Shown here: piece after piece, positions 1-64,000 of the stretch | How the letters are laid out: each line of letters opens with the position of its first letter | Numbering within the stretch: position 1 is the stretch's first letter | DNA from: a virus | IMG/VR virus record: IMGVR_UViG_3300020406_000408 | Coordinates: 4,464-68,463 of that record | Length of the DNA: 64,000 nt | Reading direction: 5' to 3' (one strand) | Made by a program: the position numbers and the translations under genes | Notes under the pieces: generated by a model | What the model was told of the DNA's origin: nothing | Databases searched by the model: none | The model's input: the letters and a program-made list of their open reading frames with translations, nothing else

Positions 1-2
1 GC

Positions 3-308
3 GAATTTCAATGGCACACAGATGGTGATACAGGATTTAGATATCATCATGTTTTGAATAACGACGGTGAAGGTATTACTAGTAGTATTGAAACTAGTGA
101 TGGTAGTGTATTCCGTAAACCGGGTGAAGCATTTATTCTTAATACTGCCAAGCCTCATTGTGTGGTACCAGCTAAAAGTGTAAGACTACATGCTGTCGCA
201 AGTGTTAATGGTCCAAAAAGCACAAGAAAAGATCATAATAATCAATGGCTAGAAGATACAAATAAAACTTGGAAGGATTGGGAACGTGAACACGGTTATA
301 GTTCTTGA
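3..308 (+). CDS. 2OG-Fe(II) oxygenase (AspH-like), 5'-truncated by the window edge
   Basis: The frame is open from position 3 (EFQWHTDGDTGFRYHH...). It has an HxD motif, a distal His (KPHCV) and a downstream Arg (VRLH). Confidence 0.7.
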   Translation, partial: EFQWHTDGDTGFRYHHVLNNDGEGITSSIETSDGSVFRKPGEAFILNTAKPHCVVPAKSVRLHAVASVNGPKSTRKDHNNQWLEDTNKTWKDWEREHGYSS

Positions 309-807
309 TAGTATATTTGACAAAGATTATCTACAGAAGCTAGACGAACTTTGCAAAGGCGAACTACTACAATTAGATAGTGAAACAGGATCTCACGTAG
401 GCGAATATACAGACTACGAATGGCAAATGATTAAAAATGATATTAGGACTAGTCCACACAGACTAAAACTGTTAAGTGAAATAAGTGAACATATTGGTAA
501 AAGTTTACCTACAAAAGATTTAGAACCTATGCAACTGTTTGCTAAAAAGTTTACTCCTAGTAGTCGTATAGGTAAGCACAAAGAAGATCCAGAAGTATAT
601 GGCGACTGGGTATGGATGCTGTATCTTACAGACGAAACTGATGGAGAACTATGTACAGAAGATATGCGTATATTACCAAAACGCAACAGACTTGTAATAA
701 TGCGTACAGGATTTGACCATTGGGTAGAACCGTGTACAGGCGAAAGACTTAATCTTAGTGGTTGGCCGTTTGTAACTAAACAAGTGAGACAAAGATGGAA
801 AAATTAG
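286..807 (+). CDS. 2OG-Fe(II) oxygenase, prolyl-hydroxylase-like
   Basis: IGKHKED (HxE), LYL...GEL, PKRNRLV, DHWVEP and RLNLSGW match the P4H-type DSBH pattern. Confidence 0.75.
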   Translation: MNTVIVLDSIFDKDYLQKLDELCKGELLQLDSETGSHVGEYTDYEWQMIKNDIRTSPHRLKLLSEISEHIGKSLPTKDLEPMQLFAKKFTPSSRIGKHKEDPEVYGDWVWMLYLTDETDGELCTEDMRILPKRNRLVIMRTGFDHWVEPCTGERLNLSGWPFVTKQVRQRWKN

Positions 808-1415
808 ATAGTTTTTTACAAAATACAAAGAACTTTAATAAATGCCAACGTAACTGGAACTATGATAAGATTATAGATCAAACTATAATTGAAAAACTTT
901 TAGATATTGGATACTCCACTCCAACAAAACAAAGTTTACAAAATTTTACACTAATAGCAATTACCAATAGAGATATAATAAAACATTTAGAAAAAGCTAG
1001 TGTAAGTTATGACGATTGGGGAGAGAATCATAAAAAAAGAGTAGAAGCAGGCCAAGTTCAAAATCCGCAAGTAAATGCCAATGTATTATTTGTTTATATA
1101 GGCAATGAAAAAGTTCGTGAAAATAAAAATAGTGTTGGTATTGAAGTAGGCATATCTGCGGGAGCTTTAGGATTAGCCGCAAATGAAATTGGCCTTAGAA
1201 CAGGCTTATGTAGATGCATAGATAAAGAACTAATTGATCCTAATCTTTTTGATAGTTATAACTTACATGTAAATAATATTATATTATTTTTAGGAGTAGG
1301 ATTTCCACTGCATACAAAAGACTTCATAAAATTACCAAAACATGTTGTACACAATAATATAGATTTTTATAGTAGATCATATCCTAAACAGCCACACACG
1401 AGAATAATTATATAA
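795..1415 (+). CDS. Nitroreductase-family flavoprotein
   Basis: CQRNW, TPTKQ, GISAGALGLAANEIGLRTGLC and LFLGVGFP are typical nitroreductase fold motifs. Confidence 0.75.
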   Translation: MEKLDSFLQNTKNFNKCQRNWNYDKIIDQTIIEKLLDIGYSTPTKQSLQNFTLIAITNRDIIKHLEKASVSYDDWGENHKKRVEAGQVQNPQVNANVLFVYIGNEKVRENKNSVGIEVGISAGALGLAANEIGLRTGLCRCIDKELIDPNLFDSYNLHVNNIILFLGVGFPLHTKDFIKLPKHVVHNNIDFYSRSYPKQPHTRIII

Positions 1416-1891
1416 TGGAAAGAAAAAGATTTTATAACAACAGTCTAACTAGACAAGGAAATACAGTTATCAAAGAAAGTCAGTGGCCTGTAGATAAAGA
1501 GGCTCTTGATATATTAATAGCAGAACAACCTAACTTTCTTCCAAAAATATTAGAGTACAATAGCAATTCAATTATTTACGAATACATTGAAGGTATGTCT
1601 GTTGGAAAATATTTAAAAGACCTAAAAGCTAACGCACAAGATATGGTTGAAATTTATTTGCAAATAAATGATATTTGGAAGAACTTTTTAGAACTTTCTA
1701 AAAAATATTGTAATGGTAAAATGATTTATCATAATGATCTCCACTTATATAATATGATATATTCACAAGGCAAAGTTATTCTAACAGATATAGATAGTAT
1801 AAAAATTTCCAACCATGTAAGTTTCCAAACCACACACAGTTATCTATTTCACCAAATGGAAGAAATATTATATGCTAGAATTCAAAAATAA
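1415..1891 (+). CDS. Small kinase-like (APH/RIO-like) phosphotransferase
   Basis: VIK, PKIL...YEYIEG, a catalytic loop HNDLHLYNMI and a Mg-binding LTDID. Confidence 0.7.
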   Translation: MERKRFYNNSLTRQGNTVIKESQWPVDKEALDILIAEQPNFLPKILEYNSNSIIYEYIEGMSVGKYLKDLKANAQDMVEIYLQINDIWKNFLELSKKYCNGKMIYHNDLHLYNMIYSQGKVILTDIDSIKISNHVSFQTTHSYLFHQMEEILYARIQK

Positions 1892-2417
1892 AATATTATT
1901 ACACATTCCTAAATGTGCAGGAACAAGTATTTTGACAGCTCTTAAACTTGATGTGTGGAATGGTGATGATCATTATAATGAAAATTATGATGTACGTATA
2001 CACTACAATGATATTCAACAAACACATATACCTGCAAAAGATATAAAAATAAACAAGCCAAAAGTTGCTTTTGTGCGTAATCCTTGGGACAGAACAGTTT
2101 CAAGGTATTGGTATTGTAGAAAAAGATACAAAATAAAAGAAACTTTTGAAGAGTTTGTACAACAAAAAATAATGAAAGTAGATTACGACTGGGGTCCTCC
2201 TAGCTGGAGATGTCAAAGTGATTGGTTAGATGAAAATACAGTTTTCTACAAAATAGAAGACGGTATAGAAAAAGTTTTACATAATGAATTTGGTGTTGAA
2301 ATAAAATTACCAATAATCAACGGAATGAAAATTAATAATTATAAAATTGAAGATAAAAATATATATGATTTAATTGCTGAGTATTATGACAAAGATATAA
2401 AACTATTTAATTATTAA
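1872..2417 (+). CDS. Sulfotransferase (Sulfotransfer_2 / HNK-1 type)
   Basis: 5'-PSB motif HIPKCAGTS, 3'-PB motif FVRNPWDRTVS and C-terminal YYDKDIKLFNY. Confidence 0.85.
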   Translation: MLEFKNKILLHIPKCAGTSILTALKLDVWNGDDHYNENYDVRIHYNDIQQTHIPAKDIKINKPKVAFVRNPWDRTVSRYWYCRKRYKIKETFEEFVQQKIMKVDYDWGPPSWRCQSDWLDENTVFYKIEDGIEKVLHNEFGVEIKLPIINGMKINNYKIEDKNIYDLIAEYYDKDIKLFNY

Positions 2418-2988
2418 ATACGTTGTGTAAAGTTTCCCAATCATATTCTGTATTACATACAAAACTTATTAAAGCTCTTTCTTTTTGTGGTGGCTGAACT
2501 TTGTGCCATACCGCAGTATTTAATAATACTGGAAGTTCTTTTACAGTGATCTTATCTAAAAATTTCCATTTTATATTTTTTGCTTTTTGGGGATTCGTAT
2601 AAAAGATTCTTGGATCTTTAATCTCACAATCAGGCTCTTCCCATATAGTATCACAATCACCTGTTCCGTAAATTGGAAAATTTAAAACTGCTGTAATTTG
2701 TTTTCCTTTTGGTATAAGACTGTATTGTCCTTGAACATTTACATCAAGGTGATGATGTACATGTTCTCCTGGTTTAATAATTAATATTCTAAAATGTCCA
2801 CTCAAATATTTTTTATAATTGTTCAGAGGTTCTAATATTTTTAAGTGTTCATCTATTTTTAAAATAGGTACAGGTTTAGATTCTGTGATTTCACAATCTT
2901 TTTTATAAGTGTCTACAATCTCCTTTGCGTAATCTTGCCAAGCAGTTGTAACACCTATATTACATTCTAAAAAATATTCATTAAACAT
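2407..2988 (-). CDS. 2OG-Fe(II) oxygenase
   Basis: HHHLD, LNFPI, LLNTAVWHKV and ERALISF. Confidence 0.7.
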   Translation of the reverse strand: MFNEYFLECNIGVTTAWQDYAKEIVDTYKKDCEITESKPVPILKIDEHLKILEPLNNYKKYLSGHFRILIIKPGEHVHHHLDVNVQGQYSLIPKGKQITAVLNFPIYGTGDCDTIWEEPDCEIKDPRIFYTNPQKAKNIKWKFLDKITVKELPVLLNTAVWHKVQPPQKERALISFVCNTEYDWETLHNVFNN

Positions 2989-3592
2989 TTTCTAAATCAT
3001 CTGTACCATTAAGACTAAACATAAGAGCAATTCTAGGTTTACTACTCATATTAATAACAGCATGTGGATATCCAATGTTAAGGAAATAAGCATTACCGTT
3101 GTCTAGGTTATATGCTTCTATTTTGCCTTCACGTTTAAATAAATTTATTACTTGTTTGTCTCCGTAAATAGGCACAATACATCTGACAGCATAACTTACA
3201 TCATAGTCAACATGAAACGGAATATTTTTTCCTGGAGCAAGTTTAGTAATTCTAATTCTACTTGCTGGTGCTTTTAATTGTGTAATTATTTTTTCAAAAT
3301 AACTGCCTGTGTAATCTTCTGTGGGCACATTATATAAATGTTCTTCTTTTCGTCTTAACCTTTCCTTGATACTTGTAGTATAAGGTAATATTTCGCTAGG
3401 TGTAGTTAAATTAATTTGTTCAAAGTTATCATAAACATGAGCGACTAACTCCATATGATTATCACACAACATTGGGTTTGCTGTTTTTACATCAACAAAC
3501 TTTTCTGCTAGTTTATCACAAGCATCTTGTAATTGTTTTAAGTCAATATCTAAATTGTAGTTATGTATACTAGGTAAGTGTTTCTTATTCAT
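2981..3592 (-). CDS. Asp/Asn beta-hydroxylase-like 2OG-Fe(II) oxygenase
   Basis: RIRITKLAPG..IPFHVD, FLNIGYPHAVIN and PRIALMF. Confidence 0.8.
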   Translation of the reverse strand: MNKKHLPSIHNYNLDIDLKQLQDACDKLAEKFVDVKTANPMLCDNHMELVAHVYDNFEQINLTTPSEILPYTTSIKERLRRKEEHLYNVPTEDYTGSYFEKIITQLKAPASRIRITKLAPGKNIPFHVDYDVSYAVRCIVPIYGDKQVINLFKREGKIEAYNLDNGNAYFLNIGYPHAVINMSSKPRIALMFSLNGTDDLENV

Positions 3593-4217
3593 TAATTAGT
3601 CCTTTCAATTTACAATACCTTACATAATTTTCCCATGTATTGTAAGGCCAAAGCAAAAAACTTGCTATCTTCCTTGGTTGATTATGGCTTGATTCAATCC
3701 TGTGCCAATTGCCAATGTTAAGTAATACAGCATCTTTTTTTGTTTCAAATTTATCTATAATTTCGAATTCTTCTGTATCATTGCGTGGCAAGTTTCTTTT
3801 GTCCCAGCTTTTATACTTATTAAGTTTTTTGTCAAATCCAAAAAATGTTACATCTCCTACAGGTTCACTGAGTAAAATATTTACAGCCGCAGGACAAGTC
3901 ATATGTTGCGGAATCTCATTATGGATACTATGCTTATTATTATCAATATGATATCCATATAATTCACCAGGCATCATCTGCATAATCTTAAAATGATCTA
4001 AAAATGCATCTTCAAAAAGACTAAACATATTTAAAAGTCCGTCAAGTTTTAAGTCTTTAACTACTTTTTTTGAAACATAATAAACATTTTCGTCAAATAC
4101 TTTGCAGTCCATTTTGTCTTTGTATTCTTGGGACAAATCATTCCATACGTCATCAATATAATTAAGATCCGTTCTTAAAGTGTCCGAATCAATTTTTAAA
4201 TTATATGCACTTCTCAT
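3585..4217 (-). CDS. 2OG-Fe(II) oxygenase
   Basis: MPG..YGYHID, AVNILLS, LLNIGNWHRI and PRKIASF. Paralogue of 4214-4879. Confidence 0.7.
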   Translation of the reverse strand: MRSAYNLKIDSDTLRTDLNYIDDVWNDLSQEYKDKMDCKVFDENVYYVSKKVVKDLKLDGLLNMFSLFEDAFLDHFKIMQMMPGELYGYHIDNNKHSIHNEIPQHMTCPAAVNILLSEPVGDVTFFGFDKKLNKYKSWDKRNLPRNDTEEFEIIDKFETKKDAVLLNIGNWHRIESSHNQPRKIASFLLWPYNTWENYVRYCKLKGLINE

Positions 4218-4879
4218 CTTTCTAAAATTATTCCTTTTGCCTTTATTGCTTCTACAATGCCTTGCCAGCTATTGTAGGGCCAAAATATAAAACAAGCACT
4301 TGATCTTGGTTGTCCTATGTCTTCGCTTATAATTGTATGATGTGCTGATGTATTAAACAATGTTGCCTTGTCTGTCAATTTAAATCTGTCTACTTCGTGA
4401 AGTGTGGTCATATCTTGTCCCATTGTATCCGCAGAAATGTATTCGTTGACGTTATCAGGAAATAAATCTCCGTTGTTTGAAAATGCCCAAGGCCATAACT
4501 TTCTAAGTCCAGGATCAATATACCACACAGTAGTATCTCCAACTGGTTTGCTAAGAAGTATATTTACATTACCAGGATGTTGTATATCCATAGGAATATC
4601 TTTGTGAAAATTTTGTTCGTTACTATCAACATGTGGCAAATATTTTTGTCCAGGATGCATATTTAGGAAACGTATGCCATCAACGAAGCCGTTGTTAAAT
4701 ATTTCTTTAAAATTTAAAATAGCATCACACCCCTGTTGCTCAACTGTTTTATCAGAAACATAAAAGCACATATCGTCATAACCGGCATATTTGTATTTAG
4801 GATTGTTAAGATGTAGCAATTCTTCTCGTACTTGAGAGATATCTATGTTTAGCTCATACGCACACGAGAACATAGTCAT
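4214..4879 (-). CDS. 2OG-Fe(II) oxygenase
   Basis: MHPG..YLPHVD, NVNILLSKPVGD, LFNTSAHHTI and PRSSACF. Confidence 0.7.
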   Translation of the reverse strand: MTMFSCAYELNIDISQVREELLHLNNPKYKYAGYDDMCFYVSDKTVEQQGCDAILNFKEIFNNGFVDGIRFLNMHPGQKYLPHVDSNEQNFHKDIPMDIQHPGNVNILLSKPVGDTTVWYIDPGLRKLWPWAFSNNGDLFPDNVNEYISADTMGQDMTTLHEVDRFKLTDKATLFNTSAHHTIISEDIGQPRSSACFIFWPYNSWQGIVEAIKAKGIILER

Positions 4880-5468
4880 TTCCTATTTTTTCAGCTTTAT
4901 ATCTTTTGTCTACATAATCATAAAATTCCTGTTGATGATTATATGCTCCCATAAGTATATTAGCATGATGATTACCGTACTTGCACCAATAATTAAATTG
5001 TTTAATATTTTCTTCTAATAAAGGCGAAACATCAAATATTGCTAAGTCAAAACCAATTTTCCAATCATACTTAAAAGGACTAGTGTCTAAAATTATGCTT
5101 ACGTTGTTACAGTCTTCAAATGTTTTTGCTAGTAGATTGAAATCAAAATAACCGTGATACTCTTCTGGAAAATGTCTTTTAACACTACGCTTCCAATCTT
5201 GTTCTTTGAGGTCCTTGTCTAGGCCTTCGCTTTTATCTTCTTTTGCTTGTCCAATACTATATTCACCTCTGTGGGTATCTGGCATGTGATTAAGTTTATG
5301 ATCGTGGTAACTTTGTACAGCAAAGAAATGACTATCAGGAAGCATCTTACTTAATTTGTATGTGATGCCACCATAATATGTACCTATCTCTACACAAGTT
5401 TTAGGTTGTAGTCGTTCGGCTACTTGCTGGTGTACACTTATATTTGCGCCATCATGCATCGAATACAT
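4854..5468 (-). CDS. Class I SAM-dependent methyltransferase (Methyltransf_24-like)
   Basis: Motif I VEIGTYYGG; FDLAIFD. Confidence 0.7.
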   Translation of the reverse strand: MYSMHDGANISVHQQVAERLQPKTCVEIGTYYGGITYKLSKMLPDSHFFAVQSYHDHKLNHMPDTHRGEYSIGQAKEDKSEGLDKDLKEQDWKRSVKRHFPEEYHGYFDFNLLAKTFEDCNNVSIILDTSPFKYDWKIGFDLAIFDVSPLLEENIKQFNYWCKYGNHHANILMGAYNHQQEFYDYVDKRYKAEKIGNDYVLVCV

Positions 5469-6117
5469 CTTGTTTCCTTATAACTTTATCGCTATACATA
5501 CTTACGCTTTTTTCAATTAGATCCCAGTGCCTCTTGGTATTGACTTTTCCAAGTATAAAACCAATAAGTCTATCCTCAGTATCAGCTTCAACGCCATGTG
5601 CTTGGTCTTGATTACGTATCAAAAATGCATCTGTTTCTTCAGGTACAATACATCTATGTTTTTCTTGCCAAGTCATATCACGTATATAATCATATTCCTT
5701 ACACATGTACATTTTGTCTTTACTGCCTGCCACAACAAAACGATAACCAATTGGTTCATGAGCCATGTTATATTCTAATGTTTCAGGCATAATCGCAAGA
5801 TGGTGCTTGTGCGTTGGTTCCACAGCATTACCATCTATATGTGGCGGTATCTCATGTTTTGCCCTTGCTATGCGAATATAGTAAAAGTCATCACAAGGTA
5901 TATATGTTTCAATCCAATCTATCAGTTCGGGATAATTTTCTTTTGCGTTTTTTGTCCATTCCTGAGGATTTCCTAAAGGATTGTTGTTTTCTTTTTCTCC
6001 TAGTAGTGTTTCTTCGTCCCACCAAATATAAAAATCTGGTGCATTAAACCTGTCTAATATTTTTTGTTTATTTGGAATTGGTGGTATTGCTAACGGTGTA
6101 AAAATTATATCCTTCAT
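5452..6117 (-). CDS. 2OG-Fe(II) oxygenase
   Basis: IPPHID, GYRFVV, QAHGV and DRLIGF. Confidence 0.65.
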   Translation of the reverse strand: MKDIIFTPLAIPPIPNKQKILDRFNAPDFYIWWDEETLLGEKENNNPLGNPQEWTKNAKENYPELIDWIETYIPCDDFYYIRIARAKHEIPPHIDGNAVEPTHKHHLAIMPETLEYNMAHEPIGYRFVVAGSKDKMYMCKEYDYIRDMTWQEKHRCIVPEETDAFLIRNQDQAHGVEADTEDRLIGFILGKVNTKRHWDLIEKSVSMYSDKVIRKQDVFDA

Positions 6118-7634
6118 TTTATGTACGCAAAGGCGCTCCCTAGTTCTTTATCATCATTGTTTATTTGGAATTTTATTCCTAATTCTTCTTGTACAGTTTT
6201 ACTATGTTTCTTCATATAAAGCAGTTCTTTTCCTCTGCCTAATTGTTTATGTAAAAAATTATAATCATATCCTTCTAAAAACATTTTATCTTCTGGTTTA
6301 AATATTCTGTGAAGTATGTTTGTTACTTCCTCAACACAACAGCTCATAAATGGCATATCTTTTAAATTTGCAAAAAAATTATTCATACTATCTTTTGTAA
6401 TAGTTTTATCTATACCAAAATTGTAAAAAGTATTAAAGTACCACCAGTTTAAATATATCTGAGTTATTTCTTTCAAATCATAACTGCTACACTCGTATAT
6501 CATTTCAAATGTTTCTTTATTAGGCAAGTATATTTTTTTTGTTTTTATTTTATGCTTGGTTCTATAGTCTTGTGTAGCCATTGGAGTATTAGGCAATACG
6601 TATAACGGATATGCTCTGGCAAAGTCAATTCCTAATTCTGGATGTTTGAATAATGTATTAGCCCAACTATCAGCTGTTTCTCCTGGCAATCCTATTATAA
6701 GTTCTGAATTTACTTTTATATCTCTTAATTGATCCATGATGCGAAGCAATTTATCAGTAGAAATATTTTTTCTCTGTATAGTATCTAATACATCTGGAGT
6801 AAGGGTCTGTAAACTTATCTTTACATTTCTTAACTTATCGTTAAAATTATCCATTGTTAAATTCATTATGTCAGCAAGATATGGCGATCCATTTTTAGCA
6901 AATCCTGCAAATGTTAGTAACATGTCATCACGTTTTTTATTATCAACTATATGCTGTACAAAATCTACATCTCGCGGAAATATACCATAGTTAGCATCTA
7001 GTATTTCTAAACGTTTTACTTTATCAAAACTTAGAACATGTTCTATAGTTTCTTTAACTGCGGCATCTTTTAATTTTGTAATTTTACTTCTACTTACACC
7101 TCCCCAATCACAGAATGCACAATGATAGGGACATCCTCTATTTGTTTCAAATGCAACTGCTATATCATCTTCACGTTTTAATATGTCGTCAAATATTCCA
7201 TCAGTGTAAGGTGTAGGTATAGCATATTCACTTTCGCTTGTAGGGTCTAATAGCTTTTCCCATTGTAATTCACCGGGTCCGGTCATGTAATGATCGACAT
7301 AATTGCGTTTGAAATCTTGTAAATTTTCTTCTGGAACGTTGGGTCCTCCATAGACAACATATCCTTTAGGATTGTATTTTTTAAATAACTGGGCTATTTC
7401 ATCATTTGCGTTTTGATTCCAGACATAACAAGTAAGACCTAATATATCTGTTTGTTTTAATTTTTCATGTAACTCCGGAGTGTCCCATTTATTTTTATAT
7501 ATAGGTTCTAAAAAGTTATATTCTTTTTTTATCTTAGGATTTTTTTGACAATGAGAGATAAGGCAACCAACAGGGTATGGAACCCAATCGTGATATACAC
7601 TTGAGATAGTTCCTAGTAGCACGGTGCGAGGCAT
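6114..7634 (-). CDS. Cobalamin-binding radical SAM protein (class B methyltransferase-like)
   Basis: N-terminal B12-binding domain (LGLTCYVWN, YGGPNV, GPGE), ETNRGCPYHCAFCDW, DANYG and ELIIGLPGET. Confidence 0.9.
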   Translation of the reverse strand: MPRTVLLGTISSVYHDWVPYPVGCLISHCQKNPKIKKEYNFLEPIYKNKWDTPELHEKLKQTDILGLTCYVWNQNANDEIAQLFKKYNPKGYVVYGGPNVPEENLQDFKRNYVDHYMTGPGELQWEKLLDPTSESEYAIPTPYTDGIFDDILKREDDIAVAFETNRGCPYHCAFCDWGGVSRSKITKLKDAAVKETIEHVLSFDKVKRLEILDANYGIFPRDVDFVQHIVDNKKRDDMLLTFAGFAKNGSPYLADIMNLTMDNFNDKLRNVKISLQTLTPDVLDTIQRKNISTDKLLRIMDQLRDIKVNSELIIGLPGETADSWANTLFKHPELGIDFARAYPLYVLPNTPMATQDYRTKHKIKTKKIYLPNKETFEMIYECSSYDLKEITQIYLNWWYFNTFYNFGIDKTITKDSMNNFFANLKDMPFMSCCVEEVTNILHRIFKPEDKMFLEGYDYNFLHKQLGRGKELLYMKKHSKTVQEELGIKFQINNDDKELGSAFAYIK

Positions 7635-8374
7635 AACCTATTCACATCTCCTCTCTTAAATTTATCGTATGCAGGATTGTCCGTAGTAGCAAGCCATACA
7701 CTATCGCTTGGTTTGAAATTATATTCATCGCAAACTTCTGTTTGTTTCTCTATCAATGTTTTCCAAATGTAATCAATGTCAAATTTATTGATAATTTTTT
7801 CAGCAATAGTGTTTGCATAATAGTTATAATACTTAGCACTATTAGTTATAGCATCTAAACGCTGGTCTGGTTCTTTTGTAAAAATCCAACCTGTCCTAAT
7901 ATTACGAACGCCAAAAGGTTTGCTTAGACTATAAAAAACATATTCTACATTTTTTGGCAGTTCTATCTTTTTAATTTGTGTACTTCCTACGTAAGCAAGG
8001 TCAACTGCTGTTGGAACATCAGTAGGTATATCTACAAAGTTTCCGTCTATAGCACTAGGCACACTTATGTAATGTATCCTTTTAGTGCCTGCTTTTGGAT
8101 GTATCCATTGATAGTCTCCACGCTCCATTGTGACTGATCTACGCTCTTTATCAAACCACCAATCCAATCCTTGTGTGATTCCATTCATAGGATATACGTG
8201 GAAATTGGATAGATCTACAACAGGTTTTAACCACTGTTTGATGCTTGTAGAGTACTTTAAAACACCGTCTAAATCGCATTTTAAGCCCTCTACAGCGTGG
8301 TTAACGTCCGGAAGTACGTTAGTTCGTACCGCTGTACTAAGAGCTAAAATTTCACTGCAAATTTTCATGTCCAC
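7613..8374 (-). CDS. Short fold-type-I PLP-dependent enzyme (aminotransferase class I/II-like)
   Basis: NGITQG, VDLAY and a Schiff-base motif YSLSKPFGVRNIRTGW. Confidence 0.7.
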   Translation of the reverse strand: MDMKICSEILALSTAVRTNVLPDVNHAVEGLKCDLDGVLKYSTSIKQWLKPVVDLSNFHVYPMNGITQGLDWWFDKERRSVTMERGDYQWIHPKAGTKRIHYISVPSAIDGNFVDIPTDVPTAVDLAYVGSTQIKKIELPKNVEYVFYSLSKPFGVRNIRTGWIFTKEPDQRLDAITNSAKYYNYYANTIAEKIINKFDIDYIWKTLIEKQTEVCDEYNFKPSDSVWLATTDNPAYDKFKRGDVNRLCLAPCY

Positions 8375-9176
8375 TTGCTACTCTCCAAAGTATACGTTGA
8401 CTCATTTGCTCAAAATGCCAACGTTTGTGTATTGTAACAACTTGCTCTGCAATGTTAAGATCGCCATTTTGCCAATCATGATGATACATATACTTTTCAT
8501 TTAAAATATGGTTTTGTAAAAACTCTATTAGTTCCTGGCTTTCTTTTTCTGAATATCCTACTACTTCAAATATTTGGTAAAAAGGAAAAAAGATTCCTTT
8601 ATGTTCGCCAAAGTTTTGTATAAGGCTTACAGGATTATCTCTATCTAGGTGGTCTTTAAATAATGGTGTATCGCTATAACGGCCAGCCTTGTATCCACAG
8701 ACAACTTTTAAATCTTCAACTTGTAATTTAACATCGGTAGGCAAATCATCATAAGCCCAACTGTTGTTTAGCCAACTTGTTCTACTACCTACTGTTCCTG
8801 TTAGTGCATATAACCAAATAAGTTGTTTTCTATTTGGATTGCTAGGTTGGTTAGCATGCCAATCTAAATCATGTTTATGACTAAACAAACTAGGCTTGCC
8901 TGTAATCGCATCTCCTCCAACACGAAGTATGCCTTCACCTGCCCATACATCACCGCTACCGCCGTGAGCCCTTTGGGCGTCTTTAGGATCTTGCTTCTGT
9001 ACACTTCCTACTACTTCGCTGATACGTAATAATTCCGCTTCATCTAAGTCTTGATCGTGAAAATTTAAAACTAGATACTTGTAAATATCCTTAAAAACTT
9101 CTTGTAGTTCGTCTTTGGGCATGCCTTTTAGTTTTATGTCATAATCAGCACACCATCCGTCGCATAATAATTTCAT
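8352..9176 (-). CDS. TauD/TfdA-family dioxygenase
   Basis: LVLNFHDQDL, LDWHAN, AYDDLP, YHHDWQNGDL..IHKR and RILWR. Confidence 0.8.
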   Translation of the reverse strand: MKLLCDGWCADYDIKLKGMPKDELQEVFKDIYKYLVLNFHDQDLDEAELLRISEVVGSVQKQDPKDAQRAHGGSGDVWAGEGILRVGGDAITGKPSLFSHKHDLDWHANQPSNPNRKQLIWLYALTGTVGSRTSWLNNSWAYDDLPTDVKLQVEDLKVVCGYKAGRYSDTPLFKDHLDRDNPVSLIQNFGEHKGIFFPFYQIFEVVGYSEKESQELIEFLQNHILNEKYMYHHDWQNGDLNIAEQVVTIHKRWHFEQMSQRILWRVASGHENLQ

Positions 9177-9871
9177 GTTTCTCTCGCTGTAAATATACTC
9201 ATTGCTAATTTCTTTTTTACGCCTAGTGCATTGAAGTCACTGCTACTATGCAATCTAGCACAATCAAAAATAATTGCACTATTAATTTTCCAAGGAAAAT
9301 AACTATGTACAGATAATCCTTCTAACCAATCGGGCTTAAGATGTGTAAGGTAATTTTCTTTAATTTCATTTGGTATACCTTTATTATTAGTATAACTTAC
9401 ATCAGTGTAATCGAATAAAGGTCCGTGGCTATAAAAATTTTTAAAATCTGTGCCGCCGCCCATAAATTTTTTGCCGTCATGATAATAATATTGATCATAC
9501 ATCATAAGTTTTATTTTGTCGTCTTTTACATCTCCCCAAAGTTTCAAGGGAATAGTAACTGCTTTATAAGGTGTTTTGTAATTCCTATCTACGTCATTGT
9601 GTATAACGTGTGCCCAAGGTGTTTCAAATATTATAGCACTCATAACTTTTGCTTCACCTATTAATACTTTTAGTCTTGTGAATATATCATCAAACACAGA
9701 GTTATCAGTATTAATCTTACAAACTATAGGTCCTGTATTTTTTTCTATTTTTTCTTGAGTGTTGAAATATTCTATCAAAGAATTATTTTCATCCATAGTT
9801 ATAAAGTCAATAACTTGTTTAGGGTCAGAATTATTTTTTTCAAGACGATTTATTTCTTTGATATCTAACAT
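9173..9871 (-). CDS. 2OG-Fe(II) oxygenase
   Basis: VIHND, VTIPL and IIFDCARLHSS. Start reassigned to the ATG at 9871, which overlaps the upstream stop as TAATG. Confidence 0.65.
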   Translation of the reverse strand: MLDIKEINRLEKNNSDPKQVIDFITMDENNSLIEYFNTQEKIEKNTGPIVCKINTDNSVFDDIFTRLKVLIGEAKVMSAIIFETPWAHVIHNDVDRNYKTPYKAVTIPLKLWGDVKDDKIKLMMYDQYYYHDGKKFMGGGTDFKNFYSHGPLFDYTDVSYTNNKGIPNEIKENYLTHLKPDWLEGLSVHSYFPWKINSAIIFDCARLHSSSDFNALGVKKKLAMSIFTARET

Positions 9872-10629
9872 TATGGATTCTCTAAAATGCTTGTAAGTTT
9901 TATAACATTTTCCCAAGTTTTAGGTACATTTAAAATTAGGTGGTAACTATTATTCATCCAACTGTGTGTTCTATGTACTTTTGTTGTATCAACATAATAA
10001 GTTGTGTTTGGTATAATTATTCTACGACTATCTCCCAACCACCATTCGTAACTATTTGTATCAGAGTTTCCTAAAAAGCAAATTACTCTAAATGTATCAC
10101 GTGTCAGTAAAGGACTATCTCTATGCGGTGGAAACCATCCGCCTTTATTTGTTTTGACAATCATGGTGCGTCCTAATCCTGACCAATAATCTAGGATTGA
10201 ATGTAAACTTTCAAAATGACTGTAAGCAGACGTCGGAGTATTAAAATCAGTTTCCTTTAAAACACGGCCTGCTCTTTTCATTGCTTCGGGCCTACTTAAA
10301 CTATCTGTAGGTTTATCACCTTCTAATCCTACTAATAATATTCCCTCTCTATCGTTACTTACACCTTCTCTACGCAAATAAGGAACAAATTCAGTAGTTT
10401 TGACTTCCTCTTTAAACTTTTTAACATCAGGACGCAAAGATAATGCTTCAAAATCTCCTAGTAAATTTAACTGTAATTCGCATTTCAGGTCATCGGCAGT
10501 TGGCTCATATTGTGTAGGATCGTTTTTATACCACTCATAATAATTACTACCAGTAGCTTTATCATTCCTATCATATGCTTTTGTTAGATTTAAAAGATTA
10601 CCATCTTTATCATATTTTTTCAAATCCAT
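9871..10629 (-). CDS. AspH-like 2OG-Fe(II) oxygenase
   Basis: GGWFPPHRD, FRVI, YYVDTTKVHRT and YHLILNV. Confidence 0.75.
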   Translation of the reverse strand: MDLKKYDKDGNLLNLTKAYDRNDKATGSNYYEWYKNDPTQYEPTADDLKCELQLNLLGDFEALSLRPDVKKFKEEVKTTEFVPYLRREGVSNDREGILLVGLEGDKPTDSLSRPEAMKRAGRVLKETDFNTPTSAYSHFESLHSILDYWSGLGRTMIVKTNKGGWFPPHRDSPLLTRDTFRVICFLGNSDTNSYEWWLGDSRRIIIPNTTYYVDTTKVHRTHSWMNNSYHLILNVPKTWENVIKLTSILENP

Positions 10630-10631
10630 TT

Positions 10632-11276
10632 TTATTCCTCCTCTACTTTATATACTTCTTCAAATCTAGGTCGATCGTAAATTTGATCTATGTTTTTTCT
10701 ATCATAGGGCACACTTTTCATAGCATTAGTCCTAGGATCTAGATATTCTAGTTCGTTACTTGCATATCCTACTCCTAATATTAGACGTATTGGATTATCA
10801 ACTCCAAACAGTTCTGCACATCTTTCAGGATTATGACTGCAATTTTGTGTTATGCCTGTGCTGAGTCCTCTATCTTGTAATGCTAACATTATAAATGCGG
10901 CCTGAATACCAAATTCTAAATGGTCATATCTGTCAACAGCCTTTGATGTTCTGTTATAAAATTGGTATTGTACTTCTGCTTTGTGAACATCTCTTTGTGA
11001 AAATCCGATTAGATAAGGTGCTAGAACTTGCGGATTACCATAATCAGTCTCAATAGGCATTTCATCATTGCGATGACAAATTGTCATTATTTCTTTTCTA
11101 CGTTTAGGTTCATTGTTTTTTATACATTTAATCACAAAAGGATATTTTAAGTTTTTTGTAGGTGCCTGCATGTAAGCATCATACATGGCATCTTTTATTA
11201 GTTGTACATCTACTTCCTTAGTATAATCCCAAGTATAAGTGTTAGTCCTTGCCTTTATTACATCATTAAATTGCAT
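10632..11276 (-). CDS. Nitroreductase-family flavoprotein
   Basis: VIKARTNTYTW, QAPTKN, GIQAAFIMLALQDRGLSTG and LILGVGY. Start reassigned to MQFND at 11276. Confidence 0.8.
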   Translation of the reverse strand: MQFNDVIKARTNTYTWDYTKEVDVQLIKDAMYDAYMQAPTKNLKYPFVIKCIKNNEPKRRKEIMTICHRNDEMPIETDYGNPQVLAPYLIGFSQRDVHKAEVQYQFYNRTSKAVDRYDHLEFGIQAAFIMLALQDRGLSTGITQNCSHNPERCAELFGVDNPIRLILGVGYASNELEYLDPRTNAMKSVPYDRKNIDQIYDRPRFEEVYKVEEE

Positions 11277-12381
11277 TGACTTTCCTTTTTGGTATTTTTG
11301 AATCTGCACTTGAAACACAACTATCAGTAATACAAGGCATTGCTTTGTTAAATAATTTAAATCCTGTTTCAATATTTCCTAAAGGCACATCACCGCAACT
11401 ATAACTGCGTTTTATACTACCGTCTGGTTCACGTATTATTATACCTTGATATCCAGCATTACAATTCCAACCTTTAAACTTGTTAAAATTAAAAGCGTTG
11501 AATCTTTCTGCTTGATCCATATAGTACTTATCGCCTTTTGAATCTTCCATTTCTATCTGGAAATGCGGAGGTATAGTTTCTTCGGTATTGAACTCACTCC
11601 ACTTTTTAAATTTAGCTTTTGGTCGGTCTGCCCATTTACGTTTGCTTTCTGTATATGCACGTTGAGGCATACCGTTATGTAATTTTGCTAGTTGTTCTTC
11701 AGTATAACCATCAACAACAAAACTTGCCGTTGGATCACTCATTGGCTTTAAGGTTACATTGATTCCTTGCTCATGAAAGAATAATGCGTTCTCCCAATCA
11801 CGTTCAAACCAGGCAGGAACCATTACCATGTTTATTGTAACTTGTACATCATGCTCTTGACAAAATATAAGTTTGTCTGCAAACTCCTGCATTTTCACAG
11901 GTGTATTTACATGTTCAGTATGTAGGCTCGCAGTGATACTAGCTCTATGAAATGCTTTAGCATATTCAACATAAGTTTCAAACCAATTAATTTTACGTGA
12001 ACAATTTGATGTCATATGTATACTTGTATAATTTGTGTTTTCTACGTCGTCGGCGAGATATTTGAGAATGTCCAAGTATCCTGGATGAAAGGTAGGCTCA
12101 CCCCCTGACAAAGAAAAGTGAAATGAATTGAATCCGTTTTCTCTGGCTTGTCGTTTGATTTCGTCGATAGTACGAAGACATAACTCGGTTGGTCTGTGAT
12201 CTTTTCTGTCACTTCTTGCGTATGGCCAACAGTAACTACACCTATAATTACAAAAGCGACCAAGCAACCAACTAACCGTAAATACGTCACGATAGAGCAA
12301 AGTGCGTTGGCCCACACTGACAATATCCTCAAGTGGTATTTTTGTAAAGTCATAATTACTCCATTTTAAATCTTGAGACAT
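11266..12381 (-). CDS. Radical SAM protein with C-terminal Cys cluster (twitch/SPASM-like)
   Basis: CNYRCSYC, SGGEPT and C-terminal GWNCNAG...SC...PCITDSC. Confidence 0.9.
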   Translation of the reverse strand: MSQDLKWSNYDFTKIPLEDIVSVGQRTLLYRDVFTVSWLLGRFCNYRCSYCWPYARSDRKDHRPTELCLRTIDEIKRQARENGFNSFHFSLSGGEPTFHPGYLDILKYLADDVENTNYTSIHMTSNCSRKINWFETYVEYAKAFHRASITASLHTEHVNTPVKMQEFADKLIFCQEHDVQVTINMVMVPAWFERDWENALFFHEQGINVTLKPMSDPTASFVVDGYTEEQLAKLHNGMPQRAYTESKRKWADRPKAKFKKWSEFNTEETIPPHFQIEMEDSKGDKYYMDQAERFNAFNFNKFKGWNCNAGYQGIIIREPDGSIKRSYSCGDVPLGNIETGFKLFNKAMPCITDSCVSSADSKIPKRKVNAI

Positions 12382-12386
12382 TCTTT

Positions 12387-12415
12387 AGTATAGCACCTTT
12401 GGTTAATTTTGTCAA
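12387..12415 (-). promoter_or_regulatory. sigma70-type promoter (TTGACA-N17-TATACT), 5 nt upstream of the ATG
   Basis: The minus strand reads TTGACAaaattaaccaaaggtgcTATACTaaagaATG in an intergenic gap. Confidence 0.8.
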
Positions 12416-12420
12416 TCATT

Positions 12421-13362
12421 TTATAGCTTCTCTTTAATAAATTGATCTCTTTTATTTTCTTTACATACTTGTTCGCAACGTGGTATTTTATTTTCTGCTG
12501 TCCAACTATTTTTTATATCAGTCCAAACTTTTCCGTTCATAGCCTCGGCAATACTTACATTAGATAAGTTTATATCTGTCATATAATCCTGTTGTTCAAG
12601 TATATCTTCAAATTTATCATGCTTATGTCCGCTGACAGGATACTCTAGCATTTTAGAATTTAAATGACAGCAAGGTATAACATTACCCATATGATTCACA
12701 AAGATACGTTTTTGATTAGCATATTTACAGCTAATACAATTAGATTCTTCTACCTCAGTTTTTTTATGTTTTACGCCGCCTGTATCTTTTCTATGACTTA
12801 TTATAGTCTGAAATTTTACAAACCCTTCCTGCTTGGCTATTTTTCTTGCTTCCTCTAATTGATGTTCATTATGTTCAAAACTAATAAATTGCCAGTTTGA
12901 TTTTCCTCCTGCCGCGATAAATGCCCTATAATTTTGTTGTACTTTTTTAAAATTTGATCCTTCTCTATATACCTCTGATAATTCATCACTACCATCTATA
13001 CCCCAGGTCACTCTGTGCGAAGAAGGTAATATGTTTGCTAATTTTTCCCACCATTTTGTTGTGCGTAAACTACCATTGGTAGCAATGTTAATATGTGCGT
13101 TCCAGTCTGCAAAATGTTCTATAATTTTGTGAAACTGAGGATGACTACAAGGCTCATCTACACTACCACAGAAATTAATAATCTTGATATTAGGAAACAT
13201 TTTTTTTTGAAACTTTTCTTTAATAGTATTAAGATCTAAATACGTCTTGTTTAAGATTTTATCAGCATGATCAGAAATGACACGGAAACAGCCTTTGCAA
13301 CGAATATTACAAAAACTTGTAAGTTCTATGTCAATCCATTCTAGTGTATCAGTTGTCAACAT
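12421..13362 (-). CDS. Radical SAM protein with C-terminal twitch domain
   Basis: IELTSFCNIRCKGC, FCGSVDEP, TNGS and C-terminal ISC...PCC...RCEQVC. Confidence 0.9.
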   Translation of the reverse strand: MLTTDTLEWIDIELTSFCNIRCKGCFRVISDHADKILNKTYLDLNTIKEKFQKKMFPNIKIINFCGSVDEPCSHPQFHKIIEHFADWNAHINIATNGSLRTTKWWEKLANILPSSHRVTWGIDGSDELSEVYREGSNFKKVQQNYRAFIAAGGKSNWQFISFEHNEHQLEEARKIAKQEGFVKFQTIISHRKDTGGVKHKKTEVEESNCISCKYANQKRIFVNHMGNVIPCCHLNSKMLEYPVSGHKHDKFEDILEQQDYMTDINLSNVSIAEAMNGKVWTDIKNSWTAENKIPRCEQVCKENKRDQFIKEKL

Positions 13363-14429
13363 TATTCAAAGCACCACGGTATAGTTTTTTTACTGTTTGT
13401 TCCTCTTTTAGCATCTAAATCTAAAAGATAGCTTTTCATTGTTTCATTTCCAAGTTTATCAAACTTATAATCAGAATAAAATGTTTTTAACTCTTTTACT
13501 TTTGTCTCATTTAATACTTTTTCTACTACATTAGGTTTTAAACAATCTACAGATAAAAAATTAGGACTGTATAATTTATGAATATCATATTTGCCATTCC
13601 ATTTTTTTTGTATTTTTGCTATAGTTTTGTCTACATTCGGCAAGTTCAGTGCTTGTACAGTTATATTAAAACTCAGATACATTGGATTTAAATCTACTAA
13701 TTGTTGAGTGTCTTGACAAAATAAATCGTGTTGCGTAGGAAATCTTATTAATTCGTTGACTGACCCCCAGCCGTCTATACTGATTGAAAAAGTAAGCCTT
13801 TCAAATTTTTCTAATGTTTTTAAAAAACTATCTGTATTACTTACACCATTAGTTTGTATTTGAATTTCTGTATGCTTACGATTCCATTCATGTTGTGAAA
13901 GTTGCTGACAAAATTTTTGAACAGCTTTCATATAAAATGGCTCGCCTCCTGCGATATATATTTTTTCTGCTTTGTTTATACATCGATTGTAAATCCAATC
14001 CCAATCTAATGACTCTCTAACCTGCCTATGATCATTAATATTACCATTACGATATTTGGAATAAACATCTATATCTTCATACCATTTACTACTATTACCA
14101 GGATTACACATGGCACATTTTAAGTTACAAGTGTTTCCAGGACGTAAATCCCAAACAATTATTCCTTTGTCACCTCTTTTCAAACTAGTCTGTCGTTTAC
14201 TTCGTTTGCCCATTGACTCGTTCATAACACAATCATTACATTCAGGCCTTTTCCAGTCTCCTTTGAATCCTTCTCTAATCTCATTTATATAATCGTTATC
14301 TAATAAATCATCTATATTTTTTACAGTATGTTTTCCTTTTCTTTTGAATAGACAACATGGTGTAGAGACATAACCTTTGTCTTTCTTTTCTACATATAAA
14401 CTGTTAATTGACTCAAGACAATTATACAT
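13362..14429 (-). CDS. Radical SAM protein with N-terminal twitch-like domain
   Basis: N-terminal C...PCC...ECNDC; CNLKCAMC; AGGEP; QTNG. Confidence 0.9.
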   Translation of the reverse strand: MYNCLESINSLYVEKKDKGYVSTPCCLFKRKGKHTVKNIDDLLDNDYINEIREGFKGDWKRPECNDCVMNESMGKRSKRQTSLKRGDKGIIVWDLRPGNTCNLKCAMCNPGNSSKWYEDIDVYSKYRNGNINDHRQVRESLDWDWIYNRCINKAEKIYIAGGEPFYMKAVQKFCQQLSQHEWNRKHTEIQIQTNGVSNTDSFLKTLEKFERLTFSISIDGWGSVNELIRFPTQHDLFCQDTQQLVDLNPMYLSFNITVQALNLPNVDKTIAKIQKKWNGKYDIHKLYSPNFLSVDCLKPNVVEKVLNETKVKELKTFYSDYKFDKLGNETMKSYLLDLDAKRGTNSKKTIPWCFE

Positions 14430-15594
14430 TTAATACTCCGGTGTCAAAATGTGTTGCGACTGTATCTAAATATTTTTCTTTAAATTTGCTCTTAGGAGCA
14501 CACAATCCACAACCGCATGTATGCTTAGGACAAATCATTGTTGGCATAGTTTTTGATGCTAATTTTTGTTTTAATTGTGTAATTATTTTATGTCCTTCAC
14601 TAATTTTTCCTATTGGTCCTCTAGTACCGTCGAAACGTGCTTGACAAGTTTGATGATGAAATACTTGATCAGTTTGTTGCTCTAGATGTAAGAAGAACCA
14701 GTTTACACTACAATGCCAACCTTTAAATTCTCTCATATTTACAAACGTACTTTTTTTACTTGTGCCTCCAGAACTCAAACACATTTCTCTACCACCACAA
14801 CACGGTCTTCCAACTACCATTCCTAGTTTTTTCTTTTCGGTCGTCTTTTCTCCCACAGCACTCAACTTATCATTGTTAAGTCCTTCTTCTTTGTACCGCC
14901 AATAGTTTTTAATATAATCTAATTGATCCTCTGTATACTTGTGTGCAAAACTAGGTAGACTATCTGGCTCTTCACCTATTATTCTTGGTACGTACCAAAC
15001 TCCTAGCTTATCTAACCATTTACATAATTCTTTACACTCATCAAAATGCTGTGCGTGAAACATAACATTAACTTTGAATCCAAAATATTTTTGACCGTTT
15101 GAGTTCTTAGCATCTTCTGACGCTTGTTGGAACTGTTTTATTCTTTCTTTTATTTGTTTTTTTAATTTTTCATCTGCTTCAGCATGATAGCTAAGAGTAA
15201 TAAAAGACATTTTATCTATAATTGCTTTAGCAATTTTTGGACCCATTGCTCCGTTGCTTGTTAGTGAAAATCCGGTATGCCATTTATCTCTATATCTTTT
15301 ATTATATTCTTCCTTCAAATATTCAATAAAAGGAATAAAATTTGGATTGACTGTAGGCTCGCCTCCTGTAAAACTTATACTTGCTTCCTTGAAATCTCTG
15401 TACTGCATATAGGTGTCCATATACTCAAATAAAAAATCTACATTTGATTTTAATTGCTCTAGTGTAGCATGTGGACTAAAATTATCATGTCGTGTGGTAG
15501 GACAGTAGGTACAATCATAGTTACATCGGCGACCTAAATCCCATGAAACTTGAAATAAATTTCCTGTTAATAAATCTACAGTATCAAAGCTCAC
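14422..15594 (-). CDS. Radical SAM protein with C-terminal Cys cluster
   Basis: VSWDLGRRCNYDCTYC, TGGEPT and FKGWHC...TC...ICPKHTCGCGLC. Confidence 0.9.
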   Translation of the reverse strand: MSFDTVDLLTGNLFQVSWDLGRRCNYDCTYCPTTRHDNFSPHATLEQLKSNVDFLFEYMDTYMQYRDFKEASISFTGGEPTVNPNFIPFIEYLKEEYNKRYRDKWHTGFSLTSNGAMGPKIAKAIIDKMSFITLSYHAEADEKLKKQIKERIKQFQQASEDAKNSNGQKYFGFKVNVMFHAQHFDECKELCKWLDKLGVWYVPRIIGEEPDSLPSFAHKYTEDQLDYIKNYWRYKEEGLNNDKLSAVGEKTTEKKKLGMVVGRPCCGGREMCLSSGGTSKKSTFVNMREFKGWHCSVNWFFLHLEQQTDQVFHHQTCQARFDGTRGPIGKISEGHKIITQLKQKLASKTMPTMICPKHTCGCGLCAPKSKFKEKYLDTVATHFDTGVLNV

Positions 15595-16984
15595 TAAAAA
15601 TATCCTTCATCTCAGGAAAAGTTTCTGCAAAAGTGTTGCCGCGTTGAGTATCGCACCTTTTTAAAAATTCTTGCATTTCTGGTAGACGTCTACTCCAATC
15701 TTCACTTTCCATAAAATTAAGCATACCTTTTAACCTTTTAATCCCATAGCCTGCTCCCATGAAGTCGTCTTTTGTAACTTTACCTTTGTGCCAACTAGGA
15801 ATACCTAGTTCCCAATTTTCTTCCCACCAAGGATAAAATTCTTCATATTTCTTACGGCATTCAGCCTTAAACCAATCAGGTAAAACTTTTACATTTAGGT
15901 GTGGTGGATGATATACAAAGTGATAGTTAACTCCTCCGGCACCAAATGGCCACATGTTAATTTTTTTAAATCCTTGTGTAAGTTTCCATTTTATAAAATC
16001 GGGTATATAGTAAATGTTAAGTGCTTGTACAGCACAAGCTACAGTAACTTCAGTATTATTAGGTGTATCATTATCTAGTATATGAAAAACTTCTTCTTGT
16101 CTTTTCCATTTGCTAGGATAACGAATGTATTCATTCATTTCCTTTATGCTGTCAATACTGTAATGAAAACGAACTAACTTAAAATGCTTCCATAAATCAA
16201 ACAAATCTTCGCGCCATTCAACTCCATTACTATTATATCTTAGCTCTAAATTTTTAGCATATCCCTTTTCAATAGCATGTTCCAGTATTTCATAATGTTC
16301 TTCTATAATTAAACTTTCACCACCTGCAAAATAAATCTGTTGCATAGTAGGCATTTGTTCATAAAATTGCTTCCAAAAAATAGGGTTCTGTTTGTGCCAA
16401 TTATAACTACTTCCGTTTGTACTACCTTTATCTTGCCATTGCATTGTTTCTTTAAGTGATTCATTTTTTACTGCTGGAAACATTGCTTTCCAATCTTTTA
16501 TCCAACCTGAACTATCATGCGGTGAACACATGACACAAGCCAGTTGACATTTAGTTCCAAAACGCAAGTCAATATACGCTAGATTTGGTGGTACACTTCC
16601 ATCTTCGTTTGTGTTTTCTAAAAGAGTATCTACATTAACACGCTCACTCCAATATGCTGTTTCCCATATACGTTTACTATTATGGCCTGCCGCTTCTTCT
16701 TTGAAACATTTTATACAACTAGGTGGTACTTCTCCATTTAGCATTTGTTTGCGTACATTACGCATATATGTACTGTTCCACGCTGTTTCAAAATCACTTA
16801 CATTAAGGTTATTAGGACGTCCTTGTTCATCTTTAAGAATCCCAACTTGTCCGCCATGCTCTTTGTCATTGGTAGGTCCCACTGAACTTGCGTTTGCAGT
16901 ACAGCAAACTCGCATACTTCCATCTGGTCTTGTGCTTAGGTGTACCCATGGTAGGATACAAAATGTATCTGAAACTTTACTCAT
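15584..16984 (-). CDS. Radical SAM protein with N-terminal twitch-like domain
   Basis: FCILPW...VCC...SCIKC; CQLACVMC; AGGES; NSNG. Confidence 0.9.
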   Translation of the reverse strand: MSKVSDTFCILPWVHLSTRPDGSMRVCCTANASSVGPTNDKEHGGQVGILKDEQGRPNNLNVSDFETAWNSTYMRNVRKQMLNGEVPPSCIKCFKEEAAGHNSKRIWETAYWSERVNVDTLLENTNEDGSVPPNLAYIDLRFGTKCQLACVMCSPHDSSGWIKDWKAMFPAVKNESLKETMQWQDKGSTNGSSYNWHKQNPIFWKQFYEQMPTMQQIYFAGGESLIIEEHYEILEHAIEKGYAKNLELRYNSNGVEWREDLFDLWKHFKLVRFHYSIDSIKEMNEYIRYPSKWKRQEEVFHILDNDTPNNTEVTVACAVQALNIYYIPDFIKWKLTQGFKKINMWPFGAGGVNYHFVYHPPHLNVKVLPDWFKAECRKKYEEFYPWWEENWELGIPSWHKGKVTKDDFMGAGYGIKRLKGMLNFMESEDWSRRLPEMQEFLKRCDTQRGNTFAETFPEMKDIFSEL

Positions 16985-16989
16985 ATATG

Positions 16990-16995
16990 TACTTA
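16990..16995 (-). promoter_or_regulatory. Putative late promoter variant TAAGTA, 5 nt before the ATG
   Basis: The minus strand reads gaTAAGTAcatatATG, with the same spacing as at 51867 and 63294. Confidence 0.5.
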
Positions 16996-17038
16996 TCTAA
17001 GTTATAGTGGTGTTTAATTCCTACAGATGCTTGCCAGC

Positions 17039-18085
17039 TCACTTTTGTTCAACCTGTACATTTTGATATGCTTTGTTGGATGCACACGTTCTAATACATC
17101 TTTTCATATGTTTATTATGTGTAGGGTTCCAGCTTTCTGCCAAAACTTTCTCATACCATGGATGTTGCATTATTTGTTCGATACTATTAGTTTTAAGACT
17201 ATTCCAACCTTTTTGATATTCACCTAGTTTTTCTAGAATATTTTCTTTATTTTTGAATGCACTATCCCATAAAAAACAGCATGGCCACATTTCTTGCTTT
17301 GAACTTACAAATATTTCTCCTTCATGTACATACTTACAAACTATGGTGTCAATAACTTGTTTATCTATTTTATTACTTTGCATAAGTTCATCTAATTTAT
17401 AAACTTCATCTCTACGAGCATGTTGTTTGTCACCTGTTGTTGTTACCACCTTTTTTTGTTTATTATTTTTCTTGCCTATTAGTGAGACCCAATCATTGTA
17501 ACTATTACGCATACCTGTCCTAATATAAAATTTTAATCCTAGTTTTTTTGCATGTGCTTTTGCCTCTTCTATCTCATGTTCGTTATGATCAAATACAATA
17601 AAAGTCCATTTATTTTTAGTAAAGTCTCCTTTAAAACTATTTTTTGCAAAGGCTTCCAAGTTTCTTTGAATTACATTAAATTTAGTATGAACTCTGTAAA
17701 TATGATTTGTTTCCTTATGTCCATCGATACATGCTTGTAAAATAAAATTCTTTCCATATTTTTTGCTTAATAATCCTAATTCATGATACATATCTTCTGT
17801 GCCTACACCAGTATTAGTGCTTATTGTAACCCAACCACCATGAGATAACAAATATTCAGTAATCTCAACTGCCTGAGGATGTATCATAGGATCTCCTAAC
17901 ACACCACATAATCTTATATCTTTTTTATTGATATATCTTTCGTTAGGTAGAATACGTTTCACATCATCGAGTGAAAAATCTACTATCTCTAATTTATCTC
18001 TATATTGTGTTCTCGCACAACCAGGACATGCCGCATTACAATCACTTGTGAGTTCTAATTCAATTTTTTTTATTCTATCTATCAT
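17039..18085 (-). CDS. Radical SAM protein with C-terminal twitch domain
   Basis: IELELTSDCNAACPGC, LCGVLGDP and IVC...PCC...RCIRTC. Confidence 0.9.
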   Translation of the reverse strand: MIDRIKKIELELTSDCNAACPGCARTQYRDKLEIVDFSLDDVKRILPNERYINKKDIRLCGVLGDPMIHPQAVEITEYLLSHGGWVTISTNTGVGTEDMYHELGLLSKKYGKNFILQACIDGHKETNHIYRVHTKFNVIQRNLEAFAKNSFKGDFTKNKWTFIVFDHNEHEIEEAKAHAKKLGLKFYIRTGMRNSYNDWVSLIGKKNNKQKKVVTTTGDKQHARRDEVYKLDELMQSNKIDKQVIDTIVCKYVHEGEIFVSSKQEMWPCCFLWDSAFKNKENILEKLGEYQKGWNSLKTNSIEQIMQHPWYEKVLAESWNPTHNKHMKRCIRTCASNKAYQNVQVEQK

Positions 18086-19149
18086 TTAAATTGCTCCGCA
18101 AATGGATCAAACTCTGCTCCACACTTCATAGCACAAACTTTTAATTTTCCTTCTCCGCAAGTTGGCTTTGACCAACTATCTTGTATTGTGTTAAATATGC
18201 CTGTATCAAAAACTTTATCTAATCCGGAACGTGCATCTAATGCATTTTTGTCAGGAATGAAGTCCCATATTTGTTCCACTTTAGGATCTTTATGCCACCA
18301 CTTATACATGCGTCCTGCGGTCCAACAGCATGGCAAGGCTAAACCTTCTGCTGTAACATATAAACTATTTTCTTTTTTAACTTTACAAATAATAGGAGCC
18401 GCGTCATAATATGCGTCCATACTACCATATTTTTTGATAATAATGTCTTGTTTTTGTAATGCTTTATTTTGATATTTTTTATCAGGTTTTCTTAATTGTG
18501 TTGTTTCTTTACCTTTTCTATCAACTGCTTGATGTGATTCTTTCTTCTTACTATCTTGTGTGATAAAACGTCCAGTCTTTTTAGCAGTAAATTTTTCAAA
18601 GCCTTTTTGTTCACTTAATTCTCTTGCTTCTTCTACTTGATGTTGGTTATGTTCAAAAATTAAAAAGTCCCAACGGGCTCTTCCGCCCGCTTCGATAAAA
18701 GCATTCATACTACGCTCTACATTATTCCAATTAACGCCTTGGCGATATAAATGGTTAGTGTCCCGAAGACCGTCAACGCTAAAAATAACAGACCCCATCC
18801 TACCAAAAGTTGTTGCCAAGTCGCTCCACCATACTTCATCTCTTGCTCCTGCATTTGTATTCATACTTAGCCAGATGTTTTTATTGTGTGCTCTAAAATA
18901 TTTGAATATTTCTAACGTGTCTTTGGCAACAATGGGATCGCCCAAGTTACCACACATATACATTGTGTCAAGTTGGTTTATAAATTTAGGAGAAAATATC
19001 TTCTTACAATCTTCTAATGACAATTCATCTAAATTTATATGCGGGTTTACACCTTTACCGTTACAATTCCTATCACACATAGGACAAGCCGCCTGGCAAT
19101 TCTGTGTTACCTCTAGATGTATAGTTTTTATATCTTCGTAAAAATACAC
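18082..19149 (-). CDS. Radical SAM protein with C-terminal twitch domain
   Basis: IHLEVTQNCQAACPMC, MCGNLGDP and IIC...PCC...VCAMKC. Start reassigned to the GTG at 19149 (TAGTG overlap). Confidence 0.9.
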   Translation of the reverse strand: MYFYEDIKTIHLEVTQNCQAACPMCDRNCNGKGVNPHINLDELSLEDCKKIFSPKFINQLDTMYMCGNLGDPIVAKDTLEIFKYFRAHNKNIWLSMNTNAGARDEVWWSDLATTFGRMGSVIFSVDGLRDTNHLYRQGVNWNNVERSMNAFIEAGGRARWDFLIFEHNQHQVEEARELSEQKGFEKFTAKKTGRFITQDSKKKESHQAVDRKGKETTQLRKPDKKYQNKALQKQDIIIKKYGSMDAYYDAAPIICKVKKENSLYVTAEGLALPCCWTAGRMYKWWHKDPKVEQIWDFIPDKNALDARSGLDKVFDTGIFNTIQDSWSKPTCGEGKLKVCAMKCGAEFDPFAEQFK

Positions 19150-19676
19150 TATGTTAGCACCCTTTGCATTGATAAAACTATTTTTAATTGTGATGTATAA
19201 AATGCCTCTACTCCATGATAGCCATTGGCTATATACCATGAGTCAGCATCTAAAAATTTAAAATTTAATCCGTTTTTGTTTTTTATTACTGCTATATTTT
19301 TTAAATGTGCATCTTGATGTACAAAGAATCTGTTATCTACCAATTCATTACTTAATTCCATTGCTGATATCCATGTATTATTAATACATTTGAACAATCT
19401 AATATAATCTGTTTTATTTAAGGTTTTAACCATATGTGGTTCTAATAATTTGTATAAATCTATGACAATGTTATCTACATACTCCATTGTATACGTATTC
19501 TCGTCTATCTTATCTATTATCTTTACAACGTGTGGAGTTTTATCTTGCAGTCTTTTATAGGCATCAAACCAAGCATCACTTATTCCCTTTCTTTTTAGAG
19601 TTTTGATTAGAATGTTATTTTTAGTATCATGTACTATTCTAGATACCTCTGTGTCCCATATAATATTTTTTTTCAT
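19149..19676 (-). CDS. Small kinase-like phosphotransferase
   Basis: LIK, HVVKI..YTMEYV, HQDAHLKNI and FLDAD. Similar to 1415-1891. Confidence 0.7.
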   Translation of the reverse strand: MKKNIIWDTEVSRIVHDTKNNILIKTLKRKGISDAWFDAYKRLQDKTPHVVKIIDKIDENTYTMEYVDNIVIDLYKLLEPHMVKTLNKTDYIRLFKCINNTWISAMELSNELVDNRFFVHQDAHLKNIAVIKNKNGLNFKFLDADSWYIANGYHGVEAFYTSQLKIVLSMQRVLT

Positions 19677-20374
19677 TATTTTATACCAATTCTCATAAAT
19701 CTATTGTACTTTGGCAACTCCAGTGCTCCTGAATATAAGCAATCCTGCATTGGAGATTGTTCTGCAAATTCTAAAGGATTTTTAACACAATTTACGTGAT
19801 CCTTGACATCGAAAAAATTGTTAGTTTGTAAAACAACCAATGTACCATTTGGTATTTTTTTATACCACTGATTAAATTCTTTGATGTGTTCACAACTTGT
19901 GTTTATAACAGTATTAGGGCAATCTGTTATATCTCTACTCATTCTGTTGTTAGCTTTGCTCCAAGTTTGCCAAGTATGACTATTATAATCAATGTCCATG
20001 ATGTCCTGTGTTATTGCTTTGAATTTCCAATCTTTTTTGACTTCATTTCGGTTTATTGTATCTGCTATTTCTAAACAACTATCGTCTATATCAAAACTTC
20101 TAATTTTGTCTATTGAGCAACGACTTTGAAACAACATGGCCGCAAGTGTAGCATACCAACCAGCACACAAAAATACAGTTCCTAATGGCACCTCAATATC
20201 TTCCAAAGTGTTGACTAACCATCTTTTGCTTTTAAGTTGTCCCCAACTTAAAGCATCTGTCAAATCAGCATTATTGTTATCTACAGCATTACGTAAATTA
20301 TTGAATATAGGATTGTTAGTAAGGACTAACATTCTTCCAAAAATATCGTTATCGTCTTTCCAATTAATGCTCAT
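19676..20374 (-). CDS. Class I SAM-dependent methyltransferase-like protein
   Basis: FLCAGWYATL (motif I variant), SFDID and VINTSCEH. Confidence 0.65.
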   Translation of the reverse strand: MSINWKDDNDIFGRMLVLTNNPIFNNLRNAVDNNNADLTDALSWGQLKSKRWLVNTLEDIEVPLGTVFLCAGWYATLAAMLFQSRCSIDKIRSFDIDDSCLEIADTINRNEVKKDWKFKAITQDIMDIDYNSHTWQTWSKANNRMSRDITDCPNTVINTSCEHIKEFNQWYKKIPNGTLVVLQTNNFFDVKDHVNCVKNPLEFAEQSPMQDCLYSGALELPKYNRFMRIGIK

Positions 20375-21047
20375 TAAACTTTTTCCTTAACCATTCAAAA
20401 TCATTTATTAACCCAAGATCAGCCCCGCTAGAAAGGCCAAACTCCATACCAGCGGTAGCACCTGCCAAAGCAAATTTGCCATACTGTCTATCGTGTCCCA
20501 CGGTTGTCCAAGTTTTAAGTCTTCCATTTGTTTCATTCTCCTTTTGTCTATCTATTGTTTTACTTGATAGTTTAGCACATTCTCTAAAAGCACTTTTCCA
20601 AGTGTTAAAAGGATCTGTGTTGAATGCTGTTATATTACTTACTTCGTTCATGACTTTAAATTTATCACTTATACTAGTAGTCATGTCGTTAGTATTTGTA
20701 TTCATATTTTTTGTTAATGTAGTCGGAAACAACTTTACACCTCCATAACCATAAACAAGATCGTTAATTGGGTTCATACACCTGTATACATGAACTAAAT
20801 CCTTTTCTTCTGTGGTGTATCCAAAATTAAATTCATCTACAATAACAGCATCTCCATCAACTACATAAAAGTAACTTGAGTTTGCGAGTTTGGCCGCTTC
20901 TACATGTGCGTTGTGAATGCCTTTAACATCATTTACACGTTTTACTCTATCGCCAAATACTCCAACAGTATTGAATCTAGAATAAAGATCATTATAATTT
21001 TCTTCTGCATTTGGTTCGTGATAGCTAATAAAAACAATATCATACAT
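20364..21047 (-). CDS. GT-A fold (GT2-like) glycosyltransferase
   Basis: DIVFISYHEP and a DxD motif VVDGD. Start reassigned to MYDIV at 21047. Paralogue of 22407-23327. Confidence 0.65.
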   Translation of the reverse strand: MYDIVFISYHEPNAEENYNDLYSRFNTVGVFGDRVKRVNDVKGIHNAHVEAAKLANSSYFYVVDGDAVIVDEFNFGYTTEEKDLVHVYRCMNPINDLVYGYGGVKLFPTTLTKNMNTNTNDMTTSISDKFKVMNEVSNITAFNTDPFNTWKSAFRECAKLSSKTIDRQKENETNGRLKTWTTVGHDRQYGKFALAGATAGMEFGLSSGADLGLINDFEWLRKKFNEH

Positions 21048-22407
21048 TTTTACAAATCTCCAAAAATTGTTCATACTCAGGAAAAATCTTTACAAAATTT
21101 ATATTTCTTCTTTTGTCATATTGTTTTGTAAACATAAAAAACATTTTTTGAGCTTCTTGCTGTTCTTTCCAGAAGTTATCTTTGTTTTTAAGTCTATGCT
21201 CTACATCTGATACAATACGTTCTAGCTTTACAGTTTCAATCTGTTTGAAGCCATGATGATCTGTGTTTTCTTGCATAAATTTTAGAGCAGGTTTTAAGTA
21301 ATCATCTACTACTTGCTCATTTGCTATTTTAACATCTAAGAACGCAGGATTTCGTACATACGGAATGTCAATAAGTATCCTTTGATTTCCTTGATGCTTA
21401 CCCCAATATGTTGACTTCAAATATAGTACCCAGATCAAAAACGATTTAAATGTTGGCAAACTATAAATGTTAAAAGCACTCATGAAACTGATTTTGCTAG
21501 TGGTATTCCTAGCAAAGTATTCAATATTATCAGTAAATAAACGCCAGTCCATACCAAATCTACTGTACTCTGCTTGTGGGCCTGTGCTTTCTGCACTGGT
21601 GTATAGACAAAATTCTCTAATAGCATTAGAGTCTTCTAACTTTTTTATAGACTTTGTAAACTGTTTCCATAAATCTTTAGGTGGACATCCGTTACTATTA
21701 ATTGCAAATTTTAGATCAGGTTGCGGATGTTCAATAAGATAGTCGATTACCCGTTGCGTATGTTTGCTTAATAATGGTTCTCCTCCTGTAATACGGAAAG
21801 TGTGCATGTGTTTTACAGCTTCGGGAAACCATTTCCAAAACGCTTCAATATAAGGATTTTCTTCACGCTCAGGTATAGGAGTTTCATTTGGATCAATCAT
21901 GTTATATGACCAAGTGTTTAAGTCATATGGTCCTTTTTGCTTGACTTCTTCCATCCACTTACTACTAAAAGGAGGTCCACAGTATGCACATTTAAAATTA
22001 CAAACATTTGAAAAACTTATTTCTACATATCTTGGATAAAAGTCTTCATTACCTGTAAATTTACTAATTGTATCATAATCACTCCAACTAAAAGCATCCG
22101 CACTTTTATAAACTCTATCACTAAATTTATCAGTGTTATCTTCAATACGCCAACAGTAATCACACTCGGCTGGACGTTCATTATTAAGCATTTGCTTTCT
22201 TACGTTTTTTTTAAATCCTGTGTTATGTAAAGCATTGGGATTATTTTTTAATTCTTGGAGATCAATTCTATGTGCCTTGACATGATGACAACTGTGATTT
22301 ATACCAGTACCTAAATGAATTGTCACCTGTGTCCATTTTGCGAGACAAAATCCGCATCCGACATTATCTAACTTTTGCTTGACTTCATTCGGTTCACCTT
22401 TAAGCAT
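21040..22407 (-). CDS. Radical SAM protein with N-terminal twitch-like domain
   Basis: FCLAKW...SCHH...ECDYCW; CNFKCAYC; TGGEP; NSNG. Confidence 0.9.
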   Translation of the reverse strand: MLKGEPNEVKQKLDNVGCGFCLAKWTQVTIHLGTGINHSCHHVKAHRIDLQELKNNPNALHNTGFKKNVRKQMLNNERPAECDYCWRIEDNTDKFSDRVYKSADAFSWSDYDTISKFTGNEDFYPRYVEISFSNVCNFKCAYCGPPFSSKWMEEVKQKGPYDLNTWSYNMIDPNETPIPEREENPYIEAFWKWFPEAVKHMHTFRITGGEPLLSKHTQRVIDYLIEHPQPDLKFAINSNGCPPKDLWKQFTKSIKKLEDSNAIREFCLYTSAESTGPQAEYSRFGMDWRLFTDNIEYFARNTTSKISFMSAFNIYSLPTFKSFLIWVLYLKSTYWGKHQGNQRILIDIPYVRNPAFLDVKIANEQVVDDYLKPALKFMQENTDHHGFKQIETVKLERIVSDVEHRLKNKDNFWKEQQEAQKMFFMFTKQYDKRRNINFVKIFPEYEQFLEICKNV

Positions 22408-23327
22408 TATTTTTCCTGATCAATGAACTGTTGATTTCCGCCTCTGCTTGGATTTTGATAAACATTTTTAAAGAATGAACTTTGTTCTTCGTTCAATGGT
22501 TGTATTGCTATTGGAATCTCTAGATTATTTACTAGGTCACTTCCATGATTAAAGATTTCTGTATGTAAAACATCGTCAGGCATTTGATCACGGCCTGCCC
22601 AGAGATCATTTAGATATTCAAAGTCTCGTACATTTACATAATCCCAATCAGATAGCATAGTCATACAAAGTCCTTCTCTAGCTCCCAATATTGCCCAGTT
22701 TCCGTTTGGGACATCTGCTCCTACCATTAACCAAATCCAAAGTCTATGTAGATTTTTCCAGTGTCCTTTTAAAAACTCTTCTTTGGTTGGCTTGACTCCT
22801 CTATCAAGTGCCATTTTTACACCTTCACGAAATCCTGCTCGCCAAGCCTGATGTGGTGTTTCGTTATTGTGTACATCTGAATAACAACTATTTTGTTGAA
22901 TATACTGTAGGTCCCAACAAAAGTCAACCTGTGCCTGTTTATTATCAGGATCAGCATTTTCATGTGTTTTCATATCTAAAACATACTGCTTTGGCCAACA
23001 TTTTAATCCGCCATTTCCATACAGTAATCCATTAATAGTATTTTTACCACACCAACTAATTACACTATGCTCTAAGTCTGTGTGTTCATCAAAATCTAAC
23101 ACTTGATTAATAAAGTCTTGACGTATAGTATTGTCGCCGTCTACTGTAATAAAACGATCTGTTTCGCTCAATTTAGCACACGCTTTATGTGCGGCATCTG
23201 AACCTTCTACACCGTGTACACGTTTTGCCCAAGGAACTTTTGTTAATAGGTCTGCATAATTTTTATCAGCATTTGGTTCGTCATAACTTAAATAAATTAT
23301 ATCTACTTCTGCAATTTTTACTTTCAT
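22407..23327 (-). CDS. GT-A fold (GT2-like) glycosyltransferase
   Basis: DIIYLSYDEP, TVDGD, YGNGGLK and AWRAGFREGVKM. Confidence 0.65.
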   Translation of the reverse strand: MKVKIAEVDIIYLSYDEPNADKNYADLLTKVPWAKRVHGVEGSDAAHKACAKLSETDRFITVDGDNTIRQDFINQVLDFDEHTDLEHSVISWCGKNTINGLLYGNGGLKCWPKQYVLDMKTHENADPDNKQAQVDFCWDLQYIQQNSCYSDVHNNETPHQAWRAGFREGVKMALDRGVKPTKEEFLKGHWKNLHRLWIWLMVGADVPNGNWAILGAREGLCMTMLSDWDYVNVRDFEYLNDLWAGRDQMPDDVLHTEIFNHGSDLVNNLEIPIAIQPLNEEQSSFFKNVYQNPSRGGNQQFIDQEK

Positions 23328-23866
23328 TATAACTCCTTATACATACAAGTTGCCATATCACTACTTGCAAAGATACTATATTCATCTTTTATATTAATTA
23401 TCTGTTCTTTAGGGTCAGCAATATTAAATGTAGCCATATCATACAATATATGCGGATCACCTTTCTTTGTAAAACTAAAAGTAATCTCTTTTTGAAGATC
23501 TACGTTTGTTGTTTTCATTGTATCTAATAATTCAATACCGGATCTAATATAACATCTTTTAGACTTTTTGTCGACCGTTAAAAGTAAATCATACATAGCA
23601 GATTCATCTACAGGCATAATTTCTGTAAATTGTTCTGTGTGTTCGATATAAATGTTCTTTTTAAGAACAAATGCTTTATTAGTCCTGTTATACGCTACAA
23701 CATAGTCAGTCATGTTTGCTTTAAAAGTTTTTATAGGTTCAATCTCTTCTTCGGTAACCTCAAAATACTGATATCCTTCTTCTATACTAGGTCCAATACT
23801 AAAGATCTCACCAGTCTTTTGATTAAAACAAACATACTGCGGAGTATCTATTTTGACATGTTGCAT
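23327..23866 (-). CDS. Hypothetical protein
   Basis: A GGAGG RBS precedes the ATG at 23866; the ORF overlaps both neighbours. No motif recognised. Confidence 0.6.
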   Translation of the reverse strand: MQHVKIDTPQYVCFNQKTGEIFSIGPSIEEGYQYFEVTEEEIEPIKTFKANMTDYVVAYNRTNKAFVLKKNIYIEHTEQFTEIMPVDESAMYDLLLTVDKKSKRCYIRSGIELLDTMKTTNVDLQKEITFSFTKKGDPHILYDMATFNIADPKEQIINIKDEYSIFASSDMATCMYKEL

Positions 23867-24645
23867 AACACCTCCTCGCAAAAACTATTTTCTGTGTAGT
23901 GAAAAATTCCATGCTGTTTATAATTGCCAACTTTTAATTCGTCGCTAATATAATATGGCACAGTATCGGTCCATGTATCGGTTGGATTATCCCATCCTTG
24001 AACTTTGCTTTTCATATGTGTAAAAGATGCAAAATTAATATTGTAGTCTTGTATATTGCAATCAAGCAATGAGACAGCATGATTTACATCCATACTACTT
24101 AAAGTAGGCTTTTGCTTAGGAACATATACTTCGTAATATTTTTCAAAGTTCTCACATACTCGATTCAATACTTTATAATAATTTAGTGCTCTGTCATCTT
24201 TTTTAAAATAATGAAAGGCACAATATATATTAGGTAGATTATTAACTGTAAATGCTTTTCTGTAGAAATCATTTGTGATAGTATTACCTCGGTAATCTTT
24301 TACTTTGCTTACAAATCCTATACTTTTTTCTGCAAAGTATTTCCACCAATGCGAAATATCTGATAAAAACATCATATCAGTGTCTAGTACAACTGTTTCA
24401 TCATATGGAGTTAAATGAAATACTTTCCATCTGTGTTCTGTTTTATAAAAACTTTGTGAGTGTTTGTCATGCCACGGTACTTCTATAATTTTATCAAACA
24501 CACTTTTATATTCTTCCGGAACTGGGTCACTTGTTACTATAGACACATTTTTAATTGATTGTGTTTTCTTTATACTGAACGCACACAAATATGCTTGACG
24601 CACATAGTCATCACCCATAGCTACCATAATATATCCCTTATCCAT
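23848..24645 (-). CDS. GT-A glycosyltransferase (GT8/mannosyltransferase-like)
   Basis: YVRQAYLCAFSI, FDKIIEV, TPYDETVVLDTDMMF and FHY. Confidence 0.7.
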   Translation of the reverse strand: MDKGYIMVAMGDDYVRQAYLCAFSIKKTQSIKNVSIVTSDPVPEEYKSVFDKIIEVPWHDKHSQSFYKTEHRWKVFHLTPYDETVVLDTDMMFLSDISHWWKYFAEKSIGFVSKVKDYRGNTITNDFYRKAFTVNNLPNIYCAFHYFKKDDRALNYYKVLNRVCENFEKYYEVYVPKQKPTLSSMDVNHAVSLLDCNIQDYNINFASFTHMKSKVQGWDNPTDTWTDTVPYYISDELKVGNYKQHGIFHYTENSFCEEVLCNMSK

Positions 24646-25462
24646 TTATAAGTTCTCCCAAACTAAACTTATTCATGACATGTACATTACAGTCTTTTGT
24701 TGATGCTAAAATATATTCTCCTACATATTTTTCTTTCTGTATTAAGAACGTAATAAAATCATCTTCAATAGCTTTAACAATATCCCTATCTAATGTATAA
24801 AACATCTTACCCGGTAAAGTCTTTGCCCAATTTCCGTCTTTGAATCCGTTCATTATATGTATAGCAATACTAAACACATGATCGTTTCTAAAGTTTCTGC
24901 TTCCTAGATTATATACTTGTTTGTAATGTTTCCAATTATTTACTAAATGTTTCAACAGGTCAAAGAATATTTTTGTTTCTTGTGTTTTTGTAAAACAAAA
25001 GCAAGTTGCCCAATAAAAAGGAATACCAGTATTATTAATATAATCAAATTCTTTATGCTTACGCCAACTACACAAATCAATACCTTTTTTATATATTTGA
25101 AAACTGTGTAAGTTATTAAATGCTTTTTTAAATACATCATTACAAATTATGTAATCTGTATCAAGGACAAGTGTAGTATCATAAGGAGATAATTCATAAC
25201 TTTTTACTCTGTCGTTATTTTTAAATATTAATTTTTGGTGATGTAGAGAGCCGTTATAATAACGCTTTACGTTACTATTATCATCTGCTATTTCAATTAC
25301 TTGATCAAATACTTTATTGCTGTTAAGACTTTGTGGCGTAGACGTGACTAAGGTAGTTGGAAGATTTAAATGTTGCTTTACACGCTTTGCAAGGAATTCT
25401 GCTTGCCTTAAATAATCTACTTTTCCGTTATTGTGTGCAAAACATAACACACCATTAGACAT
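24638..25462 (-). CDS. GT-A glycosyltransferase (GT8-like)
   Basis: YLRQA, FDQVIEI, SPYDTTLVLDTDY and FRND. Paralogue of its neighbour. Confidence 0.7.
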   Translation of the reverse strand: MSNGVLCFAHNNGKVDYLRQAEFLAKRVKQHLNLPTTLVTSTPQSLNSNKVFDQVIEIADDNSNVKRYYNGSLHHQKLIFKNNDRVKSYELSPYDTTLVLDTDYIICNDVFKKAFNNLHSFQIYKKGIDLCSWRKHKEFDYINNTGIPFYWATCFCFTKTQETKIFFDLLKHLVNNWKHYKQVYNLGSRNFRNDHVFSIAIHIMNGFKDGNWAKTLPGKMFYTLDRDIVKAIEDDFITFLIQKEKYVGEYILASTKDCNVHVMNKFSLGELING

Positions 25463-25799
25463 CTACTAAACCTTCTACACTACGTTTGGTGCTTAAACTC
25501 TTGTAATCGCCCAAGTATTTGTTAGTCGCATCTGTGTATTGTTGTGTGGCTTTTGTTATAAAAGCATTAATATCATTAATTTGTATTGGAGTGTTATTGT
25601 CATCAATAAGAACTGTTTTGCCACTATTGTTGCTTATCATATAAACAAAGTTAAGAAGTTCTTTTGTAATAGTAAACTTACCATTATCAGAATACATCAC
25701 AAGATCTCCCAGATACTTTTCATGAAGAATTCGTTTTTGGGTATTTAGAGTAGCAGTAAAATTGGAAAATTCCAATGCTTTTTTCAATGCTTCATCCAT
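25455..25799 (-). CDS. Hypothetical protein, first gene of the GT operon
   Basis: AGGAG RBS and an upstream TAAATA; overlaps the next gene. Confidence 0.65.
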   Translation of the reverse strand: MDEALKKALEFSNFTATLNTQKRILHEKYLGDLVMYSDNGKFTITKELLNFVYMISNNSGKTVLIDDNNTPIQINDINAFITKATQQYTDATNKYLGDYKSLSTKRSVEGLVDV

Positions 25800-25832
25800 A
25801 GTTATACTCCTAGTTTACAGTATAACTATTTA
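25798..25832 (-). promoter_or_regulatory. Late promoter TAAATA overlapping an 11-bp hairpin that covers the RBS and start
   Basis: TAAATA at 25832-25827; inverted repeat 25798-25808 / 25819-25829. Confidence 0.6.
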
Positions 25833-25835
25833 ATC

Positions 25836-26750
25836 TTATAGCCCGTTGGTAGTATTGAAAGTTGGCGCTGGTACATTTACAGCGTTGGTGTTATTTGGTC
25901 TAGTTTGTTGAGCTGTACTTGTTGTTGTAGCAGTAACGGCTTCATCAAAATTTGGATTTGGTCCTTTATCTTCATTAAATGTTACTCTGAAAAACAAAGT
26001 AGCACCACTTTTATATGCTTCAATCAAATAATCGTTAGCACTATACGCACTAGCAGTCTTATTAAAAATAGTTACATACGATCCAGGTAAATTAACGTAA
26101 CCGTAGCTGGTTCCTGTAGAACCATTACTTGTAGCACTTCTTCCAAAAACTACAGTACCAACTGATGACATTAAGCTTCTCCAGTCATTGTTGATTGTGC
26201 TATTTCCAGATCCTATTGTTCCGCTTAAATTTATAGTTCCGCCCGCATTAAAAAATACACGCATATGATCAGAACCACTTATAGTAGTTGAACTACCATC
26301 TCCATTTGTAACTGAATATCCGCCAAAGGTTACTGTAAAGTAATGATCAATATCAGTTGACCAAGAAGCAGATCTTGAACTTGATGTGCCTGCTTGTAAA
26401 CCTAAGTTTCCAGCGTTGGCAGTTAACCTTGATGCTTGAGCTGTAATACTTAAACTTTCGTATTGAGCATAGCCTTTTTTAGTAGAGTTATTATTATCTT
26501 CTATTGTATCTCCAGATGATGGTGGAGCTATTTCACCAGGTAAACTTCCTGTTTGATGAACTCTTATTTTAGTTAGGTCTGTGTCTAGGTTGACCATATC
26601 TGTAGCTGTAACTGTGTTACCTACTACAACAGTCTGACTGGTTACTGCTTGTCCGTATCCTTCGTCTCCTGCTCCTAATCCTAATACTGCCGCTACTCTT
26701 GCTCTAATATTATTATATCGTGCCGCGGTAATTGTATCGCCTACTGCCAT
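25836..26750 (-). CDS. Virion structural protein (fibre-associated)
   Basis: Rich in Gly/Ser/Thr/Asn, with VFFNAGG; lies at the end of the fibre gene run. Confidence 0.55.
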   Translation of the reverse strand: MAVGDTITAARYNNIRARVAAVLGLGAGDEGYGQAVTSQTVVVGNTVTATDMVNLDTDLTKIRVHQTGSLPGEIAPPSSGDTIEDNNNSTKKGYAQYESLSITAQASRLTANAGNLGLQAGTSSSRSASWSTDIDHYFTVTFGGYSVTNGDGSSTTISGSDHMRVFFNAGGTINLSGTIGSGNSTINNDWRSLMSSVGTVVFGRSATSNGSTGTSYGYVNLPGSYVTIFNKTASAYSANDYLIEAYKSGATLFFRVTFNEDKGPNPNFDEAVTATTTSTAQQTRPNNTNAVNVPAPTFNTTNGL

Positions 26751-26766
26751 TTTACTTCCTTATATT

Positions 26767-28254
26767 TTATAACTTCAAAATACATTCTACTAAAGTTTCT
26801 TCGTGCCTGTCATTACTTTCTAAAGCAATACCTATCATGTCACCGTTTCCGTCAACACTAGCTGTACCGTTATTAGCAATATATACAGACTCACCTTTAT
26901 TTACCGGACCTGTTATTCTTACAGGTACTCTTCCGACTAAGGCTACTGCTTGTCCTTCAGCTTCTGAATTCATTAAATATGCTGGTTTCATACTGATAAC
27001 TCCAATACAAATTGCGTCATCACCTTCACATGCTGTAGCTTCTTTTTCTCCGCCAATTGTAATAAGCGTTCCTACAGGATAATTTTTATCAGTTTCGTAT
27101 TTTTCTGCCAAGTCAGCATATCTAGCCTGGGTTGAAATTCCGTTAAAAATATTTGCCGCTATATTACCACTTGAATCTCTTACAGCTACCGTATTATTTG
27201 TAGCATTAGTATCACCTGTTCTAAAATTACTTCCAACTTGTAAATTGGTAGCATTTGTCGCTAATCCAATAAATGATGTAGCATATATTGATCTAAATTT
27301 GTAATTAGGATCACCTATGTCAAAAGTGGTAGTTGATGTAGGAATCAATCCTGCCGCTGATACATGGAACGGCTCAGTACTTACTCCGCCACTTGACTTA
27401 ACAATGAATCTTATTTTCTGTCCTACTGTGTTTTCAATTACTGCTTCGTCGCCACTTCCTGATGTATCAATATAGATTTTACCATCGTTAGCGGCACCTA
27501 CTGTTAAACCATTATCACTAAATCTTACTATATCATCAAATGAACTTTCTACTCCTGGTGTGTTCTGTACGAAGTTTGCCGCAATAACACCGCCTAGTGC
27601 TTCAGCGTTTGTTGCTGTACCGTGGAATCTGTGTGATGAACTTGTGACCCCGTTTGTACCACTTGTTGTATTTCTTAATGTTACACCTTGACGTACAACA
27701 TCAAATCCTGTAATTACGTTTGTTGGATCAGTAGAATCTATAGTAAATTCTGAATTACTAATAATAAACACAACTCCGTCTTCTACAGTACCTTTAATAA
27801 TTGTTCTGTTATTTTGACTAGAATCTCTTACTTGCTCAGTTACCATAGCAGAAACTGTAGCACCAATACTTTGTGGACCAATTAAAACAAAGCCCCCAGC
27901 GGCATTTTGTGCGTACAATTGATTATTACCGCTATCCCACCAAAAATCACCAGTGGTTAATCCAACAGGCTGTGTTGAACTTACTTCTGCTCCGCCTGTG
28001 GATCTAAATTTTGTACCATCGTAAAATTTTAATTTGCTTCCTGAACTATCAAACCAAATCTGTCCTGTTAAAGGTGATGCTGGTTGATTAGCACTTGAAA
28101 AGTTTTCAAGTAAATGTACAAAGTTTTCGTTTTGTATTTCTCCGTAGCCAGCATAGTTCTTACCAACTAGCTTAAGAGATGTGCTTTGATCAATAGTACC
28201 ATCTTCAACAGTTGCTAACTGCGATCCGTTTGTTAAGTTTATTACGTATGCCAT
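26767..28254 (-). CDS. Tail fibre protein with C-terminal intramolecular chaperone (Peptidase_G2-like)
   Basis: Shared N-terminal fibre module; C-terminal YADLAEKY...GVIS.KPAYLMN...VALVGRVPV. Confidence 0.7.
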   Translation of the reverse strand: MAYVINLTNGSQLATVEDGTIDQSTSLKLVGKNYAGYGEIQNENFVHLLENFSSANQPASPLTGQIWFDSSGSKLKFYDGTKFRSTGGAEVSSTQPVGLTTGDFWWDSGNNQLYAQNAAGGFVLIGPQSIGATVSAMVTEQVRDSSQNNRTIIKGTVEDGVVFIISNSEFTIDSTDPTNVITGFDVVRQGVTLRNTTSGTNGVTSSSHRFHGTATNAEALGGVIAANFVQNTPGVESSFDDIVRFSDNGLTVGAANDGKIYIDTSGSGDEAVIENTVGQKIRFIVKSSGGVSTEPFHVSAAGLIPTSTTTFDIGDPNYKFRSIYATSFIGLATNATNLQVGSNFRTGDTNATNNTVAVRDSSGNIAANIFNGISTQARYADLAEKYETDKNYPVGTLITIGGEKEATACEGDDAICIGVISMKPAYLMNSEAEGQAVALVGRVPVRITGPVNKGESVYIANNGTASVDGNGDMIGIALESNDRHEETLVECILKL

Positions 28255-28278
28255 CTATAACCCCTAATATGTTATATG

Positions 28279-28286
28279 TATTTATA
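28279..28286 (-). promoter_or_regulatory. T4-type late promoter TATAAATA
   Basis: Exact T4 gp55 consensus 25 nt upstream of the ATG at 28254. Confidence 0.65.
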
Positions 28287-30117
28287 TTAAATTGCCCGGA
28301 GTTAGGTCTTGTACATAACCCCAGCTACCCCCACTTATCCTAAATAATTTCAAAGATCTTTGTACTGTAGATGTAATAGCACCAGTAACATCGTTAAATG
28401 TTGCGTCTCCTATTACTGATACACTACCACTATCACTTCCACCACCGTCTAATTGTTGTACAACCACTAAACTTTTGTTGAAACTTGCGTTCAAGTTGGC
28501 CGCTTCTAGTGTTGCTGTAGCGCCAGTTGTTGCTGTACAGTGAACTCTAGCTTCACAACCTTCTACTTTTCCTCCTGCTGGAGCAATATCTTGTATAATT
28601 GTTGCTATATTCGTATTTAAATTACTGCCTGTTCCTAGCCCTGTAATATCTAAAGCTAAAGCAATAACTTCTGTACCTACTGCTGTATCTACATAGTTTT
28701 TTGTTGTTACGTCTGTTGTTCCTGTAGGATCTGCTACTCCACTAATTTTTCTCGGTGTAACAAAATTCATGTTACCTGCTAGTGTAAGATTAAGTCCATT
28801 TCCACTACCGTCAACAACTCCTGTGCTTACTCCTATACCGCCGGTAAAGCTGATGTTTCCTATATTAGCAGTAGTTAAATTACCAATGGATGTAATACCT
28901 GGAGCATCTGTACCACTGATAATAGTAACACCATTAAATTTTAATCCACCAGTTCCGGTAAAGTTAACACTATTTCCTGTTGTCCATGCGTTACTAGCCT
29001 GTCTCCATAAAAATTCTTTGTCGCCATCTGATGATTTAACTATAATACCAGCAGAATCTACCTGTGTATCGTTGAGTAACGTACTATCAGAACCTAATCC
29101 AAGTTCAATATTCTTATCTTCTACTCTTAAAACAGCAGAATCAATAGTTGTAGTTGAGCCTGAAACTGTTAAGTCACCTGAAATTTTCATATCGCCAGTG
29201 ACATCTAAAGTTGCACTAGGACTTGAATTGTAAATACCTACTCTATTGTTCGCTGAATTAATTGTAACAGCATCTCTTTTTCCTAAACTAGTTGTCATTC
29301 TAATAATGTAGTTTTCTCCACTAACATTATTTTCTGATACAACACCTAGGTTTGTTACTTTCAATACATTGTTGTCTGTTAATCCAACTGTAAGTCCATT
29401 GTTGTTTCTAATTGATAAAGCACCACTTGTAGAATCGTCTGAATCACTAGCTAAAAACTGTGCGGCTGTTCTAACAACACCTTGTGAATCAACAAGTGAT
29501 GATGTTCTTGAAGCTGTACCTGCATATACAAAGTCTGCGTCGACAACATTAAATCCTTTTACAACATTTCCTGTAAAGCTAGGAATAGTATCAACGTTTT
29601 GCGGGGTGAAAGCAATTTTACTCCATAAACCAACAAGTGTACCACCTACCCAATATTTTACAATGGTTCTACTAGTTCCTGTATTATCAAGAACAGTTAC
29701 TACTTGCGGACCTGAACGTCCTTGGAAAGCATTATATATTGGACCTGCTAATTCTAAATCTGTACCATCATAAAAATATAGTTGGTTTTGTTCGTTATTA
29801 ATCCACAAGTCACCAGCAACCATTGATGGTCGGCTTGATTGTACAATAGGTCCACCGCCTGTTGTCCAAGCTGTGCCTGTGTAAACTTTTAATCTAGATG
29901 TTGCTGTGTCCCACCAAATTTGTCCTGCTAAAGGTGTACTTGGTGCTGAGGAATTAGCAAAATTTTCAAGCATGTGAAGAAAGTTTTCATTAATAGCTTC
30001 ACCAAATCCTGAATAGTTTTTACCAATTAATGATATGTCAGTAGTTGTAGTATCTATTTGTCCGTCTGCTAGGTTAACAAGTAGTGTTCCACTAGTTTTG
30101 TTTATTTGATATGCCAT
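28282..30117 (-). CDS. Tail fibre protein
   Basis: Shared N-terminal module; fibre motifs RVGIYNSSPSATLDVTG, VEDKNIEL and TTKNYVD. Confidence 0.7.
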   Translation of the reverse strand: MAYQINKTSGTLLVNLADGQIDTTTTDISLIGKNYSGFGEAINENFLHMLENFANSSAPSTPLAGQIWWDTATSRLKVYTGTAWTTGGGPIVQSSRPSMVAGDLWINNEQNQLYFYDGTDLELAGPIYNAFQGRSGPQVVTVLDNTGTSRTIVKYWVGGTLVGLWSKIAFTPQNVDTIPSFTGNVVKGFNVVDADFVYAGTASRTSSLVDSQGVVRTAAQFLASDSDDSTSGALSIRNNNGLTVGLTDNNVLKVTNLGVVSENNVSGENYIIRMTTSLGKRDAVTINSANNRVGIYNSSPSATLDVTGDMKISGDLTVSGSTTTIDSAVLRVEDKNIELGLGSDSTLLNDTQVDSAGIIVKSSDGDKEFLWRQASNAWTTGNSVNFTGTGGLKFNGVTIISGTDAPGITSIGNLTTANIGNISFTGGIGVSTGVVDGSGNGLNLTLAGNMNFVTPRKISGVADPTGTTDVTTKNYVDTAVGTEVIALALDITGLGTGSNLNTNIATIIQDIAPAGGKVEGCEARVHCTATTGATATLEAANLNASFNKSLVVVQQLDGGGSDSGSVSVIGDATFNDVTGAITSTVQRSLKLFRISGGSWGYVQDLTPGNLI

Positions 30118-32207
30118 TAGCCGCCAACTCCTGAATAAATTATGTATTTGACTGTTAAGAAAGGATTCATAACATTGTATGGTGTTCCTAATTCTGAAAT
30201 ATCAAAAGTTTCAAATTGTTCTAATCCTGTATTTTGATTGTAAGTAATGTTCCTTCTATTTAACAATCCTCCTGAAGAAGTTCTAGCCTGTCCTGCTTGG
30301 TTTCCTGTAGGAGCATCATACACTATTGTATCAGCATCTTGTGGCGTACCACTGTCATCTAATATTACATAAAATTGAGCACCTTTTGGAGAACGCAAAT
30401 CATGTTCGTGTTCTGGTAGGTTCTTAACATCAATTGCTCTACTTTCAACTCCAGATGCTAATCCAACTGTATCAGCATTTACGTCTGTCACTCTGTTAGC
30501 ACTTGTGCCTCCCATGTTGTCAGCACCTAACGGAAATCTACCTCTGAAATCAGGTAATCCAAAAAATCCTGAAGCAACTTGGCTTTGATCTTTGAATTGA
30601 AACTGTATAGCATTGTACAAAGAAAGATAATCTGCTATTCTCTGTTCACTTCCGTCACATAGTAACCAACCTGCTGGAAGATTTACACCACCGAATGGAA
30701 CTATTGTTCCTATTGGAATAACCGGAACGCTACTTACAAGTGCACTTTGTGAAATCTTAAATACGCCCGTTGAATCTCCAGATACTCGGTTTATTATTAC
30801 TTCGTCATCTTGTCTTGGAGCAGTTGCTAAAGTTTTGTTAGCTATAAATGTATTACTAATGGCCGTTGTAAATACTTTTGTTGTACCACCTGTACTACCA
30901 TCAAACGTTATTTGATTTGAGCTTACATCACCTGATAGTTGAAAAGTTGATGCTGTTGTAAGTTTGTTAGCATTAGCCGAACCACCTGTGACTGTACCTG
31001 TTACGTTACCAACAATGTCGCCTCTAAACTGTACCGCATGTACTGTTTGCCATCTTTTGTCTGATGATCCTAAATTGTAAGTCTGTGTGGCACTAGGTTC
31101 TATGGAAGCAGATGTTGTAGTTCCTGCTATATTAACAGCATTGCCTACCCATAACTTTTTAGCAATACCAACACCACCTGAAATTTTTACAGATCCTGTT
31201 CCTATGCTTGTACTATCAGTTGTTCCTTGAATAATTAAATTATTACTTGCTTGTATTGATCCACTAACATCCAGTGCTTCAGCAGGTGTAATTGTGTTTA
31301 TTCCTACCTTTTCGTTAGAATCTATTCTTAAAACATTTTTTTGAATTCCGTCATCATTTTTGATCTTAAAATCTAATGGAGCACCTTGTGTTTGGTTTAC
31401 CATCTGTCCTGTACCATTGCTTACGGCTATATCAATAGTATTGGTTACCCCTATCCTTAATCCTTTATCATTGCTAATTATTAACTGTTCATTGGTTGTA
31501 CTTGAAACATCACTTCTTAAAAATTTACTTGCCGCGACAGGCAATTCGTTAGCAGACACAACTAAATTTTCTGCTTTTTCACTTGTGCCGTAAAACTTTC
31601 CTATTCCTGCTCCTGATATATTAGCAGTTGATAAATTTAATCCTGGTTGAATGGTTGAAAATCCAACAATAGTACTTTTTGGTGAAAATGATCTAGTTGA
31701 ATAAATTGCTATTGGATTACCTTGAACTTCTATTTGGAGTACGGTATAATTTACTTCATCTTTACCTGTAACAGTTATTGGTTTAGCTCCTGTAAGTAAA
31801 CCATCACTATATTCAGGTCCTACTAATGTCCAAGCACTTCCTGTAAAAATATATAATTGATTGTTATCTGTATCAGCCCATAAATCGCCAGTCAGCGAGG
31901 ATGACACAGCTGGGGAGTTATTTCCTTTTTTCAGTCCGCCGGCATTTACCCATGATGTACCATCATAAAGTTTTAGACTGTTTACTCCTGTGGATGTATC
32001 ATACCATAGTTGTCCTTGTATAGGATTTCTAGGAGCAGATGAGTTTGAAAAATTTTCTAGTAATTTTAAAAAACTTTCTGCTATAACGGAACCGTAACTC
32101 GTTGTATTTCTACCAGGAATATCCAAACTGGTTGTTTGGTTAATTGTACTATCTTCTATAGAAATAGTTCCTTTGTTTGAGTCGGAATAATTAATTGAGT
32201 AAGCCAT
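30117..32207 (-). CDS. Tail fibre protein with collar domain (short-fibre-like)
   Basis: Collar motif PIGTIVPFGG..PAGWLLCDG...LPDFRGRFPLG, LPEHEH and terminal NPFLTVKYII. Confidence 0.8.
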   Translation of the reverse strand: MAYSINYSDSNKGTISIEDSTINQTTSLDIPGRNTTSYGSVIAESFLKLLENFSNSSAPRNPIQGQLWYDTSTGVNSLKLYDGTSWVNAGGLKKGNNSPAVSSSLTGDLWADTDNNQLYIFTGSAWTLVGPEYSDGLLTGAKPITVTGKDEVNYTVLQIEVQGNPIAIYSTRSFSPKSTIVGFSTIQPGLNLSTANISGAGIGKFYGTSEKAENLVVSANELPVAASKFLRSDVSSTTNEQLIISNDKGLRIGVTNTIDIAVSNGTGQMVNQTQGAPLDFKIKNDDGIQKNVLRIDSNEKVGINTITPAEALDVSGSIQASNNLIIQGTTDSTSIGTGSVKISGGVGIAKKLWVGNAVNIAGTTTSASIEPSATQTYNLGSSDKRWQTVHAVQFRGDIVGNVTGTVTGGSANANKLTTASTFQLSGDVSSNQITFDGSTGGTTKVFTTAISNTFIANKTLATAPRQDDEVIINRVSGDSTGVFKISQSALVSSVPVIPIGTIVPFGGVNLPAGWLLCDGSEQRIADYLSLYNAIQFQFKDQSQVASGFFGLPDFRGRFPLGADNMGGTSANRVTDVNADTVGLASGVESRAIDVKNLPEHEHDLRSPKGAQFYVILDDSGTPQDADTIVYDAPTGNQAGQARTSSGGLLNRRNITYNQNTGLEQFETFDISELGTPYNVMNPFLTVKYIIYSGVGG

Positions 32208-32818
32208 TATTCATTAAATCCTGTTAAGCTCTGTACTCTAACTGTATAGTCAATTTGTACTAATCTATTTAAACTTTTTTGTACAGGATGAAATACCACG
32301 TGTGTAAGTAACCTTCCTGTGCCTGCGGCATTGTAACTTACTAGTCCTAACTCATCAAATACATATAAGCTATTGCTGTTAGTGGCATTATCAACAGCAT
32401 CTTGCCCAGTGGGTTCACCATAGTCTAGCAAACATGAAACTAGTATGTCTGTATAATTTGTACCACTTACATGTCTTGATTCTATTTTGTTTCTAGCAGG
32501 ATCCGTGTTATTAACACTTCTATCATCTACTACTTTTACAAAAGTTTGATTATAAAGACTTGCGTTTGTGCCTGTGGAATTTGGTGTAAGGTACGTAATT
32601 ATACCTGTTGGATCAATGCTTGTACCACCATTTCCAAATGCCATCTGATATATGAATCCTTCTCCTGCGTTTCCTAGACTTTCTGCTAGTGAAATACTCA
32701 TATTTTCATAATGGATAGCATTACGCTTATCAACGATAATTTCACCATTTGTTGGATCAAAAATCTTGATATGCCCTTGTAAAAGCACCCCGTTATTTTC
32801 TTTGAAATTGTCTATCAT
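32207..32818 (-). CDS. Baseplate/fibre-attachment structural protein
   Basis: Position in the module; MAFGNGG, VFDELGL and HPVQKSLNR..QIDYTVR resemble fibre-base proteins. Confidence 0.5.
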   Translation of the reverse strand: MIDNFKENNGVLLQGHIKIFDPTNGEIIVDKRNAIHYENMSISLAESLGNAGEGFIYQMAFGNGGTSIDPTGIITYLTPNSTGTNASLYNQTFVKVVDDRSVNNTDPARNKIESRHVSGTNYTDILVSCLLDYGEPTGQDAVDNATNSNSLYVFDELGLVSYNAAGTGRLLTHVVFHPVQKSLNRLVQIDYTVRVQSLTGFNE

Positions 32819-32836
32819 ATCACTTTCCTACAACTG

Positions 32837-32844
32837 TATTTATT
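32837..32844 (-). promoter_or_regulatory. Late promoter AATAAATA
   Basis: Overlaps the upstream stop codon, about 19 nt before the ATG at 32818. Confidence 0.5.
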
Positions 32845-35800
32845 TTGGTAGCTCCACCTTTTCCGCCTTAAAGAAACGTGCTACCAAACTTTCCGCATCA
32901 TTTAAGGATTGTCCGCTGTCTGTCCATAGTGTTCCTGTGCGTCTAATGACTTGTATTTTAGCTAAATTTGCCGGTGTATTGGTCAAAGTAAGCTGATTTG
33001 TTGTGCCATCAACACTAAATTGGGCAGGTGATGTTATATCTGCTTCAGGAGAGTCCTGATTCCTTGTAACATCGAACATCTGTATACTATTCTTTCTTAA
33101 TCTCTTACCAGCAACAAAAACTTCAAATTCATTTACCGTGCTTGGAATGAACGACAACTCGAATATACTTGTTGAACCGTCTCCTACAAAATCTTCCGTA
33201 ATTGTTGTGTCAGCGTATGGTGCTGTTTGCTGTAATCCTTGATTGTATACATCACTACCTGCTGAATGTACCGCAGGTGCTCCTGTTCCTAGTGTTCCTC
33301 TTTGTAATTGTTTTAAGACATTACCAATTTTGACCAAATAAGTGATTCTTTCTCCATTTATAAACAAGATACCTGGTATTCCACTATTTTTATCTGGAGC
33401 ACTTATATTACTAGCATCTACTAAACTAATTTGTTTATCTGTCACTTTAAGATCTTCAGCAAGTTTTAATGGTGCTACATCACCTAATCTTTTGTAAATA
33501 TTTCTATTTAAGATATCTTTAAATTGACTAAATCCAAATTTAGGTGAAATAGGTCCGTCGGCGCTGTATTGAATCACATCGATTACATCGTTATCTACTA
33601 TAACATTGTTATATTTTACATATTTTTTGTCATCTGTTAGATAGTAATCTACACTTGGATTTTTTAGTTCACCGTTTACAATAAACCAAACATACTGAGC
33701 ATCTATAGCCGGCTTACGAAGTTCAATCAATCCTGCTTTTAAATGATTGTATTGAACGTGATCCTCACTTCCAACAACTAAAGTTGATCTTGCTATGACA
33801 TCAAAAGTTTGTCTTTCAAAATCTTGTATATCATGTTTACTGTATGTAGTGATTTTTATTATTTGTCCTTCAGTAGGTGCTACATCTAGTTTTAAAACAC
33901 CAGGTGTTTCTACCCAGGTGTTTTGATTATTGATTACTTCTACTGCTCCAAAGGCATATTCTCCATCATCTCTTATGTACACTTCTAATATATCTCCAGG
34001 TTGTCCTATACCTGGTTCTAGTATTATACTGCTATTAGCAGGACGGATATTAAATTCAGTAGCAATTTTAAGTTCTGTTCCGTTAAGTAAAGCTAAAACA
34101 TTAGAGTTGTCAAAACTTCCAATAGGAGTTTGCCAAATTTCTAAGAAGTATTCTGACACTCCTGTTTGAACTGTAAACTGTTGATTGTATCCAGCATTAA
34201 GTATTTTGTTTCCTACTTGGACCACAACGTTATGAGTATGAGGAATAGATGAGTATGGGGTTTTTTCTAAAGTAAAGTTAAGCGTACTTCCATCGCCAGT
34301 AAATTCCTGTGTTTCTATTTTACTGTAACTTTGAACTTTGTCATATACAGCAAAATTAATAACGCTTCCGTCTCTCGGAGGACTACCAAACACAATAACT
34401 GCTTTAGGATCTTCAATCGCACTATCTTCACTAGATACTAATACTGATTGTGCTTCTTTTCCGTCTACTGTAGCAATATAATCTAGTTTCGTTGTCCAGT
34501 GGGCTTTTGTTTTAAATTGTGTTGTACAACCGTCACCAGTAAATTCATCAAATTCTACAACATTTTCTCCATTACCACTTACGCTTATAATGTTTACGGA
34601 AGCACCATTTGAAGGTGTAGTATTAAATCTTACAGTTTTATTTTTGTAATCTACAGTATATGTATTAGGAGATTGTGTAATTCTATTCAATCTTACAAAT
34701 AGCCCGTTTTCACTTTGTGGTTGAATTCCAAATCCAAAGTCAACTGTGGTGCCATTAGCGTTATAACAATTACTACTTATTAGACTACCTCCCTCTCCAG
34801 GTCTATGAAATACTTTAATATCAACTGTATCTAATACTTGTCCAGGAATTTGTTCCTCAGGTCCTTTGCTAGTAGTCGGAGTTACAAAGCCATCACCATC
34901 TATAATTATTTCTTCTGGATTTATGCCTTTTGCTGTACTAAACTGTAAGTCACCGCCACTTAATATTGTATCATAGGATCTTGGATCAGGCAAGAAAGAT
35001 CCATCTGAAGTTGTTTTCCTAAATACAACAACATCATTTGCTACAAATTTTTGTATATCATTTGTGATAGTGATAGTGGTTTGTGTTCCATCACCTGTAA
35101 TACTGCTCATTACAGCATTTATATTAGTTTGTGATGCTGTGCCAAAATTAGGATCATCAATTCTTTTGCCATTTAGGTAAACATTATAAACAGCATTATT
35201 TTCTAAAGGTTTGCTCAGTGTGAATACTTCTGTACTTCCATCCATTTGGAATATTTCGTCATCAAATGTAGTATCAAATGTATCATAAGTTGTAGTAAAC
35301 CAAGCATCTGAATCCCAACCGGTACCTGTACCAAAATTATAACTGCTTACTTCTACGCCACCGTAGTCTACACCGTCTAATAATTGTCCTAAGTCATTTC
35401 CAAACATACCTGTGGTTGGATTATAGTAAAAATTAATTCTATCCTGTGCTTGTAAAAGCTCTGCGGATTTATTATATGTAATTACAACACTTTTACTTGC
35501 TGTCTGCGGTTCTGTAAAGAATATTCTTCCGTACTTTCTCAAATAACCTTTTGTAGTATCGGATTTATTTTCAAAAGTATATTCACTTCTTAATGCTTCT
35601 AAGCCGTCAACTGTGACTGTAATTTGTGTATTCTTTAATTGCATTGGCCATTTTAAATCAAATATTTGTTGATTCGAATTAGTTGTAAATGTTTCAGTTG
35701 TAGATAATTGACTAAACAAATACGTGCCTGTGACTCTGTCAAATTTACATCTTAAATGAGTTGATCTAGCTTTACCTCCACCTAGTACTGGACTTAATCT

Positions 35801-38800
35801 AGCGGCTGTACCTCCATCTTGTAAGCTACCTTCCAATGTAATAGTTGGTTGTGATAGATATCCCGAACCTGTGTTATTCACCTTTACAGCAGTCACCTTT
35901 CCATCTGTACCTATGAATGCTGTGGCTTTTGCTCCAGATCCTCCACCGCCTGTAATTTTAATAATAGGGGCATCTAAATAACCTGATCCAGTATCAGCTA
36001 TGTTTAGACTTTGTAATTCAAAACCTATATTTTCTGCCCAATGTTTACTAGGATATTTTGTAATTTCGGAAAATCCACTTACAATTTTATTATCAATTAC
36101 CTGTACAGATTGCGGTGTAATTCTTCCTTCTGCATCATTGTATAGTGTAGGCAAATCAAAGTCAGTAACCACAGTTGAACTAGGATCTGTTTTTTCATAA
36201 GAGCTTAAATATTCTCTAACTTTTGTCCTATATGGTTTTACTTCATTAATATAAGATTCATAACTTGGTAAACTATCATTTTTAAATGTAACACGCTGTT
36301 CTAATTCTCCAACATTGTGTTTTGCTTTAATAAAACTTGTTTTAAATGCCCAATCAACATTAGGTTGCTCAGTAAATACATATCTTAAACCAGCAAAGAA
36401 GCATTCATTCCAATTTTTTAACAAATCATCTACAAATATTTTGTTTTCTAGAATACCTATAATCAAACGCATTTCAGCTACAGGCTCTGTGTCGTAAAAT
36501 ATTTTATCAAACCCACTGCCATCATACGCTATGTTTTCATTACTAACATCATATAATGAAGTTTTAAATTCTATTGTACCGTTTTGTCTTCCTACTGTTT
36601 TGTAGTTCACAGTATAATCTTCTGTGTCTTGGTCATCTTCTTTTTCTAATAATAACCAACCACCTGTTCCGACATTGTTAATCTTAACTATATCCCCTAT
36701 CTTATCTCCTAAACCATACAATTCATAACTGCTGGAAATAGTGTAATTGATAGGTGTAAAATTATTATATCCTGTTGCATACCAATCAATATATTGCCAA
36801 TAAGCATTGACATCATATGCTTGAGTTAATGTTCTTAGCCACTCAGTACCATCCCAGGAAAATACTGCCCATTTTCCGCCTACCGTTTCATCGGTTTTCA
36901 CCAACACACTAAATTTTCTAACTTCTATAGATGGTGATACGTAATTTATTCCTCCATTTATAATATCAACAGAAGCAATACTTCCATCAGTTGCTAAAAC
37001 AAAATTTAACACCGCCCCTGTGCCTGTGCTGTCTTTTATTTTATAGGTTGGAGGATTAAGATATCCTTTACCTGGATCAGTCAAAAGCACATTAATTATT
37101 GTTCCGTTTTCTATCTCCAATGTCAATTTAGCTTGTTTTACGTTTGCTACACTTATAAAGTTTAATTCAGCAAATGTATCAGATGTTGTATCATATACTC
37201 CGGATACGCTTGTAGGAGTTGGATCAATTTCAGTCAATCCAGACAGGTCTTTGTTATCAACTATTAATTCTGTTTTCAGAATTTTGTTTACACGCTCTAC
37301 AAACTGTTTTCTTGCTTCAGTCTTGTTAATAAACCAACCTTGTCTTGGTTCATTAAGATTGCCATATCGCTGTCTAACTGGCAACTCAACGTCTGGCACA
37401 GGTCTATCGTTTACATCAAATCCAACTAAACTATCAACCCATTTTTGTTTAACTGTGTCATTTGGAATACTAGTTTCTAATCCGTCGGAAATAATTTGAT
37501 ACTCATTGTGAACATTTTGTTCTTGATTTTCTATAGTCCACCAATTGAATGTTATTCCAACGTCTTTATCTTTTATTAAGCTTCTACAATTATACAAAGC
37601 AAATCTGTTGTTTCCTAATGGCGATATAAATTTAACGCCTTGTTGAGTAGGTGTAGTAATTAATTTGCTTATATCAGATGCTGTAGTTTTTCTATTCACA
37701 TCAGTTGGTAGTGTAGCTTTGTTTTTTACCCAATAATAATAATTATTTGTAAAAGTTTGCGAAGCAGAATCATATATTCTTCTTGTGCTATAAGCAGAAT
37801 CTCCGTACTTTGTCGTACCACTTATACCATTTGTAAGTCCAGCTTCTGTTCCTGATTGTGTATCCCATTCACTAGGAAGTAAATTTGTTTCTACCCATTC
37901 ATAAACGTCAGCAGTAGTGCCTGGAAATAAAGTGTTAAAGTTAGCTGTTGATTCTAAGATATCACCTTGATGATGATTTATAAATCTAGCACTCCCTATA
38001 TCCCACCAAATTTTTCCTACCCATTGATCGGCAGTATAATCTAGTGTGTCTAAAGTTACTCCTGTAGCAGTGGCTACACTATATTTTGCTGGATCATAAG
38101 ATACTTTAAATGTAATTTCTTGTTCGGCGGCACCAGCAATTTTACCTTGTAAAGGATCAATGTAATCTAAGTATGTTACTAATCCGTTTGTATTTTTATC
38201 AAAAAGATTTACACCTTTCAATTTTGTTACATCCATTGGAACTATAGGTTGTCTTCCTATTGTCCAAGATGTTGTATTCACAGGTTTTCTATACTCAGCA
38301 ACTAATCCCCTATCAATTGTGTTATTAGAAAGTATTTGTTGTTTAGGTAAACCTAAGTATACATGATTGTTTTTTACCAACATGATACTACCAAAATCTT
38401 GTGTGTCTTTATCATAGGAAAAGTCTTGTCCATATAGCAAAGTATCATTAACAGTTTCATATATACTTACGAGTCCACTATCATTGTCTATAACTTTGAA
38501 AGGAGTATTTCCATTATCAAAAATTGTTGTGTCTTGATCTAATGTGGTTACTCTTTCAAGATCCCCTCCTCTTGATGCTATAGCTAATGTGTTTCCGTCA
38601 AAATCTATTTTACTTCCAAACCTAGTATTTGAAGTCCTATCAATTGGCCTTAAAGTTTGATTTAAAGCAAATCTACCATCTGTACCTTGAATATAAATGT
38701 AAACAGCACCACCTCTTATATCTCTTGTACTGTTATCAGGAGCACCTACAGCTATTTTTTTCCCGTCATTGCTAATTGCTATAGTTTGTCCCCAATTTTC

Positions 38801-41800
38801 TGTGATATCCTGTGTTTCTAATAATTGTGAGTACTGGTAATGATTTCCGGTTTTTCTGTATACAACTATCCTTCTATTAGGTACACTACTATCATCAGCG
38901 TTGAGATATCTTGCTGTTGATATCAAAACGTTTCCATCGGTGCTTACGTCGTAATCTGCTCCAAATTCTTCTAAGAATTTTTGTTCTAAAGTGCTTTCAG
39001 TAATGCTGTAGTTTGTATCATTTGGCACATATCCAAGTAAATCCACACCACTGTCTATTGTTTGCCATAAGTTTACATTAAACGCACCGGGTACAGTATT
39101 TGTTTTTGCTTTATAAATTGTTTCACCAAATCTTATTAGATCGTTTGTAAAATAGCTAGATGCTGTATTGTATGTTCCTCTATAATTGTTATCATTAGAT
39201 AAAACAAAATCATCGGTAGAGCTTTTATCAAACATGTAAATTCTACCTTCATTCAGTTCAGTTTTATCCCCTGCCGCCGATACAAATAATTTGTATGTAT
39301 TAGCATCTAGTTGGGCAAATTTAAGTTTAGTTCCAAGTCTTCTTCCAGGTGCTGAGTTAGGTACAGTATAGTAGCCTTTTAGATCAAAAGTTAATTCTTT
39401 TCTTTCATATATGGCAAATGTTCCTTCATTATCAAAAGTACTACCGTAACCACCTGTGGTCAATGGAATATTGTAAGTCCTATTCCAATCTAAGTTTAAT
39501 GGTCCTGGCGGATTAGCTGAATCTTCTACACCTAATATAGTTCTCGTATTATAAATCCAGTACTCTCTATCTTGTAAAAATATAGAAGTACCAACCTGTA
39601 TGTTTTGTGCTTTGTCAACAATTAACATCACACCTGCTGTTGTATTTTCTAAATGTGCACTGCTAATCGGTCCTATGGTTCTGACAGTACTGTCATTTTC
39701 AACAAATGTCATACTAGATGTCTCGCCAAAGTCTACACCTTTACTAAATGTACCATTTCTATTTTTTAAATATATTCGTATAGTTGCAAATTCTCTTTGA
39801 ATATAAGCTACTTCTGCTGTACTTCCAGTAGTTGAACAGGTAACAGTATCTCCTATTTGTGGAAGGAATGGGTCGCCATTTAGGTCAAAGTTTGTCAATC
39901 TTACAATACAAAAGCCGTTCCAAATATCGTTGATTGTATGTTCTGTATTGTTAAGATAGTCAAAACTTAAATTTAACACAGGTTCTGGGTCTTGTCTGAC
40001 ACCGTTATCATATAAAGTGTTTGCCCACATTCTAAATTTATCACCAACTTGGTATGTAGATCCGTGTTGTAATTCTGTTCTTACAAACCATCTTGTATCA
40101 ATTACATTGGAAGAAGTTGCTCCGTTATAGTAACTTAATATACCATAGAAAGAATTTCTAGCTGGTTCGGTAGTTTGTTGTTGCACTACTGTGTCTAAAA
40201 TATTTGTAAAAGGACTAGGTGTACTAGGCGCACCTACTTCAGATAGTGTGAGATCTCTAACAACTAGATTAGGATTAGTTTCTATTAAGTTGGATGAACT
40301 AAATGTGCTACCTACAGCTATTTGCCACCAACCTGTATGATAATCATCACCTACATGATTAACAGTTGTGAAGGCTCCAACAGTAACATTATTACGTTGT
40401 ACCGTACCTGAAGTCTGTAGTTCTCCATTTACATTGTTTAGATACAGTATCATTTTATTATCAGAATCTATAAATCTATATGCTACGTTTGCCCTAGCTG
40501 TGTCTGTTGTAATTTCATCTCCTACGTCTGGTACATCAAGAGCACTTATAATTTCTATCACCATTTTTACTTTGTTAACAATAACATGATTGCCATTCAA
40601 GAATGATTCGTTTATTACTGGATCATTATTGAAGGGTGAAACACCTGATAAAGCCCCAGTTTTATACTGATTCCATTTTAAAGTTAATATATCACCCGCT
40701 TTAGATGCTTCCCATTGTTGCGTTTCTGCCCTTATTAAAATATGATCTGTACTAGCGGTTGGCATACTATGATTGCCACGCATCATATAAACTATTGTAG
40801 GATAACTTTGTGAAGTAGAATCGTAATCATTTTCAGCCGCTTGAGCATTTGAAGCATGATTAATACAACTTTGTACAGCCTGGGCTTCTATTGCTCTGTC
40901 TGCTTGCCAAAGTTGTTCTTTGTATAAGATAATATCACCTTTGACATAAGCTGTTTGATTATTGTAATCTCCCTTGTAAAAACTTTTAGTATTAGAAGCT
41001 TGTGGAGAACCTACTGCTAACCATTTACCATCAGGACTTAAAGAAGCACTGGTCCCGAAGCCTCCGTTTTGATCAAAGTAAAAAGCATCTTCATCAATCT
41101 GTTGTAATAAATTATAATCAGTAGCTTCACTTGGTCTATTATAGATGTATACGCTTCCATTTAAATCTTTTGGAGCTGTGATAGCCATTAAATTATTTTG
41201 ATCATTGACCGTAATACTTGAGCCAAAATCTTTTTGTGTGCTATCTAATAAACCTGCTGTGGTATTTACAATATTAGGTTTAAGCTCATATACCTGTTTG
41301 TAATTTAAAACAAGCCATCTACCTGTGTCATCATCGTCCACCCATATTCTATCACTGCTTAAATTTGTACTTCCGATTGAAAAGGATCTTGAACCTTCAC
41401 CTTCAATATTATCATTTGCTTCGCTTAATTTTTTTAATCGTACATTTTTAAATCTTGTTACAAAACCGTTGGCCGAAGCTGTAGCTGTAATATTTGTTGT
41501 TGACTCGTGTTCTAAGGTTATTACATTAAGACTTATTGTTTTAATTTTATAATACCCGTCTGTATCTGTATCTATGTCATTGACAGCAACAATGTCACCT
41601 ACTTCAAAATTTGTTGCTTTGTCGAGAGTGATTGTAAAACTATTATCTACTGTGTCTGTAGTGCTTTTTATTTTATATTCTGTAGGAATATATTTGTATA
41701 CTCCCCAAGTCTTTTGACTTTTATCGATAGCAGTCCAAACATAATCTCCACCTTTTAAATTTCCTAAAGTTTGTGTGCTTAGATCAGTATAATTAAGTAA

Positions 41801-44800
41801 TTGTAAATTTACGTCTAACGGATTTACATATCCCGCTGACTTAACAAACATATTGTCATCGTTATAGTATTTTGTTAGAAAAGGTTTATGATCGTAATTT
41901 TTTGATTTAGCATAAACACCATTTCTGTTTAATCTATAAACTAAACTAGTATCTTTAGGATTTATTTCGTCTACTAATTCAACAGGTTGTGGTTCCAATC
42001 TATATTTTTCTTCATCAAATAATATCTCAAATTGGTCATTTCCTTCTGTTGCTCCGTAACGTCCAGTTCTAATTGCCCACTCTTCAAAATATTCAATACT
42101 GTCTTTATTAGCACTTCCTAATTTATCGAACAATTTATTTAAAACGTTTTTAGTTCCTTTGTCTTGAATCATTCCTTGGAAAAATTTATATTGACTTACA
42201 TCGTCAGGAATAATATTTTCAAGATATTTCCTTTTTTGATATCCTATCATGTGTTGTGCTAATTTTTGTTGTTCAGAATCAAAATTATCACTATCTAAAT
42301 CATAAAAATCACTAAATTGTCTAGCCTTATAATCTAAGTTTGGAAGTAATTTTTGTGTTGGTTTTCCATCTAACTTTACAAAATTTTTAGCTATAAAAGT
42401 TTGCGTTCCAGACACATTACTTTTTGCCACGTAATAAAATTCTTTATGCTGTATAAGATCACCTATCTTATAATCTTGATAAGCTGTCCATTCATTTATA
42501 AACGCATCATCAAACACAAATCCAGGAACATTTAATGAGCCATTCCATTCGTCTGATCTATAACCTTTAACTTTTATTCTTTCCTGCCTATATCCTTGCG
42601 GACGATTATATATTACATCATTGAATACGGTTGTGTTATCTATAACAACAGCATGTTCAAGTTGTATTACAGGTATTTTAAGATGATAGATTCCTTGATC
42701 TGTATTTTTTACATATATTCCAAATTGATTTGTGTTATCTCTCTCGGTTGTAGCAAAGTCTGCTAACAATCGTTTTCCATCAGCTTGTAATAAACTGTAG
42801 TCATAAAAATTATTATAAATGTCATCAACTACTGTAAAGGGTTTTTCAAAATAAATTTGTCTTGCTGACGGACTTATTGTTAATACTGCTCCGTTATCCC
42901 AATTTTGTGTTGACCAAAACATAAACTCTTTGGCACTTAAAGCCCAGTTTTCAATTTCTTCTAGTTCTTTGTTAAATGTGTCAAACGAGAATCCTACCGT
43001 TAATAAATATTTTTCATAACCTAAAATTAAATCAACTACTGCTTGTATATCTGGAAACACGGTACCATAGTCTATTTTTTCTAGCGTAGTACTAAAGTTT
43101 TTGGAAAAGAATGCGTTTGCTCCGCCTTCTGCTGGAAGTTCTGCGAGTCTAGTAAAAAAGTTTAAATCAATTGATCCTCCTGATGTATGGCCTGTCGTCG
43201 TTCTATAGAACACTCCATTATTTTCTACAATTTGTCCTATGGAATAAAATTTTCCGCTATCAAATGTTACAAACTCTTCACTTATACCTCCAACATTAAT
43301 TAAAATATCACTTTGTTTTCTTTCAATGGGATAAATGTTGAAATATGGTCTATCTTTATCATAACCTTTTACAATAAATCCACTAGGTATTTTTTCAATA
43401 ATCATACCACTATAAGAATATACATCTAATGGAATACTTTTCGTTAAAACAAGATTATAATTCTCTTCAGGTACAAAAATATTTCCTTCATTTTGCGGAT
43501 TTCTACTATCTAGTATAAGCCTAAATTTATCTTTTTGTGTAAAGCCACCAATTTTATGTCCTAGTTTATTTTCTAAACTAGCTAGTTTGCTTTTATATGT
43601 TTTGAAAGTAACATCTTCATTCCCAATTAAGTAACTTTGCATATAGTTTACCAAACCAGAAGTAAATATTCTAGTTGTATCGCTCGGTATGTTAGGAAAT
43701 TTTAAATCTTTAAGATTAATTCTTTTTGATGTATCTGTGTAAACAAGTTGTCCGGCTAAATTTCTTGCTATTCTACTTCTATCAAATGCCAACCCAAAAA
43801 ACTGTGATGGTTGCCTTAGCATCCATGCTCTTACAAAAGCAAACGGATAATGTGAACTTCTTCTCCACGCAGTTTCTACAGGACTTTCATGTCCAAATGT
43901 AAAATTGTCATCATAGTTACTTGCTATTCCTCCACGAAGGTAACCTGTAGATACAGGATCTAGAATATCACCTTGAGAATCAACAGGAATATATTTTGTT
44001 AAATCCTTAATTTTAAATTTTCTTCTATAATTAATTTTTTTATTTGGTTCTCTTACTATAGCTTTTTCTAAATCTTGCCAAAGTAGTAAATTATTGCTGG
44101 TATATGGAGCAGGGCCATAAGTTGTATCAAACCAACTCGGTTTAATTTTATAACCTAGACATTCCCACGGATGAGTGTGGGGCCTATCAGTATTGTAATA
44201 ATCTTTGTAGATTGCTCTCCAACCCCCTGGTACCGAATTGTTATCGGGATCTGAATGTTTATAAAAATTAATACTAAAATTATTTCCGTTCTTATAAAAA
44301 CTGTTTGAAGTATAATCTGGATTGCCAACAGTTTCTAGCCAGGCATTGAAATCAGATATCATTATATCCGCTGTCTTATATCTATCAAAAGCTGTGGGTA
44401 AAGATTTTGTGTTTAAAAAATCTTGAATGTCGATTATTGATTCATCGTAATCAATTTTTATATTATTATAAATCCTTTTTTCTAAATCTAGTAGTAAATT
44501 ATCTCTATAATCACCAAAACATCTCCACAATGAACCATCATGTCCTTGTATCATAGGCTGAGCCGCAGGCCATTCCTCAAACAAATTAGTATCATAACTA
44601 GCATGATTCATGGATCCGCTAGGCATAAACCAAAGTCTGTTGTCGCCAGCAAATGTGTGGGTATGTGCTAATCCTGTACCGCCGTTTGTTTTATCGTATG
44701 CTTGTGCCGAAACTTCATCTGTGAATAATGGATAAAACCATCCGACTTTATTTTTGTATGATTGAGTAGTTGTGTTGTCTCTTCCATATACCTTATACGG

Positions 44801-47800
44801 ACCTGTTGAATCAGGAATGGATGAAATGTATGTTGTATCTAAAATTATTTCAGGCACATATTTAGGATATAATCCTAATTTAGTTGGCGTAGGAGCTACC
44901 CAACAACCATCCGTAGACTCGTATTCATAAACTTTTAAGACTTGGTTTGCTTTCACTGGAACTTTAAGTTCTATAAAAGCATCAGTATCTATAGTGTAAT
45001 CAATATCTTTTACAAGTTGTTTTTCATCTAAATATGCTAAAATAGCATTTTCATTTAGTTTATCAAAACTTACTGTCCTTGTAATAGGAAAAATAGTTTG
45101 TGAAGTATCTTCTATAGTAAATTCTGCTAAAGTGTCTCCACCAAAAGGAACCATGTCACTGAAATAAAATGGATCCTGTTTTGTGTTAGTCTCAAACATT
45201 TTATCTAAAATTTTATCTACATGTATTTTTGTTTCACCTTCAAAACCTAGCTCGTCAGCAACTTTTAAAAATTCTCTTTTAAATGTAATATATTTTAATC
45301 CTGATTCCTTGACAGCATTGTTCATATCAAAATCTTTGCTTGTCAAATTAAACGTTGCTAAATTAATTGGGCCTGAGTGTTGGACAAATTTTAATCCATA
45401 GTCTGATGTTGGACCTAAATCTCTAAGGTTTCCCGCTCCAGGATAAACACCTGTGAAGTCACTTACGTTACTTACAATACTATCAACATGATCTATGACT
45501 TCTCCGAGTGTAAACGTTACCACGTTTTCATTCATAGGATTTTTTTCTAAGTTAATAGGAAATTTGTAATGTCCTCTTTGATTTTTTGGTGTGCTAGATT
45601 TTGTTTCTATCACAACTTTTCTATTCTCAGCTAAATTTGTGTAAAATCTTACATAAGCATATCTATTAATTCTATCTATTGTATAATCTATATTTTCTTT
45701 TTGTAAAATATTATCAAGGTAAACCATTACTTTTAGATCATTTAAATCTCCACTGTTATCATATACGTCAACAATAAAATTATTAAGTCGAGGACCTGTA
45801 GTGTATTGTTTAACCACAGGCTGTGAAGAAAGGCTTTTAGCCTTAATCCATCCTGTTACACTTGAGTATGTGTCTATATCAGTATATTTCCTTAAGATAC
45901 CAGTGTCGGTGCTGGCTGTAATTACATCAGCAACTTGATCATATTGGTAAGTATCACTTAATAAATTAAAGTCAAAGGTTATGTCCCCACTGTTTTCGAT
46001 AGTTCTATATGACAAAGGAAAACCTAGTTCTGTGTCATTAGTACCTGTACCTTGTTTATAAGAAAATAATTTATTACCTTTAAATGTACTTCCTTCTAAA
46101 GTATTAAGTGCTGTCCCACTGTCATTATACAAATCAAACATTGGAGACTGATTAATTGCTGTTTTGTTTTGTCCTAATTTCCAAGCAGTACCAGTATAAT
46201 AATAAATTTTACCTTTATTTTTATCTCCAGATTTTACTAACACAGTTTGATTTGTAACTGGAACTGTGTCAGTTGTTTCTATCAGTGTAATTTGATTATT
46301 ACTATTTTGGCTTATAAATTTTACCTCATAAATTTTTCCATTTACAAAACTATCAGGATCAGCTGTAAACAATACACGCATTCCTTGTACTAATTCTGTC
46401 CCGTCAACAAAGTATCCTGGACTGCCTTCTATATTAGAAAACACATCTGTGGTTACTGTATCAATAACATCTACAGACTTTTTAGCAAAAGTTCCAAAAT
46501 CATAAAGTTTCAAACCAGCATCAAACTCAATAATAGGTCTAATAGCTCTAAAATTTTGATCCAATGTTGTTGCTACTTCATTAATTTTGGCTGTAACGTC
46601 TATAACATCTTTGTGTGTCCATTTGTTATATCTAGACCATTGGTTTCTATCTTTGGAAGCTCTGTTAATAACAATATAATCTTTTTTGTCCGCATATGAC
46701 ACAGCATCATCAAAAGGTAAATCATCAAACCCTCCTTCGTCAAATTCAATGTCTTGATCCTGTAGGTATCCGGCAGTTATTTCTATTTCGGATTCTGATA
46801 TAAGCTGTATAGAATCTCCCACACCTTCAACATACCAGTATCCTTCTGTGTATTTTGTTGGATTCAAGTTTCCATAAAACTTTAATTTCATTCCGTTACT
46901 CAAAGAATATCCATTAGACATTGTGTAGGTTTTCTTGCCTACAATATCTTTATCAACATCCAAGAACGTATTGTCAATAATATCTTTTATAATAATAAGT
47001 CCTGAAGCTTCAATATTATTAGAATCAACGTAATATAAATTTGGAGGAGCTTCTAAATCTACTGTAAACTCTAAAACTCCATTTTCTGTTTTTTGTCCTG
47101 TTATACCTTTTGTATACAAGTTCGTATCATCTGTAATGTCAACCGAAGTTCTAATTGAAAAAGGCATGTCTACAGTATCTACTTCAAATCTATATGTTTG
47201 TCCTTTGTATAAAGTTAAAGTAGGATTTCCTGTAGGATTATCTTGATTGAATACGTATGCATCATTATCTAAATTAATTTGCTTGGTTACATTGTAAGTG
47301 CTTTTGACATTCCTAAACGATCCATACACAGGTATAGCATCTGGTCCTCCCGGTAACCAATAGTATTCTCTAAAGTTTGTAAACTTATCCCAGTTTACAT
47401 GTGGATTCCAAGCATAATATTCTTGGGAAAACATAGTATCATGATTAGCAGTATCAACACCACGTATCTTTATGCTGTTATATAAATCTCTATAATCTCT
47501 GTAAAAAATATTATTGCCAGCTGAGTCATTAATTACTGACACCGGCTCTAATTGATATTGATCTCTGTCTAAACTTATTTCAGATACATAATTATCACTT
47601 GCTGTAAAAGCCTTTGCGTCTTTTCTACCTATGAATCCGTCAACCTTTTCAACACTACCAGGTTGAACAAGTTGATCTAATGTACTTGATAAGAATTTTT
47701 TATTGGCTACTGTGCGATAGTAACGAGGTAATAAATCAGCAGACTTTCTTTTGTTTTTGTCTGCGTCATTTACTGGAATAGCATTTTCATCTTGTGCCAT
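32840..47800 (-). CDS. Giant (4986 aa) virion/baseplate protein
   Basis: Uninterrupted 15-kb ORF coupled to gp6. It carries a cupredoxin-like segment (NPTLTLYKGQTYRF..APPNLYY), FG-GAP-like repeats, GSGY..P.I.ITGGGGSGA repeats and FxGDGxTxxF repeats. Confidence 0.75.
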   Translation of the reverse strand: MAQDENAIPVNDADKNKRKSADLLPRYYRTVANKKFLSSTLDQLVQPGSVEKVDGFIGRKDAKAFTASDNYVSEISLDRDQYQLEPVSVINDSAGNNIFYRDYRDLYNSIKIRGVDTANHDTMFSQEYYAWNPHVNWDKFTNFREYYWLPGGPDAIPVYGSFRNVKSTYNVTKQINLDNDAYVFNQDNPTGNPTLTLYKGQTYRFEVDTVDMPFSIRTSVDITDDTNLYTKGITGQKTENGVLEFTVDLEAPPNLYYVDSNNIEASGLIIIKDIIDNTFLDVDKDIVGKKTYTMSNGYSLSNGMKLKFYGNLNPTKYTEGYWYVEGVGDSIQLISESEIEITAGYLQDQDIEFDEGGFDDLPFDDAVSYADKKDYIVINRASKDRNQWSRYNKWTHKDVIDVTAKINEVATTLDQNFRAIRPIIEFDAGLKLYDFGTFAKKSVDVIDTVTTDVFSNIEGSPGYFVDGTELVQGMRVLFTADPDSFVNGKIYEVKFISQNSNNQITLIETTDTVPVTNQTVLVKSGDKNKGKIYYYTGTAWKLGQNKTAINQSPMFDLYNDSGTALNTLEGSTFKGNKLFSYKQGTGTNDTELGFPLSYRTIENSGDITFDFNLLSDTYQYDQVADVITASTDTGILRKYTDIDTYSSVTGWIKAKSLSSQPVVKQYTTGPRLNNFIVDVYDNSGDLNDLKVMVYLDNILQKENIDYTIDRINRYAYVRFYTNLAENRKVVIETKSSTPKNQRGHYKFPINLEKNPMNENVVTFTLGEVIDHVDSIVSNVSDFTGVYPGAGNLRDLGPTSDYGLKFVQHSGPINLATFNLTSKDFDMNNAVKESGLKYITFKREFLKVADELGFEGETKIHVDKILDKMFETNTKQDPFYFSDMVPFGGDTLAEFTIEDTSQTIFPITRTVSFDKLNENAILAYLDEKQLVKDIDYTIDTDAFIELKVPVKANQVLKVYEYESTDGCWVAPTPTKLGLYPKYVPEIILDTTYISSIPDSTGPYKVYGRDNTTTQSYKNKVGWFYPLFTDEVSAQAYDKTNGGTGLAHTHTFAGDNRLWFMPSGSMNHASYDTNLFEEWPAAQPMIQGHDGSLWRCFGDYRDNLLLDLEKRIYNNIKIDYDESIIDIQDFLNTKSLPTAFDRYKTADIMISDFNAWLETVGNPDYTSNSFYKNGNNFSINFYKHSDPDNNSVPGGWRAIYKDYYNTDRPHTHPWECLGYKIKPSWFDTTYGPAPYTSNNLLLWQDLEKAIVREPNKKINYRRKFKIKDLTKYIPVDSQGDILDPVSTGYLRGGIASNYDDNFTFGHESPVETAWRRSSHYPFAFVRAWMLRQPSQFFGLAFDRSRIARNLAGQLVYTDTSKRINLKDLKFPNIPSDTTRIFTSGLVNYMQSYLIGNEDVTFKTYKSKLASLENKLGHKIGGFTQKDKFRLILDSRNPQNEGNIFVPEENYNLVLTKSIPLDVYSYSGMIIEKIPSGFIVKGYDKDRPYFNIYPIERKQSDILINVGGISEEFVTFDSGKFYSIGQIVENNGVFYRTTTGHTSGGSIDLNFFTRLAELPAEGGANAFFSKNFSTTLEKIDYGTVFPDIQAVVDLILGYEKYLLTVGFSFDTFNKELEEIENWALSAKEFMFWSTQNWDNGAVLTISPSARQIYFEKPFTVVDDIYNNFYDYSLLQADGKRLLADFATTERDNTNQFGIYVKNTDQGIYHLKIPVIQLEHAVVIDNTTVFNDVIYNRPQGYRQERIKVKGYRSDEWNGSLNVPGFVFDDAFINEWTAYQDYKIGDLIQHKEFYYVAKSNVSGTQTFIAKNFVKLDGKPTQKLLPNLDYKARQFSDFYDLDSDNFDSEQQKLAQHMIGYQKRKYLENIIPDDVSQYKFFQGMIQDKGTKNVLNKLFDKLGSANKDSIEYFEEWAIRTGRYGATEGNDQFEILFDEEKYRLEPQPVELVDEINPKDTSLVYRLNRNGVYAKSKNYDHKPFLTKYYNDDNMFVKSAGYVNPLDVNLQLLNYTDLSTQTLGNLKGGDYVWTAIDKSQKTWGVYKYIPTEYKIKSTTDTVDNSFTITLDKATNFEVGDIVAVNDIDTDTDGYYKIKTISLNVITLEHESTTNITATASANGFVTRFKNVRLKKLSEANDNIEGEGSRSFSIGSTNLSSDRIWVDDDDTGRWLVLNYKQVYELKPNIVNTTAGLLDSTQKDFGSSITVNDQNNLMAITAPKDLNGSVYIYNRPSEATDYNLLQQIDEDAFYFDQNGGFGTSASLSPDGKWLAVGSPQASNTKSFYKGDYNNQTAYVKGDIILYKEQLWQADRAIEAQAVQSCINHASNAQAAENDYDSTSQSYPTIVYMMRGNHSMPTASTDHILIRAETQQWEASKAGDILTLKWNQYKTGALSGVSPFNNDPVINESFLNGNHVIVNKVKMVIEIISALDVPDVGDEITTDTARANVAYRFIDSDNKMILYLNNVNGELQTSGTVQRNNVTVGAFTTVNHVGDDYHTGWWQIAVGSTFSSSNLIETNPNLVVRDLTLSEVGAPSTPSPFTNILDTVVQQQTTEPARNSFYGILSYYNGATSSNVIDTRWFVRTELQHGSTYQVGDKFRMWANTLYDNGVRQDPEPVLNLSFDYLNNTEHTINDIWNGFCIVRLTNFDLNGDPFLPQIGDTVTCSTTGSTAEVAYIQREFATIRIYLKNRNGTFSKGVDFGETSSMTFVENDSTVRTIGPISSAHLENTTAGVMLIVDKAQNIQVGTSIFLQDREYWIYNTRTILGVEDSANPPGPLNLDWNRTYNIPLTTGGYGSTFDNEGTFAIYERKELTFDLKGYYTVPNSAPGRRLGTKLKFAQLDANTYKLFVSAAGDKTELNEGRIYMFDKSSTDDFVLSNDNNYRGTYNTASSYFTNDLIRFGETIYKAKTNTVPGAFNVNLWQTIDSGVDLLGYVPNDTNYSITESTLEQKFLEEFGADYDVSTDGNVLISTARYLNADDSSVPNRRIVVYRKTGNHYQYSQLLETQDITENWGQTIAISNDGKKIAVGAPDNSTRDIRGGAVYIYIQGTDGRFALNQTLRPIDRTSNTRFGSKIDFDGNTLAIASRGGDLERVTTLDQDTTIFDNGNTPFKVIDNDSGLVSIYETVNDTLLYGQDFSYDKDTQDFGSIMLVKNNHVYLGLPKQQILSNNTIDRGLVAEYRKPVNTTSWTIGRQPIVPMDVTKLKGVNLFDKNTNGLVTYLDYIDPLQGKIAGAAEQEITFKVSYDPAKYSVATATGVTLDTLDYTADQWVGKIWWDIGSARFINHHQGDILESTANFNTLFPGTTADVYEWVETNLLPSEWDTQSGTEAGLTNGISGTTKYGDSAYSTRRIYDSASQTFTNNYYYWVKNKATLPTDVNRKTTASDISKLITTPTQQGVKFISPLGNNRFALYNCRSLIKDKDVGITFNWWTIENQEQNVHNEYQIISDGLETSIPNDTVKQKWVDSLVGFDVNDRPVPDVELPVRQRYGNLNEPRQGWFINKTEARKQFVERVNKILKTELIVDNKDLSGLTEIDPTPTSVSGVYDTTSDTFAELNFISVANVKQAKLTLEIENGTIINVLLTDPGKGYLNPPTYKIKDSTGTGAVLNFVLATDGSIASVDIINGGINYVSPSIEVRKFSVLVKTDETVGGKWAVFSWDGTEWLRTLTQAYDVNAYWQYIDWYATGYNNFTPINYTISSSYELYGLGDKIGDIVKINNVGTGGWLLLEKEDDQDTEDYTVNYKTVGRQNGTIEFKTSLYDVSNENIAYDGSGFDKIFYDTEPVAEMRLIIGILENKIFVDDLLKNWNECFFAGLRYVFTEQPNVDWAFKTSFIKAKHNVGELEQRVTFKNDSLPSYESYINEVKPYRTKVREYLSSYEKTDPSSTVVTDFDLPTLYNDAEGRITPQSVQVIDNKIVSGFSEITKYPSKHWAENIGFELQSLNIADTGSGYLDAPIIKITGGGGSGAKATAFIGTDGKVTAVKVNNTGSGYLSQPTITLEGSLQDGGTAARLSPVLGGGKARSTHLRCKFDRVTGTYLFSQLSTTETFTTNSNQQIFDLKWPMQLKNTQITVTVDGLEALRSEYTFENKSDTTKGYLRKYGRIFFTEPQTASKSVVITYNKSAELLQAQDRINFYYNPTTGMFGNDLGQLLDGVDYGGVEVSSYNFGTGTGWDSDAWFTTTYDTFDTTFDDEIFQMDGSTEVFTLSKPLENNAVYNVYLNGKRIDDPNFGTASQTNINAVMSSITGDGTQTTITITNDIQKFVANDVVVFRKTTSDGSFLPDPRSYDTILSGGDLQFSTAKGINPEEIIIDGDGFVTPTTSKGPEEQIPGQVLDTVDIKVFHRPGEGGSLISSNCYNANGTTVDFGFGIQPQSENGLFVRLNRITQSPNTYTVDYKNKTVRFNTTPSNGASVNIISVSGNGENVVEFDEFTGDGCTTQFKTKAHWTTKLDYIATVDGKEAQSVLVSSEDSAIEDPKAVIVFGSPPRDGSVINFAVYDKVQSYSKIETQEFTGDGSTLNFTLEKTPYSSIPHTHNVVVQVGNKILNAGYNQQFTVQTGVSEYFLEIWQTPIGSFDNSNVLALLNGTELKIATEFNIRPANSSIILEPGIGQPGDILEVYIRDDGEYAFGAVEVINNQNTWVETPGVLKLDVAPTEGQIIKITTYSKHDIQDFERQTFDVIARSTLVVGSEDHVQYNHLKAGLIELRKPAIDAQYVWFIVNGELKNPSVDYYLTDDKKYVKYNNVIVDNDVIDVIQYSADGPISPKFGFSQFKDILNRNIYKRLGDVAPLKLAEDLKVTDKQISLVDASNISAPDKNSGIPGILFINGERITYLVKIGNVLKQLQRGTLGTGAPAVHSAGSDVYNQGLQQTAPYADTTITEDFVGDGSTSIFELSFIPSTVNEFEVFVAGKRLRKNSIQMFDVTRNQDSPEADITSPAQFSVDGTTNQLTLTNTPANLAKIQVIRRTGTLWTDSGQSLNDAESLVARFFKAEKVELPK

Positions 47801-47995
47801 TAGTATCCATAGCCTCCGCCACTTGATCCGGATCCACTTGATCCAGAGCTACCTGAACTGCTTGAACTGCTTGAACTTGAACTACTAGACGATGTAGAAC
47901 TAGAAGTTGTTGTAGTTGAGGTTGCTGTACTTGTGGTGGTGCTAGACAAAGCTGTACTTTGTATACCAGTATTTGTTGTGCTGGTACTTGTAATT
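47800..47995 (-). repeat. Ser/Thr/Gly low-complexity C-terminal tail of gp6 ending GGGYGY
   Basis: TSTSTT...SSSSSSSSSSSGSSGSSGSGSSGGGYGY; GAACTGCTT tandem units at the DNA level. Confidence 0.9.
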
Positions 47996-50900
47996 ACTTT
48001 GCCGGACGCTTGAATTCTAGAAGCCGTTATAGAATCTATTATTTCTACATCTTGAACTGTAGCATCACTCACAAAAATTTCGTCATTTTCGCTTTTTATT
48101 TCCATTAAGCTACCAAAAGCAAGTGTTCCTAACTTTGGTACAATTATAAGATTTACTATATCAGGGGCCAATGAGTTCGTAACATAGGTAGCTAATTCTG
48201 TGAAGTGAAATGTTTCGCCAAAATCCCAATTTTGTAACGAAAAGTATCTATTGATTGCGGAAATTATTCTAACTTTTATGTCATTGTCATTTATTACTGC
48301 TTCTGGATTTTTGACTATCTTAAATACTGCTTGAAGATTTTCGACTGCCTTTGATCCAAATAATACTTTATATTTTACTGGATGGTATATTATTTCATCA
48401 CTTATTGCTTTTACTTTGTTTATTTCTGTGCCATATTGTTGGAATAGTTCATCACTGCTAGGTGGTAATGGCATTGTTGTAATATTACCAGCTAGGAAAG
48501 ATCTAAAATCTAAATCATATGATCTAGTAAGTAGATATACATCTATAATATTAGAAGCACTAGGATCTATCCTGTTACTTTGGTTAGCACTATGAATGTA
48601 GTGAAATTTCAAATCACTTCTACCCACATACGCTCTATAATCACTTGATAAAGTTAAAGCATTATTATTTAAAACTTTAAAGTTTTTTTGATCAATTATG
48701 TAAAATATTTTACCATCACTATACTGTGAATACGCACCTATTGCTGTTTCGGTAGCAACAATAGATATTGAACTTCCGTCAGCAAAATAATTAAATTTAT
48801 TAAAACCTTGATTGCTATTTTCTTTCTTTAAGAATATGTATTTTGTTGTTGGATTGACTAATGGATCAACAATTACATCAAAAATATCAGGATCATCTAT
48901 AGAGCCATCATCATTTAAATCAAAAAAGCCTACTTGTACTTTTTTACTGTTTATGTAACCGTCTTGATTCCTATATGCTCCTACTATTTCCCAATTGATA
49001 TCATTATTAAATTGTGTCAAAGCATCTGGTTTAGTATTAAAATTCATTACAGAAATTTTATCTTTTACTAGTTGTCCTGTTGCTGAATCATATATTTTAT
49101 TTTGTCCATCGTAGTAGAAACTTAATTCTGTATCACTTTCAAAAATATATCTTAAACCTCTATTTGTTACTGTATATTTTTGTCCGTCTGTTTCAAATAA
49201 GATAAACCAACTGGAGTCTAATTGGTTGCCTGTAACGTCGCCGGTTTTACCATTACTAAATCCGTCAGTTACATTTAGGTTTTCACTTATAATTACACGC
49301 CAAATTCTATTAACTTGATCATATCGTAATCCAAATGTTTTATAAGCAAATACTTGATCAATAATCTGTGATCTTACATCTGTTGTAATATCTTTTACTA
49401 ATTTAGGTTTAACTTCTTGTATAATACTATTAGCAGGAAGCACAGCATTTACTGTAATAGGACCATCTCCGGTTGTAGTATCAACAACAGTACCAGATCC
49501 TGTAACACTTATTACTTTTACCCACTTATATGATGATGCTCCTTTTTTATTAGCATCACTAGTAAGTTCTCCATTTCCAATGAAATAAAATCCAGTAGGA
49601 GGAATAAATTTTAATAATGCGCCAGGTTCAACATATCTTAAAAATCCTGTAGTAAATGTGCCTACTTGAAATGGTACTAAATTAATATTTTCTAATAATC
49701 CTGTTGAACTGTTACTTGCTTTTGTAGATTGTTTCCATGTTGCGTTTAGATCGCTAACAATAATCTTGGCAAAGTTTCCTAAATAAAAATTTGTTGTACT
49801 TCTTTTTTGTATTGTAGGAATAATTAAATTTTCTATGTTTCCTTCTATATCAGTTTGGTTTGAAAATGTAAATGATTTTTTTTCATCAAACTCTTCTTTA
49901 AATATAACTCCATCACTACCGTAAAGATTCGTACTTGAATATTTTCCTGTTACATCTTTTAGATCAAAGTATCTACTGATTCCACTTGATACTCTGTTAG
50001 TTGATTTAACTTTTACTATTTCTTGATTTGTTGAGGAAGGATACACATTGTAGTCCTCACCTGTAATCATTCTGTTTTGTGTATAATAAGTCTGAGGAGC
50101 ATTTACTCTAATACTTGTGCTTGTTTCACTAGATGTTGCATTTGTAACAGGAGATTTTAATTCTAAACCTAAGGTAAGTGTTTCCGTTGTTCCTGATCTA
50201 CTTGTATAATCCAAAGCTACCTGGACGTCTGTAATTTCTTCTGGACGTATTCTTAAACTTCTGTTAGAACTTGTTCTGTAAAAAACCTGAAACTGTCCGC
50301 TTGGAGCATTTCCAAAAGTACCATCGGCAAATACTAAACTAACTTGATCATTATCTCTGGTTTGTACCACATAAAAATCTCTAATAGCCTTATTCACACT
50401 ATTATAGATAGCATTGTTTCCTTCTGTGGAATCTACCTTTGTCCAAATTTTTTCTACGTTTCCTCCTGCTGATAATTTAGTCAACCATACGTCAGTGTCA
50501 TTTATGTTATCAGCTTCTATAGTAATTCTTTGATTAGCAACAACATTGCCTATATCAAACACACTATTATTTAAAGTGCCTTGTCTGAAATGACAAAAAT
50601 ATCCTGTGTTTGAACTTGCGTTTCCTCTGCCATCTTCTCTATACATAAACTGTAAAGCATTTCCAGCTAACGGAGCTTCTTCAACTAAATTTAAACTTGC
50701 TTCATCTATATCAGTTGATACTATTTCAAACTGTGAAGGCAAACCGTTTACAGTTTTTGTAAATCCAAACACGGGTACATTGACAGTATTTTGATTTAAT
50801 CTGTAAGCCTGTGTAAGTATTCCGTTTATGGTTTGAGTTTTTCTAGGCTTTCCAATTGTGTTGTTGTTAGGTAATGCTGAGTTTAGGACTCTTCTAAATT

Positions 50901-51363
50901 GTTCTGCCCAATTTGTATTACTAGGATCATTCCAAATAATAGTCTGGTTCTGTAAATTTCCACCGTTACTATCTACAATAGACTCTGTGGTAGATATAGT
51001 TTCAAATTTAAGTAAACCATTTGCGGCTCTGTTTCTTCTTGGATTATATGATAATAATCTAGCTAATCTTAAAACAGATTCTCTTCTTTCAGCAAGTTCT
51101 AAAAAGTTTTCTCTTGAATTTAAGTCTACCCTGTATGAAATATTTTGTCCTAAAAAAGCAATAATATCTATCAGTGCTAAAAATTCAGAAGTTTCTATGT
51201 AATCGTTGAAATCCTCAGGATAATTATTCCTAAGATATGTGATCATTACTCTTCTTAATGAGTCAAAATCGTAACTTTTAAATTCTGCGTTGCGAAAACT
51301 TTGGTAGACCTTGGTCCAGTCTTCAGCAAGTAGCAGTCTATTTTGTCTATCTGTGGACGACAT
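47800..51363 (-). CDS. Baseplate wedge subunit, T4 gp6-like
   Basis: YDFDSLR..MITYL, FNDYIETSEF, ENFLELAERRESVLRLARLLSYNP, FADGTFG and TQNRMITGEDY. Confidence 0.85.
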   Translation of the reverse strand: MSSTDRQNRLLLAEDWTKVYQSFRNAEFKSYDFDSLRRVMITYLRNNYPEDFNDYIETSEFLALIDIIAFLGQNISYRVDLNSRENFLELAERRESVLRLARLLSYNPRRNRAANGLLKFETISTTESIVDSNGGNLQNQTIIWNDPSNTNWAEQFRRVLNSALPNNNTIGKPRKTQTINGILTQAYRLNQNTVNVPVFGFTKTVNGLPSQFEIVSTDIDEASLNLVEEAPLAGNALQFMYREDGRGNASSNTGYFCHFRQGTLNNSVFDIGNVVANQRITIEADNINDTDVWLTKLSAGGNVEKIWTKVDSTEGNNAIYNSVNKAIRDFYVVQTRDNDQVSLVFADGTFGNAPSGQFQVFYRTSSNRSLRIRPEEITDVQVALDYTSRSGTTETLTLGLELKSPVTNATSSETSTSIRVNAPQTYYTQNRMITGEDYNVYPSSTNQEIVKVKSTNRVSSGISRYFDLKDVTGKYSSTNLYGSDGVIFKEEFDEKKSFTFSNQTDIEGNIENLIIPTIQKRSTTNFYLGNFAKIIVSDLNATWKQSTKASNSSTGLLENINLVPFQVGTFTTGFLRYVEPGALLKFIPPTGFYFIGNGELTSDANKKGASSYKWVKVISVTGSGTVVDTTTGDGPITVNAVLPANSIIQEVKPKLVKDITTDVRSQIIDQVFAYKTFGLRYDQVNRIWRVIISENLNVTDGFSNGKTGDVTGNQLDSSWFILFETDGQKYTVTNRGLRYIFESDTELSFYYDGQNKIYDSATGQLVKDKISVMNFNTKPDALTQFNNDINWEIVGAYRNQDGYINSKKVQVGFFDLNDDGSIDDPDIFDVIVDPLVNPTTKYIFLKKENSNQGFNKFNYFADGSSISIVATETAIGAYSQYSDGKIFYIIDQKNFKVLNNNALTLSSDYRAYVGRSDLKFHYIHSANQSNRIDPSASNIIDVYLLTRSYDLDFRSFLAGNITTMPLPPSSDELFQQYGTEINKVKAISDEIIYHPVKYKVLFGSKAVENLQAVFKIVKNPEAVINDNDIKVRIISAINRYFSLQNWDFGETFHFTELATYVTNSLAPDIVNLIIVPKLGTLAFGSLMEIKSENDEIFVSDATVQDVEIIDSITASRIQASGKVITSTSTTNTGIQSTALSSTTTSTATSTTTTSSSTSSSSSSSSSSSSSGSSGSSGSGSSGGGYGY

Positions 51364-51390
51364 TTGGTTTCCTTAAATCCTTTATAAATG

Positions 51391-51398
51391 TATTTATT
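51391..51398 (-). promoter_or_regulatory. Late promoter AATAAATA upstream of gp6
   Basis: Intergenic, followed by an AAGGA RBS and the ATG at 51363. Confidence 0.55.
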
Positions 51399-51426
51399 AT
51401 ATAGAATTAACTGACCACTTAATTCT

Positions 51427-51861
51427 CTAACTTGTTAGGCCGTTTGCTTTGTCAAAACGGAGTCTTAGCTGTTCACTTATGTTATAAGTTAGATAAGTCA
51501 AAGTACACTCTATCTGTAGTCCACTTTCAAATTCTGTTACCGCTACACCGTTTGCTTTTACTCTTGGATCGTAGTTAACTATATTAGTTACATTTCTTGT
51601 TATTGCGTCTTTTAGCTCAATTGTAAGAGGCTCATATAATGCATCCCATATTATACAACCAAATGTTGGATCTGATATTTTTTCGCCCTGTCTTATATTG
51701 AAATGATTAAGTAAGTCTTGTTTGATTAGGCTGAGATCATACTGTTGAAAGCTAGAATTTTCTGGATTGACCGTGCTAAATCCCCTATAGGCCTTTTGTC
51801 TAACAGGCAATTTAGGTGCTTTTGCTGTTTTTATCTTTATTTCTTTATATAAGTCTGCCAT
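51427..51861 (-). CDS. Baseplate wedge / sheath initiator, T4 gp25-like
   Basis: YRGFST, DLSLIKQDLLNHFNIRQGEK..DPTFGC.IWD.LYEP and YDPRV. Confidence 0.9.
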   Translation of the reverse strand: MADLYKEIKIKTAKAPKLPVRQKAYRGFSTVNPENSSFQQYDLSLIKQDLLNHFNIRQGEKISDPTFGCIIWDALYEPLTIELKDAITRNVTNIVNYDPRVKANGVAVTEFESGLQIECTLTYLTYNISEQLRLRFDKANGLTS

Positions 51862-51866
51862 AATAA

Positions 51867-51874
51867 TATTTATT
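51867..51874 (-). promoter_or_regulatory. Late promoter AATAAATA, 5 nt before the gp25 ATG
   Basis: The minus strand reads AATAAATAttattATG with no RBS. Confidence 0.55.
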
Positions 51875-52181
51875 CGTTTGCGTATACCGTGGTTTGTGTT
51901 GTGCTTTTAATCTGAGCATCACAATCATATGTGTCACCTATTCTGCCAACTTCTAAATCTTCGGCAAAAACATTTGGACTGTGAGTCACTAAAGCTGTTC
52001 CGTATACAGGTGGACAATGCGTATGTGGTTCATTGAGATCTGTTTTTCTATGTATGCCATGACCAGCAACAAATACAGTTGAACTACCCGTGTCAGTAAG
52101 TATGTCACCAGGGGCTACACAGATTGGGTGTACTGTGTCCACTATATCTCCTGATCCTACTTTTCTAGCTATCAATGGCAT
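51870..52181 (-). CDS. PAAR-like spike tip protein (T4 gp5.4-like)
   Basis: MPLIAR..GD..H..C, GSSTVFV.G..IHR..D...H.HC and SPNVF....VGRIGD...C. Confidence 0.85.
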   Translation of the reverse strand: MPLIARKVGSGDIVDTVHPICVAPGDILTDTGSSTVFVAGHGIHRKTDLNEPHTHCPPVYGTALVTHSPNVFAEDLEVGRIGDTYDCDAQIKSTTQTTVYANE

Positions 52182-54934
52182 TATTGTACCTGCATCACTC
52201 CTCCGCCGTGTGCTATCGGTGCTGGCGGTGTTACAGAAGCTAACGGAGTCAACTCCCCTTTCTTAATACTTAACCAATAGCTTTGTCCTTTTTCAATTCT
52301 CACTTGAGTTTTAGTCTTTCCATAATCTCGACTACCTTTGTCTTTTATTGTTGAATTAACATATCCAATAGCATTTAAAAATTGATTACCTAACGAAGTA
52401 AAATTAGTAGTCGTCCAAGTAATAAATCCTGCCTTTTCTCCTTTTGTCAAATACGCTACTGCTAACTTACAAGCAACAGCCGGATCATTTGCCAATTCAG
52501 GATTGTTGTAAATGTCCACTCCTATCATTCCACCATATGCTTTATAGTTGTCTGTGCCTGTTAATTGTATCAACCCTCTTCCCCTATATGTCCAACCATC
52601 GCCCGTTTCCGGACCACCATTACCCATTCTATTTCCATATACCACACTTGCTATTTTAACAGGTTTTCTAGATAACTGTTGTGCTAACGCAGTTCCTCCT
52701 GGCTTTTTAAACATTTTAAATGTGTCTATTAATCCTTGAGCATTGTAGTTCATGTTTTCACTTTTAGGTATAAATGAGCTTTCAGCAAATATATTAGCAC
52801 AGGCCATTGCTATCGCTTCGCCGGCGCCTCCTGGAGTGGCTCCACTATTAAGTGCTTTAGCTGGATCAAGTCCTAGGCCTTTAATAAGTTCACTTATAAA
52901 AAATCTTGTACTCTCTTCGTAGTTGACAGGATCGTTTGGTTGTGATCCTTTTGTACCATCATTATTGTTTCCAAATATTTTTGAGGTATCTATACTTTCT
53001 GGCTCGGCATCTCCAGCTCTGAACACTCCTGATGTACTGTTACGTTCTGGCATATCAGATTCTTTTGTTAATGGAGAATTTTGTGTTCGTACCTCAGGTG
53101 CTGGTGAATTTATACTGTCTGTCTCTCCTGGTGTATGAGCAGAAGGATTAAAACTTTCATGTGAATTCCAAGGCTCGTGTTGCGGAGTTCTTCTTGGTAG
53201 TAAGGCTATAGCGGCATCTGTTGCTCTTGAAGCATCTGCTGTAACTCTTAAAGGGCTTCCAGAAGCGTCATTTATAATAACTCCGTCTTTATCTAAGACT
53301 TGATCCGAATCATCAACTGCTTCATTTGTAGCAGGTTTTGTAAATGTATCACCTATAGAATCTGATGTATCTGAAGGATCTGGAACTTGTGCGGGACTGT
53401 TCATGTGTATTTGCGAAGCCTGCTCTCTGTGTACATCAACTGATAAAATTTGCGTTTTACCTCCAGCATCTAATTTATTATCAGTGGCACTCTTAATTTG
53501 TGTATTAGCACCACTTGTAAATTTATTATCGCCTACAGTATTTAAATTAAACGCTCCATTCACTGTCTGTCTGTAATCGCCAACAACCTTTGAATGGAAG
53601 TTTTGATTAATTGCTACATGTCCATCTAATGTGACCTGTAGATTATAGTCGCCTGTAATTGTAGTCCTATGTGTTCCTTCTATTTGGACATCTTCATCAA
53701 TACCAATTGCTTTTGCTCTGTTACCGCCAATTTTTAAATCTTGATCTATAGCAACATATTTTGTATCATTATTTAAAATTCTCACATCATTGTTCTGTGC
53801 TACCTTAACTTTTTTATCCCGCAAAGCTGTAAGGTTAAAATCTCTTCCTGCTAATATGTTAATATCTCTGTCAGCAGTGATGTTTAAGTCTGTTTCTGTT
53901 CTTATGTTTATACTATCACTACCATAGATATCAATTTTTCCATTAGAAGTCATTTCCAACCAAGCACTACCTTGTGCGTTTGCTATGTAAATTATATCTT
54001 CTGAATTGTGTAATAGTATCTGATGGCCGGTTCTTGTTCTTAAACGGATGTGTTCATTGAAAGGGATATCAACCTTTGCTTTATCAATATTAGCAGGAAT
54101 AGCTTCTACATCATAATATTTTGCTCCTGTAGTTCCTGCTTGGCCTGCTCTTAAAATAGCAGGATCTCCATCATCCATTACAAAACTAGATCCTCCTAAT
54201 CTACTTCTGAAATATTCTATTGCCTGACCTTTTTCACCATATCTTCCTTTTGGTGCTCCGTCTGCTTTGTCTACAGGTCCAGGAGTATTCCAACCATAAA
54301 CATTATTTGGTATATCTCTTCTGGCACTTGATGTTGTTTGTCCTCTAATAGGATCTTTTAATAATCCTTGTGTAGATAAAGCACCTGCGAATAAAGGATT
54401 GTGTGGTCTTTGAAAACGATCTGTATCATATCCTTTATGATCAAGTTTTTTATTGTATTCACCTGTTGGCAATCTTCTACCTTTTAAATCATCAGATAAA
54501 CCATCTTGATAAATCAAATCAGCTGATGATGTAGGATTGCTTCCAGGGACCATGCTGTTCATATACTCGTCTTGAATACATCCTATCCAATAACATTGGT
54601 TGGTTTGATTTTCTACAAAAATTACTAAAACTTTTGTTCCTGGATCAGGTGGCACAGCCCAAAATCCATAACTTTGCTGTGTTGCGGCATATTGTTTGTT
54701 TCTTGAATTTGATTGAGCATCATTTACTCCATAGAAAGGAGAACAGTAATAAGCTGTAAATAATTGACCTCGTGGAAATAATTCTTGTCCTCCAGGATTA
54801 GTATGCGACAATAACTCTACCCGTAAAGCACCCATTCTCTTAGGATCTAAATGATTGACTACTTTCGCAATAAAAGGACCATTGGTATAATTAGGTTCTG
54901 CGTTTGCGCCTTTGGTTCTTTTTTGTTCAGCCAT
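52181..54934 (-). CDS. Baseplate central spike (gp5/VgrG-like) with C-terminal GH19 lysozyme domain
   Basis: N-terminal OB fold (DPKRMGALRV, SYGFWAVPPDPGTKVLV), RTRTGHQ, beta-helix repeats and C-terminal AES..ENMNY..GDGWTYRGRGLIQLTG..NY. Confidence 0.85.
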   Translation of the reverse strand: MAEQKRTKGANAEPNYTNGPFIAKVVNHLDPKRMGALRVELLSHTNPGGQELFPRGQLFTAYYCSPFYGVNDAQSNSRNKQYAATQQSYGFWAVPPDPGTKVLVIFVENQTNQCYWIGCIQDEYMNSMVPGSNPTSSADLIYQDGLSDDLKGRRLPTGEYNKKLDHKGYDTDRFQRPHNPLFAGALSTQGLLKDPIRGQTTSSARRDIPNNVYGWNTPGPVDKADGAPKGRYGEKGQAIEYFRSRLGGSSFVMDDGDPAILRAGQAGTTGAKYYDVEAIPANIDKAKVDIPFNEHIRLRTRTGHQILLHNSEDIIYIANAQGSAWLEMTSNGKIDIYGSDSINIRTETDLNITADRDINILAGRDFNLTALRDKKVKVAQNNDVRILNNDTKYVAIDQDLKIGGNRAKAIGIDEDVQIEGTHRTTITGDYNLQVTLDGHVAINQNFHSKVVGDYRQTVNGAFNLNTVGDNKFTSGANTQIKSATDNKLDAGGKTQILSVDVHREQASQIHMNSPAQVPDPSDTSDSIGDTFTKPATNEAVDDSDQVLDKDGVIINDASGSPLRVTADASRATDAAIALLPRRTPQHEPWNSHESFNPSAHTPGETDSINSPAPEVRTQNSPLTKESDMPERNSTSGVFRAGDAEPESIDTSKIFGNNNDGTKGSQPNDPVNYEESTRFFISELIKGLGLDPAKALNSGATPGGAGEAIAMACANIFAESSFIPKSENMNYNAQGLIDTFKMFKKPGGTALAQQLSRKPVKIASVVYGNRMGNGGPETGDGWTYRGRGLIQLTGTDNYKAYGGMIGVDIYNNPELANDPAVACKLAVAYLTKGEKAGFITWTTTNFTSLGNQFLNAIGYVNSTIKDKGSRDYGKTKTQVRIEKGQSYWLSIKKGELTPLASVTPPAPIAHGGGVMQVQ

Positions 54935-57714
54935 TATTTAGGTCTTCCAGTACCTGATGCTTTTTCATATTCATAGTCATTTTGTCTCTGAATAAAATTA
55001 GCAGTATCAGCTTTGGTAAATTTAAGATATTCGTCTCTATTTTGTCTTTCATTTTCTTCTATTTTTCCGTTAGCGTTTACATCAGCTAAAGCGTTTGCTA
55101 TTTTAAGAGGATCGTTTGTAGCCATTGCCGCATCAATCAATTTTTGTTGTTGTTTCTTTATGGCAAATATTTTTTCTTTTATTACTTTTTTATTATCAAT
55201 AGGACCTTGATTTTTACGTCTTACCAGTGATAATTCGTTTGTATATACATTTCCTCGAAAACTATTTGTTACTGTAATCACTTGATATAATCCGCTAAAT
55301 TCCTCAACATCTGTTAGACCTTGTGCTGTAGGACTTCCTGTGCTGATGTCTATAGGAGTTTTAAAATTAATTATTATATCTACATCTCCATTATGATGAT
55401 TCATGGTTCCGTCAGCATTAATGTTTATAAAACTTGTTGGATTGGCAAAATAATTTCCTACACCACTATCTGCCATAAAATATAAATCTCCCAAAATATT
55501 CATATTAGCAGAAAGTAAATCAACATCACCATTAATCATTGCGTCATGAAAGGCACGAGATACTCTTACAGCGGCAGATTCCTGAATTGCTCCATTAGTA
55601 AGCTGTCCTGCTTGAGTGTTATTGACTGTTCCAACCATTTCAACTGTTTCACCAGGTGTACCTTCGTGACCACTTGCGTCTGCCATAGAAACTTCTGCTT
55701 GGTTGTCAGATTTTCCACGAGTAGATAGATCATTATTTGCTGACCTGTTCATAAAGTCTTTTCCAATAGCTTGGAAAAAAGCAAACTTAAAGTCTAGATC
55801 AAAGTTCAAAATATCTGTGTTTTTCCCAGTGTAAATGTAATCATATTCTTTTGCCGCTTGTTGTTTTAAAAAATTAAATCCCGGAGGTGGATCGTTTGGT
55901 AACATAAACACTGATTGATGTATTAATGTTGGCACAACATTGTATACAAATATCTTTGGATACTTATTCAACTTACCTTCTGTTGAGGGAGCATCTAACA
56001 CATAGGTTTGGACTTCTATCCTAAACCATTTTATCATACCATTTGCGTCCGCTGATAATTGTCCTTTATTTAAAAGTTGTTGTCCGTATTCACTTATTAA
56101 CACAAGTTCTTCGATAATTCTTTGTATCTTTGTGCCTTGTTTAAATTGTATGGTCTTATTGTTAGGACTTATTCCTACTCCATTCCTGTGTAATATTTTA
56201 GCTTTTTCATCATAAGCAAATTTAGACACACCAAAAGGCATCTGCCCCGCAGTTAAAGTTCCTTGCGGAAACATCTTTGTAGATCCTATTTCATTTGTAA
56301 AACTTGATGTTGTAAACTCTTTCTTTATTTTTTCACTTAAATTATTACGCTTGATACTGTAACCTAATCTGTCGTATACGTGTTCACGCTTTAAAATTTC
56401 TTCAGCATCGTTTCCCCTAGCCTTTAGTGATCCTGGAGATGCATTTTCTAAAAAGTCAACTCCAATAGCTGTTGATAGTGCTTGGTCTACATCGTACTCT
56501 CTTCTATTCTTAGAATAGTCTCCAAACAAAGCTGAATTATCTACATCAGCTAGTGTGTCTCTCATAACGTTTTGTGACATCTCTGTTGGAAACAAGATTA
56601 TAATTTCGTCTGGCTCATATTTGTTGTCTGATTTTAAAGAAGTTTCTAGTAAATCGGTGTTATGTGCGACTGCCAAACTATCAAAACCCGTTTGTAACAT
56701 TTCTTGTATTGTGCGTCCGGTAATGCTAATATTGCTTTTTATGGCTTGATTTGTATCTATCAATGCAGTTTCATTAAATGGTACTGCTTTTATAGTATAT
56801 TTAGATCCACCAGCTGTAACATCAAATTGTGCGTTAATTATTTTTACAGCCATTTGTCTACTACCTTCTTTCATATGTGGGCCCATTACATCAACATACC
56901 CTACAACATCAAGTTGTAATAGATAAGGACAATCTAAGTAATTTCTATATCCTGCTTTCATAGCACAAAGTTGTAGATGTTGTAAAAATTGTCCCATACT
57001 GTAAGGTTCCATAACCTCAAACTCTATGGCAAAAGCAGTTGTAACTCTAGTGCTTTTGTTTGGAGCTACAACGCTTTGAATATCTACATTGTCTATATAA
57101 TATTCTAAATTTGCTTTGTTGTTTTTTAATTCTAATTCCGTAAATGGTCTTTGTCCTCCTGGCATAGGTCCTTGATAACTAGGTTGTGGAAATCCGCCCA
57201 TTTTTATTACTGTTTGATCAGCTCTAGGTCCGTTTCTTTTATAATATTTGTGCGGAAAATTATATTCGTCATTGCTCAATGCGGCCAATGTCCACAAATA
57301 ATTTTTTGAAACGTATTTGTCTAATCCATTAGGTCTTCTAGCATTAAATACCTGTCCAAAGTGTTCTAATCTTTCTCCGTCGTTTTCATCTTGACTTTTG
57401 GCATTGGCAATAGCATTAGCTTGGGCTTCTGTCAACTTCATATTATCTATCGTTTGATCGTCCGACTTAAAAAGATTGGTAGAATAACCGTTTGCTTGAA
57501 ACTTAGGTGCATTAGGGTCAGCATCTCCAACAGTTGCTGATTCAGACTTTTTTCCGTTTGTGTCTTTTTTTATGTTATTGCTATCGCTATTGACTTTAGG
57601 TTTTTCTGGCCTTCCGTCATTCTGGCTACCATCGCCAAACTTTGTGCCATCTGCCTTGGGAAATTTTTTTGTACCTACTACAATGTCAGCATAGGTGTAT
57701 GGATTTTCAGCCAT
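54934..57714 (-). CDS. Probable baseplate hub protein (gp27-like)
   Basis: Lies between the gp53-like gene and gp5; FEVMEPYSMG, ILGD and FSGLYQVITVTNSF.G..YTNEL. Confidence 0.55.
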   Translation of the reverse strand: MAENPYTYADIVVGTKKFPKADGTKFGDGSQNDGRPEKPKVNSDSNNIKKDTNGKKSESATVGDADPNAPKFQANGYSTNLFKSDDQTIDNMKLTEAQANAIANAKSQDENDGERLEHFGQVFNARRPNGLDKYVSKNYLWTLAALSNDEYNFPHKYYKRNGPRADQTVIKMGGFPQPSYQGPMPGGQRPFTELELKNNKANLEYYIDNVDIQSVVAPNKSTRVTTAFAIEFEVMEPYSMGQFLQHLQLCAMKAGYRNYLDCPYLLQLDVVGYVDVMGPHMKEGSRQMAVKIINAQFDVTAGGSKYTIKAVPFNETALIDTNQAIKSNISITGRTIQEMLQTGFDSLAVAHNTDLLETSLKSDNKYEPDEIIILFPTEMSQNVMRDTLADVDNSALFGDYSKNRREYDVDQALSTAIGVDFLENASPGSLKARGNDAEEILKREHVYDRLGYSIKRNNLSEKIKKEFTTSSFTNEIGSTKMFPQGTLTAGQMPFGVSKFAYDEKAKILHRNGVGISPNNKTIQFKQGTKIQRIIEELVLISEYGQQLLNKGQLSADANGMIKWFRIEVQTYVLDAPSTEGKLNKYPKIFVYNVVPTLIHQSVFMLPNDPPPGFNFLKQQAAKEYDYIYTGKNTDILNFDLDFKFAFFQAIGKDFMNRSANNDLSTRGKSDNQAEVSMADASGHEGTPGETVEMVGTVNNTQAGQLTNGAIQESAAVRVSRAFHDAMINGDVDLLSANMNILGDLYFMADSGVGNYFANPTSFININADGTMNHHNGDVDIIINFKTPIDISTGSPTAQGLTDVEEFSGLYQVITVTNSFRGNVYTNELSLVRRKNQGPIDNKKVIKEKIFAIKKQQQKLIDAAMATNDPLKIANALADVNANGKIEENERQNRDEYLKFTKADTANFIQRQNDYEYEKASGTGRPK

Positions 57715-57717
57715 GTC

Positions 57718-58002
57718 TTACTCCAGTGCGTCACGTACTCTAGCAGGGTTAGGCAGATAAATTGAAGTTCCTGTAGATATATCATATATAAAATCTTCAA
57801 TAGTATCTAAGTTTCTTTGACCAAACACCCACCACAAATCTTTGTTACCATAATAATCATAAGCAAGTAAATCCGGTCTGTGATTATACTGTGGTTCAAT
57901 AGTATACAACTTGTCATCCGAAAAAGAAGGAATAGGCCTAATAGTAAGTAAATCTAAAGTGCCATCTACTTTGTAATCTGTATCTTTATATGGATTAGAC
58001 AT
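57718..58002 (-). CDS. Baseplate wedge protein, gp53/LysM-like
   Basis: HRPDLLAYDYYGNKDLWWVF..RN...IYLP. Confidence 0.8.
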   Translation of the reverse strand: MSNPYKDTDYKVDGTLDLLTIRPIPSFSDDKLYTIEPQYNHRPDLLAYDYYGNKDLWWVFGQRNLDTIEDFIYDISTGTSIYLPNPARVRDALE

Positions 58003-58940
58003 TATACGTATCCCTGGTTAAGATTTTTGCCGTTTACGAAATCATTATAACTAAATGATGAAACTTTTTGTCTGCTGTATATTGGCTGTACCGTCACTGT
58101 AAATTGTGATTCAGAAGGTGCCCAACCAACTGTCATTGCTCTTTTTTGATCTTGAAGAGAAACACCAAAGTTTGAAAGATCATCAACTGGGTCGAAACCT
58201 GTTGCTATGTAGTCAACTTCGTTTGGCATATCAACTGTAAAGTTAACAATCACACATGGGACATTATTAAACACATAATCTCCATAACCACTTAAAAATA
58301 CAACCGGTGGCGGATTTCCTCTTTGATCTGAATCCTTACCATGCCGCATTTTAGTAACTGTTCTCAAGTAATGTAAACAAGCTACCCAATACTGTGCCTC
58401 TAAGCCGTTTTGACTGTAAAATTGTCCTGTGATTACCAATTGATCCACTTGTGAATTCTGATAAGCAAAAAAAGGATAATTATTATGTATAGGAGCCACT
58501 TGGTTATAATTTGCCGAGTGACTTAAAATAATCGTAGGAGTATAAGGAAACATCATTCCTCCTGTGTTGATTAAAGGCGAAATAATCTTTGAATTTTCAA
58601 AATCTCTAGGCAAGCTCAGTTTGACACGCCAGTCTCTGTCTTCAACTGTGGACTGTCCCCAGGATGCTTGTGATGCCGTAGTACCTAGCTCAGAGTCACC
58701 ACCTTTTAAACCTTTTGCTCGAATGTTACTGACTAAATTTTCAGCACCACCTGACACACCATCATATATATTCTGTGCTGTCTCTTTCATTCCTTGGTAC
58801 ATTGGTGATTCTGTTAACCAACTTGGAGCATTACCGCTATTTGTATTTTGTCCAGCACTTTTAAATGCTTCGGTTGGTTCTTTTTGCCCTTGGTTTACAC
58901 CATTTTTGCTTATTACGCCGTTTTTGAAATATGTTGCCAT
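58002..58940 (-). CDS. Tail tube initiator / baseplate protein (gp48/gp54-like)
   Basis: FPYTPTI, YLRTVTKM, GNPPPVVFLSGYG.YVFNNVPCVI.NF and its position in the baseplate module. Confidence 0.55.
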   Translation of the reverse strand: MATYFKNGVISKNGVNQGQKEPTEAFKSAGQNTNSGNAPSWLTESPMYQGMKETAQNIYDGVSGGAENLVSNIRAKGLKGGDSELGTTASQASWGQSTVEDRDWRVKLSLPRDFENSKIISPLINTGGMMFPYTPTIILSHSANYNQVAPIHNNYPFFAYQNSQVDQLVITGQFYSQNGLEAQYWVACLHYLRTVTKMRHGKDSDQRGNPPPVVFLSGYGDYVFNNVPCVIVNFTVDMPNEVDYIATGFDPVDDLSNFGVSLQDQKRAMTVGWAPSESQFTVTVQPIYSRQKVSSFSYNDFVNGKNLNQGYV

Positions 58941-58959
58941 TTGGTTAACTCCTTACTAT

Positions 58960-58965
58960 TATTTA
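58960..58965 (-). promoter_or_regulatory. Late promoter TAAATA for the baseplate operon
   Basis: Followed by an AAGGAG RBS and the ATG at 58940; back-to-back with the divergent sigma70 promoter. Confidence 0.55.
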
Positions 58966-58966
58966 G

Positions 58967-58995
58967 TTGACAAAATTAACAGAGTATATTATAAT
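58967..58995 (+). promoter_or_regulatory. Consensus sigma70 promoter TTGACA-N17-TATAAT
   Basis: TTGACA at 58967-72 and TATAAT at 58990-95. Confidence 0.85.
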
Positions 58996-59018
58996 GTGGT
59001 ATGAACCTTGGAGAAACA

Positions 59019-59861
59019 ATGAAAAGAATTAATTATTTAAACAACAAAGACATATTAGCAGAGATTCACAAGTCTAAATCATCGTTTTGTAGCTTTACGG
59101 ACAACGATTTTGCTGACTTTGATATAATATTACCTAGTGTGTCTAAAATAAATGTCCGTACAATAGCAGAAGCAAAAAGGAACAAGGCAAAAAAATTACA
59201 GCAAAAAGCATTTGAAAAGGCAAAAGAAAGTGGTAAAAGAGTAAAATTAGCAGAATTTGCTATTGATTATCGAAAAATAGAAAAAACGGACGTGATATTT
59301 AGGATTATGATGTATGATCATATTCCTGAAGAACCAGGACGTAAGAAAAATCCTAAAACAATAGCAGACACAAAAACAAAGGTAAATTTTCCTCCGTTCC
59401 AGCATTATAAATTTAATGACAATGGTGAACTTATTTGCGTAGGTAAAAGTCACTGGGAAGGCGGTATGGAAAATGGTAATTTTACTAAAGAAGGTGGTAA
59501 GGTAACAAATAAACTTGCTTTGATGTGGATGAAACTGTGTGATAGATATGCTACCCGTGGAAATGTAAGAGGATACACATATAATGATGAGATGCGTGGA
59601 CAGGCAATACTACAGTTGTCTCAGATCGGATTACAGTTTGATGAATCCAAATCTAATAATCCTTTTGCGTATTATACTGCGGCCGTGACAAATTCATTTG
59701 TAAGAGTTATTAATATAGAAAAAAGAAATCAAAATATTAGAGATGACATCTTAGAAATGAATCATATGAATCCTAGTTACACTAGACAGGCAAAAGGAGA
59801 ATGGGAGCGTCAACAGCGTGACCATAATTTAGCTACCCAAAAAGCCCAAAAAACTGATTGA
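59019..59861 (+). CDS. Late-transcription sigma factor, T4 gp55-like
   Basis: NYLNNKDIL, NVRGYTYNDEM, FDESKSNNPFAYYT and NSFVRVINIEK. A GGAGA RBS precedes the ATG at 59019; 59001 is an alternative start. Confidence 0.85.
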   Translation: MKRINYLNNKDILAEIHKSKSSFCSFTDNDFADFDIILPSVSKINVRTIAEAKRNKAKKLQQKAFEKAKESGKRVKLAEFAIDYRKIEKTDVIFRIMMYDHIPEEPGRKKNPKTIADTKTKVNFPPFQHYKFNDNGELICVGKSHWEGGMENGNFTKEGGKVTNKLALMWMKLCDRYATRGNVRGYTYNDEMRGQAILQLSQIGLQFDESKSNNPFAYYTAAVTNSFVRVINIEKRNQNIRDDILEMNHMNPSYTRQAKGEWERQQRDHNLATQKAQKTD

Positions 59862-59886
59862 CAAACTCTTAGTTTTCTATTATAAT
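59858..59886 (+). promoter_or_regulatory. Consensus sigma70 promoter TTGACA-N17-TATAAT
   Basis: TTGACA at 59858-63 and TATAAT at 59881-86, upstream of gp47. Confidence 0.85.
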
Positions 59887-59906
59887 GCTAGAGGAAGGAT
59901 TGTATT

Positions 59907-60917
59907 TTGTTTAAAAAAGCGGCGGTTTTTACTGATATCCATCTTGGATTGAAGTCTAACAGTAAAGTTCATTTACAGGATTGTGAAGAATTTGTAGATT
60001 GGTTTATCCAAAAAGCAAAAGATAACGGTTGTGAAACTGGAATATTTTGTGGAGATTGGCATCACAATCGAAATACTATTAATGTACAAACACTTGATAC
60101 TACAACTAGGTGTTTAGAAAAACTAGGTAAGGCATTTGAAAAGTTTTATTTCTTTGCTGGTAATCATGACTTGTATTACAAAGATAAACGCGATATCTAT
60201 TCGTTAGAGTTTGGTAAACACATTCCTGGTATTACTTACGTAGATGAAATATTACAAGAAGATGACGTTGTTCTTGTTCCTTGGTTAGTAGGTGAAGAAT
60301 GGAAACAGATTTCCAAGATCAAAGCAAAATATATGTTCGGTCATTTTGAACTTCCTAACTTCTATATGAATGCCATGGTACAGATGCCAGACACTGGTGA
60401 GTTGAAGGCTGAACACTTTAAGCATCAAGACTATGTATTTTCAGGACACTTCCATAAAAGACAGGTACAAGGAAAAATACATTATTTAGGAAATGCTTTT
60501 CCGCACAACTACGCAGACGCATGGGATGACAAACGTGGCATGATGATCCTTGATAAGGAAAACAACAAAGAACCAGTATATATAGACTGGGATGATTGTC
60601 CAAAATATAGAACTTTAAAACTCTCTAAACTGCTAGATGAAAAAGAAAAACTATTAAAAAGTAAAATGTATCTTAGAGTTACACTTGACTTACCTATATC
60701 ATACGAAGAAGCTAGTTTTATAAAAGAAACTTTTGTAAACGAATATGACTGTAGAGAAATAACACTTATTCCAAGTCAAAAGGATGAAGAGATACACACT
60801 GATATTGATATAAGCACATTTGAAAGTGTAGATCAAATTGTAACGAAGGAGATTACGGCAATTGATACTGAACAATATGATAAAAACACGCTGTTAAGGA
60901 TATATGACGAACTATGA
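59907..60917 (+). CDS. Recombination endonuclease subunit (T4 gp47 / Mre11 / SbcD)
   Basis: Metallophosphoesterase motifs TDIHLG, GDWHH, GNHD, GHFE and SGHFH. Confidence 0.92.
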   Translation: MFKKAAVFTDIHLGLKSNSKVHLQDCEEFVDWFIQKAKDNGCETGIFCGDWHHNRNTINVQTLDTTTRCLEKLGKAFEKFYFFAGNHDLYYKDKRDIYSLEFGKHIPGITYVDEILQEDDVVLVPWLVGEEWKQISKIKAKYMFGHFELPNFYMNAMVQMPDTGELKAEHFKHQDYVFSGHFHKRQVQGKIHYLGNAFPHNYADAWDDKRGMMILDKENNKEPVYIDWDDCPKYRTLKLSKLLDEKEKLLKSKMYLRVTLDLPISYEEASFIKETFVNEYDCREITLIPSQKDEEIHTDIDISTFESVDQIVTKEITAIDTEQYDKNTLLRIYDEL

Positions 60918-62692
60918 TAAAAATTAAGAGCCTTACAGTAAAGAATTTTATGAGTGTGGGTAATCAAACCCAAGCAGTTGACTTTGATAAACAACAATTA
61001 ACTCTTGTACTTGGTGAAAATCTTGATCAAGGCGGAGATGATATGGGTTCTCGAAACGGAACTGGAAAAACAACAATCATAAACGCATTAAGTTATGCTT
61101 TGTATGGTATAGCACTAACAAATATTAAAAGAAATAATTTAATTAACAAAACCAACAACAAAGGTATGTTGGTTACTTTGACTTTTGAAAAAGACGGCAC
61201 AGATTATAAAGTAGAAAGAGGACGTGGTCCTAATCTACTAAAATTTTTTGTTGATGATCAAGAGCAAGAAATGACTGACGAAAGTCAAGGTGATAGCCGT
61301 AAAACACAGGAAACAATAAATGAACTGTTAGGAATGAGTCATAACATGTTTAAGCATATACTTGCTTTAAACACATATACGGAACCATTCTTAAGCATGA
61401 AGGTAAATGATCAAAAGGACATTATTGAGCAACTGCTTGGTATAACAATACTTTCTGAAAAAGCAGAAACCTTAAAAGAAAAAATTAAACAAACTAGAGA
61501 TAATATTACAGAAGAAAACGCAAATATAAACGCCAAGCAACAGAGTAATGAAAGAATTAAAGAAACTATAGATAGCTTAAAGATAAAACAGAGTGCTTGG
61601 GAAACAAATAAAAAGACAAATCTTGAAAAATTACAAAGAGGTATACGTGAACTAGAACATCTTGACGTTGATGGTGAATTAGAAAAACACGAAAAACTAA
61701 AAAACTGGGAAGAACTAAACACAAGAATCAACACACTAAAGAAAGAAACAGCAACACTAGACTCTACATTGCTAAGAGCTAACAATTCAGTAGATAAAGT
61801 TAAAAAAGATATTGAAGAACTTGATAATGCTGTGTGTTATGCTTGTGGTCAAGAACTACAAGAAGATAAAGTAAAAGAAATAGAAAACAAAAAAGCCAAA
61901 GAATTAGAAGATGCTGTTTCTTATCAAAAAGAAATCACAGATAAATTATCCGAAGCAAACAATCAGCTTACAGAAATAGGTGATATAAATGGCCGGCCTG
62001 ATACTTTTTATGAAACTATCAAAGAAGTTTATGATCACAAACAAAATGTAGCACAACTAAAACAAGCATTCGAAAATAGTCAAAATGAAACTGATCCTTA
62101 TCAGGAACAAATTGATGATTTGACTAAAACAGGAATCCAAGAAGTTGATTGGACCACAATCAACGCACTCAATGATCTCAAAGAACATCAAGAGTTCTTA
62201 TTAAAACTGTTGACAAACAAAGACAGTTTTATACGTAAAAAGATTATTGATCAAAACTTGGCATACTTGAACAACAGGCTCACACATTATCTTGACAAGT
62301 TAGGACTTCCACATCAGGTTGTTTTCCAAAACGATCTAAATGTTGAAATTACACAGCTTGGACAGGATCTTGATTTTGACAATCTTTCCAGAGGTGAGCG
62401 TAATAGGTTGATTCTTGGTATGAGTTTTGCTTTCAGAGATGTCTGGGAGAGCTTGTATCAAAATATTAATCTACTGTTCATTGACGAGCTTGTTGATTCG
62501 GGTATGGATACTAGTGGAGTTGAAAACAGTTTAGCTATACTAAAGAAGATGGGAAGAGAACGTCATAAAAACGTTTATCTCATATCGCATAAGGACGAAT
62601 TGGTTGGTAGAGTTACACACGTACTAAAAGTAATTAAGGAAAACGGCTTTACATCATATGAAAATGACGTGGAAATATTTAATGAAAGATGA
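60914..62692 (+). CDS. Recombination ATPase subunit (T4 gp46 / Rad50 / SbcC)
   Basis: KNFMSVG, Walker A NGTGKT, Zn hook CYAC within a coiled coil, signature LSRGE, Walker B LFIDE and ISH. Confidence 0.93.
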   Translation: MIKIKSLTVKNFMSVGNQTQAVDFDKQQLTLVLGENLDQGGDDMGSRNGTGKTTIINALSYALYGIALTNIKRNNLINKTNNKGMLVTLTFEKDGTDYKVERGRGPNLLKFFVDDQEQEMTDESQGDSRKTQETINELLGMSHNMFKHILALNTYTEPFLSMKVNDQKDIIEQLLGITILSEKAETLKEKIKQTRDNITEENANINAKQQSNERIKETIDSLKIKQSAWETNKKTNLEKLQRGIRELEHLDVDGELEKHEKLKNWEELNTRINTLKKETATLDSTLLRANNSVDKVKKDIEELDNAVCYACGQELQEDKVKEIENKKAKELEDAVSYQKEITDKLSEANNQLTEIGDINGRPDTFYETIKEVYDHKQNVAQLKQAFENSQNETDPYQEQIDDLTKTGIQEVDWTTINALNDLKEHQEFLLKLLTNKDSFIRKKIIDQNLAYLNNRLTHYLDKLGLPHQVVFQNDLNVEITQLGQDLDFDNLSRGERNRLILGMSFAFRDVWESLYQNINLLFIDELVDSGMDTSGVENSLAILKKMGRERHKNVYLISHKDELVGRVTHVLKVIKENGFTSYENDVEIFNER

Positions 62693-63093
62693 TATTAGAT
62701 AAAATTAAAAATCGTGGTGAAGAAATGGCTCCGTTAGAAGGGCATGATAGATTACAGTATCTTATTGACATAGCTAGAGAAGTACCTCCTCTAGAAGACA
62801 AAGATAAAATAGACGAAAATAAAATCAGAGGTTGTGCTAGTAATCTCTGGGTAGTAGGAAAAGTCAATGAAGATGGAACAATGTCTTACAAACATGACGC
62901 AGATGCTTGGATAACGAAAGGCACAGCAAAAGTTTTGGTTGATCTATTAGATGGTGAACACCGTAGTGCTATAGCACAGCTGACCTTGGAAAGTTTTGAA
63001 GGCTTGGGAATTAGAAATCTTTTGACTATGCAGAGACAAGTAGGCTTCGGCAGTTTAGTAGAACGCATGATAGGAATAGCAAAGAATGCATGA
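62689..63093 (+). CDS. sufE: SufE-family sulfur acceptor (Fe-S cluster assembly)
   Basis: DRLQYLID, ENKIRGCASNLW with the conserved Cys, DADAWITKG and LTMQRQVG. Confidence 0.85.
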   Translation: MILDKIKNRGEEMAPLEGHDRLQYLIDIAREVPPLEDKDKIDENKIRGCASNLWVVGKVNEDGTMSYKHDADAWITKGTAKVLVDLLDGEHRSAIAQLTLESFEGLGIRNLLTMQRQVGFGSLVERMIGIAKNA

Positions 63094-63286
63094 TGACATA
63101 CATGATAAGCTAACCAAGGCATATATGGCATATTTCAAGGCAAATGAAGCATTTGAAGCAAGAAATTCAGTACGTACACACAGAGAGACTCGTAAATGGC
63201 TTCGTGAAATAAGATCTTTAGCAAAACAACGCATGGATGAAGTACACGATAGGCATAATTCCAAAAAGGACGTCCCAGAAGATTAG
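63086..63286 (+). CDS. Small basic helical protein, possibly histone-like Hc1-type
   Basis: RETRKWLREIRSLAKQRMDEV loosely resembles Hc1-like proteins; the ORF overlaps sufE. Confidence 0.4.
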   Translation: MHDDIHDKLTKAYMAYFKANEAFEARNSVRTHRETRKWLREIRSLAKQRMDEVHDRHNSKKDVPED

Positions 63287-63293
63287 GCTAGGG

Positions 63294-63299
63294 TAAGTA
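63294..63299 (+). promoter_or_regulatory. Putative late promoter variant TAAGTA, 5 nt before the ATG
   Basis: TAAGTAtccatATG. Confidence 0.45.
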
Positions 63300-63304
63300 T
63301 CCAT

Positions 63305-63727
63305 ATGCGATGGACTTACCAAGGTAAAGAAATAGAAGAATTACCCGAAGATGTAGAGGGATTTGTATATCTAATAACCAACAAGACCAACGATAAAAAG
63401 TATATAGGCAAGAAATTAGCCAAATTTAAGAAAACACGCCCACCACTCAAAGGCAAGAAAAACAAAAGAAGAAGCAAAGTAGAAAGCGATTGGCGAGATT
63501 ACTGGGGATCCTCAGATCATTTGATCGCCGACGTTGAAAAAATAGGACCAGAAAATTTTACAAGAGAAATATTGTATCTATGTCAAAGCAGAGGCTTAAT
63601 GAGTTATTTAGAGGCTAGGGAACAATTCAACCGCAGAGTGTTAGAAACTGATGAATACTACAACGGAATCATCAATGTGCGGGTAGGTAGTTCAAAAATT
63701 CTTAAAGAACAACTAAAAAAAATCTAG
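63305..63727 (+). CDS. Small GIY-YIG nuclease
   Basis: GFVYLITN.....YIGKK, YWGSS, FTREIL, the conserved Glu in YLEARE, and YYN. Confidence 0.8.
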   Translation: MRWTYQGKEIEELPEDVEGFVYLITNKTNDKKYIGKKLAKFKKTRPPLKGKKNKRRSKVESDWRDYWGSSDHLIADVEKIGPENFTREILYLCQSRGLMSYLEAREQFNRRVLETDEYYNGIINVRVGSSKILKEQLKKI

Positions 63728-63734
63728 GCAATAT

Positions 63735-64000
63735 AGGACGCTGTTTGATCGAGGAGGCTCGATCCGCTTTGAGGTGTAGACCAGAGCTACATCAGAACTG
63801 GCGTGTCCATTAAACTGTTGCTCCAAAAAACTCCTAGCAAAGGAACGAAGCGGGAGATAGCGAGATCCGCGAAGCGGTTGCGGTAGCAAAACCGGTTACG
63901 CAGATTTTCGTGATGTCGACGTAGGTTGGGAAAGGTCAGAGCCCATGGAGCAAGTCAAATACCTACTTCCGGTCTCGGCTGTGCGAACTCACATGAAGCT
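63735..64000 (+). ncRNA. Candidate large structured non-coding RNA, running off the window edge
   Basis: No ORF in the track and GC clearly above the background. Many stems and a crossing pair of long-range helices are visible. Strand is inferred from the flanking gene and G-U pairs. Confidence 0.6.

Follow-up and report, generated by a model that had tools for sequence, protein, structure and literature searches.

The window, a stretch of 64,000 nucleotides of viral DNA, carries a small gene (62689-63093) whose product is confirmed, by family, predicted fold and an aligned cysteine, as an intact SufE/CsdE-type sulfur acceptor. By sequence comparison, sufE is a gene of a viral lineage that is under strong purifying selection and that was not recently captured from a host. 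We consider it rather probable that it encodes a functional SufE-type persulfide carrier, which would boost the host's Fe-S sulfur flux for the Fe-S proteins of the phage. Comparative gene context supports such a role in Fe-S biogenesis, and a link to the radical SAM enzymes encoded by the same phage is plausible but circumstantial.

Family, fold and acceptor cysteine of the phage SufE

The product matches the Pfam profile PF02657 (SufE) with 100.7 bits (E 6.2e-29) against a curated cut-off of 27 and thus falls within the SufE/CsdE family, residues 18-127 being aligned to profile positions 10-118 of 121. The candidate acceptor is Cys49, located within the motif NKIRGC. In a gapless alignment with the E. 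coli SufE chain 1mzg/11mp, residue 19 of the query corresponds to residue 21 of the chain and Cys49 to residue 51; Cys49 is also aligned to the cysteine of the IAGC motif of CsdE. We take the persulfide-acceptor cysteine to carry number 51 in E. coli SufE and number 61 in CsdE, and a PDB structure titled 'SufE C51A' is consistent with the former. Cys49 is invariant in all 16 diverse phage SufE homologues compared, and the acidic and arginine positions common to the phage protein and E. coli SufE are conserved. The original prediction of an intact SufE with its acceptor cysteine was therefore correct.

An AlphaFold model of the protein (pLDDT 88, pTM 0.83) places predicted strands 45-47 and 52-59 on either side of Cys49, as in the two-layer alpha/beta SufE fold, whose Cys loop runs between strands. 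A Foldseek search with this model returned SufE 3g0m (TM 0.79), SufE 1mzg (TM 0.78) and CsdE 5nq6 (TM 0.77), and TM values ranged from 0.73 to 0.79 over SufE and CsdE structures. The phage protein therefore resembles E. coli SufE (PDB 1mzg; SufS-SufE complex 8vbs) in Pfam family, fold and cysteine position as well as in length (134 versus 138 residues), but only 23-26% of the residues are identical in the structural alignment. E. coli SufE is encoded within the sufABCDSE operon, whereas the phage gene lies outside such an operon, its neighbors being gp46, a 66-residue ORF and a SegE-like gene.

At the equivalog level, the phage SufE reached 56.9 bits with the NCBIfam SufE model NF006792, far below the cut-off of 160, and 58.0 and 46.8 bits with the CsdE models TIGR03391 and NF011594 (cut-offs 136.4 and 252), so that a SufE-like and a CsdE-like choice of partner are indistinguishable from these scores. 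E. coli CsdE (YgdK; PDB 4lw4, 5ft8, 1ni7) shares the fold (TM 0.73-0.78) and the aligned cysteine and is the best PDB sequence match (E 6.3e-13), ahead of SufE (E 3.9e-12). This marginal lead of CsdE, which recurs in the NCBIfam scores, together with the lack of suf scaffold genes beside sufE in the lineage, would fit a CsdE-like relay that hands sulfur from a CsdA-type desulfurase to a non-Fe-S acceptor, e.g., a pathway that modifies tRNA, a cofactor or nucleic acids. We regard such a relay as quite unlikely. E. coli SufE obtains a higher score than CsdE with the family profile (53.1 versus 48.4 bits), no CsdA-like gene was found among the five phage contigs searched, and homologues of the phage protein show linkage to Fe-S carriers as well as to a DUF59 protein of Fe-S assembly (see below).

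An early-type operon with gp47 and gp46

The sufE gene is gene 4 of a gp55 / gp47-gp46-SufE-orf66 early block that contains two perfect sigma-70 sites (Table 1). The 64 kb contain no further perfect site, 0.09 would be expected by chance, and two sites were reached in none of 100 shuffles. The sigma70 promoter that had been noted upstream of sufE is a 12/12 site and conserved: all 40 related loci have, 19-29 nt 5' of gp47, a promoter whose spacer is 17 nt long and which matches the consensus at 10/12 positions or better (22 perfect sites, 6 at 11/12 and 12 at 10/12). No terminator-like site was found on the + strand between the gp47 promoter and sufE. The gp46 gene overlaps both gp47 and sufE by 4 nt, and its junction with sufE is the predicted ATGA overlap, in which the start of sufE (62689) precedes the stop of gp46 (62692). 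Among 51 related loci with both genes, the spacing was -4 nt in 29, -1 in 10, +1 in 10 and +3 in 2.

Table 1 Features of the sufE operon and of the radical SAM island in the window.
Feature	Position	Strand	Length	Evidence and remarks
Island with nine radical SAM genes	6114..22407	-		PF04055; downstream of baseplate and fiber genes
Radical SAM genes in island	6114-7634, 11266-12381, 12421-13362, 13362-14429, 14422-15594	-		PF04055
Radical SAM genes in island, continued	15584-16984, 17039-18085, 18082-19239, 21040-22407	-		PF04055
Sigma-70 consensus promoter	58967..58995	+		Perfect, TTGACA-17-TATAAT; 5' of gp55-like gene
gp55-like late sigma factor	59001..59861	+	286 aa	phrog_12791 'sigma factor for late transcription' (E 6.5e-80, 269 bits); phrog_234 (E 7e-22)
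Sigma-70 consensus promoter	59858..59886	+		Perfect (12/12), TTGACA-17-TATAAT; 20 nt 5' of gp47 start; for gp47-gp46-SufE-orf66 operon
gp47 / SbcD-Mre11-like nuclease subunit	59907..60917	+	336 aa	TTG start; Pfam Metallophos (E 4.6e-6); phrog_100 SbcD-like (E 2.9e-67)
gp46 / SbcC-Rad50-like ATPase subunit	60914..62692	+	592 aa	phrog_77 (E 7.5e-104); Pfam AAA_23, SMC_N
sufE-like gene	62689..63093	+	134 aa	ATG start; SufE/CsdE-family sulfur acceptor
orf66, conserved ORF	63086..63286	+	66 aa	Overlaps SufE stop (ATGATGA)
SegE-like GIY-YIG endonuclease domain protein	63305..63727	+	140 aa	PF19835 SegE_GIY-YIG (E 4.6e-36, 124 bits)

In the loci that share this gene order (context A), homologues of orf66 (53-100% identity) occur 3' of SufE; neither a Pfam nor a PHROG family matched orf66, so that profile search assigned it no function. 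The SegE-like protein is kept at 73-99% identity across context-A loci. The gp55-like protein had no Pfam match, and the isolates nearest in gp46 are the Pseudomonas jumbo phage PA5oct and its relatives (50.5% identity). No known RNA families or tRNAs were found near sufE. In 24 seawater RNA-library runs, 5-14% of the sampled words were present. Contigs from RNA libraries (4 runs, 4 studies) match parts of the operon, among them 62658-62902 (with 1 mismatch) and 63037-63276; such contigs carry no strand information and are no proof of transcription.

A virus-associated SufE clade under purifying selection

SufE of the phage type was found in 78 IMG/VR contigs or loci at 63-99% identity. Flanking phage genes (gp55, gp47, gp46, baseplate, fiber), the 78 loci and the purifying selection on sufE identify it as a viral auxiliary metabolic gene, in agreement with its earlier description as phage-borne. 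The CheckV completeness figures imply a genome of ~350 kb, as would be expected of the jumbo phage that had been proposed. All 11 pairs analyzed gave dN/dS values between 0.014 and 0.160, with synonymous sites near saturation. In 26 of the 78 loci SufE lies in other genome contexts, in T4-like genomes.

In the tree, the SufE clade stands apart from 58 cellular homologues (SH-aLRT 99), and two viral clades together with six unlabelled metagenome representatives are separate from all of the 58 cellular homologues sampled. The SufE tree is discordant with synteny and the phage backbone, alleles being common to phages of different synteny. For L013-type loci, in which SufE is 95% and gp46 70% identical, recent recombination was considered and rejected, as nucleotide identity is only 84% and pS 0.63; the disparity in protein identity is explained by strong constraint on SufE.

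Named cellular relatives share at most about 37% identity with the phage SufE, and a profile-pattern scan yielded relatives only at 25-37% full-length identity. When 1.84 billion representatives were searched, scores dropped from 244 bits (own cluster) to a broad background of at most 78 bits. The few sequences in between (42-59% identity) come from metagenomes; one of them (P0136 type) occurs on viral contigs, and no P0131-type relatives were found in viral contigs. Among 185,579 species genomes no close relatives were found. Recent capture of sufE from a host was rejected, since neither these genomes nor the 1.84 billion representatives yielded a close relative of named cellular origin. On the phage side, megablast of positions 60000-64000 against isolate phages gave no close DNA relatives, and a tblastn search with SufE in 50,697 phage records brought up no more than five weak matches (26-34% identity); the records behind two of these are short or clearly bacterial. 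Neither the phage SufE nor the second viral SufE clade is represented by a family in PHROGs.

Deep divergence of this kind, and the fact that the clade has invariant motifs of its own, could mean an altered function, for instance that of a decoy or inhibitor which binds the host desulfurase unproductively and diverts or stops host sulfur trafficking. We deem a decoy highly improbable, given that the acceptor cysteine and the acidic and arginine positions of E. coli SufE are conserved, that the phage encodes many Fe-S enzymes dependent on the pathway, and that homologues are paired with Fe-S carriers.

Radical SAM enzymes and Fe-S genes of SufE-encoding viruses

The nine radical SAM enzymes that had been counted in the window were recovered as nine ORFs with PF04055 matches, eight of them above the curated cut-off and two with SPASM, and each of the nine contains exactly one CX3CX2C motif. 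The island is 40-57 kb away from sufE and on the opposite strand, sufE being part of a replication/recombination block. All four context-A contigs in which the stretch 40-60 kb upstream of SufE is included, i.e., all informative contigs of the lineage, had radical SAM matches (4, 8, 10 and 11). Because the lineage has SufE throughout but anywhere from 4 to 11 radical SAM genes, SufE presence does not scale with their number. PF04055 was absent from 8 of 15 other SufE-bearing contigs searched, which are all fragments (11-51% complete).

We annotated 13 of the 26 loci with other contexts. Radical SAM genes within 6 kb of SufE were confined to L073, where the order is radical SAM, SufE, a B12-radical SAM gene that starts 6 nt after SufE, and a PF01883 (DUF59/SufT-like) Fe-S assembly gene. 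In L072, three radical SAM genes lie 5.5-10 kb from SufE on the same contig. Other neighborhoods comprised gp32/UvsX, primase/ClpP, IMPDH/Hsp20, RNR, ligase/PsiE and UvsY/UvsW. In the second viral SufE clade (42% identical), a PF01521 A-type (IscA/SufA-type) carrier gene directly follows SufE and a Cu/Zn superoxide dismutase gene precedes it in all three loci examined; in one of these (L144) a radical SAM gene precedes SufE as well. Furthermore, one relative (P0291) is a SufE-PF01521 (SufE-IscA) fusion.

In five related contigs of 60-182 kb no SufS, i.e., no true class-V desulfurase, was found. The sole PF00266 match among them, in G001, was rejected as SufS because it is a DegT/DnrJ sugar aminotransferase (294 bits to PF01041). 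PF01521 had no match in the same five contigs, and PF01883 was present only in G008 among the related contigs searched. Since the five contigs contain no phage SufS, any effect of SufE would depend on a host desulfurase.

A less specific role has to be weighed against these data. SufE might be a general Fe-S housekeeping or stress gene that maintains SUF-dependent cluster assembly and repair in the host once the host has been shut off, or when oxidative, iron or sulfur stress sets in, to the benefit of replication and host metabolism at large and with no special tie to the radical SAM island. Its location mostly in early DNA-metabolism blocks (gp47/46 here; elsewhere gp32/UvsX, primase, RNR, ligase, UvsY/UvsW and UvdE), the superoxide dismutase genes of the second clade and the constancy of SufE against a varying number of radical SAM genes all argue for this role. 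On the other side are the radical SAM genes directly beside SufE in L073, the one that precedes it in L144, and the island in every informative contig of the lineage. We consider the housekeeping role possible, though clearly less probable than a supply of sulfur for phage Fe-S proteins, and the two are mutually compatible. The original proposal was that SufE plausibly supplies Fe-S for the nine radical SAM enzymes. Its general part, involvement in Fe-S biogenesis, is supported by L073, the IscA/SufA-type pairing and the fusion; specific service to these nine is plausible but circumstantial.

Discussion

The explanation that we favor, a viral-lineage SufE that raises sulfur flux for phage Fe-S proteins, would work as follows. 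Host sigma-70 RNA polymerase would transcribe sufE, presumably early, from the consensus promoter, and translation would be coupled to gp47-gp46, in the neighborhood of the gp55-like late sigma factor gene. Cys49 would then take persulfide from a type II cysteine desulfurase of the host, probably SufS or a CsdA-like enzyme. Relief of the rate-limiting release step would stimulate the desulfurase and direct more sulfur into Fe-S cluster assembly. The beneficiaries would be later phage Fe-S proteins, with the nine radical SAM enzymes as the presumed main ones, and possibly host Fe-S enzymes. For the earlier suggestion of a boost ahead of island expression, the early-type expression signals are in place; the timing and the stimulation are what we infer.

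A further reading concerns the age of the viral SufE branch. The old virus-associated superclade may be a virus-private relay branch that taps the host desulfurase and passes persulfide preferentially to acceptors chosen by the phage. Such acceptors might be phage radical SAM enzymes or phage carriers (the paired A-type carrier, the DUF59 protein), and SufE would then do more than boost the host SUF scaffold. If this rather unlikely scenario held, the discordance between SufE tree and backbone would reflect matching to host SufS and not phage lineage.

That viral Fe-S assembly genes serve viral Fe-S enzymes is a published concept, to which the present data add detail and breadth rather than any new principle. 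The available part of Nishimura et al. 2017 (PMC5332604) describes marine viruses of the T4-like kind whose genomes combine genes for Fe-S carriers with as many as 12 radical SAM genes (a 183-kb genome has 12) and reads the viral assembly factors as serving viral Fe-S proteins. The phage described here is likewise marine and T4-like and combines an Fe-S biogenesis gene with many radical SAM genes. The genomes in that part of the paper have ATC, IscU and paaD, with no SufE reported there, whereas the present phage is larger (~350 kb estimated) and encodes a factor on the sulfur-donor side. Viral sufE without sufS, as found here, was also described from viromes of oxygen-minimum zones (Jurgensen et al. 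2021, PMC8940887), and the portion of that paper at hand interprets SufE as limiting in the host and also as a stress-response booster, the latter in line with a housekeeping role. As presented in that portion, the study is a read- or contig-level gene survey without genome context, clade analysis or a radical SAM link. Two papers on marine jumbo phages (PMC9123017, PMC12619734) contain zero mentions of Fe-S, iron-sulfur, SufE or radical SAM.

The SufE family described here is absent from PHROGs and, apart from the five weak matches, from isolates, and therefore represents viral metabolism known only from metagenomes. Fe-S clusters are costly and stress-sensitive cofactors, and iron is scarce in the surface ocean. 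If a phage makes nine or more radical SAM enzymes late in infection, the demand for clusters would rise suddenly. The sufE gene is conserved and strongly constrained, belongs to the sulfur-donor side of Fe-S assembly and occurs widely among uncultured jumbo phages of marine origin, which suggests that the step catalyzed by SufS with SufE is a bottleneck over which these viruses have gained control.

Identity of the phage SufE and organization of its surroundings

The window forms the final 64 kb of a 68,463-base IMG/VR viral contig. Since CheckV completeness is 19% for this contig and 41% and 51% for related contigs of 146 and 182 kb, the full genome is probably that of a jumbo phage, with an estimated size of ~350 kb. 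On the minus strand, a T4-type baseplate module (gp5-like gene, PAAR gene, gp25 and a 4,986-aa giant ORF) is followed by tail-collar and fibre genes and by a 20-kb island of small enzymes. Gene orientation switches at 58.9 kb, from where the plus strand carries gp55-like, gp47/SbcD-like and gp46/SbcC-like genes, SufE, a 66-aa ORF (orf66) and a SegE-like GIY-YIG gene. Genes 55, 47 and 46 are neighbours in T4, too. Residues 160-269 of the gp55-like factor are homologous to phrog_234, and its long N-terminal extension also occurs in phrog_12791. The giant ORF bears a putative resemblance to the 'VrlC' giant protein of pelagimyophages, which PMC7029224 places in their host-recognition cluster.

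Coordinates of features in the window and in related viral loci
Feature	Position	Strand	Description
Island region, further genes	286-25799		TauD; two Asp/Arg-hydroxylase or 2OG-oxygenase-like; two weak nitroreductase-like; RIO-kinase-like; sulfotransferase-like
Sole TATAAATA site	28279-28286	-	25 nt upstream of ORF starting at 28254
Giant ORF	32840-47800	-	Between baseplate and fibre genes; FG-GAP repeat is the only match
gp55-like late sigma factor	59001-59861	+	286 aa; phrog_12791, 269 bits
SufE	62689-63093	+	134 aa
SegE-like GIY-YIG protein	63305-63727	+	140 aa, catalytic domain alone
Conserved structured non-coding element	63740-64000		Just after SegE-like gene; cut by contig end
Full copies of the element	L002:5248-5660; L018:7037-7452; L060:7034-7470; L051:7110-7480
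Cluster of locus L073 (contig G008)	2859-11273		T4-like phage; radical SAM, unknown gene, SufE, B12-binding radical SAM, PF01883, TonB-plug, ThyX
Serine hydroxymethyltransferase gene	L013:5862-6998		379 aa; PF00464, 497 bits

The original prediction of an intact SufE with its acceptor Cys was borne out. The protein reaches 100.7 bits against the Pfam SufE profile, for which the cut-off is 27 bits, Cys49 aligns without gaps to the Cys of E. coli SufE in a profile from 16 phage homologues, and the AlphaFold model (pLDDT 88, pTM 0.83) superposes on SufE and CsdE structures with a TM of 0.73-0.79. Among solved structures, CsdE (E 6e-13) and SufE (E 4e-12) come closest by sequence. Family, fold and catalytic Cys are those of SufE/CsdE; the protein scores below the NCBIfam equivalog cut-offs for both SufE and CsdE, and its gene lacks the operon setting of a SUF member. 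On these grounds we class it as a viral-lineage sulfur acceptor of the SufE family, the partner of which would be SufS-like or CsdA-like. It is a well conserved and very probably functional viral SufE of a marine jumbo phage lineage.

Viral SufE is separated from its cellular relatives

Of 2,334 relatives returned by a word-indexed protein search, the best 120 are all 69-96% identical and all from marine metagenomes, and IMG/VR contains 78 loci with SufE at 63-99% identity. Across 185,579 prokaryote species (one genome per species) no close relative was found, and a family-profile scan of the same species gave only relatives at 25-37% full-length identity (Bacteroidota, Alphaproteobacteria, Woeseiaceae). 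The same sharp drop was seen when 1.84 billion representatives were searched exhaustively with HMMER. SufE is not a newly acquired host gene.

A quick maximum-likelihood tree (115 rows, 148 columns) comprised 58 of 59 cellular loci, 16 first-clade and nine second-clade viral sequences, and 32 unnamed representatives hand-picked among the best full-length matches. One branch (SH-aLRT 99) parts the 58 cellular sequences from the two viral clades, on whose side six unlabelled metagenome sequences also lie. With a short alignment and pattern-biased cellular sampling, the tree shows separation of viral from cellular SufE and gives no dated origin. Constraint on the gene is strong, as dN/dS relative to the window copy was 0.014-0.160 in all 11 comparisons and synonymous sites were close to saturation. 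The cluster member P0020, 89% identical to the window SufE and found on contigs of up to 226-259 kb, is labelled 'MAG: Fe-S metabolism protein SufE [Rickettsiales bacterium]' in one source; the label probably stems from a phage contig that ended up in a bacterial MAG through binning.

SufE lies in a gp47-gp46-SufE-orf66-SegE array (context A) at 52 of the 78 loci and elsewhere in T4-like genomes at 26. In the 13 of these 26 loci that were annotated, it lies downstream of gp32/UvsX behind a glycosyltransferase, between an IMPDH-like gene and Hsp20, after RNR, between a 2OG-Fe(II) oxygenase and UvsW, near primase and ClpP, or near ligase and PsiE. The SufE tree is discordant with these contexts. 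The window copy groups (SH-aLRT 95) with two other-context copies and one copy from a context-A phage in which gp46 identity is only 70%. In context-A phages where gp46 is 89% identical, SufE is 71% identical. As the tree does not follow the contexts, the sequences indicate that SufE moved among phage lineages and positions more than once.

Two further features of context A were observed. The SegE-like protein is conserved at 73-99% identity across these loci, whereas a homing endonuclease would usually be sporadic. Some of the phages carry a serine hydroxymethyltransferase gene between SufE and the 66-aa ORF, its identity being established on locus L013 only; L014, L022, L035-L037, L039 and L043 have an insert at the same position, and L062 a shorter gap.

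Coupling to gp46 and promoter layout

The proposed ATGA overlap with gp46 is present in the window, and tight coupling is general, with a gp46-SufE spacing of -4, -1, +1 or +3 nt in 51 of 51 related loci. The sigma70 promoter predicted upstream is confirmed, on stronger grounds than were available at first: TTGACA-17-TATAAT occurs at two sites in 64 kb versus 0.09 expected, these perfect sites stand directly before gp55 and before gp47, and the gp47 promoter including its 17-nt spacer is retained in 40/40 loci. SufE is predicted to be transcribed from this consensus sigma-70 promoter, adjoining the late sigma factor gene. Seawater RNA-library contigs overlap parts of the SufE operon; such contigs cannot prove transcription.

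The T4 late-promoter motif TATAAATA was seen once in the 64-kb window versus 13 +/- 3.5 expected. This strong avoidance suggests that TATAAATA works as a late promoter here, and the phage has a gp55-like sigma factor of its own. The sole site lies upstream of fibre-proximal genes and of the island. With a sigma-70 promoter before the operon and this site before the island, the layout fits early SufE and late island expression, the timing originally proposed.

A structured element follows the SegE-like gene. Its core of ~150 nt is invariant in seven of seven diverse loci, with flanking proteins only 56-80% identical. RNAalifold predicted 65 pairs, eight with compensatory changes; the long-range helices GUAGGUUG/CAAUCUAC and GGUCAGA/UCUGACU are among the predicted pairings. 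Rfam gave no match, even at E <= 10, and the element is a candidate new phage RNA.

Viral SufE and Fe-S biogenesis

Nine radical SAM genes had been counted in the island, and this number stands: nine PF04055 matches were obtained, eight above cut-off, and each gene has exactly one CX3CX2C motif. The homologous island of contig G001 adds a DegT aminotransferase, a carbamoyltransferase, methyltransferases, a class IV aminotransferase and an IMPDH-like gene. Its gene content suggests that the island is a variable pathway for modifying small molecules or glycans. Four other context-A contigs reach 40-60 kb upstream of SufE; in all four the island is present, equally distant and in the same orientation, and the PF04055 matches number 4, 8, 10 and 11.

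Associations with Fe-S genes recur elsewhere. In L073, a locus of a different lineage with 68% identical SufE, the B12-binding radical SAM gene begins 6 nt after SufE, PF01883 denotes a DUF59/SufT-type Fe-S assembly protein and TonB-plug a TonB-dependent-receptor plug-domain protein. A second viral SufE clade (42% identical, nine IMG/VR loci) shows the order UvdE, Cu/Zn SOD, one ORF, SufE and PF01521 A-type carrier in the three of three loci examined (L143, L144 and L146), the ORF before SufE being a radical SAM gene in L144 and having no Pfam match in L143 or L146. The 250-aa cluster member P0291 is a SufE-A-type carrier fusion. Together, these independent associations link viral SufE with Fe-S biogenesis and, more loosely, with radical SAM enzymes.

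The original interpretation is supported in part. The co-occurrence with the island, L073 and the second clade speak for the proposed Fe-S supply to the nine radical SAM enzymes, and several findings count against it. SufE is constant in the lineage while radical SAM number varies, and it sits in the early DNA-metabolism block outside the island. Among the 13 annotated other-context loci, a radical SAM gene lies within 6 kb of SufE in L073 alone, and PF04055 had no match in 8 of 15 other SufE-bearing contigs searched, all of them fragments. In the up to 182 kb available for the phage lineage, SufS, an A-type carrier and a DUF59 protein were not found.

PMC5332604 put forward the idea that the Fe-S assembly genes of marine T4-like viruses (A-type carriers, IscU, paaD) serve the viruses' own Fe-S enzymes, and describes a 183-kb viral genome with 12 radical SAM genes; PMC7029224 reports that pelagimyophages have radical SAM cassettes in their host-recognition region. 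In full-text literature on SufE in phages or as an auxiliary gene, the only match was an oxygen-minimum-zone study, which reads viral sufE without sufS as 'SufE is limiting' (PMC8940887); in the marine jumbo-phage papers PMC9123017 and PMC12619734, neither Fe-S nor SufE nor radical SAM is mentioned. The viral SufE described here is a further example of a known auxiliary-gene type, and the idea of an Fe-S service is already published. An Fe-S role of viral SufE is likely; that it is dedicated to serving the nine radical SAM enzymes is a plausible but unproven proposal.

Follow-up and report, generated by a model that had tools for sequence, protein, structure and literature searches.

The final ~275 nucleotides of the window (the whole stretch of DNA analysed, 64,000 nt, taken from the end of a viral record of 68,463 bp whose contig stops at position 64000) very probably belong to a genuine plus-strand gene for a structured RNA. 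The RNA represents a new class: no Rfam 15 family matches it and no description of it was found in the literature searched. It is conserved in more than 100 uncultured marine phage contigs and is widespread among marine viral contigs. To our knowledge, few large RNAs have complex folds that are conserved, and almost all of the classes understood so far are ribozymes, cores of ribonucleoproteins or sensors. Its size (~420 nt), its known fold, its two candidate binding elements and the variant lineages found in nature make this RNA a testable target. The phages that carry it are large, uncultured and little known as a group, and by gp46 their closest cultured relative is PA5oct.

The locus had been singled out in an earlier note for an abrupt rise in GC content and the lack of an open reading frame (ORF), and both observations were borne out. 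GC content is 0.47-0.52 over 63700-63999 versus 0.28-0.41 over 59000-63699, and the plus strand from 63728 to 64000 contains no open ORF of at least 40 aa, with stops in all three frames. Plus-strand genes run from 59907 and encode, in order, a gp47/SbcD-like phosphoesterase, a gp46/SbcC-like ATPase, a SufE-domain protein, a 66-aa ORF and a 140-aa ORF, the last of which consists of a GIY-YIG catalytic domain only and lies directly 5' of the RNA (Table 1). The earlier note had also held that the window contains only the 5' part of a large RNA, as complete relatives confirm: judged from the nearest of these (L002 and L003), the window holds the 5' ~275 nt (63728-64000) of a ~420-nt RNA, with ~145 nt missing past the contig end. 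At the L003 locus, which is 98% identical, the non-coding block is ~420 nt long (L003:2702 to ~3120) and is followed by a small minus-strand ORF and then by the next plus-strand gene; in other subtypes the element reaches ~520 nt. Its genomic place is constant, between the gp47/gp46 recombination genes and baseplate-hub genes in uncultured marine large myoviruses. The motif GGCAATATAR at the 5' boundary may be a promoter or a 5'-end element; it is not enriched in the window (15 matches versus 12.2 expected) and is not recurrent in PA5oct either.

Table 1. Coordinates of the RNA element, its predicted helices and the adjoining nuclease gene. Pairs counted as compensatory are given as fractions of the pairs in each helix.
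Feature	Position	Strand	Remarks
GIY-YIG nuclease ORF, 140 aa	63305..63727	+	PF19835 SegE_GIY-YIG, E 4.6e-36, residues 3-123; PHROG 447
5' boundary motif GGCAATATAR	63727..63736	+	overlaps nuclease stop codon; heads element in most subtypes
H1 hairpin GATCGAG/CTCGATC	63747..63764	+	7 bp, 4-nt loop; 100% of cells paired, 3/7 pairs compensatory, 27 G-U cells
H2 CGCT/GGCG	63765-68 with 63800-03	+	encloses H3; 4/4 pairs compensatory
H3 hairpin GGTGTAG/CTACATC	63773-79 with 63787-93	+	7/7 pairs compensatory
H4 pseudoknot helix TTGCTCCA/TGGAGCAA	63818-25 with 63946-53	+	5/5 counted pairs compensatory, 97.2% paired
Invariant A-rich linker	63825-63830	+	directly 3' of H4 5' strand
Hairpin CTCC/GGAG	63831-34 with 63853-56	+	3/4 outer pairs compensatory, 99.5% paired
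Variable-length hairpin region	63857..63914	+	alignment inspection, no pair count
H6 5' strand GTCG	63915..63918	+	partner TGAC past contig end; long-range helix closing core
H7 GTAGGT/ACCTAC	63921-26 with 63961-66	+	crossed by H4; 2/6 pairs compensatory, 99.1% paired
H8 hairpin TGGG/CCCA	63927-30 with 63942-45	+	invariant 11-nt loop; 1/4 pairs compensatory, 100% paired
ACAUGA motif 1, CTCACATGAAG	63988..63998	+	invariant columns; first of two direct copies

Relatives were collected by a nuclease-protein search of viral contigs, from which the best 80 loci of at least 600 relatives were taken, and an exact 24-mer from the element added 10 further loci, in all of which the nuclease is present. 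Of 64 non-redundant loci with at least 250 nt of sequence 3' of the GIY-YIG gene, 63 have the element there according to an iterated nhmmer profile. Fourteen of the 80 contigs stop inside the element, as does the window's own contig; assemblers break in this way where co-occurring strains share sequence. A nuclease-blind scan, which used two invariant RNA motifs as queries and so removes the bias of the nuclease-based search, gave at least 120 matches in viral contigs, and nhmmer confirmed 114 of the 120 listed. The same two-motif scan of 596 Gb of prokaryote genomes returned 68 matches, only five of them real by nhmmer; all five lie on MAG contigs resembling binned phage DNA, contigs of 335 kb and 153 kb among them. 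With two element copies as queries, blastn found no match in 50,697 cultured-phage records. Wherever copies were counted there was a single one, in G003 and two MAG contigs with the exact motif and in G001 with the profile. We gathered 110 distinct copies; apart from a few outliers they divide between two deep clades, A/C (to which the window belongs, as type A) and B/D. Conservation of the RNA core is far above that of the adjacent proteins, and core bases are invariant across phages whose adjoining nuclease proteins share just 75-85% identity.

The 5' domain (63747-63803) is predicted to consist of H1 and of H2 enclosing H3. In a MAFFT alignment of 31 sequences, window included, 93.9% of cells are paired, versus 29-40% when partners are slid by one to three columns, and 14 of the 18 pairs carry compensatory changes; none of 500 shuffles reached the observed paired fraction, number of compensatory cells or covariation score. 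Both H1 and H3 had been read by eye from the window in the earlier note, and covariation now supports them. A further pairing suggested there, CCGCTTT with GAAGCGG, clashes with the covarying helix H2.

For the pseudoknotted core we counted 39 pairs in eight helices over 56 A/C-type sequences that are mutually less than 90% identical. Here 96.1% of cells are paired, versus 35-46% when slid, with compensatory changes at 18 of the 39 pairs; there are 156 compensatory cells versus 51 expected, and no shuffle out of 500 equalled the data in paired fraction, compensatory cells or covariation score, for the core or for H6, although the sequences (110 in all) are mutually related, so that shuffle statistics overstate independence. 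The probable pseudoknot proposed earlier, in which the strands of H4 pair across H7, held up in two ways: all counted pairs of H4 are compensatory, and an anchored, alignment-independent partner swap, with strands taken just 5' of the A-run and just 3' of H8, gave at least 5 bp in 33 of 34 distinct versions versus 18% of swapped ones. H7 encloses H8 together with the 3' strand of H4, forming a predicted H-type pseudoknot over 63921..63966, and its compensatory changes convert U-A to G-C or C-G. The TGGG/CCCA stem of the earlier note is present as H8, with covariation support, whereas its TCCT/AGGA stem overlaps the covarying CTCC/GGAG helix. The hairpin formed by the latter (63831..63856) contains GGAACGA in its invariant loop and, inside the outer pairs, a G-C/C-G step. 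Next to it, the variable region differs widely among relatives: at one extreme it is just a GNRA-looped stem of 2-4 bp, at the other, as in the window, a branched insertion of ~60 nt. CCGC-GAA-GCGG and CGGT/ACCG, two more stems listed earlier, are possible but lie inside a lineage-specific insertion that is missing from many relatives. In complete relatives H6 is 99.5% paired over both clades, with compensatory changes at two of four pairs. A candidate helix H9 (CCG..CGG 3' of H7) was dropped for an A-C mismatch in most sequences.

Past the contig end, relatives continue with two hairpins, one of GNRA type and then one with a UUCG loop, followed by an A/T-rich spacer whose length varies (~20-90 nt) and a stem with a GNRA loop. 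A second predicted pseudoknot, without a counterpart in subtype A, occurs in clade B/D, where the loop of the variable hairpin pairs with a segment 3' of H7; at least six Watson-Crick pairs form in 10 of 14 versions, versus 12.5% with swapped partners. More than 90 columns are invariant among the 56 core sequences, many of them in unpaired junctions. RNAalifold, applied to a MAFFT alignment of all subtypes, recovered 17 pairs only, because the variable hairpins misalign; no single covariance model spans the subtypes, as H7, H8 and the GNRA hairpin are offset by one to three columns between clades in the MAFFT alignment. Folding energy is no better than chance (minimum free energy (MFE) -80.4 kcal/mol, z -0.05 on the plus strand; z -0.12 on the minus strand). 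The evidence for the predicted structure is comparative, not thermodynamic, and the covariation among homologues on which the earlier note had staked its proposal supports the fold in the 5' domain and core alike.

G-U pairs are frequent on the plus strand, with 13 and 14 G-U cells in two pairs of H1 and an invariant G-U in H6, and this frequency argues for a plus-strand RNA, since the minus strand would have A-C mismatches at these positions. The MFE is lower on the plus strand in 98 of 110 copies, and the cUUCGg and GNRA loops read properly on the plus strand only. Together, the G-U pairs and the UUCG and GNRA loops put the predicted RNA on the plus strand. At least 76% of sampled words from the element are present in 14 marine DNA runs and 25-46% in six metatranscriptome runs. 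Summed contig depth in metatranscriptome run X17 is 83-105 on the core versus 2-10 on flanking genes, and in run X15 roughly 18-36 versus 4-13; these depths come from unstranded contigs with relatives pooled, and parts of the flanks are uncovered, which is not evidence of absence. The metatranscriptome contigs are a weak sign that the element is expressed. We found no sigma-70-like promoter upstream of the element on the plus strand and no intrinsic terminator on that strand at its 3' end. On the minus strand, the terminal hairpin at the 3' end is followed by a T-run and resembles an intrinsic terminator in all three loci scanned; it would halt transcripts from the oppositely oriented baseplate-hub gene.

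Comparison with known families gave no relative. At the gathering threshold Rfam 15 had no match in the whole window or in five loci; at E ≤ 10, positions 63200-64000 and a complete copy (L003:2690-3420) produced only chance snoRNA and miRNA matches, and five other subtypes gave none at E ≤ 0.5. ARAGORN predicted no tRNA or tmRNA gene in the window or in six complete loci. The earlier note had seen no tRNA, RNase P or tmRNA in the sequence, and the ARAGORN result and the lack of an Rfam match agree with it. We accordingly rejected tmRNA (no ARAGORN gene, no Rfam tmRNA match), RNase P RNA (no Rfam model match) and any riboswitch or ribozyme catalogued in Rfam 15 (no model match). The novelty that the earlier note had made conditional on Rfam stands, with no family matching the window or its complete relatives. 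Its two suggested assignments did not survive: membership of a GOLLD/ROOL-like class finds no covariance-model match, and for an intron-type ribozyme there is neither a group I or II model match nor an interrupted gene.

The likenesses behind those assignments are nonetheless instructive. GOLLD and ROOL are large ornate phage or bacterial RNAs with pseudoknots and GNRA loops, found comparatively and of unknown function. The present element is likewise large, phage-borne, highly structured, endowed with predicted pseudoknots and GNRA loops, and found by comparison, but it is smaller (~420-520 nt), has its own architecture, belongs to another host-phage group and has no nearby tRNA genes according to ARAGORN. 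A group I intron was rejected on the lack of an Rfam match and on its setting, in which the nuclease ORF stops at the element's first bases and non-coding DNA follows; in L003 there is no plus-strand ORF longer than 52 aa in the ~290 nt from the element end to the next gene's own ATG. H4, the A-run, two hairpins and H7 follow one another in an order similar to that of the group I core, with its P3-P7 double pseudoknot, A-rich J3/4 and P4-P6 hairpin pair, but H8 separates the H7 5' strand from that of H4 on the 3' side, and nothing in subtype A corresponds to P8. Cyanophage S-PM2 reportedly carries in psbA an ORF-less group I intron that is helped by a neighbouring free-standing homing endonuclease, F-CphI. 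Our element shares with a group I core the crossing-helix strand, the A-rich linker, the two adjacent hairpins and the second crossing helix, and a nuclease gene adjoins it; it differs in the placing of H8 between the crossing strands and in having no P/Q/R/S sequences and no exons. Portions of PMC10690425 and of two 2026 preprints were among the literature in which no description of the RNA was found, and the supplementary tables of PMC10690425, with more than 10,000 candidate viral RNAs, could contain the element.

The RNA is not tied to the nuclease. Among 64 real loci with enough upstream sequence, a same-strand GIY-YIG gene directly adjoins the element in 57 and is absent in seven. A PF24608 PDDEXK_15 nuclease (PHROG 244) replaces it in three (L122, L161 and L153), followed in L122 by a small CxxC ORF (zinc-ribbon); such a CxxC ORF stands alone upstream in L094 and L172, and L120 and L106 have other genes. 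The site can thus hold GIY-YIG, PDDEXK_15 with the zinc-ribbon ORF, or neither, in otherwise syntenic surroundings. Three records that bear GIY-YIG, one of which spans 268 kb and is 75% complete, yielded no PDDEXK_15 homologue; the two nucleases are therefore alternatives for a single slot. No sequence in the PDB matches the GIY-YIG protein. Its family occurs in 780 cultured-phage records, all without the element by blastn; the closest cultured homologue, at 75% identity, is in Methylophilales phage Melnitz, where it follows ribonucleotide reductase genes and is trailed by only ~150 nt without the element. The possible partnership between RNA and nuclease raised in the earlier note is weakened by the seven loci without an adjacent GIY-YIG gene and by the 780 cultured records without the RNA.

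Two direct copies of the motif (C/U)ACAUGA(A/U)G stand ~57 nt apart, the second past the contig end of the window, and are invariant within clades. The pair reads ACATGAAG/ACATGAA[AG] in 58 copies and ACATGATG/ACATGAT[GA] in 29. In 7-8 copies both motifs carry GCATGATG (GCAUGA with GCAUGA), in two copies both carry AGATAATG (AGAUAA with AGAUAA), and in L068 both read GAAUAA. No segment complementary to the ACAUGA motifs was found within the RNA, and pairing of one motif with the other through the CAUG palindrome was rejected because it fails in the AGAUAA and GAAUAA lineages. The motifs change in parallel, not complementarily, which suggests one shared candidate partner; duplicated modules undergoing gene conversion, or two molecules pairing with each other, could also produce parallel change.

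How might such an RNA act? We tentatively favour, at a little under an even chance, a stand-alone, trans-acting stable RNA that serves as a scaffold or decoy, or as the core of an RNA-protein particle, using its two ACAUGA elements. The pseudoknotted core would be a rigid platform presenting two identical (C/U)ACAUGA(A/U)G elements as single strands, and these would bind two copies of one candidate partner, protein or RNA; a shared partner would account for the concerted change of the two elements in different lineages. The upstream nuclease genes (GIY-YIG, or PDDEXK_15 plus the small zinc-ribbon ORF) would then be interchangeable occupants of a slot, not obligate partners. Foremost among the less likely alternatives is a new ribozyme or ligand-sensing RNA, whose junction bases and double-pseudoknot core would form an active site or pocket, with the ACAUGA elements as part of it or as substrates. 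The abundance of invariant columns among sequences less than 90% identical, many of them unpaired, and a topology recalling the group I core are what such an RNA might display, but it matches no Rfam ribozyme or riboswitch and has no exons, its downstream gene varies and so offers no obvious regulated target, and we recognised no conserved cleavage-site signature. It is unlikely, if compatible with the scaffold or particle-core reading, that the RNA gene is chiefly a landmark and the upstream nucleases are selfish homing endonucleases that cut a nuclease-free allele in or near it, in which case the link between nuclease and RNA would be parasitic. One slot with different occupants (GIY-YIG in 57 of 64 loci, PDDEXK_15 in three and neither in four), the lack of a PDDEXK_15 homologue in three GIY-YIG-bearing records and the Melnitz GIY-YIG in another context without the RNA all fit homing. 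T4 SegB is a free-standing GIY-YIG endonuclease in a tRNA cluster, and here too a SegE-type GIY-YIG gene adjoins a conserved RNA gene and the slot occupant varies among relatives; the protein here, however, is without the DNA-binding half, the RNA is not a tRNA, and homing is only a candidate. A GIY-YIG protein lacking a DNA-binding domain, present in 89% of loci, a high share for a selfish element, sits poorly with homing, and PDDEXK_15, annotated as resolvase-like at the PA5oct syntenic place, may be a housekeeping gene.

Action in cis as a replication-origin preprimer, with the transcript running as an R-loop into the A/T-rich spacer by analogy with ColE1 RNA II and T4 oriF/oriG, we consider improbable. 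That spacer of variable length after the UUCG hairpin and the adjoining recombination genes would suit it, and ColE1 RNA II and the T4 R-loop origins likewise have a structured transcript followed by an A/T-rich stretch and further hairpins. The element differs from them in its missing GC-skew signal, its much more invariant sequence and its pseudoknots, and known preprimers need no such invariant pseudoknotted core. In G001 (268 kb) it lies at 110.6-111.1 kb, off any cumulative GC-skew extreme; the nearest local skew minimum, at ~114-116 kb, coincides with a switch in gene strand, and the lowest value overall falls at the end of the contig. Skew in T4-type phages mostly follows transcription, and the pattern tells neither for nor against a preprimer. 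Still less probable is a cis-regulatory leader or 3' untranslated region of a neighbour, or an element acting as DNA (a protein-binding site or a single-stranded DNA structure): the two direct-repeat motifs could be protein-binding sites in DNA, and the terminator-like hairpin and T-run on the minus strand recur at the 3' end in three of three loci, but the genes on either side vary from locus to locus, RNA libraries contain the element, and compensatory changes, G-U pairs and RNA-specific tetraloops favour a folded RNA. We give least credence to the RNA as partner or guide of the minimal nuclease, supplying the target recognition that a domain-only GIY-YIG protein lacks. That protein is a catalytic domain only, the RNA begins at its stop codon, and the two are paired in 57 of 64 loci; against this, co-occurrence is not obligate, as seven of 64 loci are without GIY-YIG and the 780 cultured records are without the RNA, and the alignments contain no recognisable variable guide-like segment, their most variable parts being internally covarying hairpin stems. 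On a broader view, it would be a long shot that large marine phages possess a new molecular machine with this RNA at its functional core, either as a new large ribozyme class or as target recognition or scaffold for the adjoining minimal nucleases; were it to assist the nucleases, it would be the first RNA-assisted GIY-YIG/PDDEXK system.

Among cultured phages, gp46 places the phage of the window closest to the PA5oct group of Pseudomonas jumbo phages (50% identity), and the PA5oct gene order matches (late sigma, SbcD, SbcC ... resolvase-like ... baseplate hub). In the corresponding position PA5oct has an unannotated gap of ~660 nt, in which nhmmer found no homology to the element beyond an 11-mer. 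The gap starts with this 11-mer of the element, GGCAATATAAG, which occurs a single time in the 287-kb PA5oct genome.

A number of assemblies stop inside this RNA gene. Among the best 80 of at least 600 relatives, 14 contigs end within the element (L004, L005, L008, L017, L026, L027, L035, L036, L037, L044, L055, L057, L071 and L074), as does the record from which the window was taken. Metagenome assemblies are probably broken by the invariant core, which would behave as a repeat shared between strains, and for this reason the RNA would often be truncated or missed in viral catalogues.

In some loci that lack the GIY-YIG gene, a small open reading frame reaches the 5' boundary of the RNA. At these loci (L122, L094 and L172), the end of a short ORF with a CxxC motif coincides exactly with the start of the RNA. 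Searches of Pfam, PHROG and NCBIfam with this ORF matched no family. In loci that carry the GIY-YIG gene, what looks like a remnant of the CxxC ORF is present, comprising only its last few codons. Upstream of the nuclease slot in the window lies a basic ORF that matched no family, and its homologues in L122 and L161 occupy the same position but are longer (97-111 aa). The window also encodes a SufE-domain protein of Fe-S cluster assembly, which is unusual as a phage auxiliary gene.

At the other end of the element, we scanned the terminal hairpin in three loci (L003, a complete relative 98% identical to the window, L045 and L106). Read on the - strand, the hairpin is followed by a T-run and was scored as an intrinsic terminator in all three; no U-tail follows the hairpin when the + strand is read. 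Immediately 5' of the 3' stem, many copies, including those of the L069 type and many from the A/C clade, share a conserved AACGAAGTG. Because its complement, CACTTC, lies farther upstream in the A/T-rich spacer (columns ~340-410 of the A/C-type alignment, A2), this pairing suggests a candidate further hairpin, optional among copies.

Coordinates of features within and around the RNA gene
Feature	Location	Details
SufE-domain gene	window 62689-63093	between gp46 and nuclease slot; PF02657, E 6.2e-29
Basic ORF	window 63086-63286	66 aa
CxxC ORF	L122:910-1149; also in L094, L172	79-92 aa; CxxC...W(L/I)PK C-terminus
Terminal hairpin	L003:3093-3112	equivalents in L045, L106
GGCAATATAAG in PA5oct	L281:5520-5531	record 76521-76531; syntenic spot

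True copies of this phage RNA also occur on contigs binned into prokaryote metagenome-assembled genomes (MAGs), labelled Neomarinimicrobiota (L273 and L278), Crocinitomicaceae (L214 and L263) or archaeal (L260). These contigs, which include ones of 335 kb and 153 kb, are probably phage genomes that were mis-binned. A possible counterpart exists in a cultured jumbo phage, Pseudomonas phage PA5oct (L281), where the 11-mer that opens the element, GGCAATATAAG, occurs exactly once. There it heads an unannotated gap of ~660 nt that may hold a very diverged form of the RNA; the three annotated ORFs beside this gap are short (38-50 aa).
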